NCBI GenBank assembly: GCA_977020255.1
Contig: CDROCS010001673.1
Location: 310,001-374,000 of the forward strand
Length of the DNA: 64,000 nucleotides
Direction of reading: 5' to 3'
DNA from: Obrimoposthia wandeli
Lineage: Eukaryota
This document shows, in pieces, positions 1 through 64,000 of this stretch; within the stretch, counting starts at the first letter, position 1, and every line of letters starts with the position of its first letter. The notes under the pieces were generated by a model. The model worked only from the letters and a program-made list of their open reading frames with translations. It was not told the DNA's origin and made no database searches. Both the position numbers and the translations under genes were made by a program.

Positions 1-870
1 GGGTAACACAGAATTAGATAGTCAGCTACGTCGATTTTGGGAAGTTGAAAATCTTTGTGACAATACAAAAATAATGAACAAGACGGATAAGCTAGTTACG
101 AGAATAGCGTAAAGGCGATGATAATGAAAGAAGGAAGATGTGGAGTGAAGATTCCATGGAAAGATGGGATTATGGAACTTCAAGTTAATGAGCAAATGGT
201 AATGAGAAGATTGCAGAGTTTACAAAGAAGATTAAATAAAGATAATGAATTATCAGAAGATTACTCAAAGATCATTGATGATCAAGTAGAAAAAGGGTAC
301 ATAAGACCACTTAAGAAAGAAAAGACGAAGGAGACGCGATGGTATTTACCGCATTTTCTTGTGATAAAACGGGATCGAAATACTTCTATAGTAAGAATAG
401 TTTTCGACACCGCTGCAAAAGATTGCGGAATGTGTTTGAATGATTTCATTGATAGCGGCCCAAAGCTACAAAGAGAACTGATGGAATTACTTCTCAGATT
501 TAGAGAAAAAAGAATTGCATTGGCTTGTGATATCACGGAAATGTATTTACAAGTAAAAGTAGATCGTTCGGATCAAAAATGGTTACGTTTTTTATAAAAC
601 GACAAAGAAGGACCTATGAATATGAACGGATAGTGTTCGGGTTAAATGTATCGCCATTTTTGGCACAAATGGTATCGAGGGAAAATGCAGAGAAATATAA
701 GGAGAAGTATCCAGAAAGTGCGAGATTGATATTGGAAAATACCTATATGGATGATACATTGTGATCAGTGGATACAGAAGATCTAGCATAGAGTACAAGG
801 TCTGAACTGAAAGAGATACAGAAAGGAACGAAAATGGAAGCCAAAAAATGGATAACGAGTAGTAAAGAAG
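1..870 (+). pseudogene. BEL/Pao LTR-retrotransposon pol fragment (reverse transcriptase), frameshifted
   Basis: Motifs QLRRFWEVE, YLPHF...RIVFDTAAK, LND...GPKLQ..L.ELLLRFR...ALACDI.EMYLQV, then a frameshift to FGLNVSPFLA...YMDD. These are typical Pao/BEL RT signatures. Confidence 0.9.
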
Positions 871-892
871 TAGTAGTGGATAAAGTAGTAGC

Positions 893-1551
893 ACCATATT
901 GTCTGCTATTGGAGTTGGAGTGAGACCATCCCAATCGTCAGTAAACAGGCGCCACTCATCCTCGTCTAATTCTGCCCCCATCGACTCGTTTGCGGCTGAG
1001 GCTCCAGTACTTGGCTATCTCCATTCGTCGATGAATGGAGTAAAGTCCTCCTCCCCATCCAACGGTACGTCATCGGTGAACAGCTTCTGGTTCGAGTCTG
1101 GTGGGAGTACTATCTCCGGCTGAGACAGCGGGGTCAATTTCCAGAGGCGTTTGATTTCCGCCTCAAAATTCTTGAAGATATTGGATCTCCTTGCTGCTAC
1201 TGCTGAAGTTGCCGGACGAGTGGGTTTTGTGTTTTGCCTGGGAGTACAGTCTTCCCAATTCTCATTCGAATCCTGACTAGTCAGGTCGATATATTGGGAT
1301 CTCTGTACCCCACCTCTCATGCTCATTGGTTCTTCTCTCGGAGTTGATCTGGCCAATGGCGGTTCTTCTAGCAACAGCTCGGCTCTTGCTGCTGCTTCTC
1401 CTTCGTCTCCTTCGCTCACCACCGTCGAGTCTTGACTAAGTAAGTCAATGTACTGCGCTGGTGGTGGCGTTCGCTGCTGTACTGGAGAGAGATCCCCATA
1501 TAGTTGAACCTCCATCTCTTCATCCAAATTGACGTTGTTGAAAATTGGCAT
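893..1551 (-). pseudogene. Acidic low-complexity protein with two SIM-like motifs (YIDLLSQDS, YIDLTSQDS); in-frame TAG at 1015-1017
   Basis: ORF 1015..1551 continues in frame through one TAG into ...MGAELDEDEWRLFTDDWDGLTPTP (the track ORF starting at 981 is in the same frame). Confidence 0.6.
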
Positions 1552-2265
1552 TCTTGATTCTTGATTAATGAAAAATAATGAAAAGAGGTTTCCATATATG
1601 CAAAAAACAACAGACTAACCCTCTTTTATCGTCCAATGAAAGTGGGTTATTCAAATAATTTATTTGAAAAATCTATAGGCTTTTATCAATTTTTTAACTA
1701 CGTTTGAATACGATAATGTCATTGGATAAATAAACTATTTTATTCGAAAAAAGTATTATTTTCTTAAGTTTTTGTTGACTGAGTTCATCGTCCAATGAGA
1801 GCGTATTATTCAAATAATTTATTTGAAAATTTATAGTATTTTTTAAAGTTTTTTGATAATGATTGAATACATGTATATCATTGGTTTTAAAATAGTAATA
1901 TTTTCTGACTGTGTATATTTGGAGAGTAAAATGTAAGAAAAACTAGCCTTTTGAGTGTATCTGGATATAAATACTTATAAGGAAAAAAATCGCGACCCTG
2001 TATATATGTATTGCTCGTCAGGCCACCGCGGGCCTCGAAGGGCACGTGTTGGCCCATAGATGGCTTCTCAGGCACTTCCTCACTCTGTGGGACCACTATG
2101 AGATTTACAATTTTAAAGAGTGGGTAATGGGGTTAATTAGTTTTAGGGTGTTGAGGGGTTAATAGAAAATAATTCACTCCACACACACGCACGGTTTTAA
2201 AGGACAATGTTAGCCCCCCTAGGGAGGGGGAGTGGTGTGGATTTGACTGGACACATCCACCTACT
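893..2265 (-). mobile_element. Truncated terminus of a Polinton/Maverick-like element (TIR plus first gene)
   Basis: On the minus strand it begins AGTAGGTGGATG at 2265, the same first 10 nt (AGTAGGTGGA) as the TSD-flanked element at 31435/43136. A GC-rich subterminal block is followed by an acidic ORF resembling the region upstream of PolB at 47036-47668. Confidence 0.6.
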
Positions 2266-2982
2266 CACATGATATTAGAGGGTAAAATTCATAATTAGGT
2301 CACGGCTGATTTTAGGGGATTTTAGTTTAAAATTAGGCGTTTTCTGTTTAAATGCATCAACTTTTATGCGCACAAATTTAAAAACATACTATAATACATC
2401 TATTTTTTCAAGATAATTATCGGTGAAAGTCACATTTTGTTATAGTGCATATGATTTAAAAGTGAAGATTCTATTTGTATTTTATTCAATTCAATTTTAA
2501 ATAAGTTTTTTGTTTTACTTTATCAATTTCAGTGAGTGGGATTTAAAAATTGTGTGTCAATTTTTTGTAAAATCTTTTATTAAAACCTTTCGTTGTTAAA
2601 TCTATTGTAAAAAATTTCGTTGTAAGGAGGTTGAAGTTGATTATTAAAATGCCAAAGTGCATTAATTAAAAATCCAATTAAAACAAAGTTAACAATTAAC
2701 AATTTCCCTAACAATCTTAAATGATTAACAATTCATAATCTACAATCCTAATGTTAATCTCAACATTTGAAGGAAATTATTTTCAGATTGAAGGTGATCC
2801 CAGTCTAGCTTTTAAAGATGATCTTGGTTATTTGATTGCTTCACGTTTAGATGGAGAAATATGGAATATATCAATACACCTAACTGGATTTTGTGCTGAT
2901 GGCCATGAAAAAATACAACCTCTTTGGACTTTGAATGAAGCTAATATGATATTTTATATTTGTTTGATTTAATAAATGTATT

Positions 2983-3114
2983 AGTTATGTTTTATATTGT
3001 AAACATAATTCAAGAGTTAGATTCCACAATACAATATATATTATACTATTTTAAATAGCAATACTTAAACAAATAATTGCAAGTAGGATAATTCCAGTTT
3101 CTGATTACATAACT
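2983..3114 (-). repeat. 3' LTR (132 bp, AGTTATG...CATAACT)
   Basis: About 15 mismatches to 8961-9092 by hand alignment; perfect 7-bp inverted termini. Confidence 0.85.
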
Positions 3115-3246
3115 TTCCACATTCACTATTCAAACTTGCATTTCTTCAGCTATTCGATTCTCCTGGGAAATATTTCTCATTTAAACTGAATTGACACCTG
3201 TTGCGGATTTAAAAATCATATTATTATATATGGGCCTTCATACTTG

Positions 3247-4978
3247 TGTTAGGATTAGGTTTTGGTAAAATTAAATAATTAATTGAATTTATAGTAAAAT
3301 AAAAATCCTTGGAAACAAGGTCATAATTAAAATAAAAGTTAGATTAAAATTTAAATTATCGAAATTAAAATGGTATTTTAAATATTAAGGACCACGAAGG
3401 TCATGTATAATGCGTAAGTATTTATAGAGGTTAAAATTTAAGCAAAGGGCCCCTAAAAAAGAGTTAGCCGAAAAAGGAATTTAGCCTCGATATTGAGATA
3501 CAGATAAGACCAGCAAGAAGCAATCAATAAGAAGAGAATCTTATTAATTAATCAGAGAAGACAAGAAAAAGAAGAAATTCATTATCGACGCCAACAAATA
3601 AATCTATCTCCGAAGAAGCACTGAAAACACGACAGCCGGAATCCCGCCACTAAGTAAGAGCACTTAATTTTAAGTGAAATCAATTATATTTAGGATACAT
3701 ATTCGTCCATTAACAGACAAGAAGCCATTACCGAGCATCCAGTCCAGTAGCACTATCCGAGCAGCAAGCAAACACTGCTAATTTCCAGCTGATACCCAGA
3801 CAACAAGGTAATAGCACTTAATTTAAGTGCAAATTTAATTCATTGCAGGAAACAGGACTATATAAAGAAGATAGAGATCGGAGAGCGGGCAGTGCTGAGT
3901 GAGACTGAATAGAAATTACTTATTACAGAAATCAGAAGAGTTAATTGTTCCGGACCGCATTGATTATTCCTGTTGAAAACGAGAAAGAAGGAAGAACCGA
4001 CAGACGAGAAGATACTCTGAAAATCAACAAAAGAAGGTGAGCCGTACGCGATAAGAGCGGAGTAAATTGATAAATTAATAAAGACTATTTAAAAAGTCTA
4101 AAATTCATTTATAAAGTTTCGTTTTGCCTTTGATAAATTGCGTAAAAGATAAAAGATTTTGCATTTGATAAATTGCGTAAAAGATAAAAGATTTTGCATT
4201 TGATAAATTGCGTAAAAGATAAAAGATTTTGCGTTTGATAAATTGCGTAAAAGATAAAAGATTTTGCATTTGATAAATTGCGTAAAAGATAAAAGATTTT
4301 GCGTTTGATAAATTGCGTAAAAGATAAAAGATTTTGCATTTGATAAATTGCGTAAAAGATAAAAGATTTTGCATTTGATAAATTCAATTATAAAGTTTCG
4401 TTTTGCCTTTGATAAATTACGTAAAAGATAAAAGATTTTGCGTTTGATAAATTGCGTACAAAGATAAAAGATTTTACCTTTGATAAATTGCGTAAAAGAT
4501 AAAAGATTGTGCATTTGATAAATTGCGTACAAAGATAAAAGAATTAGATATAGTTTGCGAATAAATATAAGTTGCCTAAAGGAATCCATAACCTTCACCT
4601 TACCCTGTATTAGAGTAAAGACTATAGCGACCAACCAACCCTAACTTAAAATCGATACGTGGTTCATCCCCACTTGTGTAGAGACTTATATAAGTCTTAG
4701 GGATTTTATTGTAACTTTTTAGAACGTACTTAGACGTGTTAATTCGTGTTAGTTTAGTGTGCTTAGTAATAAACGATTTCCTACTACTAGAAAGCGTTGT
4801 CCTAAACCCTTCTGATTAAAACAAAACAACAAACCTTCAGATAAGAATTGAGACAGGCAAGCATAACATTAAGTAGGCCACAACCATCTACAAGTCCTGC
4901 TTCTATAGAACTCACGTTGGGGCCCTCCACAGTCAGAGGATCTATATTAGAACACAGTTTCATATAGAAACCCCAACA
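3247..4978 (+). mobile_element. Solo LTR, family A (1732 bp)
   Basis: TGTTAGG...CCCCAACA termini, 4-bp TSD CTTG on both sides, shared blocks GGACCACGAAGGTCAT and GAACTCACGTTGGGGCCC. Confidence 0.92.
4108..4560. repeat. 35-bp minisatellite (about 12-13 copies) inside the LTR
   Basis: Unit TTTTGCATTTGATAAATTGCGTAAAAGATAAAAGA; period 35 (4141, 4176...). Confidence 0.95.
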
Positions 4979-6253
4979 CTTGTCATTATTATTGCTTCTT
5001 TTAATTGGGTCCTTTTTAACAAACACCTTTTTATTGACTTCAAATATCCTTTTCCCTCTTCTTTTATTATCTAACTTCTTTAACTTTACAGCTGTGACTT
5101 GTTGGTTCCTCCTTACGTCTTGAATGATATTTTCTTTATTGTTTGTTGTTGCATTTGATGCTTGAATTGTTATTATTCTTCCATAAATGACCTCAAACGG
5201 TGAATGCTGTGAAGAACTATTTACTGCTGCATTTATAGCTAATTCAATTTGTGGCAATAAATAGTGCCAACATTTTGCTGTTTTACTAGACGCTATTGTC
5301 AAAACAATGATAGCTCTTCTAACTCTTTCTGCTATACCGTTGCTATTGTTGATAAGGTGCTGTAAGCTCCTGTTCAATACCAAATTTTTGTAGCCAATTC
5401 TGAAAATAATTTCCAGTAAATATTCATTATCTATCTGTTAAAATGCTCTTAGGTATTCCAAATGTATATATCTAATTTGTCTCGAGGGCTTTAGTAATTG
5501 TTATTTCATCTTCTTTTGTAGTTGCTTATAGTGATACCAGTTTACTAAATAGATCGATTACTATCAACATATATTTCTTTTTAGATCTTCCTTCCTTCAT
5601 GTGGGCTATATCGACAACTATTTGATCTAAAAACGTTCTTTGACTATATAAATATGTATTTCTTTTATTTTGCTAGTTTCAATGTTTCTTTGGCTCATAA
5701 AACGCATTTTGATATACATTCTTTTATTTTTTTTGAAACATTCCTTTTAAATAGAAGTTATCTTTCATATAGTTATAAACCTTTGCTGTCCTAGGTGACA
5801 AAGATTTTGTTGAATTTCATTAAACAATTTCATTGGTGTTCTTCGGAGGTGTGAAAAAAAATTTGAAAAAATTTGTTCAAAATAAAAAATAGTAAAACAG
5901 AGTTTAAGTTTTTTTTATCAGATAAATCCAACTTCTTTTTCATTCTTCTGATAAATCCTTACTTTCCAATAGGAGGAAAACTTTCATTTATTTTACGTGA
6001 ATATATTCTTGATGTATTTTCCTTATCTTATTAAAGAAGTTGTCTTCATTTAGTGAGTACCTATATCATATTTTAAATATCTTCTCTAGTGCATATATAT
6101 GTTTAGTTTCACACTGAGCTCATACTGTTTAATTTAAATTGATATGCCATCGGCATTACTATGGTCAATACCTTTACGATGTTCTAACTTAAAATTAAAT
6201 TCTAATAAATTTGTCAGCCATGTTTGAAATTGAAGACTCATTGTTTTTTTCGT

Positions 6254-7400
6254 TTATAAAAACACTAATGCTTTATGATCTGTTCTAGCCCAAAATTCTG
6301 TTCCATATAAATATTGTTTGAAACGCATAATAAATTTGTATACTGCTAAATGTTCTTTTCTGGTTACACAATATCTTTTCTCATGCGAAGTCAAATGTCT
6401 TGAAGCGTATGCAATCACTTTTTCGTTTCTAATTTTATTCAGTTGGCTCAAAACAGCCTCAATTGCACCAAAACTTGCGTCTGTATCAATTATAATTTTT
6501 ATGTTTCGCCTGGGAAAGTCTAATATGGGAGCTGTTGATAATATTTCTTCCAGCGGTGCAAAACTTGGTTTACAATCCGGTGACCATTGTATTGACTTGT
6601 TATCTTTGGACCCACTGCATATAGTGAAGCTGCAATATTTGCATAATCTTTAATAAATCATTGATAATAGTTTGCCATTCCTAAAAATGATTTTAGTTTT
6701 CCGCTATAATCTGGTTATATTAAATGTATAATTTCGTTGAGTTTCGACTGATTTGTATGTATTTCGCTTTCTGTATGGTACGACCTAGGAATTTTAATTG
6801 TTTCTGATCAATGTAGCAGTTATTAGGGTTTATTTTGAGGCTTGTCGCTGCAATTCTTTTGATACCTTCCTTAATATTTTATAATGTTCTTCTTGGTTGT
6901 TACTATAAACAAGGATATCACTCAAATATACAATTATTTCTTTGAACTGCAAACCATCCAATATTTTTTATATCAAACTCTGGAATGTTGCAGGTGCTGT
7001 TGCCAACCCAAATGGCAACCGATTGAAACAAAATTGTCCCAGTTTTGTACTGAGAGCAGTTTTTGTCAGATGCTCATTTTTTAGATCTATCTGGTAATAA
7101 GCCTTTCCAATATCTAGTGTCGTAAATAATTTTTCATCACACATTCATTCGAATAACAGTTGTCAATCTGGTATGGGAAATGTAAACTTCTTGGTTACAT
7201 CATTCAATTGTCTGTAGTCAACACACATTCAAATTGTATTGTCTGGTTTTGTCACAATGACCAATAGCGAGTTCCAAGGACTTTCACAACGCCTAATTAC
7301 GTTTAGTTTGAGTAAATTTAAAATAATTTCATCAACTTGGTTATCTAAATGCATTGGTTGTCATCTAAGATTTTGACAAATTGGATCGGCAATAGTCTCA
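6254..7400 (-). pseudogene. gypsy reverse transcriptase / RNase H, multiply disrupted
   Basis: MCVDYRQLNDVTKKFTFPIPD, FTTLDIGKAYYQI; RNase H VIAYASRHLTSHEKRYCVTRKEHLA...RTDHKAL. Confidence 0.85.
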
Positions 7401-7557
7401 ATTTTATTAGAGACAATTTTGGTATATCCTAGATCACATTTACAACATATAAATATTTTCCCAAACTATTCAATATAATGTCCTAGAATTGAGTCTCTAT
7501 CGCATTTTAAAGAATTACATATTTTATCTGTTCTTTCTTTCGAGGAAAACATTTTCA

Positions 7558-7818
7558 TCATGCGAGACGAGCCCAATTTACATACTTCCTACAACTTAAA
7601 TCAGGTTTAATTTCTTTTATAACAATTACTTTCCAAACTTTCTCCTTTCCATTCCATAACACTTTAGTATTAAACATACCTAAAGGTTTTTGATGACTAC
7701 TCGAAAAATCTCCACTAAGATATAAATTACTATGTCTCATTTTGTGACATCCTACTTTCTTCCAAAAATCCTTACTCATTACAGTAACTGATGCTCCGGA
7801 GTCCCACAGCATTTCCAC
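7558..7818 (-). pseudogene. gypsy aspartic protease
   Basis: LWDSGASVTVMS catalytic motif downstream of gag. Confidence 0.85.
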
Positions 7819-8008
7819 ATATACATCATATACATATTTTCATTTTGCTTTGGTTCTATATGCTCGATCTCACCGACGAAATGTGAGCAATGAGATCGCT
7901 CACGTTTTCCTGATTTACATCAGGTATTACCTTGTCGTTATAATTACAATCTTCTAAATCTTCATTATTTTCACCCACTTCTTCTGTTATACAGAGTACT
8001 ATTGAAGT

Positions 8009-8984
8009 TTAATGTGGGTTTCTTAAAATATAGCAGCTGTTAAAATTGTGACTTTCTTTTCCGCAAATCAAATATTTGTGATTGAGAGGACATGGATTTC
8101 GAAAATGACCATTTTCATCACAACAAAAACATGCTCCTGGCTGAAGTTCTTCACTTTTTGTGACAGGCAGTCTCTTGGTTAAGTTATATTTTCTTTTACC
8201 TATATGTTTTAAGGAAAACCTTCGCATTGGTCTCTTATTATTTTGATTTTGGGCGTCTCTATTTATGTATATTTTTTTCTTCATTAACATAATTTCGTTG
8301 TTCGTGATGTACTGTTACTGCTACTGGGTGTTTCTTCGTATTGTCTGAGAAATCAGGACGTTATTTGCATGTATTTGCATATGTATTCTGAATTTGTGCG
8401 ATCTCGGTTTTCCTTTTCTCAATTTCGTTATAAATCTTTACTATTCAACTCTATTTCTTCTTGGGACACCTGCTGGTTTAATAAGAACTACTTATTCAGT
8501 TTTTCACTTCTTACTAAATATTTCATAAAAGCGTCAGTTCGATCATATTTGATAAAATTATTGTCCAACATGGCCTAAACAAGTTTTTTCACTCTAATGC
8601 TGAACGCTGAGAAACGTTCGCCTTCTTCTTGCTTCACTTTTGCTAGTTTGCAAGCTTTGTCAACGATGGATTTCCTTTCAACCCATTTTTTGACTTCGAT
8701 TTATGAATTTAAACTTTCACTGGCATCCTTTCATAATAATCTAGCTTATTCGGACAACAGAAACTCAAATGCATCCCCAATATTAATCTGATTCGCGTCA
8801 ACCCTATATTTTTAAACCATTTTTCATCTTCCTTTGAACTCATTCCATTGTATCTTCTTAAATTGTACTGAAACGTCATTCTTTGCTCTTTTGGCATAGT
8901 CTTGAGAACATTCTTCTTTGATTGACTTCTCGTCACTACATTTATTTCGGCGTGGTCGCCAGTTATGTTTTCTATAGTAGACAT
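8009..8984 (-). pseudogene. gag: gypsy gag, fragmented, with two zinc knuckles
   Basis: CFCCDENGHFRNPC and (Y)LICGKESHNFNSC in 8009..8290; N-terminal piece 8709..8984 starts next to the PBS. Confidence 0.75.
8951..8961 (-). promoter_or_regulatory. Primer-binding site TGGCGACCACG (complementary to a tRNA-Arg(UCG)-type 3' end)
   Basis: 11-nt sequence on the minus strand sharing its first T with the last base of the LTR. Confidence 0.7.
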
Positions 8985-9092
8985 AAATCAAGAGTTAGAT
9001 TCCACAACACAATTTATATTCTGATTATTTAAATAGTAATACTTAAAGAAATAATTGCAAGTAGGATAATTCCGGTTTCTGATTACATAATT
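8961..9092 (-). repeat. 5' LTR (132 bp)
   Basis: Direct repeat of 2983-3114; directly abuts the PBS. Confidence 0.85.
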
Positions 9093-9302
9093 TTCGTCTT
9101 GTATTTTGTTATTTTTCTCCAAAAAATATTGAAGTCTAACCTACATATTTTTGGATTCTCAATCTACTCTAGCCAGGCATAAAAATAGTCATTTATTCAT
9201 ACAAAATTATCATCTAAAATCTCGTCAGCTTTCGGAATTCATGTGGTCTTATAAAATCTGTTGGATCTTTTTTAGAGTACTTAGGTGCATCCTTGGAGGT
9301 CG

Positions 9303-9409
9303 GAAGTGAAATTAATACACACATGCACGAAATTTCACTATTGATACACATGCACAGGTTTAAAGGACATTATGGGGAGTGGTGGATTAGACCAGATACA
9401 TCCACTTCT
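9303..9409 (-). mobile_element. Short relic of a Polinton-type terminus
   Basis: ACACATGCACAGGTTTAAAGGACA...GGGGAGTGGTGGATT...CATCCACTTCT aligns with 2180-2265. Confidence 0.55.
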
Positions 9410-10099
9410 AGTTTAAATTTATAAAATATTTAAATGAATTTTAAACCAATTAAAAAATGAGTTTTTAAAAATAAACATACCCCAAAACTTTCTCGTAATT
9501 AAATTAAACATATTTGTCTTTATAATTTTTTAATGTTTTTTAACTAGTTAAAAGAGACGACAAATTAACAAGTTACAGCTGATGGTCTAGAGTCTAGACT
9601 ACCTTTTGGTCTTATGTTCTATGATCCTATAGAATAAAAACACGTTTTATAAGAACCAAATATTTATTAAATATATATAAAAGTCAAATCATAAGATTTA
9701 ATTGTAAAACCATAAAATACACAGAGGGTCACAATTAGTTATCAATGGATGTTTGGAACGAGTCTTGTTATAATGTACATGACAGTTTTCAGCTTTGTGT
9801 AATTCCAAAAGTACAATGGGGTAGTAAACTCCAATTAGATAGAAAAATGTTAACGACACTGCTCGGCGCGAATTGTGCAATACAATGTTCTCCAGACATA
9901 TTTGATGAATGGGTATTGATGATATTGTGTATTGTGCTAAAGCAGCTGTTTTTTGTTCAGGCCCTTTTGTTAACCTGAATAGTATTACATTAATAAAGTA
10001 TTTAAGGTAAAATAAGCTTACATCACATATACACGTGTCTGTTTTTCATTATTTGAATCTCATAGTCGAAAATTCCATAAATCACTTTATTTCAAGTTT

Positions 10100-10730
10100 C
10101 AAATTACCTTGATATGGTAATGCGACGGTGTTCATATCACGACGGTTGCTAATACAAAAGTGAATAATGGATAATTATTTTTAAATCATCAATGGTAATA
10201 ACGTGGTTTATATTCTTGTCAAAGTAAGCCATGTTTCTATTGATTGATAGAATATGTGCAAAGGTGATTAGGTTGGCTTTAAAATTTGAGCAATATGGTT
10301 GTAATCAGTTTTTCAAGCCAAATAAACAGTCCTAATTGTTATATAATCAAATGTCGATGAATTCATTGATGGTGAATAGGGAGATAGGCATATTTGAAAA
10401 CAACGACATCCAACCATAACGGATGGTCTATGTTCTCTGGGAACAAAAATCATGAGTCATCGATGATGCCATCTATCACCTATGCTCTTTTTTTAGTAAC
10501 ATATTTTCAAACTTACATATGTTTAGACTTGAAGATCGTATGACATGCGGTTTTCACTATAGGTTATTGACATTTATCATTTCGTACCTCAAAGCTACAC
10601 CAGTATGGATTATACAACAATAATTTTCAAATCTTTCAATTTATTTTATATTTAAGTAACAATATCATTTAGGAACATTCATAATAATGGGATGTAAAAC
10701 AGTGTTAGATGAAATCAAAAGAATTGAATC
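10100..10730 (+). pseudogene. Highly degenerate retroviral-type integrase relic
   Basis: Broken motifs GNNVVYILV and GI.KTTTSNH..TDGL across frameshifts; a PPT-like AAATGGGAAGG followed by TGTTATA near 12855 beyond the inserted LTR. Confidence 0.3.
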
Positions 10731-11329
10731 TGTTGGGGTTTCTATACGAAACTTGTACAGATCCTCTTAAATGCGGAGGGCCCCAACGTGAGTTCGAATA
10801 GAAGCAGGTCTTAAAGTTGGTCGTGGCCTACTTAGTGTTATGGTTGCCTATCTCTTGTACTATCTGAAGGTGTTTGATTTGACGTCTCTTAATCTGAAGG
10901 GTGCAAAAACAACTTGTCCTAATGTAGGAAATCGTTTATTGGTAATTCACGAAACTAAACACAATAATACGTTTATGTACGTATTTTCTAAAAAGTATAG
11001 TAAAAATTCCTAAGACTTCTGTAAGTCTCTACAACAAGTGGGGATGAACCACGTATCGATTTTACGTTCGGGGTGATCGAGATTTTAGAGTTATTCTTCT
11101 TGCTCGAGAATAAGCTCGCGTTATAGATTCCTTAATAATTTTACTTCGCTATCGGCTTGAATTTCGGGGTTAAACCTTTATTCTTATGACGATAAAGGTG
11201 CGATTGCAATCTTCTTCCTAGGTTGGTTAATTTATAACACAACTCTCTTAAAACTTCTTCAACTTAACTTAGAACGTGTGGGTAAAGTTTTCTTAACTCG
11301 GCAATTCTATTGCTGTGAATTCAAACACG

Positions 11330-11920
11330 AATTGCCAACTGTGGACAATGATTCGTATAAAAACCTAATTGTCAACGATGGACAATGAATACGCGATCCT
11401 AATTGTCAACGTGGGACAATGAATATGTGATCCTAATTGTCAACGAGGGACAATGAATATGCGATCCGAATTGTCAACTAGGGACAATGATGTGATCCGA
11501 ATTGTCAACTAGGGACAATGATGTGATCCGAATTGTCAACTAGGGACAATGAATATTAGACGCAATTCGAAACAATATTAGAGACAAATCCTAATTGTCA
11601 ACTAAGGACAATGAATATTAAACACAAATTCGAACAATATTAGAGACAATTCCTAATTGTCAACTAGGGACAATGAATATTAAACACAAATTCGAAACAA
11701 TATTAGAGACAAATCCTAATTGTCAACTAGGGACAATGAATATTAAACACAATTTCGAAACGATATTAGAGACAAATCCTAATTGTCAACTAGGGACAAT
11801 GAATATGTTAAAGACAAATCCTAATTGTCAACTAGGGACAATGAATATGTTAAAGACAAATCCTAATTGTCAACAAGGGACAATGAATCTATCCTAATTG
11901 TCAACTAGGGACAATGAATA
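11330..11920. repeat. Variable-length minisatellite (core CCTAATTGTCAACTAGGGACAATGAAT; about 30, 42 and 63-bp units)
   Basis: Directly visible tandem copies inside the LTR. Confidence 0.9.
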
Positions 11921-11987
11921 TTTTAGACAGTTTTCTCACCTATGCTGCGACTAGCTGCGACTAAGTCAAATCCGGTACTGGATCCGT

Positions 11988-12160
11988 ATGTAGTTTGGGA
12001 ATAGCTTTCTTCTAATCAGTCAAATGTAGTTTGGGAATAGCTTTCTTCTAATCAGTCAAATGTAGTTTGGGAATAGCTTTCTTCTAATCAGTCAAATGTA
12101 GTTTGGAATAGCTTTCTTCAAATCAGTCAAATGTAGTTTGGGAATAGCTTTCTTCTAATC
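11988..12160. repeat. 36-bp minisatellite (about 4.5 copies)
   Basis: GTAGTTTGGGAATAGCTTTCTTCTAATCAGTCAAAT at 11990, 12026... Confidence 0.92.
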
Positions 12161-15100
12161 GACTTAATTGGTGATCTAAACTAGTTTATTTCAATTACAA
12201 TCACCAAATCTCCGCTTACCAAATTTCTTTGTCGATTCCGCTCAGTTGACCTGGTATATTGATTTCTCTGCGATTTTGCTTTTTTTGTTCACTGGGTAGA
12301 AGATCTCAGCGACTTATATAGTCGACTGTTTGATTGGCAACACTTGAGTCCAACGTGAGTCCGGGCTAGGCGGCAGCTGCTAAATTGACTCAATTTAATT
12401 CTATTGCACGTAAATGTGCTTACTTTTGATTTTCTGCTGACGTTCGTAGATTTTCTTTCTGCTGACGTTAGCAGATTTCTAAATTGTTCCCTTTTTGCAC
12501 TTTTGGGGTAATTAATTCTAACCTTATATATCACACACTATACACGACCTTCGTGGTCCTCCTAATATTTATCTTAATTTCCATAATTTTTGTTTTGAAT
12601 TTTAAAATTAATATTTTAATTTAATTTTCAACCTTGCTTTCAAGGATTTTTATTTTAGTATAAAATCGACTAATTATTTTAATTTCCTAATTCCTAAACC
12701 TAACAAATCTATCACTGTCAGTGCTAATTTCCAACAACCGATAAACCTGAGCATTATAAGCAAAAATATGGCATTGGATGCTGTTTATGAATCGGAAAAC
12801 TTTCTAAAACTGAAATATGCCTAACTTAACCCACTATATGTAAACATTTTTGCAAATGGGAAGGTGTTATAATTGAATTAGTATGGTTACAAAACAAAAA
12901 CCAAATTGTATTTCTTTATTATAAATATCAAATTATCGATGTCTTCTTTAAACTAGAAACAAATGTCTTCTTTAAACTAGAAACAAATTATTAAACTATT
13001 TTCTAAATTAGTCATAGTTATATCAAAATGGAAAACTGTGTCAAATTTGTGGACTATAATAAAATGAGAATTTTAACTTCAATAATTTTATTTAACATTT
13101 TTCTGTCAACATCTGCTTTCATATAAAAGTGCAAGTGCACATATAAAATGCAGTACGGTAAAGTGTCCAATAGCAAATTGGGTTGTAGCTGTTGTTATAG
13201 ACACACAAACCCAGTCTCCACGATGCACCATTATTGATCCAGTCTCTCTGCCAGTCATGTGTCTCTGTTTGCACACAAACACGCAGTAGACTGCCACTGT
13301 TGATAGAAGAGAAAACAGGACTGCATCCGGAGAAGGTGGTCTGGACAGCGGAGGTTGCCGAGCGATGAAGGTGTGGAAAGAGGTTCGGAGCTCTGATTCT
13401 CGAGCCAAGGCAGATCGCGATAGTGTAGGGCGGCTCTGTACAACCTGGACGACTTTGTGCAGGTAAGTGTTTTTCCTCTTTTAATCTATTTTTCTTTTTT
13501 CTCTGACTTCGCGGGAATTTTGCCCACCGCGAAGCCAAAGATAAATCTGCCGTCCTCCTGACGAGACTGGCACGGCAAAACCGGTTAAGCCGGTCGGGGA
13601 CTGACAAAAAGAGATAACCAAAAATGCCAAAGTGCATTTTAAAATTCACCTCACTAACAATTTCTATAATTAAGGAAATTGATCAATTAAAAATTGCCCT
13701 CAAAATATTCTTAACATGTAAAACATTTTAAAGAAATTCCTTCTTCTTAATTCTGTGTCAAAAATATTTAATAGTTAAAATAACTAAAAATATAGGAAAA
13801 ATAAGCCAATTTTATAATGAATAAAATATTCTAATAATTTAAAATATACTCTTTGATGCATAAAATTAAACAAAATAACATTTAAACGGTTTGCATACAT
13901 CTAATTTGTTAAAAACTGTTGGCCATGGAGTTATTTGAACTATTAATCGAATACATATACTGATTTAAGATTTAAGCACATTCATATTGTAAATTCTGTA
14001 AGTTGGTGTACATACGAATACAACATATCATTCTCAACAAAGGTGATTTAGTAGATTGAGTAGAAAACGAATATTTGATTGGTACAATTTTGTCTCGTAA
14101 TTCTTTCTACTTAAATTTAACAAAAAGGTCTTCGAATAAATTTTGAAAACGGTTAGGATTGTGAAAGTCCCTTTACATATATACGATATTCCATTTTTGT
14201 ATATTTATGTTTATATAAAACATTGTTTTTAAATATGGTTAAAAGCGCTTATAAAATTACGATAAAAATAATAATTTTTTTGAATATCTATTAAACAAAA
14301 TATAAAATTAAAAATTCAGAAAAATAATTAGTCACCATTTGTTTATTACATAAAGTTTGTTATAAAAGCTTTTAATTTACAGTTTAAAGGTTAAATAATT
14401 TATTATTTCAAAGAATTGAAGTCGCAGAACAAATTTAAATTACGTCTGACAAAATATGTAACAGCTTTCATTCAAGTAAAATGTGTTTATTCTGTGTATT
14501 CCGTCGACATCGATTAATAACAATTATGTAACCAATCCAATCGCGATTAAGCAAACTACTTTCAAAATTTGCTAAATCACACAAATTTTAACTGAATTTC
14601 AATTGGTGTTTGTCACATGAAGCAATACAAATAGATTGTCATGACAATAGGTGATAAAGATCTGAAATCGTTATCCAGAGAATCCATATAGCAAATATTC
14701 GACAAAGTGCAACACAATTATCGATTGGACAATGAAGTGTGTAATTTTATTGATCACCCTTATCGGAATTTCTCAGCTCCCATTATCTGCTGGCAGTGAA
14801 TTCTGTAATGGGAGGTAAAATATTATTATTTTTGTCGTTTATGTGTTGTATTAGAACTTTTATCGCTCGATTAATATAGAGAAACAATAGTTAAACCTCA
14901 ATTAATCTTTTAAATTGGTGTACTCATTTAATTTGCAAATCATACATCATAACATGTGTATCTACATAAAGCCAGAATTTTCGATAATTCACGAGACCTT
15001 TTTATATATTTATATAATTTCTCACAAAAAAGATTTTGTACTTTTTAATCACAAACTTATCTAAATCAAACTGGTATTTATGACATATAGATACAATTTA

Positions 15101-17236
15101 AAAACAAGAAATTATTATGAAGATTATGAAAATTCTAATGATTAAAATGTTAAATTACGACCCAAGTGTTTACTATTAATATCTTTGGAGATTTTATTTA
15201 GAAATTCAATTACATTTTCTCAAAAAGTAATAGTAATAGCAGTAAGTGGAATTTATAATATATTATACTAAATTAATTAGAAACTTAAAGATTATTTAGT
15301 TAAAATATACATTAAAACGGAAGAATTAAATTAAAAATGCATTAATGTTGATTTCAGTAATCAAGCGTAGGTTTATTCCAGTTACATGTGTCATTCAAAT
15401 TCATGTATTGTACAAATTGATTATTATAAAAGATAGGGAGTTATCAATTGTTCATAAAGAACTAGATTTTCACTTGTAATATAGGGGAAATTTGTTCTAC
15501 ATCTTCTTATAATACAGTTGGAATTTTAAAGCGTCTTAATATTAAACATAAATTTTCTTTTTATAGTGAGTGGTGAAGATGTTTACTTTGAGAAAGAATT
15601 TCCTTTTAATCATTTTGTTTTAAATTTAATGTCATTTTTAAGTAAATATAATTTTAGTAACATTAATTAACCAAAATATGACTTTTATATTTGTATAGTA
15701 TTTAGCGATTTTTTTATTCAACGTAAAACAAGCATGTTTGTACAGATATTTTAACATTTCAATACTAAACTTTAAAATTTATTTAAGTTGATATTACTGG
15801 TATTGTTTATTACCCAATAATTAAATAAATTTTCGATATATTACCGAAAATAATTAAGAAGTTAATTTGATCAAATTTAAGTCACCATGTTGGAGTTTGA
15901 TAAATGTTTCATTTTCGTTATTAAATTCGTAGCCTAACAATATAAACAAAACTATTTTTAGTAAATTATTTTGTTTTATTCAAATAACTTATTGTTCTTT
16001 TGTTGTATTTATTATCAATCGTAACTTGACACATCTGAATATTAAAATTAACAATTTAAAAAAAAAAAATTATAAGGTGTAAAATGTAAAATCTTATTTT
16101 TTAAAAACAAGATCAAATTAATTTTGTTTAATGCTTTTAAATAGTCAAAATGTCAAATAAAAGTTGTTCTGAAAAAATCATTTTCTTCAATAAATAAATA
16201 AGTTACACTTTTTTATATACATTAAAAAAGTTTATAATTTTAGTGCTCTTGAATGAGAAATGTATAAACTAAATTCCTATTGTTTTATCTTTCGTCTTAA
16301 TGCAATGATTTTCAGTACAAGGTTTAGATTTGATCTACTTTTCATAAACCTTTTCAGCGATTTTTTGAATAAAAGTTTATATTGCAATTATTTCAAAATT
16401 TTCATAGTAAAATTAAGTTAAGATTGAATGATATTATATTTTTAAAAAAATCAGATATCAGGTGTTATGAAGAGTAGATTTTGACATTTTTGATAGAACA
16501 TTCATAATGAATAAAAAAAAAAAATCATCGCTAAAATTTGAAATATATATTCATAAAACTTTCAAAAGATTAATCTTAAAAGAATAATGTAAACTTTCTG
16601 TATATTCCTCGCTAATAGTATGAAGGTTATTTCAGAAACAAATTGTGGTTTATTATAAATTTGCAATAAAAAAACAGTTACATCATAATCCACATTCAGA
16701 ATTTTTTATCGAGAAAGATTACGAGCTGTGATGGTAGAATGCGCAACTGGTAAATAGTGTGACTCGTAGTTCAATTTACAGATTGCAGCAACCAATATTT
16801 TCCTTGAACCCAAAAATAGATTTTTTGAGCAGACCAAGAAATAAATATATATATATATATATATAATTTATTTTGAAATTGGAAATTTTAAAATAGTTGT
16901 CTATAGAACAAAGCAATACAAGTATCAAGTTTATTATGTTTCGTAAATTTGTTCTTTTTCTTTTATTTTTGTAAGATAATTATTATAATATCAGAGTTAG
17001 GATAAAAAAAGGTTAACAGACTTTCGATGTAATGACTTATCTGTGTAATAATACTTTACTATATTTTTGTCGGTTCTTACATTTGAGTTTTGAAAATAAG
17101 ATTGAACCTCTGAATTTTGTCGAACTTTGATGAAATAATGATAAATAATTTAATTGTTTCTCTTGATAGCGATTTGAGGAACATAATGAAGGCTCTTTGA
17201 CTTGATATGTGTTGTTTATAAATTGTCTTATCTTAG

Positions 17237-17675
17237 AAATTCGCTGTGTGAAGATTATTGCTGTCCTGGTAACATATGCTGCTCGGACTGCTCTCGCAGT
17301 ATCGTGACCCCCTAGTACCAGTGTTTTAGCGGCATCACAGGGAGTATGGTCGCCATAGTAATTGTGTCTGTGGTGGTCCCAATCATCATAATAGTGCTAA
17401 TCATTTGTTGCTGTTGCGGCTGCATATGTACGCAATTCACTGGCCGACATCGGTACCAAGGTCGTGTCATCCAGCCACAGTGGGCCTCTGTCGTCGGCCC
17501 GACACCTTACCCCCCCGGCTACCAGGCAGGCTGCCCTCAGCCGTCTGGCCAGCAACAGCAACAGGAGCCCTACTACCAGCAGCAGCAGCCTCACTACCAG
17601 CAGCAGCAGCAATACCAATATCAGGATAAACCCCAATTCCAGCAATCCAGCGCACCCCCGCCATACAACTCTTGA
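17237..17675 (+). pseudogene. Shisa/CYYR1/WBP1-like single-pass membrane protein exon (Cys-rich ectodomain, TM, CCCC, Pro/Gln tail with PPPY); in-frame TAG at 17313-17315
   Basis: After acceptor TCTTAG: NSLCEDYCCPGNICCSDCSRSIVTP*YQCFSGITGSMVAIVIVSVVVPIIIIVLIICCCCGCIC...PTPYPPGY...SAPPPYNS. Confidence 0.65.
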
Positions 17676-18644
17676 AGATATGCGATGTGGCAATGACATA
17701 TATCTTCTCATTTCATGGTTGTATTAATTCCTTAAGGGAGTTCCAAATGGTTTAAACTGTTAACCATATTTTACAAATCTTTTGAAATATTGAACTTTCT
17801 ATTTAACAAAAACATGATTTTCTGGTTGACCCTTTCATGCCCATGTGAAACAATTGGACAATTTTGAAATCCAGTTTTGATGATCTGATTGTAGGAATAT
17901 AAAAAACTCAGGGATAGGCATACTATGAGACGTGGGGTAAATTTCAAGAGACGCAACGGAATTATTTCAATTTGTAAAATAAGTAAAATTGCTATAACTG
18001 CTATTTGCAGCCAAGTCAGTCAAAATATGGACAAACAATACGTAGTTTCAAGTCAAGAATAAAAACTGTTCCTGTGGAAAGATTCCCGAGGAAAATAATT
18101 TACTCAAACAACCAAACGTTGATTTGGCTTCTTAATTCTGGTCTAAGATCTGTTGGAAGATGATACGCTGTTTGCTTGACGACCATCAAACCACGATTGG
18201 AATAAATTTAAAATTCACTTTTCCTATTACTAAAGATACGAATCTCTTCCTGACTTATAAATGAAGGTTCTTCAGACACCGGCATTTCATAACCTGCATT
18301 TTTATATAATTTTCTTGAATAATCTACCTCTAAAAGGAACACTGTTACAAATTAGACTCATCATTTAATTAAATAAAAAAATATCCATCAACTTTTAGAC
18401 TCACGGTATTTGGACAAAGTTTGGAATAAAACGAATAATGAAATTCATCACTTTCTTTGACAACTATTTTTCTCTATATGGATGGTGCTTTTTGTAACAT
18501 TAACATTTTCATTAAACAAAATGTTTTATGTAAAAAGTTAAAATATAATAAGATTAATTATTTTTTTTATTATTTATTTACCGTTTTTTTCCAGTTCATA
18601 AGTTGCACTTAAAAAGCTTTATTTTCCTCTCAAATCAGCAAAAT

Positions 18645-19460
18645 GCCTTATAATCCGGTGCTCCTTATGTATGAAAGAAGTTATTGATTCTTATTATACT
18701 CTTTGAAACGAGTGAACAAAATGTCACGTGATTTAAAAGTGCATTATATTATTATTTCTATTTTTAAGAGGAAAACAATGCCAAAGAAAACTTATCTTAC
18801 TGGCGTCATTGTAAAAGTCGACTCAATAGGCTGAGAGAAGCTTACATCAAGAGACCATGTGGTTTTTTTCATACATATCCATCCCTATTGATCTATGACT
18901 CGATGCGCGCTCATCTTAACAATACCATCAAATAACAAGTGAAGCAAACTTACTCCAAGCTCACCATCATTCCAGGAGGATTAACCAAAGAACTCCAACT
19001 GCTAGATATTAGTGTTAACAAGTCATTTAATGTTAAATTGTGAGCCACGAGGGAGCAGTGGATGACACAAGGTGAGCACATCTTTACCAAGACGGGAGAC
19101 AACGTCGAGCTAGTTACGCCACTATCTGCCAATGGATCGCTGATGCCTGGGACAAGGTATCAGTCTCATCTATCACCCGAGGTTTCGTGAAAGCAGAAAT
19201 CATCACTGGGCCGCCAGGTAACAGCGCCGATTCTGACACAGATGATTATGTGGATCCAACCATGCCTGATGTCGAAATTACCCAACATCTAAACTCAGAT
19301 ACAGAGGATGAAGACTTTGATGTGTCTGTGGATGAAGAAGAACTGGAATAAAGTGACATTGACAATTTTGTGTAGTTATTTATGTACCTATTTTTAAAGT
19401 ATATACCTAATAAAAGTGTTTGAAATGCGCATGGTGCGTCGTATGGTCTCAAAAATGCGG
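18645..19460 (+). mobile_element. Internally deleted pogo (Tc1/mariner, DDE_1) DNA transposon
   Basis: IYDSMRAHL...IIPGGLTKELQLLDISVNKSF...WMTQGEHIFTKTG/RQRRASYATICQWIADAW. Right TIR GGTGCGTCGTATGGTCTCAAAAATGCGG followed by TA. Confidence 0.9.
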
Positions 19461-20199
19461 TATGTGATATTATTGCTCATCAGTGCGATATTTTAATAAT
19501 TTCAACAGGGTCTTCAAGTATTTATCAAAATATTTAAAATCTAACAATTTTTTTCAAGATTTACCGTGCAAACATAAACACTATCACGTGCCAAACGTGC
19601 CAAATTTTTCAAATAATTGCCATGTGACTTCTCTCTTGAGATTATAAACAGAAAAGTGAGAAACCTAAGAAAACACATTTTGCCCTGGTTGTTCATTAAA
19701 AGTTATATCTTTTAAATTTGCTCTGATGGTAAAGTCCCTATATTATTTGAGAAAAATCTTCCTAATCTAAATTTGCAATACTTTCATAAATAATTCCATT
19801 AAATAATTAATTATTTTAGCAAGTTGTAAGCCGCAATTTTCTCCCGATTAACATTATTATAAACCGTATAATCTATTAATTAAAAAGTATTTTCAGTTTG
19901 CATACACAATTTTTAACTTGTACTGTTACCATCAGACTCATCCAGCAGTTGACCTAGTTATTGCTGACGTAGCGATAAACAATCACGCAAAACTCGAGGT
20001 AGCATTGAAAGAAAGATAAATTTAATTTTATACGACATTTTATTAAAAAATTTATCAAAAAATAAAAAATATAAATACAAATTTAAAATTTAATGAAATA
20101 ATAAAACAAATATTCATTACATTTAAATATTTTCACATATTTACCTTTGTTTACCTTTGTTTAGGTCCCGAATCAGACGAATTAAAGGAAAAATATTAA

Positions 20200-20700
20200 A
20201 TTAAATGTCTAACATTTATAGTCCTGGCCAAAGACATTTCATAGCCCTGAAGATTAAATTAAAATGAATACATTATTAAAAAGGGAACAATTTAAGAAAA
20301 GTTAGGAATTTCCTTAGAAATAATGAAAAATAATTAGTCTCAGGTGAATTCTAAGTCAACAGTTATAAGTCAGCTGAGACACCACAACAACCAGAAAGGA
20401 ATTTGTCTCAGCCTATAAAACAGAGAATTGGATCAGCAAACCAGTAGAAAATTCTTGGAAATTTGATTTGACGAGGGAATTTATAAGAAAAGAGTACCTG
20501 ATTTGGGACATTACAATAGCAAGAATCGAAAGAAGAGACAAAGAAGAGAATCAGCCGATTTTCTCCCAAAATCGAAGCCGCAGTTTGAACACAATTTTGA
20601 AGACAGTCTCGGACCAGATACTGACAAAAGGAAATCGAAAAGAAAGACACTCACACCGAACGAAGAAGGACGACTCAACGAATATCAACGACAATCGATT
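20200..20700 (+). repeat. Dispersed repeat (family B, possibly LTR-derived); inverted homolog at about 43213-43700
   Basis: TTTATAGTCCTGGCCAAAGACATTT and AGTCAGCTGAGACACCAC match the reverse complement of 43480-43670. Confidence 0.5.
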
Positions 20701-21431
20701 TATCCACGGCAAATATCATAATTTATTGAAAAACTCATTAATGTATCATTTTTTATCTAGATGTTTATTTTATAATTTTTAAACTTCCTTTATTTTTTAT
20801 AATTTATTTTAAATTAAATAAATCTGAAGCAAGTTTATTATTCATGTCTTCAAAAAATGGAATTCTATTTTTTAAAAATATTTCGTATATTCCTCGTAAA
20901 CATTTTTTTAATAACCTTAGCAATGAAGTGGCAATAATTTTAATAAATAAGTATATATATATATATATATATAAATTTGAGTAGTATGAGATGTCATGTT
21001 GGGCGTGCTTCTTTGTATGTGCTCTTCATATTTTATGTAATAAGAACCTATGAATGAATATTATGTGTTATTTGTTCGACATAAAAAGTTCATTAATTAA
21101 CCATTTAAAAGTAGATATTTTAATTTTGTTAGTTTGTGGCCATTTCGGACTGTTTTAAATTGAGTTATTTTTTAGAATAACAAGTGCTTAGTGATTTGAG
21201 TTTCTCCTGATCTGATTATGACATGCAGGTAAGCTGGAACTGGATTAGAGAGGACTAACAGCACTTCCCAATTACAGACTATGACAACAGCTGATCTTTC
21301 AGCTGACAGGTGTGAATTGCTTGCCGATTATGAGTAGAGTCGAGACCACTCAACAAGTTTGTGCGTAGACATGCGTGACTAGGTGGTGATGCTTATCGAA
21401 CGTGCAAAGATGTTTTGCAAGTTTTTTATAG

Positions 21432-22384
21432 TGTTGGGGTGTTATTTTAAATAAAATCCTCGTATGGAGGCCCCCAACGTAAGTTCTGTAGCAGTAGGGC
21501 ATACAGATAAATGTGGCCTACCTGAACTAGTCTCTGAAAGTTTTGTGATGTGTCAATGAATTTTGTGTAAGATAAACGTAGAAGTCCCTAAAACTATTGT
21601 AGTGTGGTGTGGGGCTAAACAATAAGGTAGTTAGGCTGAATTTTAAATTAATTCAAAAATAATCTGGCAAAGCCAAGACTAAAATATAGACAAAATTAGG
21701 CCGGACTTAATCGATGCTGACGGTAACCTTTTGAATATGCCAGGGCTTTAGCTAGTGTCTCATGGATTAATTCTTGGCTCTAAATTGTAGTAATGTAATT
21801 CCTCACAATTATATTGTGGTTTCGTTTCCTATGATTCTGTAAGGTTTCTAGTCGGTTTTCTATTCGTCTTCTGTCGTCTTCCTTGTCCATTTGCACTCTT
21901 AGTTTCCGATGTAATTTCGCTTCCAACTTGATTATTCAAGTATTATCTCTGTGGTTGCTATATCAGCCTCGTCAATTACCTAAATTCTGCATTTTACAAT
22001 GCAGTGTAATTACTTAAATACCAATATTGATCGGCCGGATGTTTACAGCTGAGATGTCGCTCGTCATTTCGTCGTCGATGCGAAGTTTTTGCAGTTTCAC
22101 CACTGGTACGACTTTTCCGCTTGTTACCGGATGCTGTGAATTTTCACAGTTTTCTCGATATTCAATATTTTTAAAAAATAAGTGTTTTTAGCCTTTTTAC
22201 ATGTTACCTTTGGTTATAAACACATTCATTCTCATGACCTTTGAAGGTCCTAATCCACTTAGTTTTTAAAGTTAAATCATTATTTTGATTTCGATTTTAA
22301 TTTTATAACCTTCACTGGGAAGATTATTCCTTGACTGTAAATATTCATTTTATTATTTTATTCTGCACTTTCCTTATTCTAACA
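21432..22384 (-). mobile_element. Solo LTR, family A short variant (953 bp, no minisatellite)
   Basis: TGTTGGGG...TCTAACA termini; TSD ATAG on both sides; GGACCTTCAAAGGTCAT block and a GAACTTACGTTGGGGGCC variant. Confidence 0.88.
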
Positions 22385-22804
22385 ATAGCACGAGCCTTTA
22401 CCAACTATTTAGATATTTTATGCTTTATAAGTGAGTTGACTTCTATGTAAGAAAATGAGAATTTTACATTTAATAGAAAAAAAGCTAAATAAAACACTTA
22501 ACAAAATATAAGTAGAAACTATCTAAAATTCTGATTTTCAGTAGGTATTAACTTTAAAAGTATTTTAGAAATCTTTATAATTAAACAAACTTGAAGTGTA
22601 TATGTTTAAAATTGCGGATTGTTAAGATAAAAGCTAAATGACAGTATAAAATATTTATCAATACAACAAATTCATTATTAATTTTAATGAAAAAATAAAT
22701 TTTACAAATAAAAGGTTGTTTGGATATTCATTGAAAAGTTTTAAAAAATTCAAATTGTCAATTTCTAGTGTAAAGTTTTTTTTCTTTAGAAACAATCATT
22801 TATA

Positions 22805-23146
22805 ATGTTAACCGTTGTGAAATTGAGTTTAGCTTTATCAAGGCGTCTATTAATTCGTAAATTAATAAATATATTGCGATTTATTAGGGTTTTAGTTCCA
22901 GTTCGTGGACTTAGTTTGTCGCAGACGCTCTGCATCGAAGAAAAGAAAGAAGGAAATGAGTTCGAAGATAAATTCCGACGTGTAGTACCAAGAATGCTAT
23001 ACGAGCCGGTAACTGTGGATGAGAGTATAAACTATATGGGGTCAGATGCATACTTTCAAACGTACAAAGGCAAGCCGGTTTGGTTCTACTACCGTCGGAA
23101 CTTCAAGGGTCAAATGCCGCCATCACTAAATCGAAAGAATTGCACG
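22805..23146 (+). CDS. MRPS18B: Mitochondrial ribosomal protein S18B (mS40), exon 1
   Basis: Arg-rich presequence-like N-terminus; ESINYMGSDAYFQTYKGKPVWFYYRRNFKGQMPP...RKNC matches the mS40 Y..S..Y...YG..PVW..YRRN.KG..PP motif; phase-0 donor GTGAGA at 23147. Confidence 0.9.
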
Positions 23147-24419
23147 GTGAGAGGATCAAACCTGTCTTGTAACATTATAAACTGCAATTGGGATACTTAT
23201 TTAACCAAAATGAGCGATTTAAAGTTGTGCACTGACACTTCTTTGTGTTATCGATGGAAATACCATTACAGCAATTGTAAGGACCTTAACCTGATTGTTT
23301 TGGTTTAGATCTGCTCGATAGTTGATCACCTGCAGAAATTGTAGACAAAAAGTGCATCTAAATTCGCTTTTGTATTGAACACTGAAATTCGCATCAATTT
23401 TTGAGTAAAGTATCTCTTTCCTTTGGTATTGCGGTTGACGCCGAGGAAGATCCAACAATGTGCTCATGCATTCTTCAATTTACTTCTTTCTCATCTGGAA
23501 ACATATTACTCAACATTAGATTTAATACAGCATCAATTTATCGATAATCGTTGTCATTATTATTCAAAGAAGCTCCACAAATCAGCAACTTTGAGTAGTT
23601 AACTGCAGCTTAATTGTAAACAGAAACATTTTGCGATGTCTGAATTCTTCTATATTTTTACACTTTCTCTCTTTTATTGTCAAACTATAAACACAGTCTT
23701 CTTTCTTCTATGAAGATCTTTGAATTGCCAGTTCTCTATTATCGTTATTTCTTCTTATTTTACTTGATCTTGAAACATCGGTTGGAGACACTTTCAAACT
23801 ATACATTTTGAATGAATAAAATGATTTTATACTCTATTCGAACATTTATTGGCAACTAATATAGTTAAAATGTACAGTTCTTCGGCCCTGTTTTATTTTC
23901 TAGATCTAGTTCATAATTACTTGTAATCTGTCTAGGTAACGTTGTTTAAGATTGTATAATTATTCTTTGTGGAAGGGGCCTACAAGTGACAATAGCATTC
24001 ATTCGACAAGGTTAACATGGGAATCCATATAAAGTTTTTATCAAGTATCAGTTTCAAAATTTTGAATGCATCTTTTGTATAGATCTCATCGTTACTGACC
24101 TTAATGTAGTTTTCTAACTGTGATAATAACTTTAAGGAATAAGGAAAAATTTCAATGTTTAAAAACATTAATAGATGAATAATTAGTTCTATTTGTTAGC
24201 CTAGATTTTTCCCTGTGTAATTCTTTACTTCACACTAACTTCCTATAAGATAATTATCTGTAACTCCGTCACATTTGAAATGAATAACATAGTCGAGACG
24301 ACTTCAGGGCTGTATTTGTATTTTAAAATTCCTAAAAATCTTTTAAAATATGCAGTATATGGGAATTTAATTGAAAACATATATGATGAGACTTTACACG
24401 CCCTCGGCTTCCAATGCAG

Positions 24420-24491
24420 TATAAAGGACGAATCATGCACAAGAATGCCTGTCCAGTTTGTCGCGATAATCATATCGTTCTTAGTCATAAG
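24420..24491 (+). CDS. MRPS18B: MRPS18B exon 2 (72 nt)
   Basis: Acceptor TGCAG; YKGRIMHKNACPVCRDNHIVLSHK (the NPCPICRD motif); donor GTGTGT; phase 0/0. Confidence 0.9.
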
Positions 24492-24529
24492 GTGTGTACA
24501 TATGATTTTATGCCAGTGTGATGAATGGA

Positions 24530-24830
24530 GCATGTGTCAGTGTAGATGTGTGGAGCATGTGTAAGAATGAATAGGAAGCATGTAGATGTGTGGAGCATGT
24601 GTCAGAATGAATAGGGAGCATGTATATATCTGAATCATGTGGCAGTGTGGATGTGGAGCACCAAGCAGTATGAATGTGTGGAGCATGTCGCAGTGTGAAT
24701 GTGGAGCATGTGGCAGTGTGGATATGTGGAGCATGTGACAGTGTGGATGTGGAGAATCAAGCAGTATGAATGTGTGGAGCATGTGGCAGTATGAATGTGT
24801 GGAGCATGTGGATATGGAGTATGCACCAGT
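24530..24830. repeat. Degenerate minisatellite (ATGTGGAGCATGTG core) filling MRPS18B intron 2
   Basis: Many tandem variants are visible. Confidence 0.85.
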
Positions 24831-24873
24831 GCGGAGTATCTCGATGAAATCCCACCACTGATAAATTGTGCAG

Positions 24874-25167
24874 CACCTCGAGCTGCTGAGGCAGTTCCTG
24901 GACCCACACTCTGGAGAGCCCCTGCGGCCGGTGCAAGTAGGTTTATGTCAAGTGCAGTATCGACAGCTGCTGTTGTCAGTGGAGCTGGCCCGCCAACTGG
25001 GTCTTCTGCCGTGTGCCGTGCCTCTGCGCCTCTACGACTACCACGACTTCTACCCCGAATCTAGTCTGCAGTCTCTAGATGGTCTCTACTCTCCCCGATC
25101 CGATCGACCCCTCGCGGTGAGTTCTCTGGCTATTGGCCCCATCAGTGACTGTGTCTCATTATATTGA
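24874..25167 (+). CDS. MRPS18B: MRPS18B exon 3 (to stop); spliced product about 235 aa
   Basis: Acceptor GTGCAG; HLELLRQFLDPHSGE...GLCQVQYRQLLLSVELARQLGLL..VPLRLYDYHDFY is the S18 domain C-terminus. Confidence 0.9.
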   Translation, partial: HLELLRQFLDPHSGEPLRPVQVGLCQVQYRQLLLSVELARQLGLLPCAVPLRLYDYHDFYPESSLQSLDGLYSPRSDRPLAVSSLAIGPISDCVSLY

Positions 25168-25919
25168 TTTATTTACACGGTTCTTATTTACGCCTATTTT
25201 TGATGTTTTTAACATCGTTTGTTTATTTTGTGGCACTGGCTCTGTTAACGACGTTGTTGGCAGTTTTACCGACTTCGCTGGATATTTAGATGCTGCACCT
25301 GATGAAGTTTTGTCCCAGTTTCCCGTTGTTTCTAAGCAATTTGAAGAGATTTTATTTATCGGGGGAAATAGCGAAGCAACTGTTTGATGTTTAATTTTGA
25401 GAGCCATTACCAATAATTACGATTGAATATTTAGGGGTTTTCTATAATGATGTTTGGTTGAATTTCTCTCTCTGTAATCATTTCCAACAAAATTACTTTA
25501 TTTTAGATTCGTCTCCAATTACAATAGAAACTTTACTTTTTTTCGCTATCTGTCCACCACATGGAATTATATTTTTACCACATTCTTTCAATTACTATTT
25601 TTCTTCTCAAAAATGTACTTCGTTCTATTTATTTCTAAAAATTATTGATTGTAATACATGTTCGGTAAAAACTTCATGTAAGGAAAAAAATTTTGAACCG
25701 ATCTTTTGGGATTCAAAACATGAGCAAAATGTCGTCATTTTTGATAAATCTATTTCTGTTATTATGTTGTAACACAACAAAACATGCAAATAAGTTTCTT
25801 AGAGATAATTTTGCACCCTGATAGCGGCAAAATAATTTTAAACTCGTTCGAGAATTTTTCATTTTGTTTCCTTATTTAATTAAATTATCACTGTAATTTG
25901 TAAAACTTCCATATCGTAG

Positions 25920-26150
25920 GTGGATACTGAAGAGATTAATATGGAGAATAATAATACGGATACAGAATTTGAAATTCCGATGTCTGGAGAACCTTTATTA
26001 ATAAGTCAGGGTCAGTTAAATGACTTGGAAATAGATTTGAGTTTGCCTAAACAGTAAGCTTAAATACTTGGCTCACGTTTGCAACAATGGAGTCTTTTTG
26101 AAACCAATACGAGCATTTCATATTTTCATAACAAATGGTATCTAATAATT
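25920..26150 (+). pseudogene. DNA-transposon transposase fragment (superfamily uncertain)
   Basis: EPLLISQGQLNDLEIDLSLPKQ*A*ILGSRLQQWSL resembles the ISQ.ELNDLVRDL.LSK..AELLGSRL.QWNL motif I recall from invertebrate TE proteins. Confidence 0.5.
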
Positions 26151-26688
26151 AATTGTTTTCACTAAATATGCTGTTCCATATATTGGGTTACAAATAAAAA
26201 TCTGTATCAAGTGTAACAATTGTATTTCATATTTTATCTACCGCATCTATAACAGCACCAAAACAATGGAGAGTGAAAAAGCTTAATGTTGAAGAAACTT
26301 CTTTGCTGTCTTCACTTTTTGAAAGACGTTTGTCATCATGCCAGAGACTATTTCTTAGTCAATTTTATTTTTAAACCATACTTAACTCTCTTTTCAGTTG
26401 TCGTCATTGTCAGATTCCCAGATTGATTCGTGTTTTGCTATTTCAAAATGCCAACCAAGTGTCTGTTAAAGCGAATGAATAGAAGTACTGTGGAATTAAC
26501 GTCCTCAACTTATTCTCAAGTGTTAAAGGGTACGATGTGTGGCTTTCTTCATTGAAGACGCACGATTTGATACGAGTTGCTGTTGGGCCAATTTTGGTAA
26601 ACTGAAATGGTGATGCGGGATAGACCAAGTCTTATAGATCCAATGTGATTTGAATCTCACTCGTTGTTGAAGGTTGCTCACACTGCAG

Positions 26689-26859
26689 GCCGGAGAACCT
26701 CGCTTACCGGCCCTGGCTACGACCTTGCAGCTGGCACCTCCAGTTTCTGCGCTTGTGCGTCCGGCCGTGCCTACGCGGTACTTTCTGGAGGAGCGACAAT
26801 ACCTGGCCAAGAGGGCTGCAAAGCTAGCGGCTCTGCGTGCTGCCAAGGTCAAGAAGTGA
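26689..26859 (+). CDS. Candidate GC-rich terminal exon of an unidentified gene
   Basis: Acceptor CTGCAG, GC3-rich codons, ends RYFLEERQYLAKRAAKLAALRAAKVKK*. No upstream exons identified. Confidence 0.35.
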   Translation, partial: AGEPRLPALATTLQLAPPVSALVRPAVPTRYFLEERQYLAKRAAKLAALRAAKVKK

Positions 26860-28199
26860 TCCACACACAATATGAGCACGAACCCACCCCGATGTAGGCT
26901 CTTCACGTTTCTGTTCGGGACCCTCTCCCACAACAAATTTATCCACTCTATTTAATTTTGAACTTTTTCTTACGGAAACATACCTAAAAAGCATCTCTGA
27001 AAAAATCTTTTATCAAATGTCAAGCAAAAATTTTCGATACTTAAAATTTATTTATTTTTTAGTTAATATTTATTACAAATATCTATTCACAAATTTAGTA
27101 AATATATCGATTTTTTAAAATTTAATTTTGCATGAATGAAAATTTTGGAATATATTTTCATTTATAAGCCCTTCATTATTCAAGTAGCCATGGTCGAAAA
27201 GCAAAAATTATAGTTGATTTTGACAGGCAGCTGTCTGTCAGATCATACTTTATGAAGCATTACATTAAAAAGAACAAAGGAATACCATTCAGTATCCAGA
27301 TACACCTTCAATGGCTCCAGTCTCTTATAGCGACGATGTGCCAATATCTTCTCGACCCCACCCACATTAAATTAGCTTTGACAAAGACTCCAAAGCTTCG
27401 GAAACTTATTTTGATCGTTCGAAGAAACTCGTCATTTTAATACAAGTTCTTTATTTATCTAAATGTGATTCTGATTTATTATAATTTGGGATTATTATGG
27501 ACATTTATTGGATAGAACTTATAAAGTATCTTGTTACAGAGAGGTACAGTTATTCATCATAGATCAAATTTTCATAACAAAATCTTTTGTTGATGTAGAT
27601 AAACTTTTTATAGAAATGCACATTGAATATTCTACATTTGAATGAGGATTATTTATTGATGGCTTTACTAAATGCCTGAAAGTATTTTTACTTAATAGTG
27701 TTAATACAATTCCATCAATACCCACCGCTAAAAGGACAAAATATTATCTTCCAGTGCTCTATATTAAACAGGTCAAACAGGAGGCACCAATTAAATATTT
27801 ACGCTTTTGTTTATAGTACTTTAAGACTACAAATCTGTACAGCTCCTTCATTAATTTGCCAAAAAGGATTCTGAGCATAAAAAATCAATTAGAGTCCAGA
27901 ACCAAACTTGTCTCTAACAAAATCATGATTTTCCTTGAATAAGTTGGGATCTCTTCGAATAGTTATTGATTTATAGAAAATGTCAATTATTCCATCAACA
28001 TCTGATTGTCTGATCTGGAAGATATCAAAGTTGAATTTGGTCTTGCATAATGTCACTGTGTCACAAAATATGAACAATCAGCTATAATATTACACAGAAC
28101 TTTACTTTAGCACGATTATGAACAATCAGTTAAAATATTAGACAAAACTTTACTATTAAATTTCAAAATATGTTATTATATTTCTTACCGTTTTTACAA

Positions 28200-28812
28200 C
28201 TCAAATTCTGACGATAATATGTTTCGTTCTCCAATCAATTCTGACAAAAAAAACATGTTTCTTAGCACAGTTCAAACTCCGTCATTGCCCAATTCCGATT
28301 TCTCTCATTTTCTCTAGCTTTCCTGATATTTTCTGCAATTATTAGGAAATAAATTCCTTATTATATTTGAAAATTTACCTCGGCTATATCAACGAACGTT
28401 AATGGGTTGAGTTGCTTGCTGCTTCTCGGTATTGGGATGATTTTCTGAGAGCTAAAGGCTTTCTGGAACTAATGGACTTCTGTAAATTTACCTGACTTAT
28501 GTCTGAACAATTGGCTAAATTCTCATACAGAGTAATTGAAACTTACCTTCTTCATTGATTAATTTATTCAATTTACTTTATCTTCGTCAATTAATTATAT
28601 TTCTTTTCGGGCCTTTTTACACTGTATTACTTATTTATACACATCTCTTCACGACCTCTTCAAGGTCCTAATTAATTTTAATTCAATTTATTCTAAAATC
28701 AATTTATCTTTAATTTCTAATTTAAATTTGTTTCTAATTTTGATTTTTAAGGTTTAAATTTTAGTATAAATAATTATTATTTATCTTATTTTCAATATAA
28801 CTTAATGTAACA
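28200..28812 (-). mobile_element. Partial LTR related to family A
   Basis: The minus strand starts TGTTACATT and contains the AGGACCTTGAAGAGGTCGTG variant of the family block; the other end was not located. Confidence 0.5.
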
Positions 28813-29753
28813 CTTTCATTTCTGTGGGACACTACTTCTGCATAAAATGGAGCTTTCTTATGAACTTGAGCCGAACTCTGTTCGTAACTCTATATGCAAC
28901 AAGAACCCAGGGCAACCGTTTATTTTTTTAAAAATATGTATTTTAGAGAAAATTTTGCCCCTTCAGCCTATTTAAAATTTGCTTTTCCTCTTTCGGGCAT
29001 TCAATTATTGCATCTAGCATTTTCCATAGAAAATCCGAGCAACATGTGAACCTTTTCGTCAGTCATTTTTTCTAGAATTTTTTAACTGCTCCCAACTTTC
29101 TCAATTGAATGACCTACGGCTGTTGCAATCACAGAAGCGCTTGTGATGTCAGACATTCCCTGTTGATCCCTTTCAACTCTTTATCAGAGTTAATACAGAC
29201 AGTTTTTTTGCCATTGGGGGTAACCATAAACAGCAAGTCATTTAAATTGTTATTTTTGGGACCATCATTACACCTCAGTCTCCCTACTTGCCATCTTGAA
29301 GCTTCGAAGTCGCTCCACTCCTCGCTTCAAAATGTTTTTCCAGTTCCAACCGGAAAGAATGTCATATGTGCTCTCCACAGAGCCTCGCTAGCGTACGACG
29401 CCGAGGCCTCACTGATTCCGTCATCGGCCCAGAAATCAAAGTCCAGATCGAGACAGTCCCATCCATCATCCTTATTCTCCAAGGAACGCTCTGGACTACA
29501 TCCACAACTGGAAAGAAGCCAGAGCTCTTGACGCTCCCACAGTGCTGGTGAATGTACAGGAACCAACGCACCACACATGTTCTCTTGTCCACACCCGTTT
29601 ATCAAGGATCGGACTTCACTTAGGCCCAAGGCGGCATCCAATCGCTCCAATTTCATTTCTTTGGGCTTTTCCGGGTTTTCCCTTTACAGTCAATCACTTT
29701 AGAGGTTGCTGGGACCCCATTCCCATATTTCTTATCCGTGGTAATAAACCGCG

Positions 29754-29764
29754 CTCTGCTACCA
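29754..29764 (-). promoter_or_regulatory. Primer-binding site TGGTAGCAGAG (initiator tRNA-Met type)
   Basis: Immediately follows ...AACA on the minus strand and precedes a GC-richer degenerate internal region (about 28900-29750). Confidence 0.8.
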
Positions 29765-31487
29765 TGTTGATTCTCCTTAGTCATCAAAGTAAAAAAAAAT
29801 TATCTCTAACTTTGTATTTAAACTCTTAAACAGCACCTATAATAACTCCATTAACTAAAATAACCAAACATGCCTAAAAATCACATTAAAAACTCCATCT
29901 TATCTTGCCTCTTTCAGTCTCTTATACAAGGGAGGCTCCACAAATCTGGTCCATACAAACGGCAGCATACTGTTGCCAAGCCAAAGATCAATACAATATT
30001 GATCTTGGCTAAAATAATTATTATAGCCCGCAATGGCTTAAAACTACTCAAATTACGTTTCTCCAAGATGCATGAACTTTTTGTAATAATAATTCTTCAA
30101 TGTTATATTGGAATTTTTCCAGTATCCCTTTAACATATATCTAAATTGAAGAAAAATCCTTTAAACACAAATTAAGAGTTAATGATTACAACACATATTA
30201 ATACAATTTTAATTTTTAAAGGTTTATCATGTGTACTTTTTATTTAAATGTTATTAAATGACTGTGTTTACTTCATCAATAAAATTAATCAGCTCAAGAA
30301 GACTATAAAATTAAACTAACCAATGAGAGTTGATGAAGTGTTTCTAGAAATATTTAAGGATATAACTATATTCCTAAGCAAAACATATTTAGTCAAATTT
30401 AAATTATAAAGGTTATCATGTTTACTTTATATTTTAATATTATTAAAGAAAATTTGTTTCGTCGCACAAATAAATTAATTATCTCAAGAAAAATATTTTA
30501 TCTCATTTTTTATTAAACTTATAAGTTTCTTAACAGCTGCTCCGGGACCCCCTTGCAGTAAACCCACTGCCACTCATCACAAAGAATGCAACCCACTCTC
30601 TTTAAGGCTAAATAAAACATATCAGATTGAAAACATCAAGGTAAATTAGGATTGATTATAGATTCTGCCATGCATGAGTTCTAAAAGTGAATTAGGAAAA
30701 TTAGGTAAATTAGGATTGATTATAGATTCTGCCATGCATGAGTTCTAAAAGTGAATTATTTATAAGTAAAGCTGGGTTTATTTGACATGTAGATTCTATA
30801 AAGGAAAATTAGGGTTGATTATTGAGAATTTATACATGAAAGTCAGAAGTGAAATTAGGGTGAAATATGTCTGCTATATATGAGTCTCAGACGGGAAATT
30901 ATTGATACGTTATATTTAATTCAGTTTCAAAAAGAAAATAATAGAAATAAGTTGTATAAGAGTACATTTTAGTAAGAAAATATTAGTAAATAATTGCATC
31001 TACGTAGAGAATGAAATTGTATAAAATAAATGCTTACCTGAAAATGGCTATATTATTGTATGTATTTATTTGATCAATAGTTATATATTCACATATTATC
31101 CTTATTCAAAGTAATATTCGAGAATAATAATATTTAATGGTTGGTAATTTAGATTGATAATTATACAGTTTACCTGTAAATAAATATTACAAGAACAGTT
31201 TATTTGGAAAACTACTTAACCAAGTTGTGATTTTATAGATTATGCAACAGAAGGATATAAGGTATAAAATTATGAGATGTATAGACATTTATTAATAATA
31301 ATTCTTCAATGTTATATTGAAATTTGTCCGGTACCCCTTTAACATATATCTATATTGAAGAAAAAATCATTATACACAAATTGGAGCAAGTATTACACTC
31401 CAACTAGATTCATTAGTTTTGTTTATTAAACCTGAGTAGGTGGAAGGATGGAGTCTAGACCACTTGACCCCCCCCCTAAAGGGTGAC

Positions 31488-31588
31488 ATACCATAAGGAT
31501 GTCTCGCCACACCATAAGGGTATATGTTGCCTCACCTTCGGTGACCCAACATATACCCTTATGGTATGGCAAGACACCCTTATGGTAT
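31488..31588. other. About 100-bp subterminal palindrome (hairpin), left TIR
   Basis: ATACCATAAGG...CCATAAGGGTATATGTTG-cc-TCACC-ttc-GGTGA-cc-CAACATATACCCTTATGG...CCTTATGGTAT. Confidence 0.92.
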
Positions 31589-32589
31589 AAACTTTAGGAG
31601 GAGGCAGGAGGCAGGGAGGGAGGGGTAGCGGGGAGGGGTCAAGTGATCTAGACTCCACCCTTCCTTTGGCTATAATCTATGGTTGTCCATAGTTTAAAGG
31701 GTCAATTGGCTTAGTCTCCACCCTTCTTTTTGTGATATACCACTATGAAAGGGTCAATTGGCTTAGTCTCCACTCTTCTTTTAGTGATCTAGTCTCCACC
31801 CTTCTTTTTGTGGTCTAGTCTCCACCCTTCTTTTAGTGATCTAGTCTCCACCCTTCTTTTTGTGGTCTAGTCTCCACCCTTCTTTTTTGTGATCTAGTCT
31901 CCACCCTTATTTTTGGTTAACCACTAATTCAAAGGATCAAGTGGCTTAGTCTCCACCCTTCTTTTTTTTTGTGATCTAGTCCATAATGAAAATTTATGAT
32001 AAAGTTCACACTTAACAATTAAGAATGTATGACGTAATCATACACACACTATTTTATGTGAAAATTTAGGATAAAGTTCACACTTATCAATTAAGAAATG
32101 TGGTTTTTAACACACACATACACTATTTTATGTGAAATTTAAACTAAAGTTCACTCTTATAAGTTAATGAATGTATTACGTAATCACACACATACTATTT
32201 TATGTGAAATTTAGATCAAAGTTTTTCCTAGGCTTTCACATTTATAGAATTATGATAAAATTTCTTTAAATAACTTCAATTATATATTAAAATAAAAAAT
32301 AAAATAAGAAAGAAGTCAGAGAATAATACAAAATTAAACACATTTATTATGTAATTTCATAATATCATCTTCAAACTTAAGTGAATAACATTTACAAAGT
32401 AAGAAAGTCCATTCTTTATACATTCTTTTCGTTTCAACGACTAAGTTACAACGGAATTAATAGAAAATTAGTAAAAATATTAATTTATTTGAATATTTGA
32501 ATGAGAGTTTGAATAAATGAGAGGTAGAATGAATGTAAATGAATAAAATTATGCATGCAAGTATGAATGTCATTTACAAGTAAGAGTCT

Positions 32590-33175
32590 TAGCAAGTGAA
32601 TGTAATTTTAAAAATAAGAGTGTCGATAGTTTGATTGAATGCAAGTGTAATTTAGACTATAAGTAAGTAAATTAAAATAGAGTTTTTGTTGAATAAATTA
32701 TAGTTAGATTGAATGCAAGTATGACGAGCAAGTGATTGATAGTTTGAATTTTCAATACAAGTAAGTGGGTTTAGCAAGTGAATGTAATTTTTTTAAAATA
32801 AGAGTGTCGATAGTTTGATTGAATGCAAGTGTAATTTAGACTATAAGTAAATTAAAATAGAGTTTTTGTTGAATAAATTATAGTTAGATTGAATGCAAGT
32901 ATGACGAGCAAGTGATTGATAGTATGAATTTCAATACAAGTAAGTGGGTTTAGCAAGTGAATGTAATTTTAAAAATAAGAGTGTCGATAGTTTGATTGAA
33001 TGCAAGTGTAATTTAGACTATAAGTAAATTAAAATAGAGTTTTTGTTGAATAAATTATAGTTAGATTGAATGCAAGTATGACGAGCAAGTGATTGATAGT
33101 ATGAATTTCAATACAAGTAAGTGGGTTTAGCAAGTGAATGTAATTTTAAAAATAAGAGTGTCGATAGTTTGATTT
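32590..33175 (-). repeat. 179-bp satellite, about 3 copies (left arm)
   Basis: Reverse complement of the 36628-41990 unit. Confidence 0.9.
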
Positions 33176-33439
33176 TTTAAATTACTTGATTTTTTTTTGC
33201 CATTGTCCGTTTAATATAATATGAATATTCAATTTATTTCTTCAAAAATTCATTTTATATGTTAAATAATATTCTTTATCACATTATTGTGGTTTTTATC
33301 AAGTGATTTTAACCTTAAACTATAAAAAATATTTTAATTATAAAGTTAGTTGCTGTACCCCGCCCACTGCATATAACATAAATTTCAAATATAAAGTACT
33401 ATTAAGTTTATTATTTCGAATAGTAAATGTTTTTCGAGT

Positions 33440-34760
33440 TATTTAATTTTGTTTACTAGACATTCGAAAATTTACTTGTAAACTACAATATTTATTTGTT
33501 GTTGTATATATTTAGTTTAAAATGTTGTAAGTTATTACTTTAATATAATTTTCAACAAAAACTTCAAGTAATTTACTTGTAAACTACAATATTTATTTGT
33601 TGTTGTATATATTCAGTTTAAAATGTTGTAAGTTATTACTTTAATATAATATTTCAACAAAAACGTCAAGTAGTTTACTTATTAAACATAAGTTTAATGT
33701 TTTGTACAATAAATTGACTTGTAAACATAATATAATTTGCATATTTTCAATTTAATATATTGTAAGTTATTACTATAATATTACATTACATAAAAAAGTA
33801 ATTGATAGTTTACTATCGTTTACAATAAATTGACTTGTAAACATAATATATTTATGCATATATTCACTTTAATATGTTGTAAGTTATTACTTTATTATAA
33901 TTTTCAACAAAAACTTCAAGTAGTTTACTTGTAAACTACAATATTTATTTGTTGTTGTATATATTCAGTTTAAAATGTTGTAAGTTATTACTTTAATATA
34001 ATTTTCAACAAAAACTTCAAGTAGTTTACTTATTAATCATAATATTAATGATTTGATCAATAAATTGACTTGTAAACATAATATAATTTGCATATTTTCA
34101 ATTTAATATATTGTAAGTTATTACTATAATATTACATTACATAAAAAAAGTAATTGATAGTTTACTATCGTTTACAATAAATTGACTTGTAAACATAATA
34201 TATTTATGCATATATTCACTTTAATATGTTGTAAGTTATTACTTTATTATAATTTTCAACAAAAACTTCAAGTAGTTTACTTATTAAACATAAGTTTAAT
34301 GTTTTGTACAATAAATTGACTTGTAAACATAATTTATTTTGGTATATTTTTCAATTTAATATGTTGTAAGTTATTACTTTAATATAATTTACAACAAAAA
34401 CTTCAAGTAATTTACTTGTAAACTACAATGTTTATGTTGTTGTATATATATTCAGTTTAAAATATTTGAGTTAATAAACTTTAATATAATTTACAACAGA
34501 AATCTTCAAGTAATTTACTTATTAATCCTTTTTAATGATTTGATCAATAAATTGACATAAACATAATATAATTTGAATTTTTTAATTTAAATATATTGTA
34601 AGTTAATACTATAATATTTCATTACATAAAAGTAATTCATAGTTTACTGTCGTTTACAATAAATTGACTTGTAAACATAAATTTGATACAGTATATTTTC
34701 GATTTAATATGTTGTAAGTTATTACTTTAACATAATTTACAACAAAAACTCAAAATGTTA
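33440..34760. repeat. AT-rich tandem array of diverged ~110-125-bp units (AAATTGACTTGTAAACATAA core)
   Basis: The core recurs about 7 times; a short inverted counterpart lies at about 36040-36330. Confidence 0.8.
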
Positions 34761-34826
34761 CTTTATACAAGTATCATGTTGTGGTTGGATTTAGGGTTAT
34801 AATCTGAGCATTGAATATAAAATATA

Positions 34827-34828
<2 letters not shown>

Positions 34829-34891
<63 letters not shown>

Positions 34892-34897
34892 TATATA
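34829..34897. repeat. (TA)n microsatellite
   Basis: Visible directly. Confidence 0.95.
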
Positions 34898-35790
34898 ACA
34901 TTAGCTGCACAGTTATATGTTAAATTAACTTGGTTATTGTTATAACAGTTTTTATTTAAAAAATATATATATAATAATAATAATACAAAACTGATAAAAT
35001 ATATTAAAATGAATATACCATAACTCTGGTTTACCTGATGTTTCGCCAAAACTCTTCAAGATACTCATCATCTAGATTAGCCTTATACCATAATATTCAG
35101 CAATCTCTTCTCTGTTAATCCCATAACTGGGATAAGATTAGTAAGATTTCTCTCACATTCTCTCTGAAATGATAAAGTTAAATTAAAATAATACATTATA
35201 AATAAATATACTCATACCATATAGAATTCCAAGTAAATTATTACAAATTTTTTGTAATCATGAATTTTCCGATATAATTTTACTGAATGCAAGATCACTG
35301 TTTTTAACGGACATAATCATTAAACTTGATGGAGGAATGTTGTCGAATTATAACTACTTTTTCTGCTGTTAGTGCTTTTTTCACCATATTTTCGTAAGGT
35401 AATTTATTTAATTTAAGTTTATAGATAAGCCATTTTTGTTGTTGAACATCAGCATACTTCATAATTTAATTTGAACTTATTTTGAACATATAATAGAGCT
35501 TGTTTGTTTAATATTCTTCTTTGCACCTCCAACTATTAACCAAATTCTAATTAAATACTTTATTTCTTCTTCTTTATTAGAGTGCATAAATTATTTGTCG
35601 TGCTTCAACATCCTGGCAGACATCGTCATACATTTCTAGAAATTGCTGATCGATGATTTCATTCATTTTTCTTCATACTAATTTGTTGTTAATAGAATTA
35701 TTATAATTAATTATGATGTGCTATCAATGAATTATCTATTATTACAATATCCTGTTAATTATAATAAGTATAAAATACATTTACTTTATT

Positions 35791-35877
<87 letters not shown>
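35791..35877. repeat. (TA)n microsatellite
   Basis: Visible directly. Confidence 0.95.
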
Positions 35878-35879
<2 letters not shown>

Positions 35880-36627
35880 AATAATAAGACAAAAAGTAAG
35901 AAAACAATCCTAAATATCATAACAACCAAGATTAACACAGATAATATTAGTTAAGAAATTAATTTATCATTTTGGTCTAAAACAATGAATACCAAATCGC
36001 CTACAATGCATGTATAATTTTTAATTGTCAACTACAGTAAACTATAACATTACTCTTTATTATTACCATTAATAATGCCAATATATTAGTAAACATTTAC
36101 AAAATATAATCTGTTTACAAATTAATTTTATCATACAAATCCTTAAATTATGATTAATAAGTAAACTACTTGAAGTTTATTTATTGCTAAATATATTATG
36201 TTTACAAGTCAATTTATCGTACAAATCATTAATATTATGATTATTAAGTAAACTATTTGAAGTTTTGGTTGTAAATTATATTAAAAGTAATAACTTACAA
36301 CATATTAAAGTGAATATATGCAAATTATATTATGTTTACAAGTAAATTTCCGAATATCTAAACAAAATTAAATAACTCGAAAAAACGACTACTATTCGAA
36401 ATAATAAACTTAATAGTACTTTATGTTGAAATTTATGTTATATGCAGTGGGCGGGGTACAGCAATATATAATTAAATATTTTATAGTTTAAGGTTAAAAT
36501 CACTTGATAAAAACCACAATAATGTGATAAAGAATATTATTTAACATATAAAATGAATTTGCAGAAGAAATAAATTGAATATTCATATATTAAACGGACA
36601 ATGGCAAAAAAATATCAAGTAATTTAA

Positions 36628-39600
36628 AATCAAACTATCGACACTCTTATTTTTAAAGTACATTCGCACTTTAAACCCACTTACTTGTATTGAAATTCTA
36701 TTACTATCAATCACTTGCTCGTCATACTTGCATTACAATCTAACTATAATTTATTCAACAAATCTCATCACAATTTAGCATAGTCTAAATTACTTGCATT
36801 CAATCAAACTATCGACACTCTTATTTTAAGAATTACATTCACTTGCTAAACCCACTTGCCTTGTATGAAATTCATACTATCAATCACTTGCTCCGTCATA
36901 CTTGCATTCAATCTAACTATAATTTATTCAAATACAAAAACTCTATTTTAATTTACTTATAGTCTATTAAATTGCACTTGCCATTCAATCAAACTATCGA
37001 CACTCTTATTTTTAAAATTACATTCACTTGCTAAGCCACCCACTTACTTGTATTGAAAATTCAAACTATCAATCACTTGCTCATAATACTTGCATTCAAT
37101 CTAACTATAATTTATTCAACAAAACTCTATTTTAATTTACTTATAGTCTAAATTACACTTGCATTCAATCAAACTATCGACACTCTTATTTTTTAAAAAT
37201 TACATTCACTTGCTAAACATACTTGTATTGAAAATTCAAACTATCAATCACTTGCTCGTCATACTTGCATTCAATCTAACTATTTTATAATCTCTATATT
37301 CTTAACAAAATCTCTATTCGACCTTAATTTACTTATAGTCAAGCTATCAATCACTTGTCAATCATTACACTTATAATTTATTCAACAAAATCTCTATTTT
37401 AATTTACTTATAGTCTACAATTACACTTTACATTCAATCAAACTATCGACACTCTTATTTTTAAAAATTACATTCACTTGCTAAACACACATACATGTAT
37501 GTTGAAAATTCAAACTATCAATCACTTGCTCGTCCATACTTACATTCAATCTAACTATCTCATTTATTCAATAAAGATCTCTATTTACAATTTTCTTATC
37601 GTCTAAATTACACTTGCATTCAATCAAACTATCGACACTCTTATTTTAAAAATTACATTCACTTGCTAAACCCACTTACTTGTATTGAAATTCATACTAT
37701 CAATCACTTGCTCGTCATTACTTGCATTCAATCTAACTATAATTTATTCAACAAAAACTCTATTTTAATTTACTTATAGTCTAAATTACACTTGCATTCA
37801 ATCAAACTATCGACACTCTTATTTTTAAAAATTACATTCACTTGCTAAACACACATACTTGTATTGAAAATTCAAACTATCAATCACTTGCTCGTCATAC
37901 TTGCATTCAATCTAACTATAATTTATTCAACAAAAACTCTATTTTAATTTACTTATAGTCTAAATTACACTTGCATTCAATCAAACTATCGACACTCTTA
38001 TTTTAAAAATTACATTCACTTGCTAAACCCACTTACTTGTATTGAAAATTCAAACTATCAATCACTTGCTCGTCATACTTGCATTCAATCTAACTATAAT
38101 TTATTCAACAAAATCTCTATTTTAATTTACTTATAGTCTAAATTACACTTGCATTCAATCAAACTATCGACACTCTTATTTTTAAATTACATTCACTTGC
38201 TAAACACACTTACTTGTATTGAAAATTCAAACTATCAATCACTTGCTCGTCATACTTGCATTCAATCTAACTATAATTTATTCAACAAAATCTCTATTTT
38301 AATTTACTTATAGTCTAAATTACACTTGCATTCAATCAAACTATCGACACTCTTATTTTTTTAAAAAATTACATTCACTTGCTAAACACACATACTTGTA
38401 TTGAAAATTCAAACTATCAATCACTTGCTCGTCATACTTGCATTCAATCTAACTATAATTTATTCAACAAAAACTCTATTTTAATTTACTTATAGTCTAA
38501 ATTACACTTGCATTCAATCAAACTATCGACACTCTTATTTTAAAAATTACATTCACTTGCTAAACCCACTTACTTGTATTGAAAATTCAAACTATCAATC
38601 ACTTGCTCGTCATACTTGCATTCAATCTAACTATAATTTATTCAACAAAATCTCTATTTTTTAATTTACTTATAGTCTAAATTACACTTGCATTCAATCA
38701 AACTATCGACACTCTTATTTTTAAAAATTACATTCACTTGCTAAACACACATACTTGTATTGAAAATTCAAACTATCAATCACTTGCTCGTCATACTTGC
38801 ATTCAATCTAACTATAATTTATTCAACAAAATCTCTATTTTAATTTACTTATAGTCTAAATTACACTTGCATTCAATCAAACTATCGACACTCTTATTTT
38901 AAAAATTACATTCACTTGCTAAACCCACTTACTTGTATTGAAAATTCAAACTATCAATCACTTGCTCGTCATACTTGCATTCAATCTAACTATAATTTAT
39001 TCAACAAAATCTCTATTTTAATTTACTTATAGTCTAAATTACACTTGCATTCAATCAAACTATCGACACTCTTATTTTTAAAAATTACATTCACTTGCTA
39101 AACACACATACTTGTATTGAAAATTCAAACTATCAATCACTTGCTCGTCATACTTGCATTCAATCTAACTATAATTTATTCAACAAAATCTCTATTTTAA
39201 TTTACTTATAGTCTAAATTACACTTGCATTCAATCAAACTATCGACACTCTTATTTTAAAAATTACATTCACTTGCTAAACCCACTTACTTGTATTGAAA
39301 ATTCAAACTATCAATCACTTGCTCGTCATACTTGCATTCAATCTAACTATAATTTATTCAACAAAATCTCTATTTTAATTTACTTATAGTCTAAATTACA
39401 CTTGCATTCAATCAAACTATCGACACTCTTATTTTTAAAAATTACATTCACTTGCTAAGACACTTACTTGTATTGAAAATTCAAACTATCAATCACTTGC
39501 TCGTCATACTTGCATTCAATCTAACTATAATTTATTCAACAAAATCTCTATTTTAATTTACTTATAGTCTAAATTACACTTGCATTCAATCAAACTATCG

Positions 39601-41990
39601 ACACTCTTATTTTAAAAATTACATTCACTTGCTAAACCCACTTACTTGTATTGAAAATTCAAACTATCAATCACTTGCTCGTCATACTTGCATTCAATCT
39701 AACTATAATTTATTCAACAAAATCTCTATTTTAATTTACTTATAGTCTAAATTACACTTGCATTCAATCAAACTATCGACACTCTTATTTTTAAAAATTA
39801 CATTCACTTGCTAAACCCACTTACTTGTATTGAAAATTCAAACTATCAATCACTTGCTCGTCATACTTGCATTCAATCTAACTATAATTTATTCAACAAA
39901 ATCTCTATTTTAATTTACTTATAGTCTAAATTACACTTGCATTCAATCAAACTATCGACACTCTTATTTTAAAAATTACATTCACTTGCTAAACCCACTT
40001 ACTTGTATTGAAAATTCAAACTATCAATCACTTGCTCGTCATACTTGCATTCAATCTAACTATAATTTATTCAACAAAATCTCTATTTTAATTTACTTAT
40101 AGTCTAAATTACACTTGCATTCAATCAAACTATCGACACTCTTATTTTAAAAATTACATTCACTTGCTAAACCCACTTACTTGTATTGAAAATTCAAACT
40201 ATCAATCACTTGCTCGTCATACTTGCATTCAATCTAACTATAATTTATTCAACAAAAACTCTATTTTAATTTACTTATAGTCTAAATTACACTTGCATTC
40301 AATCAAACTATCGACACTCTTATTTTAAAAAATTACATTCACTTGCTAAACCCACTTACTTGTATTGAAAATTCAACTCTTATTTAAAAATTACTATCAA
40401 TCACTTCAATCACTTGCTCGTCATACTTGCATTCAATCTAACTATAATTTATTCAACAAAAACTCTATTTTAATTTACTTATAGTCTAAATTACACTTGC
40501 ATTCAATCAAACTATCGACACTCTTATTTTAAAAAATTACATTCACTTGCTAAACCCACTTACTTGTATTGAAAATTCAAACTATCAATCACTTGCTCGT
40601 CATACTTGCATTCAATCTAACTATAATTTATTCAACAAAATCTCTATTTTAATTTACTTATAGTCTAAATTACACTTGCATTCAATCAAACTATCGACAC
40701 TCTTATTTTTAAAAATTACATTCACTTGCTAAACCCACTTACTTGTATTGAAAATTCAAACTATCAATCACTTGCTCGTCATACTTGCATTCAATCTAAC
40801 TATAATTTATTCAACAAAATCTCTATTTTAATTTACTTATAGTCTAAATTACACTTGCATTCAATCAAACTATCGACACTCTTATTTTAAAAAATTACAT
40901 TCACTTGCTAAACCCACTTACTTGTATTGAAAATTCAAACTATCAATCACTTGCTCGTCATCCTTGCATTCAATCTAACTATAATTTATTCAACAAAAAC
41001 TCTATTTTAATTTACTTATAGTCTAAATTACACTTGCATTCAATCAAACTATCGACACTCTTATTTTAAAAATTACATTCACTTGCTAAACCCACTTACT
41101 TGTATTGAAAATTCAAACTATCAATCACTTGCTCGTCATACTTGCATTCAATCTAACTATAATTTATTCAACAAAATCTCTATTTTAATTTACTTATAGT
41201 CTAAATTACACTTGCATTCAATCAAACTATCGACACTCTTATTTTAAAAAATTACATTCACTTGCTAAACCCACTTACTTGTATTGAAAATTCAAACTAT
41301 CAATCACTTGCTCGTCATACTTGCATTCAATCTAACTATAATTTATTCAACAAAAACTCTATTTTAATTTACTTATAGTCTAAATTACACTTGCATTCAA
41401 TCAAACTATCGACACTCTTATTTTAAAAATTATATTCACTTGCTAAACCCACTTACTTGTATTGAAAATTCAAACTATCAATCACTTGCTCGTCATCCTT
41501 GCATTCAATCTAACTATAATTTATTCAACAAAATCTCTATTTTAATTTACTTATAGTCTAAATTACACTTGCATTCAATCAAACTATCGACACTCTTATT
41601 TTAAAAATTACATTCACTTGCTAAACCCACTTACTTGTATTGAAAATTCAAACTATCAATCACTTGCTCGTCATCCTTGCATTCAATCTAACTATAATTT
41701 ATTCAACAAAATCTCTATTTTAATTTACTTATAGTCTAAATTACACTTGCATTCAATCAAACTATCGACACTCTTATTTTAAAAAATTACATTCACTTGC
41801 TAAACCCACTTACTTGTATTGAAAATTCAAACTATCAATCACTTGCTCGTCATCCTTGCATTCAATCTAACTATAATTTATTCAACAAAATCTCTATTTT
41901 AATTTACTTATAGTCTAAATTACACTTGCATTCAATCAAACTATCGACACTCTTATTTTTAAAATTACATTCACTTGCTAAGACTCTTAC
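36628..41990 (+). repeat. 178-180-bp satellite array, about 30 copies (right arm)
   Basis: ATCAAACTATCGACACTC recurs at 37801, 37980, 38158... Confidence 0.97.
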
Positions 41991-42970
41991 TTGTAAATGA
42001 CATTCATACTTGCATGCATAATTTTATTCATTTACATTCATTCTACCTCTCATTTATTCAAACTCTCATTCAAATATTCATATAAATTAATATTTTTTAC
42101 TAATTTTCTATTAATTCCGTTGTAACTTAGTCGTTGAAACGAAAAGAATGTATAAAGAATGGACTTTCTTACTTTGTAAATGTTATTCACTTAAGTTTGA
42201 AGATGATATTATGAAATTACATAATAAATGTGTTTAATTTTGTATTATTCTCTGACTTCTTTCTTATTTTATTTTTTTATTTTAATATATAATTGAAGTT
42301 ATTTAAAGAAATTTTATCATAATTCTATAAATGTGAAAGCCTAGGAAAAACTTTGATCTAAATTTCACATAAAATAGTATGTGTGTGATTACGTAATACA
42401 TTCATTAACTTATAAGAGTGAACTTTAGTTTAAATTTCACATAAAATAGTGTATGTGTGTGTTAAAAACCACATTTCTTAATTGATAAGTGTGAACTTTA
42501 TCCTAAATTTTCACATAAAATAGTGTGTGTATGATTACGTCATACATTCTTAATTGTTAAGTGTGAACTTTATCATAAATTTTCATTATGGACTAGATCA
42601 CAAAAAAGAAGGGTGGAGACTAAGCCACTTGATCCTTTGAATTAGTGGTTAACCAAAAATAAGGGTGGAGACTAGACCACAAAAAGAAGGGTGGAGACTA
42701 GACCACAAAAAGAAGGGTGGAGACTAGATCACTAAAAGAAGGGTGGAGACTAAGCCAATTGACCCTTTCATAGTGGTATATCACAAAAAGAAGGGTGGAG
42801 ACTAAGCCAATTGACCCTTTCATAGTGGTATATCACAAAAAGAAGGGTGGAGACTAAGCCAATTGACCCTTTAAACTATGGACAATCATAGATTATAGCC
42901 AAAGGAAGGGTGGAGTCTAGATCACTTGACCCCTCCCCGCTACCCCTCCCCTCCCCGCCTCCCGCCTCCT

Positions 42971-43097
42971 CCTAAAGGGTGTCATACCATAAGGGTGTCT
43001 TGCCATACCATAAGGGTATATGTTGGGTCACCGAAGGTGAGGCAACATATACCCTTATGGTGTGGCGAGACATCCTTATGGTATGTCACCCTTTAGG
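42971..43097. other. Subterminal palindrome (hairpin), right TIR
   Basis: Inverted copy of the left hairpin; pairing extends to CCTAAAGGG/CCCTTTAGG. Confidence 0.92.
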
Positions 43098-45760
43098 GGG
43101 GGGTCAAGTGGTCTAGACTCCATCCTTCCACCTACTAACCTGCATTATATTCAATAAGTATCCATATATCTCTGTAATCACATTTTATTATTTTCCTAAA
43201 TAACTTCCAACATAGGCCTAACCCTAGTTTTATTTATATTCCAAAGTCTTAAATCAGATGAATTTCTCGAGACTTGGCTTGCTCTGCTGTTACTGTCCGA
43301 GGCTTGTTCGAGGCTCGATTAATTTCTTGAGACTTGTGAATTTGTGGCCCTTCATCCAATGTGAGGCATCCAATCGACTTACACTGTCGATAAATCCACC
43401 CGAGTTATGGTGGTGCTGTTGAATACCTCTAGTGACTAATTATGTCACATAATTTATATTATTGTTTTTCCACTAGCCAAATCCACTGTGTGTCTGTGGT
43501 GCCTCAGGTGACTCGATTAGTAATAGAGTTAGAGGTCCCCTGAGGTTAATTAATCCCTCATTTTCAATCACGGAGTTTATTAATCTCCTTTTTTGTTGTA
43601 ATTTTGTTCTTTTAATTTAATTATTTTTTATATTCAGATTGCTAAAATGTCCTTGGCCAGGACTATAAATATTTTCAGTTATTTTAATTAATCAGATAAA
43701 ATCGTCCATTTCTAAACCTTAACCGAATCAAAGAAGGAGAACCAGATGATTGAAACAATTCGAGAAAGTTTGAAGTAGTCAATGGAAGGGAAATATCAAA
43801 GTAGAAAAGAGGCAGCGGGAATTATAATATGTGAAGACAATAATTGAAAAATTAGAAGGAAACAAAACTGAGTTGGAAGTAATGCATGCATTTATGAAAA
43901 TTTATCATGGTTTTGTTATGGACCAAGCGGTTATTAAATTAGGGTGGTTAAAAAATGGTGTAAGACTTTATTATGATCAAAATTTTTTATTCAAGTCAAA
44001 CAGTCACTGGAAGCATCAAATGGTACAAAGGTATTAATCTGTTAGGATTAGGATTTGATAAATATTAAATAATTGTTCTAATTTATATCAAAATAAAAGC
44101 CTTGAAAGCAAGGTTATAAATTAAATAAAAAATTGTATTATTAAATTAAATTAATAAAATTAAGACGGGAATTAAATATTAAGGACCACGAAGGTCATGT
44201 GTGATGTGCAGGTATATAAGGATTTTAAAAAGAATAATTAAAGGCCCCTAAAAAAGAAAGAGTTAATCGAAAGAAGTATTTAGTCCCGATTAAAAGGACT
44301 AATTAAAGAAAATTAGTAGATAAGTGCACTCGCGGAATCAGGACCAGCCGTTATCAATTTGAGCATCGTTCGATTAGCTAATAGCACGTGTGGAATCCGT
44401 ACCAGCAGTCATCAATTAGAGCATTGTCCACGAAGCCCTAAAGGAGGTAAGTGCACTTAATAATCAATTTTAAGTGATTAAAAGCTTTTGTTTGCAGAGT
44501 AGAAGTCGGGTTATCTGCTATACACGACAAAGCAATTAATTCAGACCAAAATCATCCGAGAAAAAGAGAGAAAAGTAAATCTCAAATACTCAATTTTAAG
44601 TGATTAAAAGCTTTTGTTTGCAGAGTAGACGACGGAAAATTTGCTATATAAGACAAAGAAATTAATTGAGACAACACAACAAATCCGAGAAAAAGAGAGA
44701 AAGTCAGTCGTTCAAGCCAAATTAGAAAACTCGTCGATATAAACCGAGTACAATAACAGAAGAATACAAATTGAGCACAGTAACAGAAGAATACAAATTG
44801 AGAACAGGTAATCAATTTGAAAACTCGTCGATATAAACCGAGTACAGTAACAGATCGGAGAACCAGAACCCTCTCACAAAACAACCCTACCAACACTCCA
44901 ACCGGAACGAAAACCGCTCCGTGAATCGACAACAGGAGAAGATCCGGGACAGCACTATCTACACCTCGCGGCGCCTCAAAAATCAGTGACAGCAGTCGGA
45001 GCGGAAACGGAACGAGTCTGCCCAACGGTATCAGATCAACGCAATCAAATAATCTCTGCGAAGGACGGTAAGAATAATTGCCTCATATCATACATAAAAG
45101 GAGAAACCGAATATTTTGATAAAATAAGAATAATTGCCTCATATCATACATAAAAGGAGATACCGAATATTTTGATAAAATAAGAATAATTGCCTCATAT
45201 CATACATATAAGGAGAACCCGTATATTTTGAGTAAAGTTTTGAGTCTTATATAAAGACTAAGTTGAGTAAAGATTTAGAGTAAAGATTTTGAGTCTTATA
45301 TAAATACTAAGTTGATTAAAGTTTTCGAGTAAAGTTTTTGAGTCTTATATAAAGACTAAGTGATTAAAGTTTTCGAGTAAAGTTTTTGAGTCTTATATAA
45401 AGACTAAGTTGATTAAAGTTTTCGAGTAAAGTTTTTGAGTCTGATATAAAGACTAAGTTGATTAAAGTTTTCGAATAAAGTTTTTGAGTCTTATATAAAG
45501 ACTAAGTTGAAAGAAGTTTTGAATTGAATTTTGTTATAACCCATACCGATAAGAAAGTATATTCCTATTTTGGAGTGGTTACAATAGCTAAAATCGATCC
45601 CTATTTTTAGAGTAAAGACTCGAGCGACCAATCAACCCTAAATTTAAAATCGATACGTGGATCATCCCCACTTGTATAGAGACTTACAGAAGTCTTAGGA
45701 ATTTTATTGTAACTTTTTAGAAATACGTACTTAAACGTATTAATCCGTGTTAGTCTAGTG

Positions 45761-46778
45761 CAGGGGTGGGGAACCTGCGGCCCTGAGGCCGCATGCGGCC
45801 TCCAAGCTCATCAACTGCGGCCTCCTATAAGAATAATAATTTTAAATAATTATGTAATATTAAATAATATTTCAAATTGAATTAAGAAACAATAATTAAA
45901 TAATATTTCAAATTGAATTAAGAAACAATAATTAAATAATATTTCAAATTGAATTAAGAAACAATAATTAATTAATAATTAATAATTAAGTAATTAAATA
46001 ACTATTTCATTTATAAATTAATTAATCATATTAAACTACGAATAGCAAACGTTGTCAAAATGAAATACGCATAAAGAATTATATTTACTATAGATCTCCA
46101 AATAAACGGAAGTAGTTTAAAAAAACGAAATGAAGGCAGTTTTTTGAATCTTAAATAAATCTTAGTTTCGTAAATTATTATTTCACTAACACTATTAATC
46201 AATAATTTATGTTTTCAGATTAAATAAATATATTAGTTAAACACTTTCCCCAGTTGACAAAAATAAATAATGAATATGAAGAGTATAACTGTGAATCTTT
46301 CGAATCATACGAATCTGTTTTAGACTCATTAATCAAAGAATACAATGAAAGATTCATTGATTTTGAAAAGCATGATATCACCCTGAAACTAGCTTTTCAA
46401 CCTCACTTAGTTGATGTATCAAAGGCACCAGAATATTTACAAATGGAGCTTATTGAGTTATCTGAAGATAATATTCTGAAATCTCTGTTTCTTAGTAAGG
46501 AAGATCCCGTTGAAATTTGGAAAAAAGCGGTAGAATACCCTCGCCTTCGCGAACATGCTCGTCGATTGATTTCGTGCTTTTCTACGACATACTGTTGTGA
46601 ATCCACATTCTCACATTTAACAAATATCAAAGATTCGTTGAGAACACAGATGACAGATTAGCATCTGGAAGACCAATTAAAACTTAAAACCTCCATGTTA
46701 GAACCCGACATCAAAATGTTGTCTCACAAGAAGCAATCTCAAAGAAGTCATTAAATTATTAAAAAGGTAAGTGAATAA
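45761..46778 (+). mobile_element. hAT (Charlie/SPIN-like) transposon fragment: left TIR plus transposase C-terminus
   Basis: CAGGGGTGGGGAACCTGCGGCCC terminus after GTCTAGTG; coding part listed separately; no right TIR. Confidence 0.85.
46254..46754 (+). pseudogene. hAT transposase C-terminal dimerisation domain
   Basis: LQMELIEL...YPRLREHARRLISCFSTTYCCESTFSHLTNIKDSLRTQMTD*HLEDQLKL...KKQSQRSH*. Confidence 0.9.
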
Positions 46779-46979
46779 CTAGTGTGTTTAATAATAAACG
46801 ATTTCCTACAACTAGAAAGCATTGTTCTAAACCCTTTAGATCAAGACAAAACAACAAACCTTCAGATAAGAATTGAGACAGGCAAGCATAACATTAAGTA
46901 GGCCACAACCATCTACAAGTCCTGCTTCTATAGAACTCACGTTGGGGCCCTTCATTTAAATCCCCGACTATTTGAAATA

Positions 46980-48198
46980 ATGACTATGGTAAGAATCTAT
47001 ACTTATTATTTCTTTATTAATATTTATTATTTCAGATTACTTTTATCCTGTTTCCAGCATATTGTGGTGCTTCGGCTCCGCATGGAGGAGAGACCTGCAT
47101 GGAGGAGAGACCTGCATGGAGATAATGTCCGCCTACTATCGGACAAAGTCTCGCGGGCTTCACTTCTTCGTCTGCCCCTTCTGTAGAACAATGGAGGAGA
47201 AGGAGTTTCGAGACTTCTTCGGTGAACATCGAGCTCATCTATCCTGTTTCACGGCCAACAACAAGAAGGGGGATATTGTGCAATTGGTGCGCGATTCGCA
47301 GGCCGCTCCAGCACCTGCTCCAATTACAGTTGCAGTGATTCAACCCGTTTACGGTCCTGCTATTGGTCCTTCTCGCCCGGCTCCTGATTCTGCTGCACCA
47401 TCCACTCAAATGACTAACAATGAGTGGATGAATGACATCTCCCAGGAAGATTTTGAGGAGATGGCACCAGCAACCCAATTCTCAAACAATGACTGGATGG
47501 AAAATATCACCCAGTCAGATTTCGAGATGGAGCAGCCTCAGTGGAGCGATAGCTCCAGGTTGGAGACCATCGAGGAATCCGATTTCGTCGAGATAACGGA
47601 CGACAGCTGGATGGATTCCATCAATGAAGAGGACTTCATTCCAGCTCCAGTTGGATTGCCTTCATTAGGTATTTTTTATTATTATTTTTTAAAATTGTAA
47701 TATATATATTATTGTAATTATATATATTTTCTTTTTATTTTTTATTCAGGAAGTACCGTGATACAATCGTCATCCGCTACGGCAGCTATGCCTCCCCCAT
47801 CACGAGTGACTACATCGATGTTAGCACGTCTTAGAGGTAATAATATTTAAAAATATATTTATTTTTTAATATATTTTTCAGCATCATGTTCTACAACAGC
47901 CGCTTCTTCGTCGGCAAGATCAGCTTCTACCATTCCTACTCCTACTTCAAATGCAGCCTCTACAACTGCCACTGTCTCATCATCTTCGGCAGCATCTATT
48001 ACAGCAGCATCGTCTACACCAGCTGCGATTGGCTCAACATCGGCAGCATGTCCAATAGCAGCACCTTCCACCTTAGCTGCGTTTGTGTCAACTGTTAATA
48101 TAAATAGTTGTCTTCCCGTTCAATTAGGGGGGGGTTTGTCAGCGATTGTAGGAAGAAAGAGGCGAGACCAATTTCTTAATAAGGTAGAGAATAAATAA
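46980..48198 (+). pseudogene. Spliced 5' extension of the PolB locus: Cys/His (RING-like) segment, acidic W-containing repeats, Ser/Ala/Thr-rich linker
   Basis: GT-AG introns 46989-47035 (phase 0), 47669-47749 and 47837-47881 (both phase 1) give one frame once a 17-bp duplication (47081-47114) is removed; ends PVQLGGGLSAIVGRKRR. Confidence 0.7.
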
Positions 48199-48585
48199 AC
48201 GTAGAGAAAACGGTGCTACTATAGAGTATCACCTAAATAATAAATATGTTATAGTTAATGTGCCATTAGGAAATAAAATTTTATTAAACGTAGGTGTAGA
48301 TTCAAATATTGGAAATCTTTTAAAATCAGAAGTGACTAAATTAGGACAGGCTAAGGTTCAATTTTGCGCAACAGTGCAGTTTAAAAATGTCAATGAGGAA
48401 ACTAAAACTTGGGTAATTTTACATAAAGCAACTGTTTTTTTATGATAATTTTGTAACTGAAATTGGAAGAAACCTGGATGAAAAAATTGTTAATTATAGC
48501 GAGTTAAGTAGTGGATGGACTTTAGTTAGAATTCACGATGTTAGCTTTGTTCTAACAAAGTTCATTGACATGATATATCTTTCAA

Positions 48586-48616
<31 letters not shown>

Positions 48617-51274
48617 AAAAATATAATACTGATATCCCAGTTAATGTAACAAATGAAGAAAATTTTAAAAATCCTTTTGTAGATGTAATTTATAGGAGCA
48701 AAAATGAGGGGACTCAGGTCAACTTAATTTTGCACGAACATAATAAAAAATTCCATTATGCTGCAATTGCCAATTAAGATCGTCTTCTAAATTTAGATAA
48801 TGGAGCCTTACCGGTTAGGATAAGATGTAAGTGGTGTCATAGATGTTTGCATGGATTCCGATCCGAGCTCTCTTACAGCAAACATCTGACATTATGTTCA
48901 CTGAATCCTGATGACAATACGCTATACATCATGCCTAAGGATAAGGATTTAAAATTCAGGGATTGGGCAAAATGCATACCCGTGGAATTCAGGGTGCATG
49001 CAGATTTTGAGTCAATTTTAGCATTGCACGACCAGTATGAAAGCATTCACCTACCGGCTTCGGCAGGACTACTATTCTTAGGCCCTATTATTACACAATA
49101 TCATAAATTTTCCGGTCCAAATTGTATTTTAAATTTTATGTTAAAATTAGAAGAATTAGGAACAACAATTGTCAAACCGTGGTATGATCTCAATGATCAT
49201 GACAGGCATAGACTGGGTTAATTTTAATTCTTGTAGATTATGTTATTTGTGTGGAACCCAGTCTAAGTTAGTCAGATATCACGATCATGTTACGGGGCGA
49301 TACTTGGGAGCGGCGTGCAACCTCTGTAACCTTGGCCGTCGTCTCCCTAAAAAACCACGAATTCCCATCGTGTTTCATAACCTCAAAGGATATGATTTGC
49401 ATCATATACTTAAATACGCGTTGGGTACATTAAGCTCTTGGGAAATTTCATGTATACCTCAAACTTCAGAGAAATATTTATCTTTAACTGCATATACTGA
49501 ATTCTGCAGTTTAAGATTCATAGATTCTCTGCAGTTTTTGAGCGGGTCTTTAAAAAATTTAACGGCATCTTTAAATGCATGGCCAATTACACAGTCAGTG
49601 TTCCCAGCTTCGGTTAACGATAAGGGGATTTTTCCGTATAAATTTGCGAAAACTTTCGCAGATTTAGAAAATACAACTGAAATCCCACCCATAACTGAAT
49701 TTGAGGGTGTAAGTCTTCAAGACTATAATGAGGCCCGTACATTTTGGGTGAATACTTGTCAAAATCTTCTTGAATATATGCTTTATTATATGAAGTTAGA
49801 CATTTATCTTTTAGCTGATGTTTTTGAATCCTTTCGTGTAATGTCTTTAGCAGAAGATGGGCTAGATCCCATGCATTTCTTTAGTTTACCTGGTCTTTCA
49901 TGGGCAACAGCAATAAAAACTCTTAAAATTAATATCGAGTTACTGCAAGATCCCGCGATGTATCAAATGTATGATTATGGTATACGCGGTGGAATGACTT
50001 TTGTCAACAAACATCATGTTGTCAAAAATCAATCCACGGAGATTCTGTACATCGATATTAATAATTTGTATGGGTGGGCGCTTACTCAACCTCTACCTCA
50101 TGCTAACTTTAAGTGGGTTTATGATGTGGATCAGTTGAATAAGTTGATGACAGACTTGGCTACTGTTGATACAGTTTCATCCGACGTCGGCTATTTGGTT
50201 GAGGTGGACATAAAAATTCCTCTCAATGTGCATGATAAATTAGATGATCTTCCAGTAGCGCCTGTTCATCAATGCCCACCTAATTCAAAGGTTAAGAAAT
50301 TATTGTTAACCCATGAAGACAAGTTGAATTATGTTGTGCATTGGCGGCTTCTTCAATTCTACTTAAAGTTGGGAGCGAAAGTTACTCGAATTCATCGTGC
50401 TATAAGCTTCAGTCAAAATTTTGTGTTTAAAGACTATATTGAGAAGAATTCAAGAAAACGTAATTTGGCCACTAGCAAATTCGATCGAGATTTTTACATG
50501 TTAAAAAGTAATAGTATCTTTGGAAAAACTGTAGAGGACTTGCGGAAACGTATTTGTCTACGATTTTGCAATGATGAGCGTAAACTAATAACATATACTA
50601 GCAAGTACAACTTCAAGCGTAGTTTTACAATTGCAGATGACTTGGTAGCAGTGTTATTAGGAAAACAGAGTATTTGTCTCGATCGACCGAGTTATATAGG
50701 TCAAACGGTTTTAGACATTTCTAAACTCAGAATGTATGAGCTTCAATACATAGAATTGGAGAAATACCGTCAAGAATTTAATTGTGAGATCAAAATCGCG
50801 GCAGGGGACACTGACTCTTTCTTTTTAGAATGTAGGAATGTTAGTTTAAATAATCAATTATTACCAGCAATGTTTAGGGACAACTTACTAGATACCCATA
50901 AATATCCCGCTAACCATCCTCAACACTCTATGAGTTTAAAGGACATTATCGGGAAATTTAAGGATGAAAGCGAGGGACAGGTTTCGTATGATGATTGTAT
51001 TTTCCTACGCCCTAAATGCTACAGTTTACATGCATCTAATAATACATGTTCAATGAGAGCAAATGCTGTGGGAAGAAACAATCTTACACATGAGGCCTAC
51101 CGGAAAGTTTATGATACTGGGTGTATTGAAAGCGTTGAGCAAACTAGATTTATTTCAAAAGCCCATCAACTGTATTCCCATAAATCAACCAAAATCGCTT
51201 TGAGTAGTAATGACGACAAGCGCTTTTGGGTAGAAAAGAACGCTAGCCTGGCTTATGGACACTTCAAAATTTAA
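48199..51274 (+). pseudogene. polB: Protein-primed family B DNA polymerase (pPolB) with an endonuclease VII-like C/H insert; N-terminal third frameshifted
   Basis: SSGWTLVRI; HYAAI; C.RCL.GF...H...C; RVHADFES; CYLCG...YHDHVTGRYLGAACNLCNL; VFHNLKGYD; YIDINNLYG; KSNSIFGK; AGDTDS; RPKCY. Confidence 0.95.
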
Positions 51275-51540
51275 ACGGTTTTCATTTTTTGATTTTTTTA
51301 TTTTAGTTTTTTTTAAATTTTAGATCCCTATGGCACCTAGACTCTAACTTATTTGTTATTTCAATACTTTTTTAGGATGGACCTTATTTATTATTCCTTA
51401 TCTTTGCTGACATATCTCATTGTGATGTTGTGATTAATAAATGTATTAAAAAAAAATTGTCTTATGTCTTTTATTATTTTACCCTTAAATTTTAGAGATT
51501 TAAAAAATAATTCAAAATAAAACATTTAAAATTTTTATTT

Positions 51541-52822
51541 TTATAACACACTAATCGTTTTGCAACGATAACCATAAAAAACATAAATGTCCACAGTTTC
51601 TCGTCGCAGGATCCTGATATTGTATCTTGTTGTAAAATACTCTTCTTCGTCCTTTTTGAATAGTTGAAACAAGTTTGTGTGGATAATACATTGCAAGTGA
51701 ATCAAATTAGATCCATCCTTGAGTAGTTGACATTGGTTTATATCAAAGTCTGGTGCCAAAACAAATGTGAAGAAGGGGCAGCTTCTTTTAAAGTCAGTGA
51801 AATAAATACCATTGTTTATATTTTTATTTAGTTGGCCCAAATTCCGAATAATATATTGCGTATAAGCCAAAGCATAAGCATTACCTTCGAAATCTGTTTT
51901 ATATGTTTCGCGATAATCAGTATTTCTTGAAAGTGTCACTGAACCTACATTAAGATTGTCAAATTGAGTTGCATCTGTCGTATAATTTCCTAGATACTTT
52001 GCAGTTTTTTGAAAAGAAATTAAAATGAACTTCGGTAATCTTACATCACCAAAAATTTGATCCTTATTAAAAGCTTGTGTACCCGTACCTAAAAAGTAGG
52101 ATATAAGTTTAGTTTCTCTAATAGGATAACAAGCATTGTTTTTTTCCATTCCTATATTATGTGCCATTAAAACTGATTGCTCGGTTTTAACTCTTCGGAC
52201 ATACAATTTTGCATCCAAAATATCAAATCTAGGTTTTAGTCTGTGTTCTTATGAAAGAAAAATTCCCCTTATTACGTTTCAAACGAAGATGTACATTAAC
52301 ACCGGGAATTAAATATTTCGGTTGTTCAAAGAAATTCAATCTCAAAGACCCACACATTTCGTAAGCTTTAGAACCTGCAATCCATTCTTTTCGAGTTGCG
52401 ACCGTTTTATCATAACCAATGGTTGCCAAATTAGTATTTTGAGTATCAGTACTATAATTCAAAATACTTTCAATCAAAGCTTTATGAGGATAGGAAGAAT
52501 TACCACCTTCAATTTTGACATTTTTAAGAGTAACAATGGCATCACTAAATAAAAAATTAAAGAGATAATTTACAGGTGTTACATCTGCATTTTCATCTAA
52601 ATTAGTACCATCCCGATTTAATACTTTTATTTGAACATAAAGCAATGTATCATTCAAATCTAAATACTCGCTATTGGAACCATTAATATTAAATTCTAAA
52701 TCGATTAAAGTGGTTCCTGAAACAGAGTTAACTAGAAATATTTCTTCAAAGGAAGCATTATCTACAACTACTTGTGGATGTGGTTTATCAAAAATACACA
52801 ATTCGGTTTTGGTGCATCTCAT
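51541..52822 (-). pseudogene. Polinton major capsid protein (double jelly-roll, PY/hexon-like), frameshifted near 52225
   Basis: CTKTELCIFD.P.PQVVV...LEFNINGSNSEYLDLNDTLLYVQIKV; GSLRLNFFEQPKYLIPGVNVHLRLKRN; FFTFVLAPD. Confidence 0.9.
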
Positions 52823-53196
52823 TTTGCAAATATTGTTCCTTCAACTTTCTTACGTTTGTTTATATTGATTTTTTGCTTCTTTTTACTTTTAAATCCACTA
52901 CCTCCTTGGCTTCTATTTGATTTACGCTTTCTAATCAAATTAGCAACTTCAGGTAAAACATTATCAAGTTCATCAAGCGCATGCTTCTTAAAAGTTGGTA
53001 TTAGTTTGTTGTCCTTTGATGAAAGGTAATCCTTTCCTAATTTTGATATAAATCGCCCGAGTCTCTTTAAAAGAGGAAAGGCAAATCTACCTAATGTTCT
53101 AAGCCAGCCAAATCCATATTGTTTACCAACAAAATATGGTAATTCTCCACCTTGTTGGCTTTGACTATAAGCTTCAATTATTGCTGGATTCGCCAT
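52819..53196 (-). CDS. Conserved small basic Polinton virion protein upstream of MCP
   Basis: QQGGELPYFVGKQYGFGWLRTLGRFAFPLLKRLG: a QxGG...GxG-amphipathic pattern of the kind typically found just upstream of Polinton MCP; intact ORF. Confidence 0.7.
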   Translation of the reverse strand: MANPAIIEAYSQSQQGGELPYFVGKQYGFGWLRTLGRFAFPLLKRLGRFISKLGKDYLSSKDNKLIPTFKKHALDELDNVLPEVANLIRKRKSNRSQGGSGFKSKKKQKININKRKKVEGTIFAK

Positions 53197-54239
53197 TTTG
53201 TTTTCTTAAATGTATTGTTAAATTTGTCTTGGCCCCGTACGTGAAATCTATTAGTTGTCCGGAATCATCTCTAATATTTACTTCAATATTGTTTATAGAA
53301 AAGAGAGAAACTGGAAGATACATTGGTTGATCTATACACATACCGACAGTGTCCCATCTCTAGTTTCATTTTTAGATATCCATATTGTTCTCAAAAGTGG
53401 AACTCGCTGTCCTCCTACAAGCGTTGGTTCTATTAAATTAGTATAAATATATAAATGTTTAACAGCATTTAAATGTTTTGCCTTATTTTTAGCTTTTATG
53501 GTTTTTATTGTATGGGTTTCAAAGGTATTTTTGTTTAAACCAAGGTTTTAAGCGAGTTTATCATGAAATAAAACCTGTATTATATTGCTCTTTACTGTAA
53601 ACGTTATTTTACCATTTTTTAATGTTACACATATATCGAAATATTCACTACATTCCTTCTGTATTAATTTACAGAAATTCACTTCACTATCTTATTTATA
53701 ATCTTTTGAAAATATTTTCAGTTCCACTACATACTTTGGTCTCGTTTCAACTAAAAAAACCCTTTTATTACTCTATCAGGAACATTTTTTAACGATTTAG
53801 ATGAGGCTATATCAGATCTCTTCATACCTACTACATGTCTACTGTCAAAACCGAATTGAAGAGCTTCTCTATCAGATCCAAATATAATTTGAATAGGTTT
53901 TGAAAAATGTTTAAGTCGATTTTTAAATCTGACTTTGATTTTTTAATATATTACTTTCACTTCTTTATTTATACAATTGTAATAGAATTTTCCTTTACTA
54001 TCAAACCCGATCACAACTTCAATTGATTTTTCATGATCAACTTCTTTTGTAAACGAAATATGTGAGTTTTTTCTGATAGTAATTGGAGAATAATAAAAGG
54101 AAAATTCTGTTAAAGCCGCTTCCCATTCTCCTTGGAGATTTATAGGATTTTCCCAATCGATAATAAAGCTACTAGCGTAATTATCTGGTTGAGTCTTCGG
54201 ACATCCGTTACTAGGTAAAACCATATATATAGACTTCAT
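53197..54239 (-). pseudogene. Polinton minor capsid protein (penton, PX), disrupted
   Basis: N-terminus YMVLPSN...SSFIIDWENPINLQGEWEAALTEFSF; C-terminus HLYIYTNLIEPTLVGGQRVPLLR...PMYLPV...NIEVNIRDDSGQLIDF. Confidence 0.88.
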
Positions 54240-54253
54240 ATTATATTAGATGC

Positions 54254-55302
54254 TCATATCCAAGTTGGATCTGAATAACCATGCCATTTAACATAGTATT
54301 GTTTATGTTTACAAGCACCCTTAGATTTTAATATTTTTTGAATACGGAAAACGCTTAGTTTATTTGATATTACTTGTAGTTCTTGCTCGTGAAATTTACC
54401 GTGAACGATATCATTGTCAGCATCTTTAATAGTATACATTATTGGATTACTCTTTTGATCAATTTTATTTATACAAAATATTTCATCGCTCTAATTCTGA
54501 TCAAAGATTTAATAAATGGAGTAGAGCTAATTTTCTAAATTCGGACATATTCGCTTTTCTTATATTTAGCTTTTTTAATATTTTCTTTTTTATTCCTGTT
54601 CATCCAAATATCCATAGAATTTTTATTAGTAACATCAACAGGTCTCATTCCCTTGATACCTCTATGTTCCGAGTGATTATATGCATGTATTATTTTAGGT
54701 AAAACTTGGATCCATTTTTTATTTCCTTCTTTTGTGAAATACCTTTTTATTCGATCTCTTAAAGTACGATTAAATCTTTATACTACTGCTGCTTTATACT
54801 GTGAAAACACAGAGTAGTGATTTATATTATTTTGTTTAAATAAAGATTGAACTTGTTTATTATAAAATTCTTTTCCTAAATCAGTTTGCCCATTTTGTGG
54901 AATGTCCTCTTTTAATATTTCTTTAATGACTTCAAGCATAGCTATTGAAGACTTTGCTTTAACTGGAATTGCACGAGCAAACCTGCTAAATACATCAATA
55001 CATGTTAAAATATATCGATATCCCTTATTAATGGAAGAATATGGGATCATCTCCATCAAATCCATTTGCCATAAATTATTAGGGCCGCTGGTTTTGTAAG
55101 CTCTAGTTGGAAACCTTCTTCTCATCGGCTTGTTCAGACTGTAGGATAACTGGTCGCTCAGCCATTTCTGCGTTTTCTTGTAATTTTGATTTGTTCTTTT
55201 TGCTAATTTTGAAACTCCTGTGTAGCCAATTGGATCTCTTCCATTACAACAATTTGAATAGAAAGAAAATTTAAATTTAGGTAAAGAAGGGTTAGCACCC
55301 AT
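54254..55302 (-). pseudogene. Polinton retroviral-like integrase with C-terminal chromodomain; stop at 54778 and a frameshift
   Basis: LWQMDL...YRYILTCIDVFSRFA...TDLGKEFYN...KAAVV*RFNRTL; FRIQKILKSKG...YYVKWHGY. Confidence 0.92.
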
Positions 55303-55330
55303 ATCTTTAACTGATTTTATAAATAATTGT

Positions 55331-55660
55331 TTATGAACGTGTCGCAGCTATAATACTACTGATAATTGAAGCAACAACTGGAATAACAGCCCCTATGAAA
55401 CCACCATTATGTTTAAGAATAATATTTCGTTTCCTTTTCTTACTTTTTACATTAGCAATATCTAGAAGAGTTTTTCTATATTTCTTTAATAAATTTTTCC
55501 GATTTCTAACTTTTACTCGACCCAAAACTATATTATACAAAACTTCCAATAAATCATCTACAACAAAGGATGGAAATGCTTTAAGAATAATCATTCTCTT
55601 ATGAGAAGAGGCTTTAACTAAAGCTTTAAAATAGGGTATGCTTCTTTGTATTTTCTTCAT
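55331..55660 (-). CDS. Conserved Polinton small protein with C-terminal GGF-hydrophobic segment (reminiscent of adenoviral pX)
   Basis: Basic N-terminus; LKHNGGFIGAVIPVVASIISSII; intact ORF between ATPase and integrase. Confidence 0.65.
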   Translation of the reverse strand: MKKIQRSIPYFKALVKASSHKRMIILKAFPSFVVDDLLEVLYNIVLGRVKVRNRKNLLKKYRKTLLDIANVKSKKRKRNIILKHNGGFIGAVIPVVASIISSIIAATRS

Positions 55661-55835
55661 TTTAATAAAAAAGGTTCAATTTGAATATTGTTTATATTCG
55701 AAGCCATTTACGTTTTTTCTATTTCTAACTACAGATTTGATTAATTTTTGCACTTCTTTTTTCTTAATGATTTTTTTTGATTTCTTAGGCTTTGCTTTAC
55801 GTTTTACTATCAACTTCGTAAAAAGCATTGTAAAT

Positions 55836-56483
55836 TTATCTTTTATAATTGTTCTCTATTTGTTTATAAACAGTTACTCCCTTAGAATTAAATATGTCTG
55901 TTAAAACACGTAAATCATCTGTGCAAGCTTGTGTAAAGTCAATCAATATATATCCATGTGCTTGTTTAGCAGCATCATGGAATGAATCAACTAGAAAGTT
56001 CTTATTTTGGAAAAACGCCTGTCTGGCCACAAAATCTACAACTGTTTGATCTCTAGGATTTTTAAATAAAACTAAGTAATGTACATTAAGATTTCTTGTT
56101 CTATGGTGACCTCCTTGGTGAAAAAGATTTTGAGTGATAAATATAACTGTTACTTCACGATGTCTTACAATCTTTGTAAATAAATTATTAAAGTCCGATT
56201 CCTTATTAGCTTCTTGATACAATTCATCAATTATTATTACATCTTCTTTTTTCAATCTTTCACACCAATTTGCATCAAATCCTTCAATAAATTGTATTCC
56301 CTTCAACTTGCAAACTTCTGTTTTGGTTAATCCGCTTTCCCCTCCTCTACCATGAAGCCAATAAATATTTTTGAAATTAGATTTGAAAAGAGATTCATTT
56401 TGCAACAATTTACATACGAAATGTGTCTTTCCACTTCCACTGGGACCAACTATTTGAAATACAGCATTATTTTTTAGCTCCAT
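55836..56483 (-). CDS. Genome-packaging ATPase (A32/FtsK-HerA type)
   Basis: Walker A GPSGSGKT, Walker B VIIIDE, RHREVTVIFITQNLF, YLVLFKNPRD; intact 215-aa ORF. Confidence 0.93.
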   Translation of the reverse strand: MELKNNAVFQIVGPSGSGKTHFVCKLLQNESLFKSNFKNIYWLHGRGGESGLTKTEVCKLKGIQFIEGFDANWCERLKKEDVIIIDELYQEANKESDFNNLFTKIVRHREVTVIFITQNLFHQGGHHRTRNLNVHYLVLFKNPRDQTVVDFVARQAFFQNKNFLVDSFHDAAKQAHGYILIDFTQACTDDLRVLTDIFNSKGVTVYKQIENNYKR

Positions 56484-56520
56484 TGCATATACTCTTTCAT
56501 TTTTAATATTGTTTATATTA

Positions 56521-56778
56521 TCATAGAAGTTTCCTTATTGAAATGTACAATGTTAGAGCTATTGTAGATGAAATACAAAAATTAATTAATGAATATTTGG
56601 CTATAATTTTATTTATTTGTGTACGATTTCTAAATTCTTGAATAACGTGTGATCTAACCAATATTTCAATGTTATCTCTTGTTATATCATTATTTTTTAA
56701 TTCTGATAAAATTTCTTTACCCCTAATTTTTCCAGAAAATATTTCGTCGGCAAGATTAGTATTATTCATTTGAAACAA
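56521..56778 (-). CDS. Hypothetical 85-aa Polinton protein
   Basis: ORF co-oriented between the TBP-like gene and the ATPase; no motif recognised. Confidence 0.45.
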   Translation of the reverse strand: MFQMNNTNLADEIFSGKIRGKEILSELKNNDITRDNIEILVRSHVIQEFRNRTQINKIIAKYSLINFCISSTIALTLYISIRKLL

Positions 56779-56797
56779 TACGTTTAAACGGGTTTGT

Positions 56798-57319
56798 TTA
56801 TAGAAAAGATAACAAGATGTAATTAGATATATATTCTAAAATCAAATCAACTATGTCTGGATAATCAAAATTTTTCAATCCCAATATCATAATTTTACCA
56901 CTGGAAAATATATTTACACATAGCGGTTTAAACTTCAAATAACTGAGAGTAGGAAAAATTTCTGGTTCAAACATGCATTCTTATTTCATTTTCTCTGCAG
57001 TTTTTAAAAGATTTATCTTTTTCCCAAGATTAGCTAAAATCGTGATTGATTGTATTGCAGTGATTCGAATTCCAAATGGTAAATTGAACCCAAGTATTGG
57101 TATTTTGCATCCCATAACACGACAATTTCCTAAAAGAATTCAATATGAAAATAAAGTAATAAAACTAACCTGTAGGAAAAATAACAACTGTAAAATTGTC
57201 AAACTTTTCCACATATTGTCAAACTTTTCCACATATTGTCTCGGCTTCCATTCATTGAATGGTAAGTACGAAACATCATCTTCTGTTCTACCTTTATAAT
57301 TTATATTTATGAGTTTCAT
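56798..57319 (-). pseudogene. TATA-binding-protein (TBP)-like gene with a 40-nt intron (57130-57169); 20-bp duplication and one TAA
   Basis: Reconstructed: MKLININYKG...FTVVIFPTG|NCRVMGCK...AIQSITILANLGKKINL...MK*ECMFEPEIFPTLSYLKFKPLCVNIFSSGKIMILGLK. This gives two TBP-type repeats (compare LIFSSGKMVCTGAK and YEPELFPGLIYRM.KP..VLLIFVSGKVVLTGAK). Confidence 0.8.
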
Positions 57320-57434
57320 TAGACTAAAATTGTATTCTATAAAATCTTCTTTATATATGTCTGAACCTGCTTTTTTATTGCACGTTTCTTGTAATTATCT
57401 TGCAAACCTATTATAATTGGATGATATATTTCTT

Positions 57435-57538
57435 CCAATCAAATTTGATTTTTAATATTGATTTAGTCCAATCAAATTCAATGCTTTAGTTATATTAACC
57501 AATGAGATTTATGTCTTTGTTACAAATTAGTATAAAAG
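57435..57538 (+). promoter_or_regulatory. Candidate Pol II promoter: CCAAT x3 (57435, 57468, 57499) plus TATAAAAG (57531)
   Basis: Lies in the divergent gap between the TBP-like gene and RING gene 1. Confidence 0.5.
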
Positions 57539-57665
57539 CATACACCATTGGAAGTGTAAATTAGTGTGTAAAAAGATGTAGAATATACTGTAGAAATTCA
57601 GTGTAAAAGCAATTGTAGAAATATGTAGAAATAATATAGAAATTAATTGTCAAAATGTATTTAGA

Positions 57666-57900
57666 ATGTCTGAGGAATGCCCAATATGTTTAGAAGATAT
57701 ACCAGAACGAAGAGCAAGACCCAATGCCGGCAACCACATATACCATGAGGAATGTTTATCAAAATGGATCATAACTTATGGAGAGTTACCCCATCCAACA
57801 TATCCTCGCTGCCCTGTATGCAGAAGACAACTCACAAAGTACATAATAATGGAACCAAACCAAGAAGACGTAGATGTACAAGTGGAATTTTGTTGGAAAA
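57666..57900 (+). CDS. RING-H2 finger protein 1 (third ligand Cys replaced by Gly)
   Basis: CPICLED...NAGNHIYHEECLSKW...CPVCRR. Confidence 0.8.
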
Positions 57901-58023
57901 ACCTGAGAGTGTTGGTGTTTTTTCTGTGTACCAAAACGACAGGACTCAGTCACTTTTGTGTAAACATCACGCAACAACCAACCACCAACCGAGCCCAAGC
58001 TCAACACCACCTCTCCCACAGCA

Positions 58024-58254
58024 ATGCCTGTAGAATGTTCCATCTGCTACGAGACAATCCAGGACTGGCACGCAAATTCTAACAACTGCGGCCACAAATT
58101 CCACATCCAATGCCTCGAGACATAGATACCCATTGTCATTAGCACCAGCCCTGTCGACTTCCCATCATGCCCAATGTGCAGGTCAACCTTCTCGATGTAC
58201 CAAATCATCAACCGAGAACGCAGCCATGCAGAGGTACCCATCGTACACTGCTAG
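58024..58254 (+). pseudogene. RING-H2 finger protein 2 (TAG at the conserved Trp position)
   Basis: MPVECSICYETIQDWHANSNNCGHKFHIQCLET*IPIV...CPMCRST; not in the ORF track. Confidence 0.85.
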
Positions 58255-58720
58255 AAGGACATATGCGACTGCTGGAGTTCCTTCTGCGTAGATGACAGAC
58301 GAACGGACCAACCCAACAACCAACAATAATTGGAGGTAACTTTCTGACAAAAATGTGTCATCATGAATTAACCCTGTGTATCGCATACCACGATAAAATA
58401 TCGTACACTGCTAGAAGGACATATGCGACTGCTGGAGTTCCTTCTGCGTAGATGACTGACGAACGGACAAACCCAACAACCAACAATAATTGGAGGTAAC
58501 TTTCTGACAAAAATATGTCATCATGAATTAACCCTGTGTATCGCATACCACGATAAAATATCGTACACTGCTAGAAGGACATATGCGACTGCTGGAGTTC
58601 CTTCTGCGTAGATGACAGACGAACGGACCAACCCAACAACCAACAATAATTGGAGGTAACTTTCTGACAAAAATGTGTCATCATGAATTAACCCTGTGTA
58701 TCGCATACCACGATAAATAT
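58241..58720. repeat. 160-bp tandem triplication
   Basis: TCGTACACTGCTAGAAGG at 58241, 58401 and 58561. Confidence 0.95.
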
Positions 58721-58956
58721 CTACCGAAATTGTATATTATAACTAAACCATCTTGTAAAAGTGTAACTATTCTCGACAATTTATGTATGTTGTGTATTTG
58801 AAATTGTAATTATTATAAGTAAAAAACCACAAAGACAATTTTTATATCTAGACGTGCAAATCATCCAAATAGTGGCAAGAATCGAGTAAATTAGCTAAGA
58901 AGACGAAATAGGAATTAATATATTTACAAAGACCGTACAAAGACCGACCCTAATCA

Positions 58957-59447
58957 ATGAATCATGTCACACAGTGGCCCACTTCAATCTGCCTAAGACG
59001 TCTCCGACACCTGACGGTGGTACCTCAAGGGTGCATGCACCGCTTCCATGAGGGCTGCCTCTACATATGGGCGAGATCGAGACTCTACGCCACCCAACAT
59101 GTCCCCTGTGTCGGAACCCGATCCAACATTGGAACGTCTCCCTGTGTGGTCAGATAGTAGGACAAGGATCGCCAGTAAGCTGTATTGGTGGAGACCAATG
59201 TCAGTGCTTCGTCTGTCCGCAACGACGCCGGATCAGACGGCTACAGGCACGAAAGAGGTGGTGGTCCTCACAAAATCGCGGCCTCATGCCGTTCGGGGTT
59301 ACCCCCATCTACCCTCAATACCAACGGCTAGGTGATGGACCACAAATGCCGTCATGGAGCACCTACTCCCCAGCATCTCCCACGCTGCCAGTGGAGCAGG
59401 TGGACCAGTATTTGAACAGTTTAATCGACGTTATTGACCTTATTTGA
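58957..59447 (+). pseudogene. RING-H2 finger protein 3, frameshifted at about 59070-59090, with C-terminal VIDL motif
   Basis: SICLRR...GCMHRFHEGCLYIW / HPTCPLCRNPI...RRRIRRLQARKR...LNSLIDVIDLI*. Confidence 0.8.
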
Positions 59448-59652
59448 TATTCACATTCCTTGTAAAATAGTTTTTGTGCTGTGTAAAATATTAAAAATAA
59501 GTGTTTAGCATTGCCGACTCTTGTCAACATTTGGATAGGTTTAAATAAATCTACAAGTGTAATGTAGATTAAGTGATTGATTGAGTTAAGAGGCATGACT
59601 CTTAAAATATATACCGTTCCGAGGACGTAACTTTCTTAAAACCCCGGAGGTA

Positions 59653-61737
59653 TGTTAGAATTAGGAAACTAAAACTAAAATAAATGAAGAACTATTTATA
59701 TTAAAAATTCTACTTTGAAAATCAAAGTTAAAAATAAATTTATATTAAAATATAAATTAAAAATGAAATGATTTTGGATAATCAGAATTAGATAAATTAG
59801 GATCTTGAAAGGTCATGCGGAAAAGTATAAAACAAGGTTAAATCTATGTAAAAGAGACCCCAAAAAATTAGAAATTAGAAATTGTAAAAGCACGAAAAAT
59901 CGATTGATGAAAAACAGAAATTAATTGAATATAGTGAGAAATAAACATCTGTCGAGAAACCCATTAGTCTCATCAGCGGAGAAAATTATTCATCGTGGGG
60001 AATCAACAACTGTGGAAAACGCCATTAGTTACAGTACATCAACGACGGAGAAAATCAATTATCATTGTCGGCCGGTTCTCATGATGAGTTGTTATAAATA
60101 GGAATTGAATTGATTCCCCATTTAGTTACAGAATTTCACGTGACAAAATACAGAATTCCACGCGACAAATAAACTGGATTCCACGCGACAGATAAACAGG
60201 ATTCCACGCTGTCGCTGTTTATTGAATTTTTATAAACATAATTCCACACGACAGATAAACAGGATTCAACGCGACAGATAAACAGAATTCCACGCGGCAT
60301 CCAATTCCAACAGGCATCCACGCGAAGACGCGAACCAACAAAGCTAAGCGGAGAGATAAAGGTTCTAAATGATTTGAATTGTTCTAAATCAATTGAATTA
60401 TCCCAAAGTATTTGAATTGTTCTAAATCAATTGAATTATCCCAAAGTATTTGAATTGTTCTAAATCATTTGAATGTTCCCAAATTATTTGAATTGTACTG
60501 AATAAATTGAATTATCCTAAATTAATTGAATTGTTCTAAATCATTTGAATTATCCTAAGTTATTTGAATTGTTCTAAATCAATTGAATTATCCCAAAGTA
60601 TTTGAATTGTTCTAAATCATTTGAGTTATCCCAAATTATTTGAATTGTTCTAAATCAATTGAATTATCCCAAATCATTTGAGTTATCCCAAATTATTTGA
60701 ATTGTTCTAAATTGTTTGAATTATTCTAAGGTATTTGAACTATCCTAAATTATTTGAATTGTTCTGAATCAATTGAATTATCCTAAATTAATTGAATTGT
60801 TCTAAATCATTTGAGTTATCCTAAATTATTTGAATTGTTCTAAATCATTTGAGTTATCCTAAATTATTTGAATTGTTCTAAATCAATTGAATTATCCTAA
60901 ATTATTTGAATTGTTCTAACTCAATTGAATTGTTCTAACTCAATTGAATTGTTCTAAATCAATTGAATTGTTCTAAATAATTTAAATTATCTTAAATTGT
61001 TTGAATTATCGTAGCTTATTTGAATTGTCGTGAATTATTTAATTATCGTAATTACGACTGAATTGATTGAATTTCGGATTGTAACTTTTGAATTCAAGTA
61101 TCATATTTGAATTGCATATCTATTTAAATTCAAATATTGAATTACTAAGTGTAAAAGGATATTGCAAGAAGTTCGGTGTAAAAGGAGTAACATTAGTAGA
61201 GGGTCATCTCACTTTCCAGAGTGTTGGAATTAACATAGTTTATTTGTAGACGTGCTTACTCGTATATTTTTTTAGAAAATTTTAGTTGTGTTTCATAAAT
61301 AAAGTGTTTCCTAAAAGACCACTAGTTGATCTATAAGCCACCAACCGTATAGACGTAAACAACACTAATATATAGTCGATGGACAACCACGTGACGGTAT
61401 TCCAAGCACTGGGGTATTTGAGGATTGTCGCTTGGCTCCGGCTTTTTTCATACCGATCTACGTTGCTAACCAGACTTTTCCTGAATGTCACGCCTAATTC
61501 CTAAGTCTACATAACACACCATTATTTTTGGACCCTACTAGCTATTCTGTGAACACAACTCCTTGAGCACACCACAACACAATAGTACAAAAAACCTTCT
61601 TATTTGAGACTAGAATTAAGTAAGATAAACGCAGGTAGCCCACATCCATCTGTAATCCCTATCGCTACAGAACTCACGTCGGGGGCCTCCATACGAGGAT
61701 CTACTAGAATAAAGAGTTTCAATTAGAAACCTCAACA
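59653..61737 (+). mobile_element. Family A LTR (2085 bp) with ~23-bp (60140-60330) and 19/38-bp (60373-61050) minisatellites
   Basis: TGTTAGAATTAGG...CCTCAACA; GGATCTTGAAAGGTCAT and GAACTCACGTCGGGGGCC blocks; flanks GGTA/CTAT do not match. Confidence 0.85.
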
Positions 61738-61859
61738 CTATTATACAAATTATTTTTTGAACTAAAAACAATAAATTTTGACCACATATTTGAATAATTA
61801 ATATATTCTCTTTTGTATTTCTTAAAGTAAGTTTCGTTATTAATTTTATTAAAACATAT

Positions 61860-62428
61860 TAATCTCAGGCAAGAAAAATGATATGACCAAAGAAGATGTT
61901 ATAAAGTTTCTTACTGATGGTATGAAAACGAAAGAATTTGTAAGGGTTATGAAGCGGGGAATAATGTTTATGAGATTATATAAAGATAAATTTGTAGACC
62001 CATTTAGAGTTCCAAACGGTACTAAAATAAATTCCGAAAGCTACACTAAACGTTTAGAGGAAACCTTTGTATCCTGGATGAAAAATCTTAGTATCATTGA
62101 CATGAATACATTGACATTAGTATCATTCCCTTCTCACTGTTCTAAATATTACTCATAATTTCTATCTGACAGTGGATGGAGTGGAAGAACGTATATGAGT
62201 TGGCCGTCAAATTCAGCTGACCTGAATCCGATTGAAAACTCATGGTCAATCATTAAGCACGACTTATATGGCGGAGGTAAACAGTATAATGACAAGGAAG
62301 ACCTTTGGAAGGCAATTGTAGAGTCAGGTCATAAGATTGATGGAAGTACTTTAGAAAAGCTATCATCATAATTGGACACTAGAATAGTTGAAGTTATGAT
62401 GAAAAATGGAAATTAAATTAACTATTAA
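61860..62428 (+). pseudogene. Tc1/mariner (DDE_3-type) transposase 3' fragment
   Basis: KINSESY...L; PSHCSK; WPSNSADLNPIENSWSIIK. Confidence 0.88.
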
Positions 62429-63587
62429 TTTGTTGTTGGGTGTGTTTTTTAATAAATTACTATGTTTTTATTTCAATTAAATAATTTGCATAAAAGCGTG
62501 AATCACCTAAAATATTGAATATTACCAATAATAACATAAAAAATAATTAAATTTTTTTAAAAATTTATTTATATTTAAAAACTTTCTTGCATAATAGCGT
62601 GAAACACAGTGTATATATATATAATATATATATACAGATAATAAAATACCAAAATTATTTTAAACACTATTATACAATTCATTTATACCTAAAAATAGTT
62701 AATCATCCGGTTTTTGCTGATAAATTAGCCCGAACAGTGTTTTGTAGCATTTTATATGTAGAAAAGTATCTTTCAATAGCAGCTGGATGCAATTTAAGAT
62801 GATTCCTTAATGGTGACTTGTTTGCTTGCGCATTTAAATACTTTAATGGCTTATTGCAAAATTTATATTTAATTATATCTGTGTCGCATTTCTCAAAATA
62901 TTTTGAAGTATTCATTTTCGAAATTAAACTTGCATAACTTAAACATTAAAAAAATTAATAAATTTTAATTGTTTATTGGCATGGTTTTTACATATTTTTT
63001 TATTAATTTCTGCGCCATTTATTGTTTTTTATATGCTATTAAAAATGCTGATCATTTAAATTCTGAGCTGTTGTCAAAAACAGCTTTGCTGTTAGAATCC
63101 CTACGAATCAGCATAAACAGTATAATTTCTAACAGATACATTCAATTTTGTTATTCAGTGTTGTTAAATGTTAGCTTGTTTAGTCGCCGCAAACGCTTGT
63201 TCGCAATATAGAGCATGTGATTTAACAATCATATGACCCACTTGAACATTCTAACATTTTCACACAGATTAATGTTCATCTACTTCTTAGCGCTCATGTG
63301 ATAGATTACCTTTGTGAACTTTGGTAAGAGCTAAACATAATTGTCAAATTGTGTCTTAGAATATCAATGTGTAACAGGTGTAGGGACCAAAGAACATTTG
63401 ATATTATTGATAGACAGAATTGATGTAATAATGAAAATGAATAAACTCGTGATATCCAATAAATACAACAGATGTAAGACTGTATTCTTGTATTTGTTTC
63501 AATAATTTTAGCTAAAATAAAACATTACAGCTAAGATTAAGAATTTTAATTTAATTCCAAGGTTATTTGAATATACATGGTCTAAAT

Positions 63588-64000
63588 CAGGGTTTTTCAA
63601 CCTTTTTTTCCACCACGGACCCCTTTAGTTTGCAGCAAATTGCTGTGGCCCCCCTCTACTATGGACAAAAAGATTACATCGTATACGTATTGTTTTCAAT
63701 TATACTATTCTGTCATGGAAACATTCAAAAATATAATCAATGAGAAAACTATATGTGACACTCTTCTCTTCACACGCTGAGACACAACACGATTACTGAT
63801 TTTAGTCCATAGATTACTCAGGATGATGATTATGCACATGCCACATCCGCCACACAAACTTTTGTAGCGCGATGATATTTTTGCAAAGGCATATTATGAT
63901 GTTTTACCGTCGGCCCTCATTGGGCTGGTACGCCCACGCAATAAGTTGACGCGTCGCGTCCATATGTATCTAGAAGTCTATACTCTGTTTTTATTCCATG
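63588..64000 (+). mobile_element. Left end of a hAT-type element running off the window
   Basis: CAGGGTTTTTCAACCTTTTTT...CGGACCCC terminus preceded by GTCTAAAT (NTCTANAN-type target). Confidence 0.65.

Follow-up and report, generated by a model that had tools for sequence, protein, structure and literature searches.

A gene-less mirror-image element with Polinton-like ends and tandem arrays in its arms in the genome of Obrimoposthia wandeli

An 11.7-kb mirror-image stretch within a 64,000-nucleotide window of the Obrimoposthia wandeli genome (assembly GCA_977020255.1, contig CDROCS010001673.1, positions 310,001 to 374,000) raises the question of what kind of mobile element it is, which machinery moved it and how the tandem repeats in its arms relate to satellite DNA. 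An initial annotation had placed a Polinton-type element with an exact 6-bp target site duplication (TSD) at 31435..43136, and these boundaries were confirmed: AGTAG begins at 31435, CTACT ends at 43136, and the direct repeat AACCTG flanks the element on both sides (31429..31434 and 43137..43142, both plus strand). Only 6 bp gave a match among the 11 duplication lengths tried (2-12 bp), none of seven end placements moved inward yielded a direct repeat longer than 2 bp, and any 6-bp match would be expected by chance at ~6e-4; the TSD length is that of this single copy (31435-43136). The terminus at 31435 was also backed by loose ends of read contigs at the same position. The termini, AGTAGG//CCTACT, are one base off the Maverick motif (AGT)2//(ACT)2, matching five of its six bases. 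One other AGTAG/CTACT pair, at 887/50363, also came with a 6-bp repeat (2 of 1248 pairs), had no inverted repeat and was attributed to chance.

Multi-kilobase inverted arms, as annotated, were evident from alignment of their outer 1126 bp (1097 matches over 1110 aligned positions, 13 mismatches and 11 gaps, one of them at the alignment end) and from inverted likeness extending inward as far as the AT arrays and (TA)n tracts. The arms measure 3.4 kb on the left (31435..34897, plus strand, from the terminal AGTAG to the first of the (TA)n tracts) and 7.3 kb on the right. Each end of the element carries a hairpin of ~225 nt. The left hairpin (31442..31664, plus strand) begins 7 nt in and holds a 9-bp motif four times and a 14-bp terminal motif twice; its right-arm twin (42904..43129, minus strand) was folded, giving -82.8 kcal/mol and a z of -13.5, with 0 of 200 shuffles as good. 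The 14-bp terminal motif had 19 matches against 0.07 expected, every one of them within 530 bp of an arm's outer end. Repeats of 26/52 bp, each an inverted copy of this motif, lie at 31712..31960 (minus strand, eight copies), and 26/52-bp repeats with the motif recur in the right arm at 42609..42872 (plus strand, seven copies). A 72-bp repeat is present in 3.1 copies at 31990..32213 (plus strand) and in 3.2 copies at 42349..42582 (minus strand).

Further inward, the two arms differ in the copy number of their tandem units. The 178/179-bp unit, annotated as having about three copies on the left and 30 on the right, was recovered in 3.4 copies in the left arm (32560..33174, plus strand) and, by TRF, in 3.7 + 25.7 copies in the right arm (36627..41995, minus strand), where ~30 copies span 5.4 kb with 29 full monomers between 30 anchors. 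The term nucleosome-sized, previously applied to this unit, describes a length only. The inner five right monomers are irregular (R01-R05, 5-18 differences each, with many private indels) and all 24 later ones carry 0-4 differences; the 23 regular right monomers have a mean likeness of 98.3%, their variants being arranged in ordered blocks and in an alternation of two units. Two variants are common to inner monomers of both arms (R02, R06, L1, L2), and those at monomer positions 51/55 and 99 are confined to the right arm, where they form blocks. The arrays of both arms have a common ancestry and then diverged. No copy of the unit was found in the window outside the element. The second, AT-rich array showed the opposite imbalance, with 1313 bp on the left (33468..34780, plus strand, 17% GC) versus 261 bp on the right (36090..36349, minus strand), which agrees with the annotated ~1.3 and ~0.3 kb; the simple ~120-bp unit proposed for it was replaced by modules of ~100, 40, 117 and 95 bp in a higher-order unit of ~352 bp. 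A score relating the 178-bp unit to this AT array was reached by 16 of 500 shuffles and was set aside as weak. The left arm's unique link (33175..33467, plus strand) pairs with 36350..36627 (minus strand) in the right arm, and with 8 mismatches and 11 gaps over ~300 bp this link shows greater divergence or noise than the outer arm.

At their inner ends, the arms close with a (TA)38 tract on the left (34822..34897) and a (TA)43 tract on the right (35790..35876). A spacer bounded by (TA)n had been described correctly, although its length of ~1.2 kb was overestimated: the unpaired DNA between the tracts (34898..35789, 25% GC) measures 892 bp, or 1055 bp with the tracts included. The description of the element as lacking recognisable genes was upheld, as it has no open reading frame of at least 120 aa, none longer than 54 aa lies wholly inside the spacer, and Rfam had no match in the window. 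When the six spacer frames were read with stops as X, no Pfam family exceeded the cut-off, the sole sub-threshold match being Orf78 (E 0.1). One of these six frames gave 0 matches against 1.84 billion proteins, and tblastn of the spacer found no match in the remaining window. A 52-aa piece at 35307-35462 resembled only XisH look-alikes (0.86-0.88, fewer than 170 shared features) and is a lead at best. A ciliate-type code for the spacer frame was considered and dropped because TGA also breaks the frame and the stop density is that of random AT-rich DNA. One intron-like GT...AG stretch was noticed by eye on the minus strand of the spacer.

Read contigs were placed on 29900-32555 from three runs (X1-X3) of one sample that is possibly the source of the assembly. 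Summed contig depth, which is not a copy number, was 0-85 in 17 flank bins (~3 in unique flank) and rose to 1.9e4-5.5e5 across the 13 bins beginning at 31413, with 32,556-37,916 contigs placed per run, amounting to 0.43-0.48% of all records. In 39 contigs of X2 and 32 of X3, loose ends before 31435 agreed with one another at only 0.40-0.43, as expected of differing flanks, and loose ends behind 32544 showed that other copies run on differently at the array start. Because depth jumps at the arm and many different flanks join at 31435, the element belongs to a dispersed family of very high abundance, probably numbering thousands of copies. Together with the TSD, this bears out the earlier view of a mobile, dispersed, non-autonomous element. 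The terminal sequence had no matches among metagenome contigs (29-mer), viral contigs (24-mer) or 50,697 phage records (terminal 556 bp).

Mavericks are defined by a 6-bp TSD, (AGT)2//(ACT)2 ends and terminal inverted repeats (TIRs) of 46-1447 bp in the available portions of two accounts (PMC8097293; PMC8969392); ends of either the (AGT)2//(ACT)2 or the (AG)3//(CT)3 type were considered for class assignment here. The element has the 6-bp TSD, AG...CT ends and long TIRs of a non-autonomous Polinton/Maverick, and its size of >10 kb is also in line with what is excerpted from PMC8097293 and PMC3014272. In contrast to autonomous members, it has no pPolB, rve integrase, ATPase, protease or capsid gene. 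Its arms of 3.4 and 7.3 kb, which contain tandem arrays, exceed the TIRs given above, and its abundance lies far above the 1-287 copies of vertebrate Mavericks (median 8, 287 being the highest quoted), at least in the sections of PMC8097293 that were available. The Anolis study reported no non-autonomous copies (PMC3014272).

The source genome contains Polintons: a decayed one with pPolB, double-jelly-roll capsid, rve integrase, A32-type ATPase and RING genes occupies 46993..59447, 4 kb downstream of the element. This copy has no sequence in common with the element; six element segments gave only low-complexity AT matches to it, the spacer gave none in protein space, and no inverted ends of this Polinton were detected within the window. 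Its sole retrieved relative among metagenome contigs (one locus) has no ends, and searching viral contigs for the ends of related Polintons yielded 0 loci. A motif pair near the downstream Polinton (59554-59581) that resembles the 178-bp unit was rejected, since 32 of 200 shuffles scored equally. The Repbase rule for non-autonomous elements calls for an equal TSD length and for positions 1-11 aligned to a coding element. Regarding the annotated Polinton derivation, the TSD and the five matching terminal bases stand in its favour and no element coding for pPolB/integrase was found to share these ends; judged from sequence features, the element is likely a Polinton derivative.

The modular long TIRs, variable internal tandem repeats and gene-less middle also place the element in the foldback class (FB, Tetris, Galileo), and it could be a classical foldback whose mobilization depends on a cut-and-paste transposase from a different superfamily (Mutator for Tetris/FB, P for Galileo, or a rarer family with a 6-bp TSD), with the motif repeats as transposase-binding sites. 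Superfamily P leaves TSDs of 7-8 bp, which counts against this possibility, and other families with 6-bp TSDs (IS3EU, some hAT, Dada) have different ends or no TIRs. Non-autonomous cut-and-paste elements are, for their part, usually very high-copy, and most foldback elements are assigned to Mutator or P in the literature as far as it was accessible. According to the available text of PMC4079207, Tetris of Drosophila virilis is likewise gene-less, with long TIRs made of flanking, variable tandem-repeat (220-bp AT-rich unit) and inner domains around a middle segment; its repeats are more uniform in long arrays, and its helper was not found. The same text assigns Tetris to Mutator and gives it TSDs of 8-10 bp, TIRs of up to 1735 bp and three complete copies, whereas only 6 bp fits here and no TSD remains if the ends are moved inward to TAG...CTA. 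Galileo TIR repeats with multiplied binding sites, described in the partial sources at hand, fit the 14-bp motif repeats. Overall, we consider mobilization by such a transposase unlikely.

Two further explanations concern the arrays rather than the mobilizer. The element may be real with its 5.4-kb array and reciprocal asymmetry produced in part by misassembly of error-prone long reads across a giant hairpin, to which the irregular right inner arm (36340-37620, comprising R01-R05 and the link) would correspond. Edges of real satellite arrays are often more diverged, however, and the likeness, ordered blocks and alternation of the regular monomers are those of real arrays. A fold-back amplification chimera is excluded by the ends, the TSD and the differing flanks because a chimera would mirror the flank as well, and we regard the artefact as very unlikely. 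Alternatively, under either mobilizer, the 178-bp unit could have existed as a host satellite before the element captured it, which would make the element a carrier and not a nursery. The divergence of other copies at the array start, behind 32544, is in favour of this. Conversely, the unit sits at the same place in both arms and shares its short CAAGT-type words with the arm just outside the array, a pattern consistent with growth out of the arm itself; the loose ends behind 32544 start with such words too. The consulted part of PMC13553610 recognises both capture and in-place amplification as possible, and capture appears rather unlikely here. That source describes CDSTR177 of Drosophila koepferae, a unit of ~177 bp tandemly amplified to as many as 82 copies within the foldback element Galileo; unlike the present unit, CDSTR177 originates from the central segment, not the arms, and Galileo has a known transposase.

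In our assessment, the element is probably non-autonomous, a fold-back form that parasitises Polinton/Maverick elements. The protein-primed DNA polymerase of a helper would prime at the AGTAG ends, and the helper's retroviral-like integrase would join them to the target with a 6-bp stagger. The displaced single strand could snap back over the long arms to rebuild a duplex end, and this would keep the outer arms near-identical. The terminal hairpin and the many copies of the terminal motif may be binding sites or origins with which the parasite competes for helper proteins, and the self-complementary (TA)n at the inner ends of both arms is a possible template-switch site creating the mirror form. 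In each arm separately, slippage or unequal exchange would add or remove copies of the tandem units, and every transposition would deliver one such array to a new site. More tentatively, and with appreciable doubt, we propose a gene-less parasite of endogenous viruses that arose by snap-back of a Polinton end and whose copies in one genome would number in the thousands to tens of thousands, its arms being source and vehicle of a dispersed 178-bp satellite; this would provide a direct path from viral replication origin to satellite DNA.

The arms may act as a satellite nursery, as annotated. A route from foldback arm to satellite is already on record for Tetris; the Tetris unit was demonstrated in free arrays, while the present unit was seen only inside the element within the window (PMC4079207, available text). 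In Caenorhabditis elegans, Polinton_CE_TIR also occurs apart from complete coding elements and is tied to rearrangements, but it consists of 744-bp TIR remnants of a low-copy family, not a high-copy palindrome with arrays (bioRxiv 10.1101/2024.01.15.575659). In published reports, Polintons are large coding elements, mostly of low copy number, and foldbacks derive from Mutator or P. If correct, a gene-less, high-copy foldback with Polinton ends would mean that virus-like elements can be parasitised on the scale of MITEs, and might explain many megabases of genome otherwise annotated as unknown repeat or satellite. The cis signals expected to be required for protein-primed copying and integration, namely the AGTAG end, the hairpin and the repeated motif, stand isolated in the element ends. 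Thousands of multi-kilobase inverted repeats would be substrates for rearrangement, and copies of differing array size would form a natural series with which to time the growth of satellite arrays.

The element at 31435–43136 spans 11,702 bp, begins with AGTAGG, finishes with CCTACT and is flanked on both sides by AACCTG. Six was the sole matching length when flanking repeats of 2–12 bp were tested, and shifting the ends inward by 1–7 bases left no flanking repeat longer than 2 bp, which agrees with the AGTAG...CTACT ends and exact 6-bp target site duplication (TSD) proposed in the initial annotation. The inverted arms described there were also recovered: their outer 1126 bp match at 1097 positions and differ by 13 mismatches and 11 gaps, mostly located in a purine tract and in one swap between 26-bp and 52-bp units. 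From the outside in, both arms comprise a terminal hairpin, 26/52-bp repeats, three copies of a 72-bp repeat and unique AT-rich DNA, followed by a 178/179-bp array that a unique ~290-bp link separates from an AT-rich modular array and, innermost, a (TA)n tract. The hairpin, absent from the initial annotation, covers ~225 nt at each end beginning 7 nt from the tip; folded as DNA, the right-end copy reached -82.8 kcal/mol (z -13.5; 0 of 200 shuffles equally stable) and the left-end copy -67.0, computed on a slightly shorter stretch. A 14-bp motif at positions 10–23 of each end occurred 19 times in the window (0.07 expected), was confined to the outer 530 bp of the arms (10 left, 9 right) and recurs in inverted orientation as the 26/52-bp repeats, while all eight occurrences of a 9-bp motif (0.35 expected) fell within the two hairpins.

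Further inward, the arms differ in array size. The 178-bp array holds 3.4 copies on the left and ~30 on the right, matching the ~3 and ~30 first estimated. The AT-rich arrays (1313 bp left, 261 bp right) likewise kept their annotated lengths of ~1.3 and ~0.3 kb, but proved modular with a ~352-bp higher-order unit rather than built from a simple ~120-bp unit; the spacer is bounded by (TA)n as proposed, but measures 892 bp between the tracts instead of ~1.2 kb. No open reading frame (ORF) of at least 120 aa was detected within the element, no relative of the spacer was found in Pfam (all six frames) or in the rest of the window, and one spacer frame had none among 1.84 billion proteins, upholding the description of the element as lacking recognisable genes. 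Mean identity within the right array was 98.3% across 23 of 29 monomers (numbered from the inner end; R01–R05 and R21 excluded as irregular). At the inner end of each array, a deletion and a substitution are common to right monomers R02 and R06 and left monomers L1 and L2, whereas two linked substitutions (R05, R07, R10, R12 and R14; one of them also in R09) and another substitution (R24 and R27–R29) are confined to the right arm. On this pattern, the arrays of both arms share a common ancestor and changed separately thereafter. The irregularity of the right inner arm (R01–R05) makes the exact array length provisional.

The left half of the element was found in five public sequencing runs, four of them with 63–65% of the sampled words; these four derive from one sample, which may be the assembly's own source. 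Contigs of four of the five runs (X1–X3 and X5) were placed on 29900–32555. Summed contig depth in X1–X3 was 0–85 in 17 flank bins versus 1.9e4–5.5e5 in every one of the 13 bins starting at 31413, and a unique 399-bp flank contig had a depth of 3.2. In each of X1–X3, 32,556–37,916 contigs lay on this interval (0.43–0.48% of all records); the marine metagenome X5 contributed 17, covering 7 of 30 bins. Loose ends met just before 31435 in at least 39 contigs of X2 and at least 32 of X3 (none in X1 among the loose ends listed), and their agreement was only 0.40–0.43, so many different flanks join the same end. The depth jump from 31413 and the many flanks at 31435 show that the element belongs to a dispersed family. 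Dozens of variant sites and repeat-number joints among copies, together with an insertion or extra segment in some copies at ~32364 (32363–32365; joints and loose ends), show that subfamilies exist. Joints and loose ends also indicated that terminal-hairpin modules at 31500–31536 vary between copies. The GC-rich outer 250 bp (31413–31679) was ~3–20 times shallower than the inner arm (31680–32555), which may reflect library bias, the presence of variable tracts or the sharing of inner modules among more families. Summed depth is no copy number; corrected for contig overlap, by factors between 1.6 and a worst case of 31, X1 gives a rough estimate of 950–18,400 ends and 3,900–75,000 inner arms, and therefore hundreds of elements at minimum and probably thousands.

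The genome holds Polintons, and a decayed one at 46993–59447 carries genes for pPolB (PF03175, E 3e-26), an rve integrase (E 4e-12), an A32-type ATPase (E 9e-6), a RING protein and a double-jelly-roll capsid protein, the last matched below the curated cut-off. Its pPolB has 1279 relatives (best 55% identical), its gene order follows that of a related metagenome locus, L001, and its coding frames are broken into partial pieces. At ~47000–47750 the decayed Polinton has an accessory gene interrupted by an AT-rich intron, and a 160-bp repeat occurs three times at 58240–58721. On L001 itself, two AT-rich hairpins (74 and 90 nt) lie side by side at 13242–13405, and the frame after them, at 13500–13987, resembles a ubiquitin-conjugating enzyme by eye. 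No inverted ends of the decayed Polinton were found within the window, both ends being missing, and no part of the element matched it.

Vertebrate Mavericks, present at a median of 8 copies, are described with 6-bp TSDs, (AGT)2//(ACT)2 or (AG)3//(CT)3 ends and terminal inverted repeats (TIRs) of 46–1447 bp (PMC8097293). The element shares the TSD and TIR features and five of the six end-motif bases, on which grounds it is probably of Polinton type, as initially proposed. The decisive link would be a coding element sharing these ends, as the Repbase rule asks of non-autonomous elements (PMC4455052). In anatomy the element is a foldback element. The Drosophila foldback transposon Tetris shows the same domain order, and its 220-bp unit gave rise to a satellite, although its TSDs are 8–10 bp rather than 6 bp (PMC4079207); the satellite CDSTR177 expanded inside another, Galileo (PMC13553610). 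The accessible text of one review names TIRs as a satellite source with Polintons unmentioned (PMC12628747). Portions of other reports describe an apparent absence of non-autonomous Polintons in Anolis (PMC3014272), Polinton TIR remnants in C. elegans (10.1101/2024.01.15.575659), ~236 mostly full-length copies of Polinton-1_DPe on a Y chromosome (10.1101/2021.06.02.446622) and, elsewhere, coding Polintons only (PMC6431247, PMC8969392). In the full-text literature searched, no high-copy foldback was found that lacks genes and combines Polinton ends with satellite arrays; this coverage lacks most subscription papers and Repbase and does not establish absence from print. Repbase contains non-autonomous Polinton entries.

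The window also shows introns and LTR, hAT and Polinton remains, features that suggest the genome of an AT-rich animal. At 45761–46780, a hAT remnant that includes a dimerisation domain (PF05699) adjoins the Polinton. Minisatellite arrays occur at 60365–61028 (38 bp, 17.5 copies), 4122–4542 (35 bp, 12 copies), 11367–12160 (34–63 bp) and 45069–45522 (49–56 bp), several of them adjoining LTR-like dispersed repeats. At 592–1614 (-), acidic ORFs 140 and 199 aa long may represent an accessory gene belonging to another virus-like element; a YIDL-type motif is repeated in the longer one, which had no Pfam match. The stretch at 22790–23308 (+), presumably a fragment, recalls mitochondrial ribosomal protein S18B, and a homolog search with it found none. 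By eye, a short frame at 17250–17680 (+) resembles a small membrane protein: its start is rich in Cys, its tail in Gln and Pro, and it contains a hydrophobic stretch.

Following established Polinton and adenovirus biology, a putative helper polymerase would prime at AGTAG, strand displacement would follow, the displaced strand would snap back over the arms, and a putative helper integrase would insert the element. The terminal hairpin and repeated 14-bp motif may act as binding sites, with the (TA)n tracts as candidate turning points. Overall, the element is a genuine foldback without recognisable genes that looks young and is very abundant; it is most likely a Polinton parasite, and a role as a satellite nursery, for which there is precedent, is plausible.

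Follow-up and report, generated by a model that had tools for sequence, protein, structure and literature searches.

A TATA-binding-protein-like gene carried by a Polinton lineage and a candidate YATAAACA promoter box ahead of its structural genes

Does a Polinton-type element carry a TATA-binding protein (TBP) of its own and, if so, what might such a protein do for it? The question was raised by a window of 64,000 nucleotides from Obrimoposthia wandeli (contig CDROCS010001673.1, positions 310,001 to 374,000), the whole stretch of DNA analysed here. In it, an earlier note made from the letters alone had reconstructed a TBP-like gene on the minus strand by removing a 20-bp duplication and splicing a 40-nt intron. 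The gene, the duplication and the intron were all present; an additional in-frame stop at 56983-56981 had been missed. The start codon is at 57319 and the terminal stop at 56800-56798, and the donor GT at 57169 and the acceptor AG ending at 57130 are 40 nt apart.

57170..57319, minus strand: exon 1 of the TBP-like gene, coding for a reduced N-lobe that includes the L5.1 Phe; the window copy is broken here
57201..57240, minus strand: 20-bp exact tandem duplication (lesion 1, a frameshift), read from the sequence
57130..57169, minus strand: 40-nt GT-AG intron, phase 1, deduced from DNA only
56798..57129, minus strand: exon 2, the end of the N-lobe without helix H2 and the whole C-lobe; PF00352, E 6.4e-11
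56981..56983, minus strand: in-frame stop (lesion 2), between the two motifs quoted in the earlier note

Because of the extra in-frame stop, the window copy cannot encode a TBP protein, and it was shown to be a decayed insertion that is no longer protein-coding. Exon 2 alone, with X at its stop, matched PF00352 above the curated cut-off (42.4 versus 22.9 bits), and both TFIIB glutamates and two Phe were placed in it by the residue map. Both peptides that had been quoted as two TBP repeats were found, but the repeats are unequal: Pfam recognised a single stretch in the window gene, the C-lobe, and the N-lobe is shortened.

A DNA search of the 1.35-Gb genome returned 41 matches from the best 40 of 4,594 candidates. 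The family copies, the window itself apart, were 87-93% identical to the window gene. In pairwise comparison the lesion-2 stop was common to none of the 19 other copies, and the 20-bp duplication was absent in 15 of them, with other length differences at that place in 4. Donor GT and acceptor AG were each kept in 18/19 copies, and length changes within the 40-nt intron stretch occurred in 13/19. Stops were present in 8 of 23 ungapped exon-2 copies, whose drift was almost neutral (dN/dS 0.72, dS 0.078, 253 pairs), as is expected after insertion.

The TBP-like gene had been described as heading a minus-strand run of ATPase, integrase and capsid genes. This order was confirmed, with the capsid labels putative, and the ATPase follows TBP in 18 of the 19 copies of the window family.

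56521..56769, minus strand: 82-aa ORF, no Pfam family over the cut-off
55836..56483, minus strand: A32-type packaging ATPase (PF04665, E 8.5e-6, 25.9 bits against a cut-off of 22.8)
55331..55660, minus strand: basic ORF of 109-114 aa with a weak likeness to adenovirus protein X (PF05829, E 0.015, below the cut-off; a lead only)
54535..55302, minus strand: retroviral-type integrase, in pieces (PF00665, E 4.3e-12)
53943..54239, minus strand: putative minor capsid piece, labelled from its position and the size of its homologues; no family match
51541..52822, minus strand: putative major capsid, two pieces (PF21738, E 0.0048, below the cut-off)
48778..51274, plus strand: protein-primed PolB, pPolB (PF03175, E 3e-26)

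Homologues of the putative major capsid were single ORFs of 403-424 aa; no whole capsid homologue had a Pfam match at E 0.001, and the capsid labels are leads. The window element shares pPolB, the retroviral-type integrase and the A32-type ATPase with Polintons, Mavericks and adintoviruses, and its putative capsids would be a further likeness. Its relatives also carry the adenovirus-type protease and PLA2-like genes known from Polintons and Mavericks, with PF00770 (the protease) matching on the related contigs L054 and L058; in a search of this genome neither PF00770 nor its control gave a match. No terminal repeats were found, nor any long inverted repeat in 43,000-64,000, where the element has decayed and other repeats border it.

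The gene is not confined to the window family. A genome search with PF00352 gave at least 150 scored matches among 19,768 candidates. The ten best rows were host-type TBP genes on four contigs, and all of the 20 further loci fetched matched window exon 2 at 48-89%. At least five Polinton-type families in this genome (A-E, A being that of the window) carry the TBP gene. The family B protein is about 51% identical to that of the window and its gene lacks the intron; that of family C is about 52% identical, its gene adjoining a dual-specificity phosphatase and a BIR gene, and the family C ATPase lies outside the fetched flank. In family D, TBP was within 1.5 kb of the ATPase in 30/30 fetched loci. 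Families C and D have an intron candidate of 38-39 nt at the same position, which is the best support for the intron (itself deduced from DNA), and in families B and E a single frame runs through. Contigs of one sample showed no joint at the intron among the joints listed, a result without bearing on expression. The intron thus appears to be family-specific and is not the main point, given that 63/80 metagenomic loci span both lobes in one frame.

Other genes were noted near TBP genes of either type. The family C locus (L047:296-3036) carries domains PF00782 (dual-specificity phosphatase) and PF00653 (BIR/IAP) beside TBP, and L075 has a ubiquitin-conjugating enzyme domain, PF00179. Two near-identical, intronless and divergent host-type TBP paralogues on contigs C60 and C1092 (L024 and L025) form a long branch and match PF00352 in two stretches (E 1.5e-41); Polinton fragments lie downstream of L025. 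On contig C238, two TBP genes stand head to head.

The fold was assessed on natural homologues about 49% identical to exon 2, rather than on the window's own protein. With exon 2 as the query, two proteins of 50% identity were found; the model of one of these, P0001 (157 aa), had a pLDDT of 96. When P0001 was compared with the PDB, TBP was the top match (E 2e-9), and all 39 listed matches at E ≤0.001 were TBP chains or TBP fusions. On yeast TBP, 150 of 157 residues were aligned (Z 13.4, rmsd 2.6), the next other fold reaching Z 6.7. The bare saddle spans the whole model, with no extra domains. P0080, from a second clade, was likewise modelled as a two-lobe saddle (pLDDT 95). The saddle fold predicted in the earlier note was accordingly found in the natural homologues.

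Residues were counted in 69 phmmer-derived proteins, full-length matches chosen by hand; only these were counted, since the search patterns used for metagenomic loci themselves contain the Glu, Phe and Asn positions. Three of the DNA-intercalating Phe, which the earlier note had proposed to check, were kept in 69/69, but the column of the first stirrup Phe was gapped in 69/69; a replacement aromatic may be present in the shortened stirrup loop. The glutamates C.L3.2 and C.L3.4 were present in 67/69 and 68/69, respectively. The Asn of the first C-lobe strand was replaced by Ser or Thr in 69/69, and the residue two before the last Phe, which we take to be L205 in yeast numbering, was Asn in 69/69, versus Leu in 15/24 ordinary TBPs. 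In PMC1636458, L205 is among the three positions changed in TBPm3, a mutant of altered specificity, and lies close to box base pair 2. The H2 region had 21 residues in the window gene, compared to 34-35 in 21/24 ordinary TBPs, and no helix was seen there in the P0001 model. The second clade (P0080) retains a 15-residue H2 helix without the basic signature columns, so the loss of H2 looks stepwise. Ravarani 2020 (PMC7221094) assigns the basic patch for TFIIA, TAF1, Mot1 and Brf1/2 to N.L2 and N.H2, whereas TFIIB is contacted by the two glutamates.

Element TBPs are 21-32% identical to ordinary TBPs (at least 100 columns compared). They share with cellular TBP the saddle fold, three of the four intercalating Phe, the Asn of the first N-lobe strand and the C-stirrup glutamates. 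They differ in lacking the first stirrup Phe, in an H2 that is shortened (second clade) or absent (window clade), and in the changes of C-lobe Asn to Ser/Thr and of Leu to Asn. The element protein belongs to the TBP family but is not a canonical TBP.

The search with P0001 returned 665 proteins at E 0.001 and 98 at 1e-10 (50%-identity representatives), and the best matches were compact proteins, mostly without a name or automatically named TBP. The element family comprises proteins of 144-175 aa with about 50% identity among members and 21-24% identity to the host paralogues; PF00352 scored 56-64 bits on the homologues. A metagenome scan confirmed 137 stretches, of which 80 were examined. A core Polinton gene was matched on 38/80 of these loci (29 of the 35 that were at least 3 kb long), and Pfam confirmed pPolB, integrase, protease and PLA2-like genes on several contigs. 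Synteny with Polinton genes was therefore found both in this genome and elsewhere. Among pairs at 60-95% identity with unsaturated dS, dN/dS was 0.06-0.48, mostly 0.1-0.3; above 95% identity, the values were noisy (0.05-1.4). The dN/dS analysis proposed in the earlier note thus revealed family-wide purifying selection on the element TBP, with family A of the window near neutral (0.72).

In a quick tree of 75 rows (one in three of the 69 family proteins and 21 of 63 metagenomic ORFs), 46 of 47 family rows fell on one side of a branch with SH-aLRT 98, the exception being contig L132. A careful tree of 36 rows (LG+G4), which leaves out L132 and the longest branches, placed 18/18 family rows in one clade with support of 100/100. 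Grouping the window exon with two host TBPs was rejected (p-AU 6e-40). The trees are unrooted, and the comparison set consisted of two-lobe TBPs from the protein search and the host loci, without a named giant-virus set. The element TBP is a distinct family and no host retrocopy. A recent host retrocopy was one of three outcomes named in the earlier note as refuting its reading, the others being the lack of a TBP-fold match and of synteny with Polinton genes elsewhere; none of the three was observed.

An archaeal origin was considered and not adopted. PDB sequence matches were slightly stronger for archaeal (E 1e-22) than for eukaryotic TBPs (1e-20 to 1e-18), and the first Atlas cluster was labelled archaeal on one record only; both are too weak to assign an origin. 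Queries of IMG/VR with P0001 and the family alignment gave no family member in a Polinton context; the single P0001 match was a chance match on a picorna-like contig, and scans with ATPase and pPolB gave only virophage-like contigs. One of the IMG/VR contigs, L209 (14.2 kb), carries pPolB-like, ATPase and integrase-like ORFs together with three proteins of collagen-like repeats and a major capsid of the Sputnik type (PF21915, PF22031), and has no TBP match. Another locus, L053:3431-12739, is giant-virus-like; it encodes a heliorhodopsin (PF18761) and, flanked by PolB and ribonucleotide reductase, a two-lobe TBP of the ordinary kind. Its TBP falls outside the element family in the tree.

By listing the 70 nt ahead of each gene, the motif ATAAAC was first seen. 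After removal of near-duplicates, it was present within 70 nt before the ATPase in 23/25 cases (shuffled mean 1.7, maximum 7), and it preceded the putative minor capsid in 9/11, the putative major capsid in 6/9 and the basic ORF in 5/7. The counts were 8/18 before the integrase, 1/6 before a 128-aa ORF and 0/19 before TBP. The profile is Y-ATAAAC-A, and 35/43 boxes lie 31-52 nt ahead of the ATG. Before structural genes the box never occurs on the reverse strand. The base preceding it is never A (0/43), and for that reason its reading as a poly(A) signal is disfavoured. The box is found in two clades, between which ATPase identity is about 38%, and in both of them position 7 is held as C and position 1 as a pyrimidine (C or T). 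Canonical TATAAAR before the ATPase was at the chance level (2/25 versus 2.1 shuffled). The window element has one box on the plus strand and nine on the minus strand. Six of the nine are located 33-42 nt before an ATG opening at least 50 codons, and three are not.

56795..56802, minus strand: YATAAACA box 33 nt upstream of the 82-aa ORF; it shares bases with the TBP stop codon
56510..56517, minus strand: YATAAACA box 34 nt before the ATPase start, present in 17/18 family copies
55861..55868, minus strand: YATAAACA box 40 nt upstream of a 50-aa ORF, within the 3' end of the ATPase
55689..55696, minus strand: YATAAACA box 36 nt upstream of the basic ORF (109 aa)
55328..55335, minus strand: YATAAACA box 33 nt before the ATG of the integrase frame
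54300..54307, minus strand: YATAAACA box 68 nt upstream of the putative minor capsid piece
53290..53297, minus strand: YATAAACA box 101 nt before a 125-aa ORF, an atypical distance
52857..52864, minus strand: YATAAACA box 42 nt upstream of the putative major capsid gene
51813..51820, minus strand: YATAAACA box within the frame of the putative capsid, not followed by a long ORF; unexplained

The integrase frame at 55302 opens with Met-Gly directly behind a box, and close relatives start alike. This start presumably resembles a myristoylation signal, which would fit a packaged integrase.

The promoter of the TBP gene itself is of another kind.

57350..57357, minus strand: TATA box of the canonical TATAWAWR type, 38 nt upstream of the start codon; a candidate for an early promoter that host TBP reads
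57416..57503, minus strand: CCAAT-type boxes (ATTGG starting at 57503, 57472 and 57439, CCAAT at 57420); candidate host-factor sites

TATAWAWR was found within 60 nt before the TBP start in 17/19 copies and at 35-38 nt in the four families checked. Since the 33-42 nt of the YATAAACA boxes match this distance, the box sits where a TATA box sits. Each of the 19 family copies has 3-5 CCAAT-type sites, a feature seen in the window family only; before metagenomic TBP genes there were 10 such sites versus 8.8 in shuffled sequence, which is no enrichment, and the boxes were dropped as a general early signal. The region 57435-57538, which had been proposed for a DNA-binding assay, contains three ATTGG boxes and no YATAAAC box, and is therefore more likely to be read by host factors. 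By position, YATAAACA lies before the ATPase and the putative capsid genes and not before TBP, as would a dedicated late box, for which it is a candidate.

Elements without TBP were used as a control. The box preceded the ATPase in 1/30 loci of a TBP-less family of this genome, versus 17/18 and 29/30 in TBP-carrying families; the control is a single distant and more decayed lineage with an estimated ATPase start, and its lack of TBP was checked in the 1.5 kb around each of 30 ATPases and along a single 12-kb stretch. No close TBP-less relative of the TBP-carrying elements was found. The TBP-less family (L170, L211-L242) has a different A32 ATPase, with at least 203 matches; one of its copies abuts a fragment of the window family on contig C3352. 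A-rich coding strands alone give a strand bias of the motif (0.44 versus 0.04 per kb in the control family). On eight long contigs, the box occurred within 70 nt before the first ATG in 28 of 61 other plus-strand ORFs and was missing in 33, and it was present at 1/3 pPolB starts. Distant TBP-less IMG/VR contigs carry one or two boxes each (L209 one in 14 kb, L165 two in 17 kb). One in L165 lies 10 nt before the ATPase start, and that of L167 is inside the ATPase frame; the three contigs are too remote to serve as a control.

The exception in the quick tree, L132:234-4116, is a Polinton contig with the same gene order and a more ordinary TBP, which keeps the first stirrup Phe, both first-strand Asn and a full-length H2 region. 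No YATAAAC box was found before its six downstream ORFs. TTTAC occurs 13-45 nt before four of the six, and it is not enriched overall (12 per strand). L132 possibly represents a second TBP capture, or an older state with another box.

We favour, with a probability of roughly 0.6, the reading that this Polinton lineage encodes a compact TBP as a late-gene activator, in an early-to-late switch that uses host TFIIB. Early on, as the promoter sequences suggest, host TBP would transcribe the element TBP gene from its normal TATA box. The element protein, the fold of which was seen in homologues, would then bind the minor groove of YATAAACA, which lies as far upstream of the ATPase, integrase, putative capsid and basic core-like protein genes as a TATA box would. 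The DNA face of the protein is altered where the box departs from TATAWAWR, and a natural family TBP is expected to prefer YATAAACA over TATAAAAG. The C-lobe of TBP lies at the 5' end of the box, consistent with passages of PMC1636458. TBP inserts Phe at box positions 2 and 8, according to passages of PMC12236790. Suggestively, the lost N-lobe Phe would face the 3' end of the box, where the odd C sits. The conserved C-lobe stirrup glutamates would recruit host TFIIB and hence host Pol II. Without H2, the loss of which was seen in the model, a window-clade TBP would be blind to TFIIA, TAF1, Mot1 and Brf1; in this way it would escape host control and be confined to Pol II. The suggestion in the earlier note that an element TBP redirects host Pol II to late or capsid promoters has gained a candidate DNA site in YATAAACA and is supported. 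Its alternative, a decoy for host TBP partners, is weakened, as the surface for TFIIA, TAF1, Mot1 and Brf1 is the part that has been lost.

Several other readings were weighed against this one. Since TATAAACA is one base off TATAWAWR, host TBP might read the box unaided; it would then be a weak TATA variant, the element TBP would only boost transcription or free host TBP, and box and TBP gene would travel together by shared descent. The start-codon distance like that of a true TATA box (33-42 versus 35-38 nt) agrees with this, as do the few and distant controls. We nonetheless consider it unlikely, because C7 and C/T1 are fixed across two clades with ATPases only about 38% identical, TATAAAR before the ATPase is at chance (2/25 versus 2.1), the DNA face of the element TBP carries fixed changes, and L132, with its more ordinary TBP, lacks the box before six downstream ORFs. 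Little probability is given to a two- or multi-component complex, in which the element TBP works with an element partner (a divergent TFIIB or a small ORF) instead of host TFIIB. Most known viral TBPs are accompanied by a viral TFIIB, according to the available part of PMC7221094, and many element ORFs have no family on contigs that are incomplete. However, both glutamates are kept in at least 97% of the family, compared to about 40% for C.L3.2 in known viral TBPs, and the ORFs adjoining TBP vary between families. TFIIB (PF00382) had no match among 80 ORFs of 20 incomplete contigs, and the 29 candidates found genome-wide, against 19,768-30,059 for element genes, are not at element copy number, although a very divergent TFIIB could escape this search. 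No host TFIIB in one open frame was found.

The TBP might also act as a repressor or decoy, occupying host or element promoters or soaking up TFIIB, and so bring about host shutdown or element latency. A protein that keeps the TFIIB face and most DNA-contact Phe and has lost the activator face would fit a dominant-negative role too, and other host-modulating genes (RING, BIR, dual-specificity phosphatase) are found nearby. A decoy for N-lobe partners is impossible, because their surface is gone, and a box before the structural genes and not before TBP fits an activation cascade better; we regard this explanation as improbable. A passenger role, that is, a captured host TBP copy or retrocopy without a function in the element, is highly improbable. 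The window copy has two lesions and its family drifts near-neutrally (dN/dS 0.72), but selection is purifying family-wide, the clade is separate (100/100; AU p 6e-40), and TBP is present in five families of this genome and many metagenomic elements. For the family as a whole the passenger reading is refuted, and it holds only in the sense that the window insertion is dead.

Late-gene activation by an element TBP has a partial parallel in herpesviruses, whose TBP mimic has a TBP fold, recognises a box in viral late promoters and works through host Pol II (PMC7498053 and PMC12529657). The Polinton TBP would resemble it by analogy, with a virus-type TBP fold and a late-gene box that it is predicted to bind. 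The mimics of beta- and gammaherpesviruses are KSHV ORF24, EBV BcRF1 and CMV UL87. BcRF1 was a weak fold match to the element TBP (E 3e-3). According to PMC12529657, ORF24 is large and built of several domains; it contacts the Pol II CTD, has no TFIIB glutamates and, in a model, collides with TFIIB. The Polinton TBP, in contrast, is a bare saddle of 144-175 aa without extra domains, and its glutamates are kept. The herpesvirus mimic needs five more viral proteins, according to part of PMC7498053; ORFs of the element without annotation could be TBP partners.

Most TBP-carrying giant viruses and mirusviruses have their own RNA polymerase. In the Polinton elements, unlike in giant viruses, no TFIIB or polymerase gene was found on the incomplete contigs. 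The best match in BFVD was a Heterosigma akashiwo virus TBP (E 1.4e-8, 17% identity). Nucleocytoviricota and mirusvirus TBPs share the two-lobe fold, and their N-lobe regulator signature is not conserved; known viral TBPs keep C.L3.2 in about 40% and nearly always occur with a viral TFIIB (both from part of PMC7221094).

The earlier note knew of no description of a TBP in a Polinton. No analysis was found, but in Starrett 2021 (PMC8502044) TBP appears as a label in the Fig. 5 legend, its one occurrence in the main text; it is a label only, from which neither the element nor membership in the family described here is readable. The main text of Krupovic 2024 (PMC11161782) contained no TBP, TATA or transcription, and that of Ravarani 2020 (PMC7221094) had no mention of Polintons. 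In literature from which subscription journals were mostly outside the scope, no paper on the Polinton TBP, its family or the YATAAACA box was found.

The most specific form of the favoured reading is a single-gene cascade, in which a TBP reduced to the minimum, its DNA face reshaped and its H2 deleted, recognises YATAAACA and connects directly to host TFIIB and Pol II; we put it at slightly below even odds. If true, it would represent a third viral TBP design, unlike the TBP-TFIIB pair of giant viruses and the multi-protein complex of herpesviruses, as well as a natural orthogonal TBP-promoter pair. It would also be a sign of virion-gene expression in the nucleus without a helper virus. Polinton particles have not been seen so far, according to part of Barreat and Katzourakis (PMC8097293), and the autonomy of Polintons as viruses and the timing of their virion genes are questions on which a conserved TBP and box bear. 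Moreover, a TBP that has dropped the regulatory helix yet kept the TFIIB face is informative about the least that a TBP requires. In this host, the elements are very numerous (19,768 TBP, 30,059 ATPase and 24,441 pPolB candidates, which are first-look candidates and not copy numbers), and the TBP and box would thus be spread through the genome.

Further features were observed in the window. RING ORFs are located at 57594-58082 and 59052-59447. Three 160-bp tandem copies occupy 58240-58717 within the variable end of the element, and a 19/38-bp minisatellite follows just past that end (60210-61100). A large foldback extends over 31618-42950, with arms of several hundred bases at 98-99% complementarity that enclose a tandem array of units of about 178 bp with a strong GC skew (37,000-42,000).
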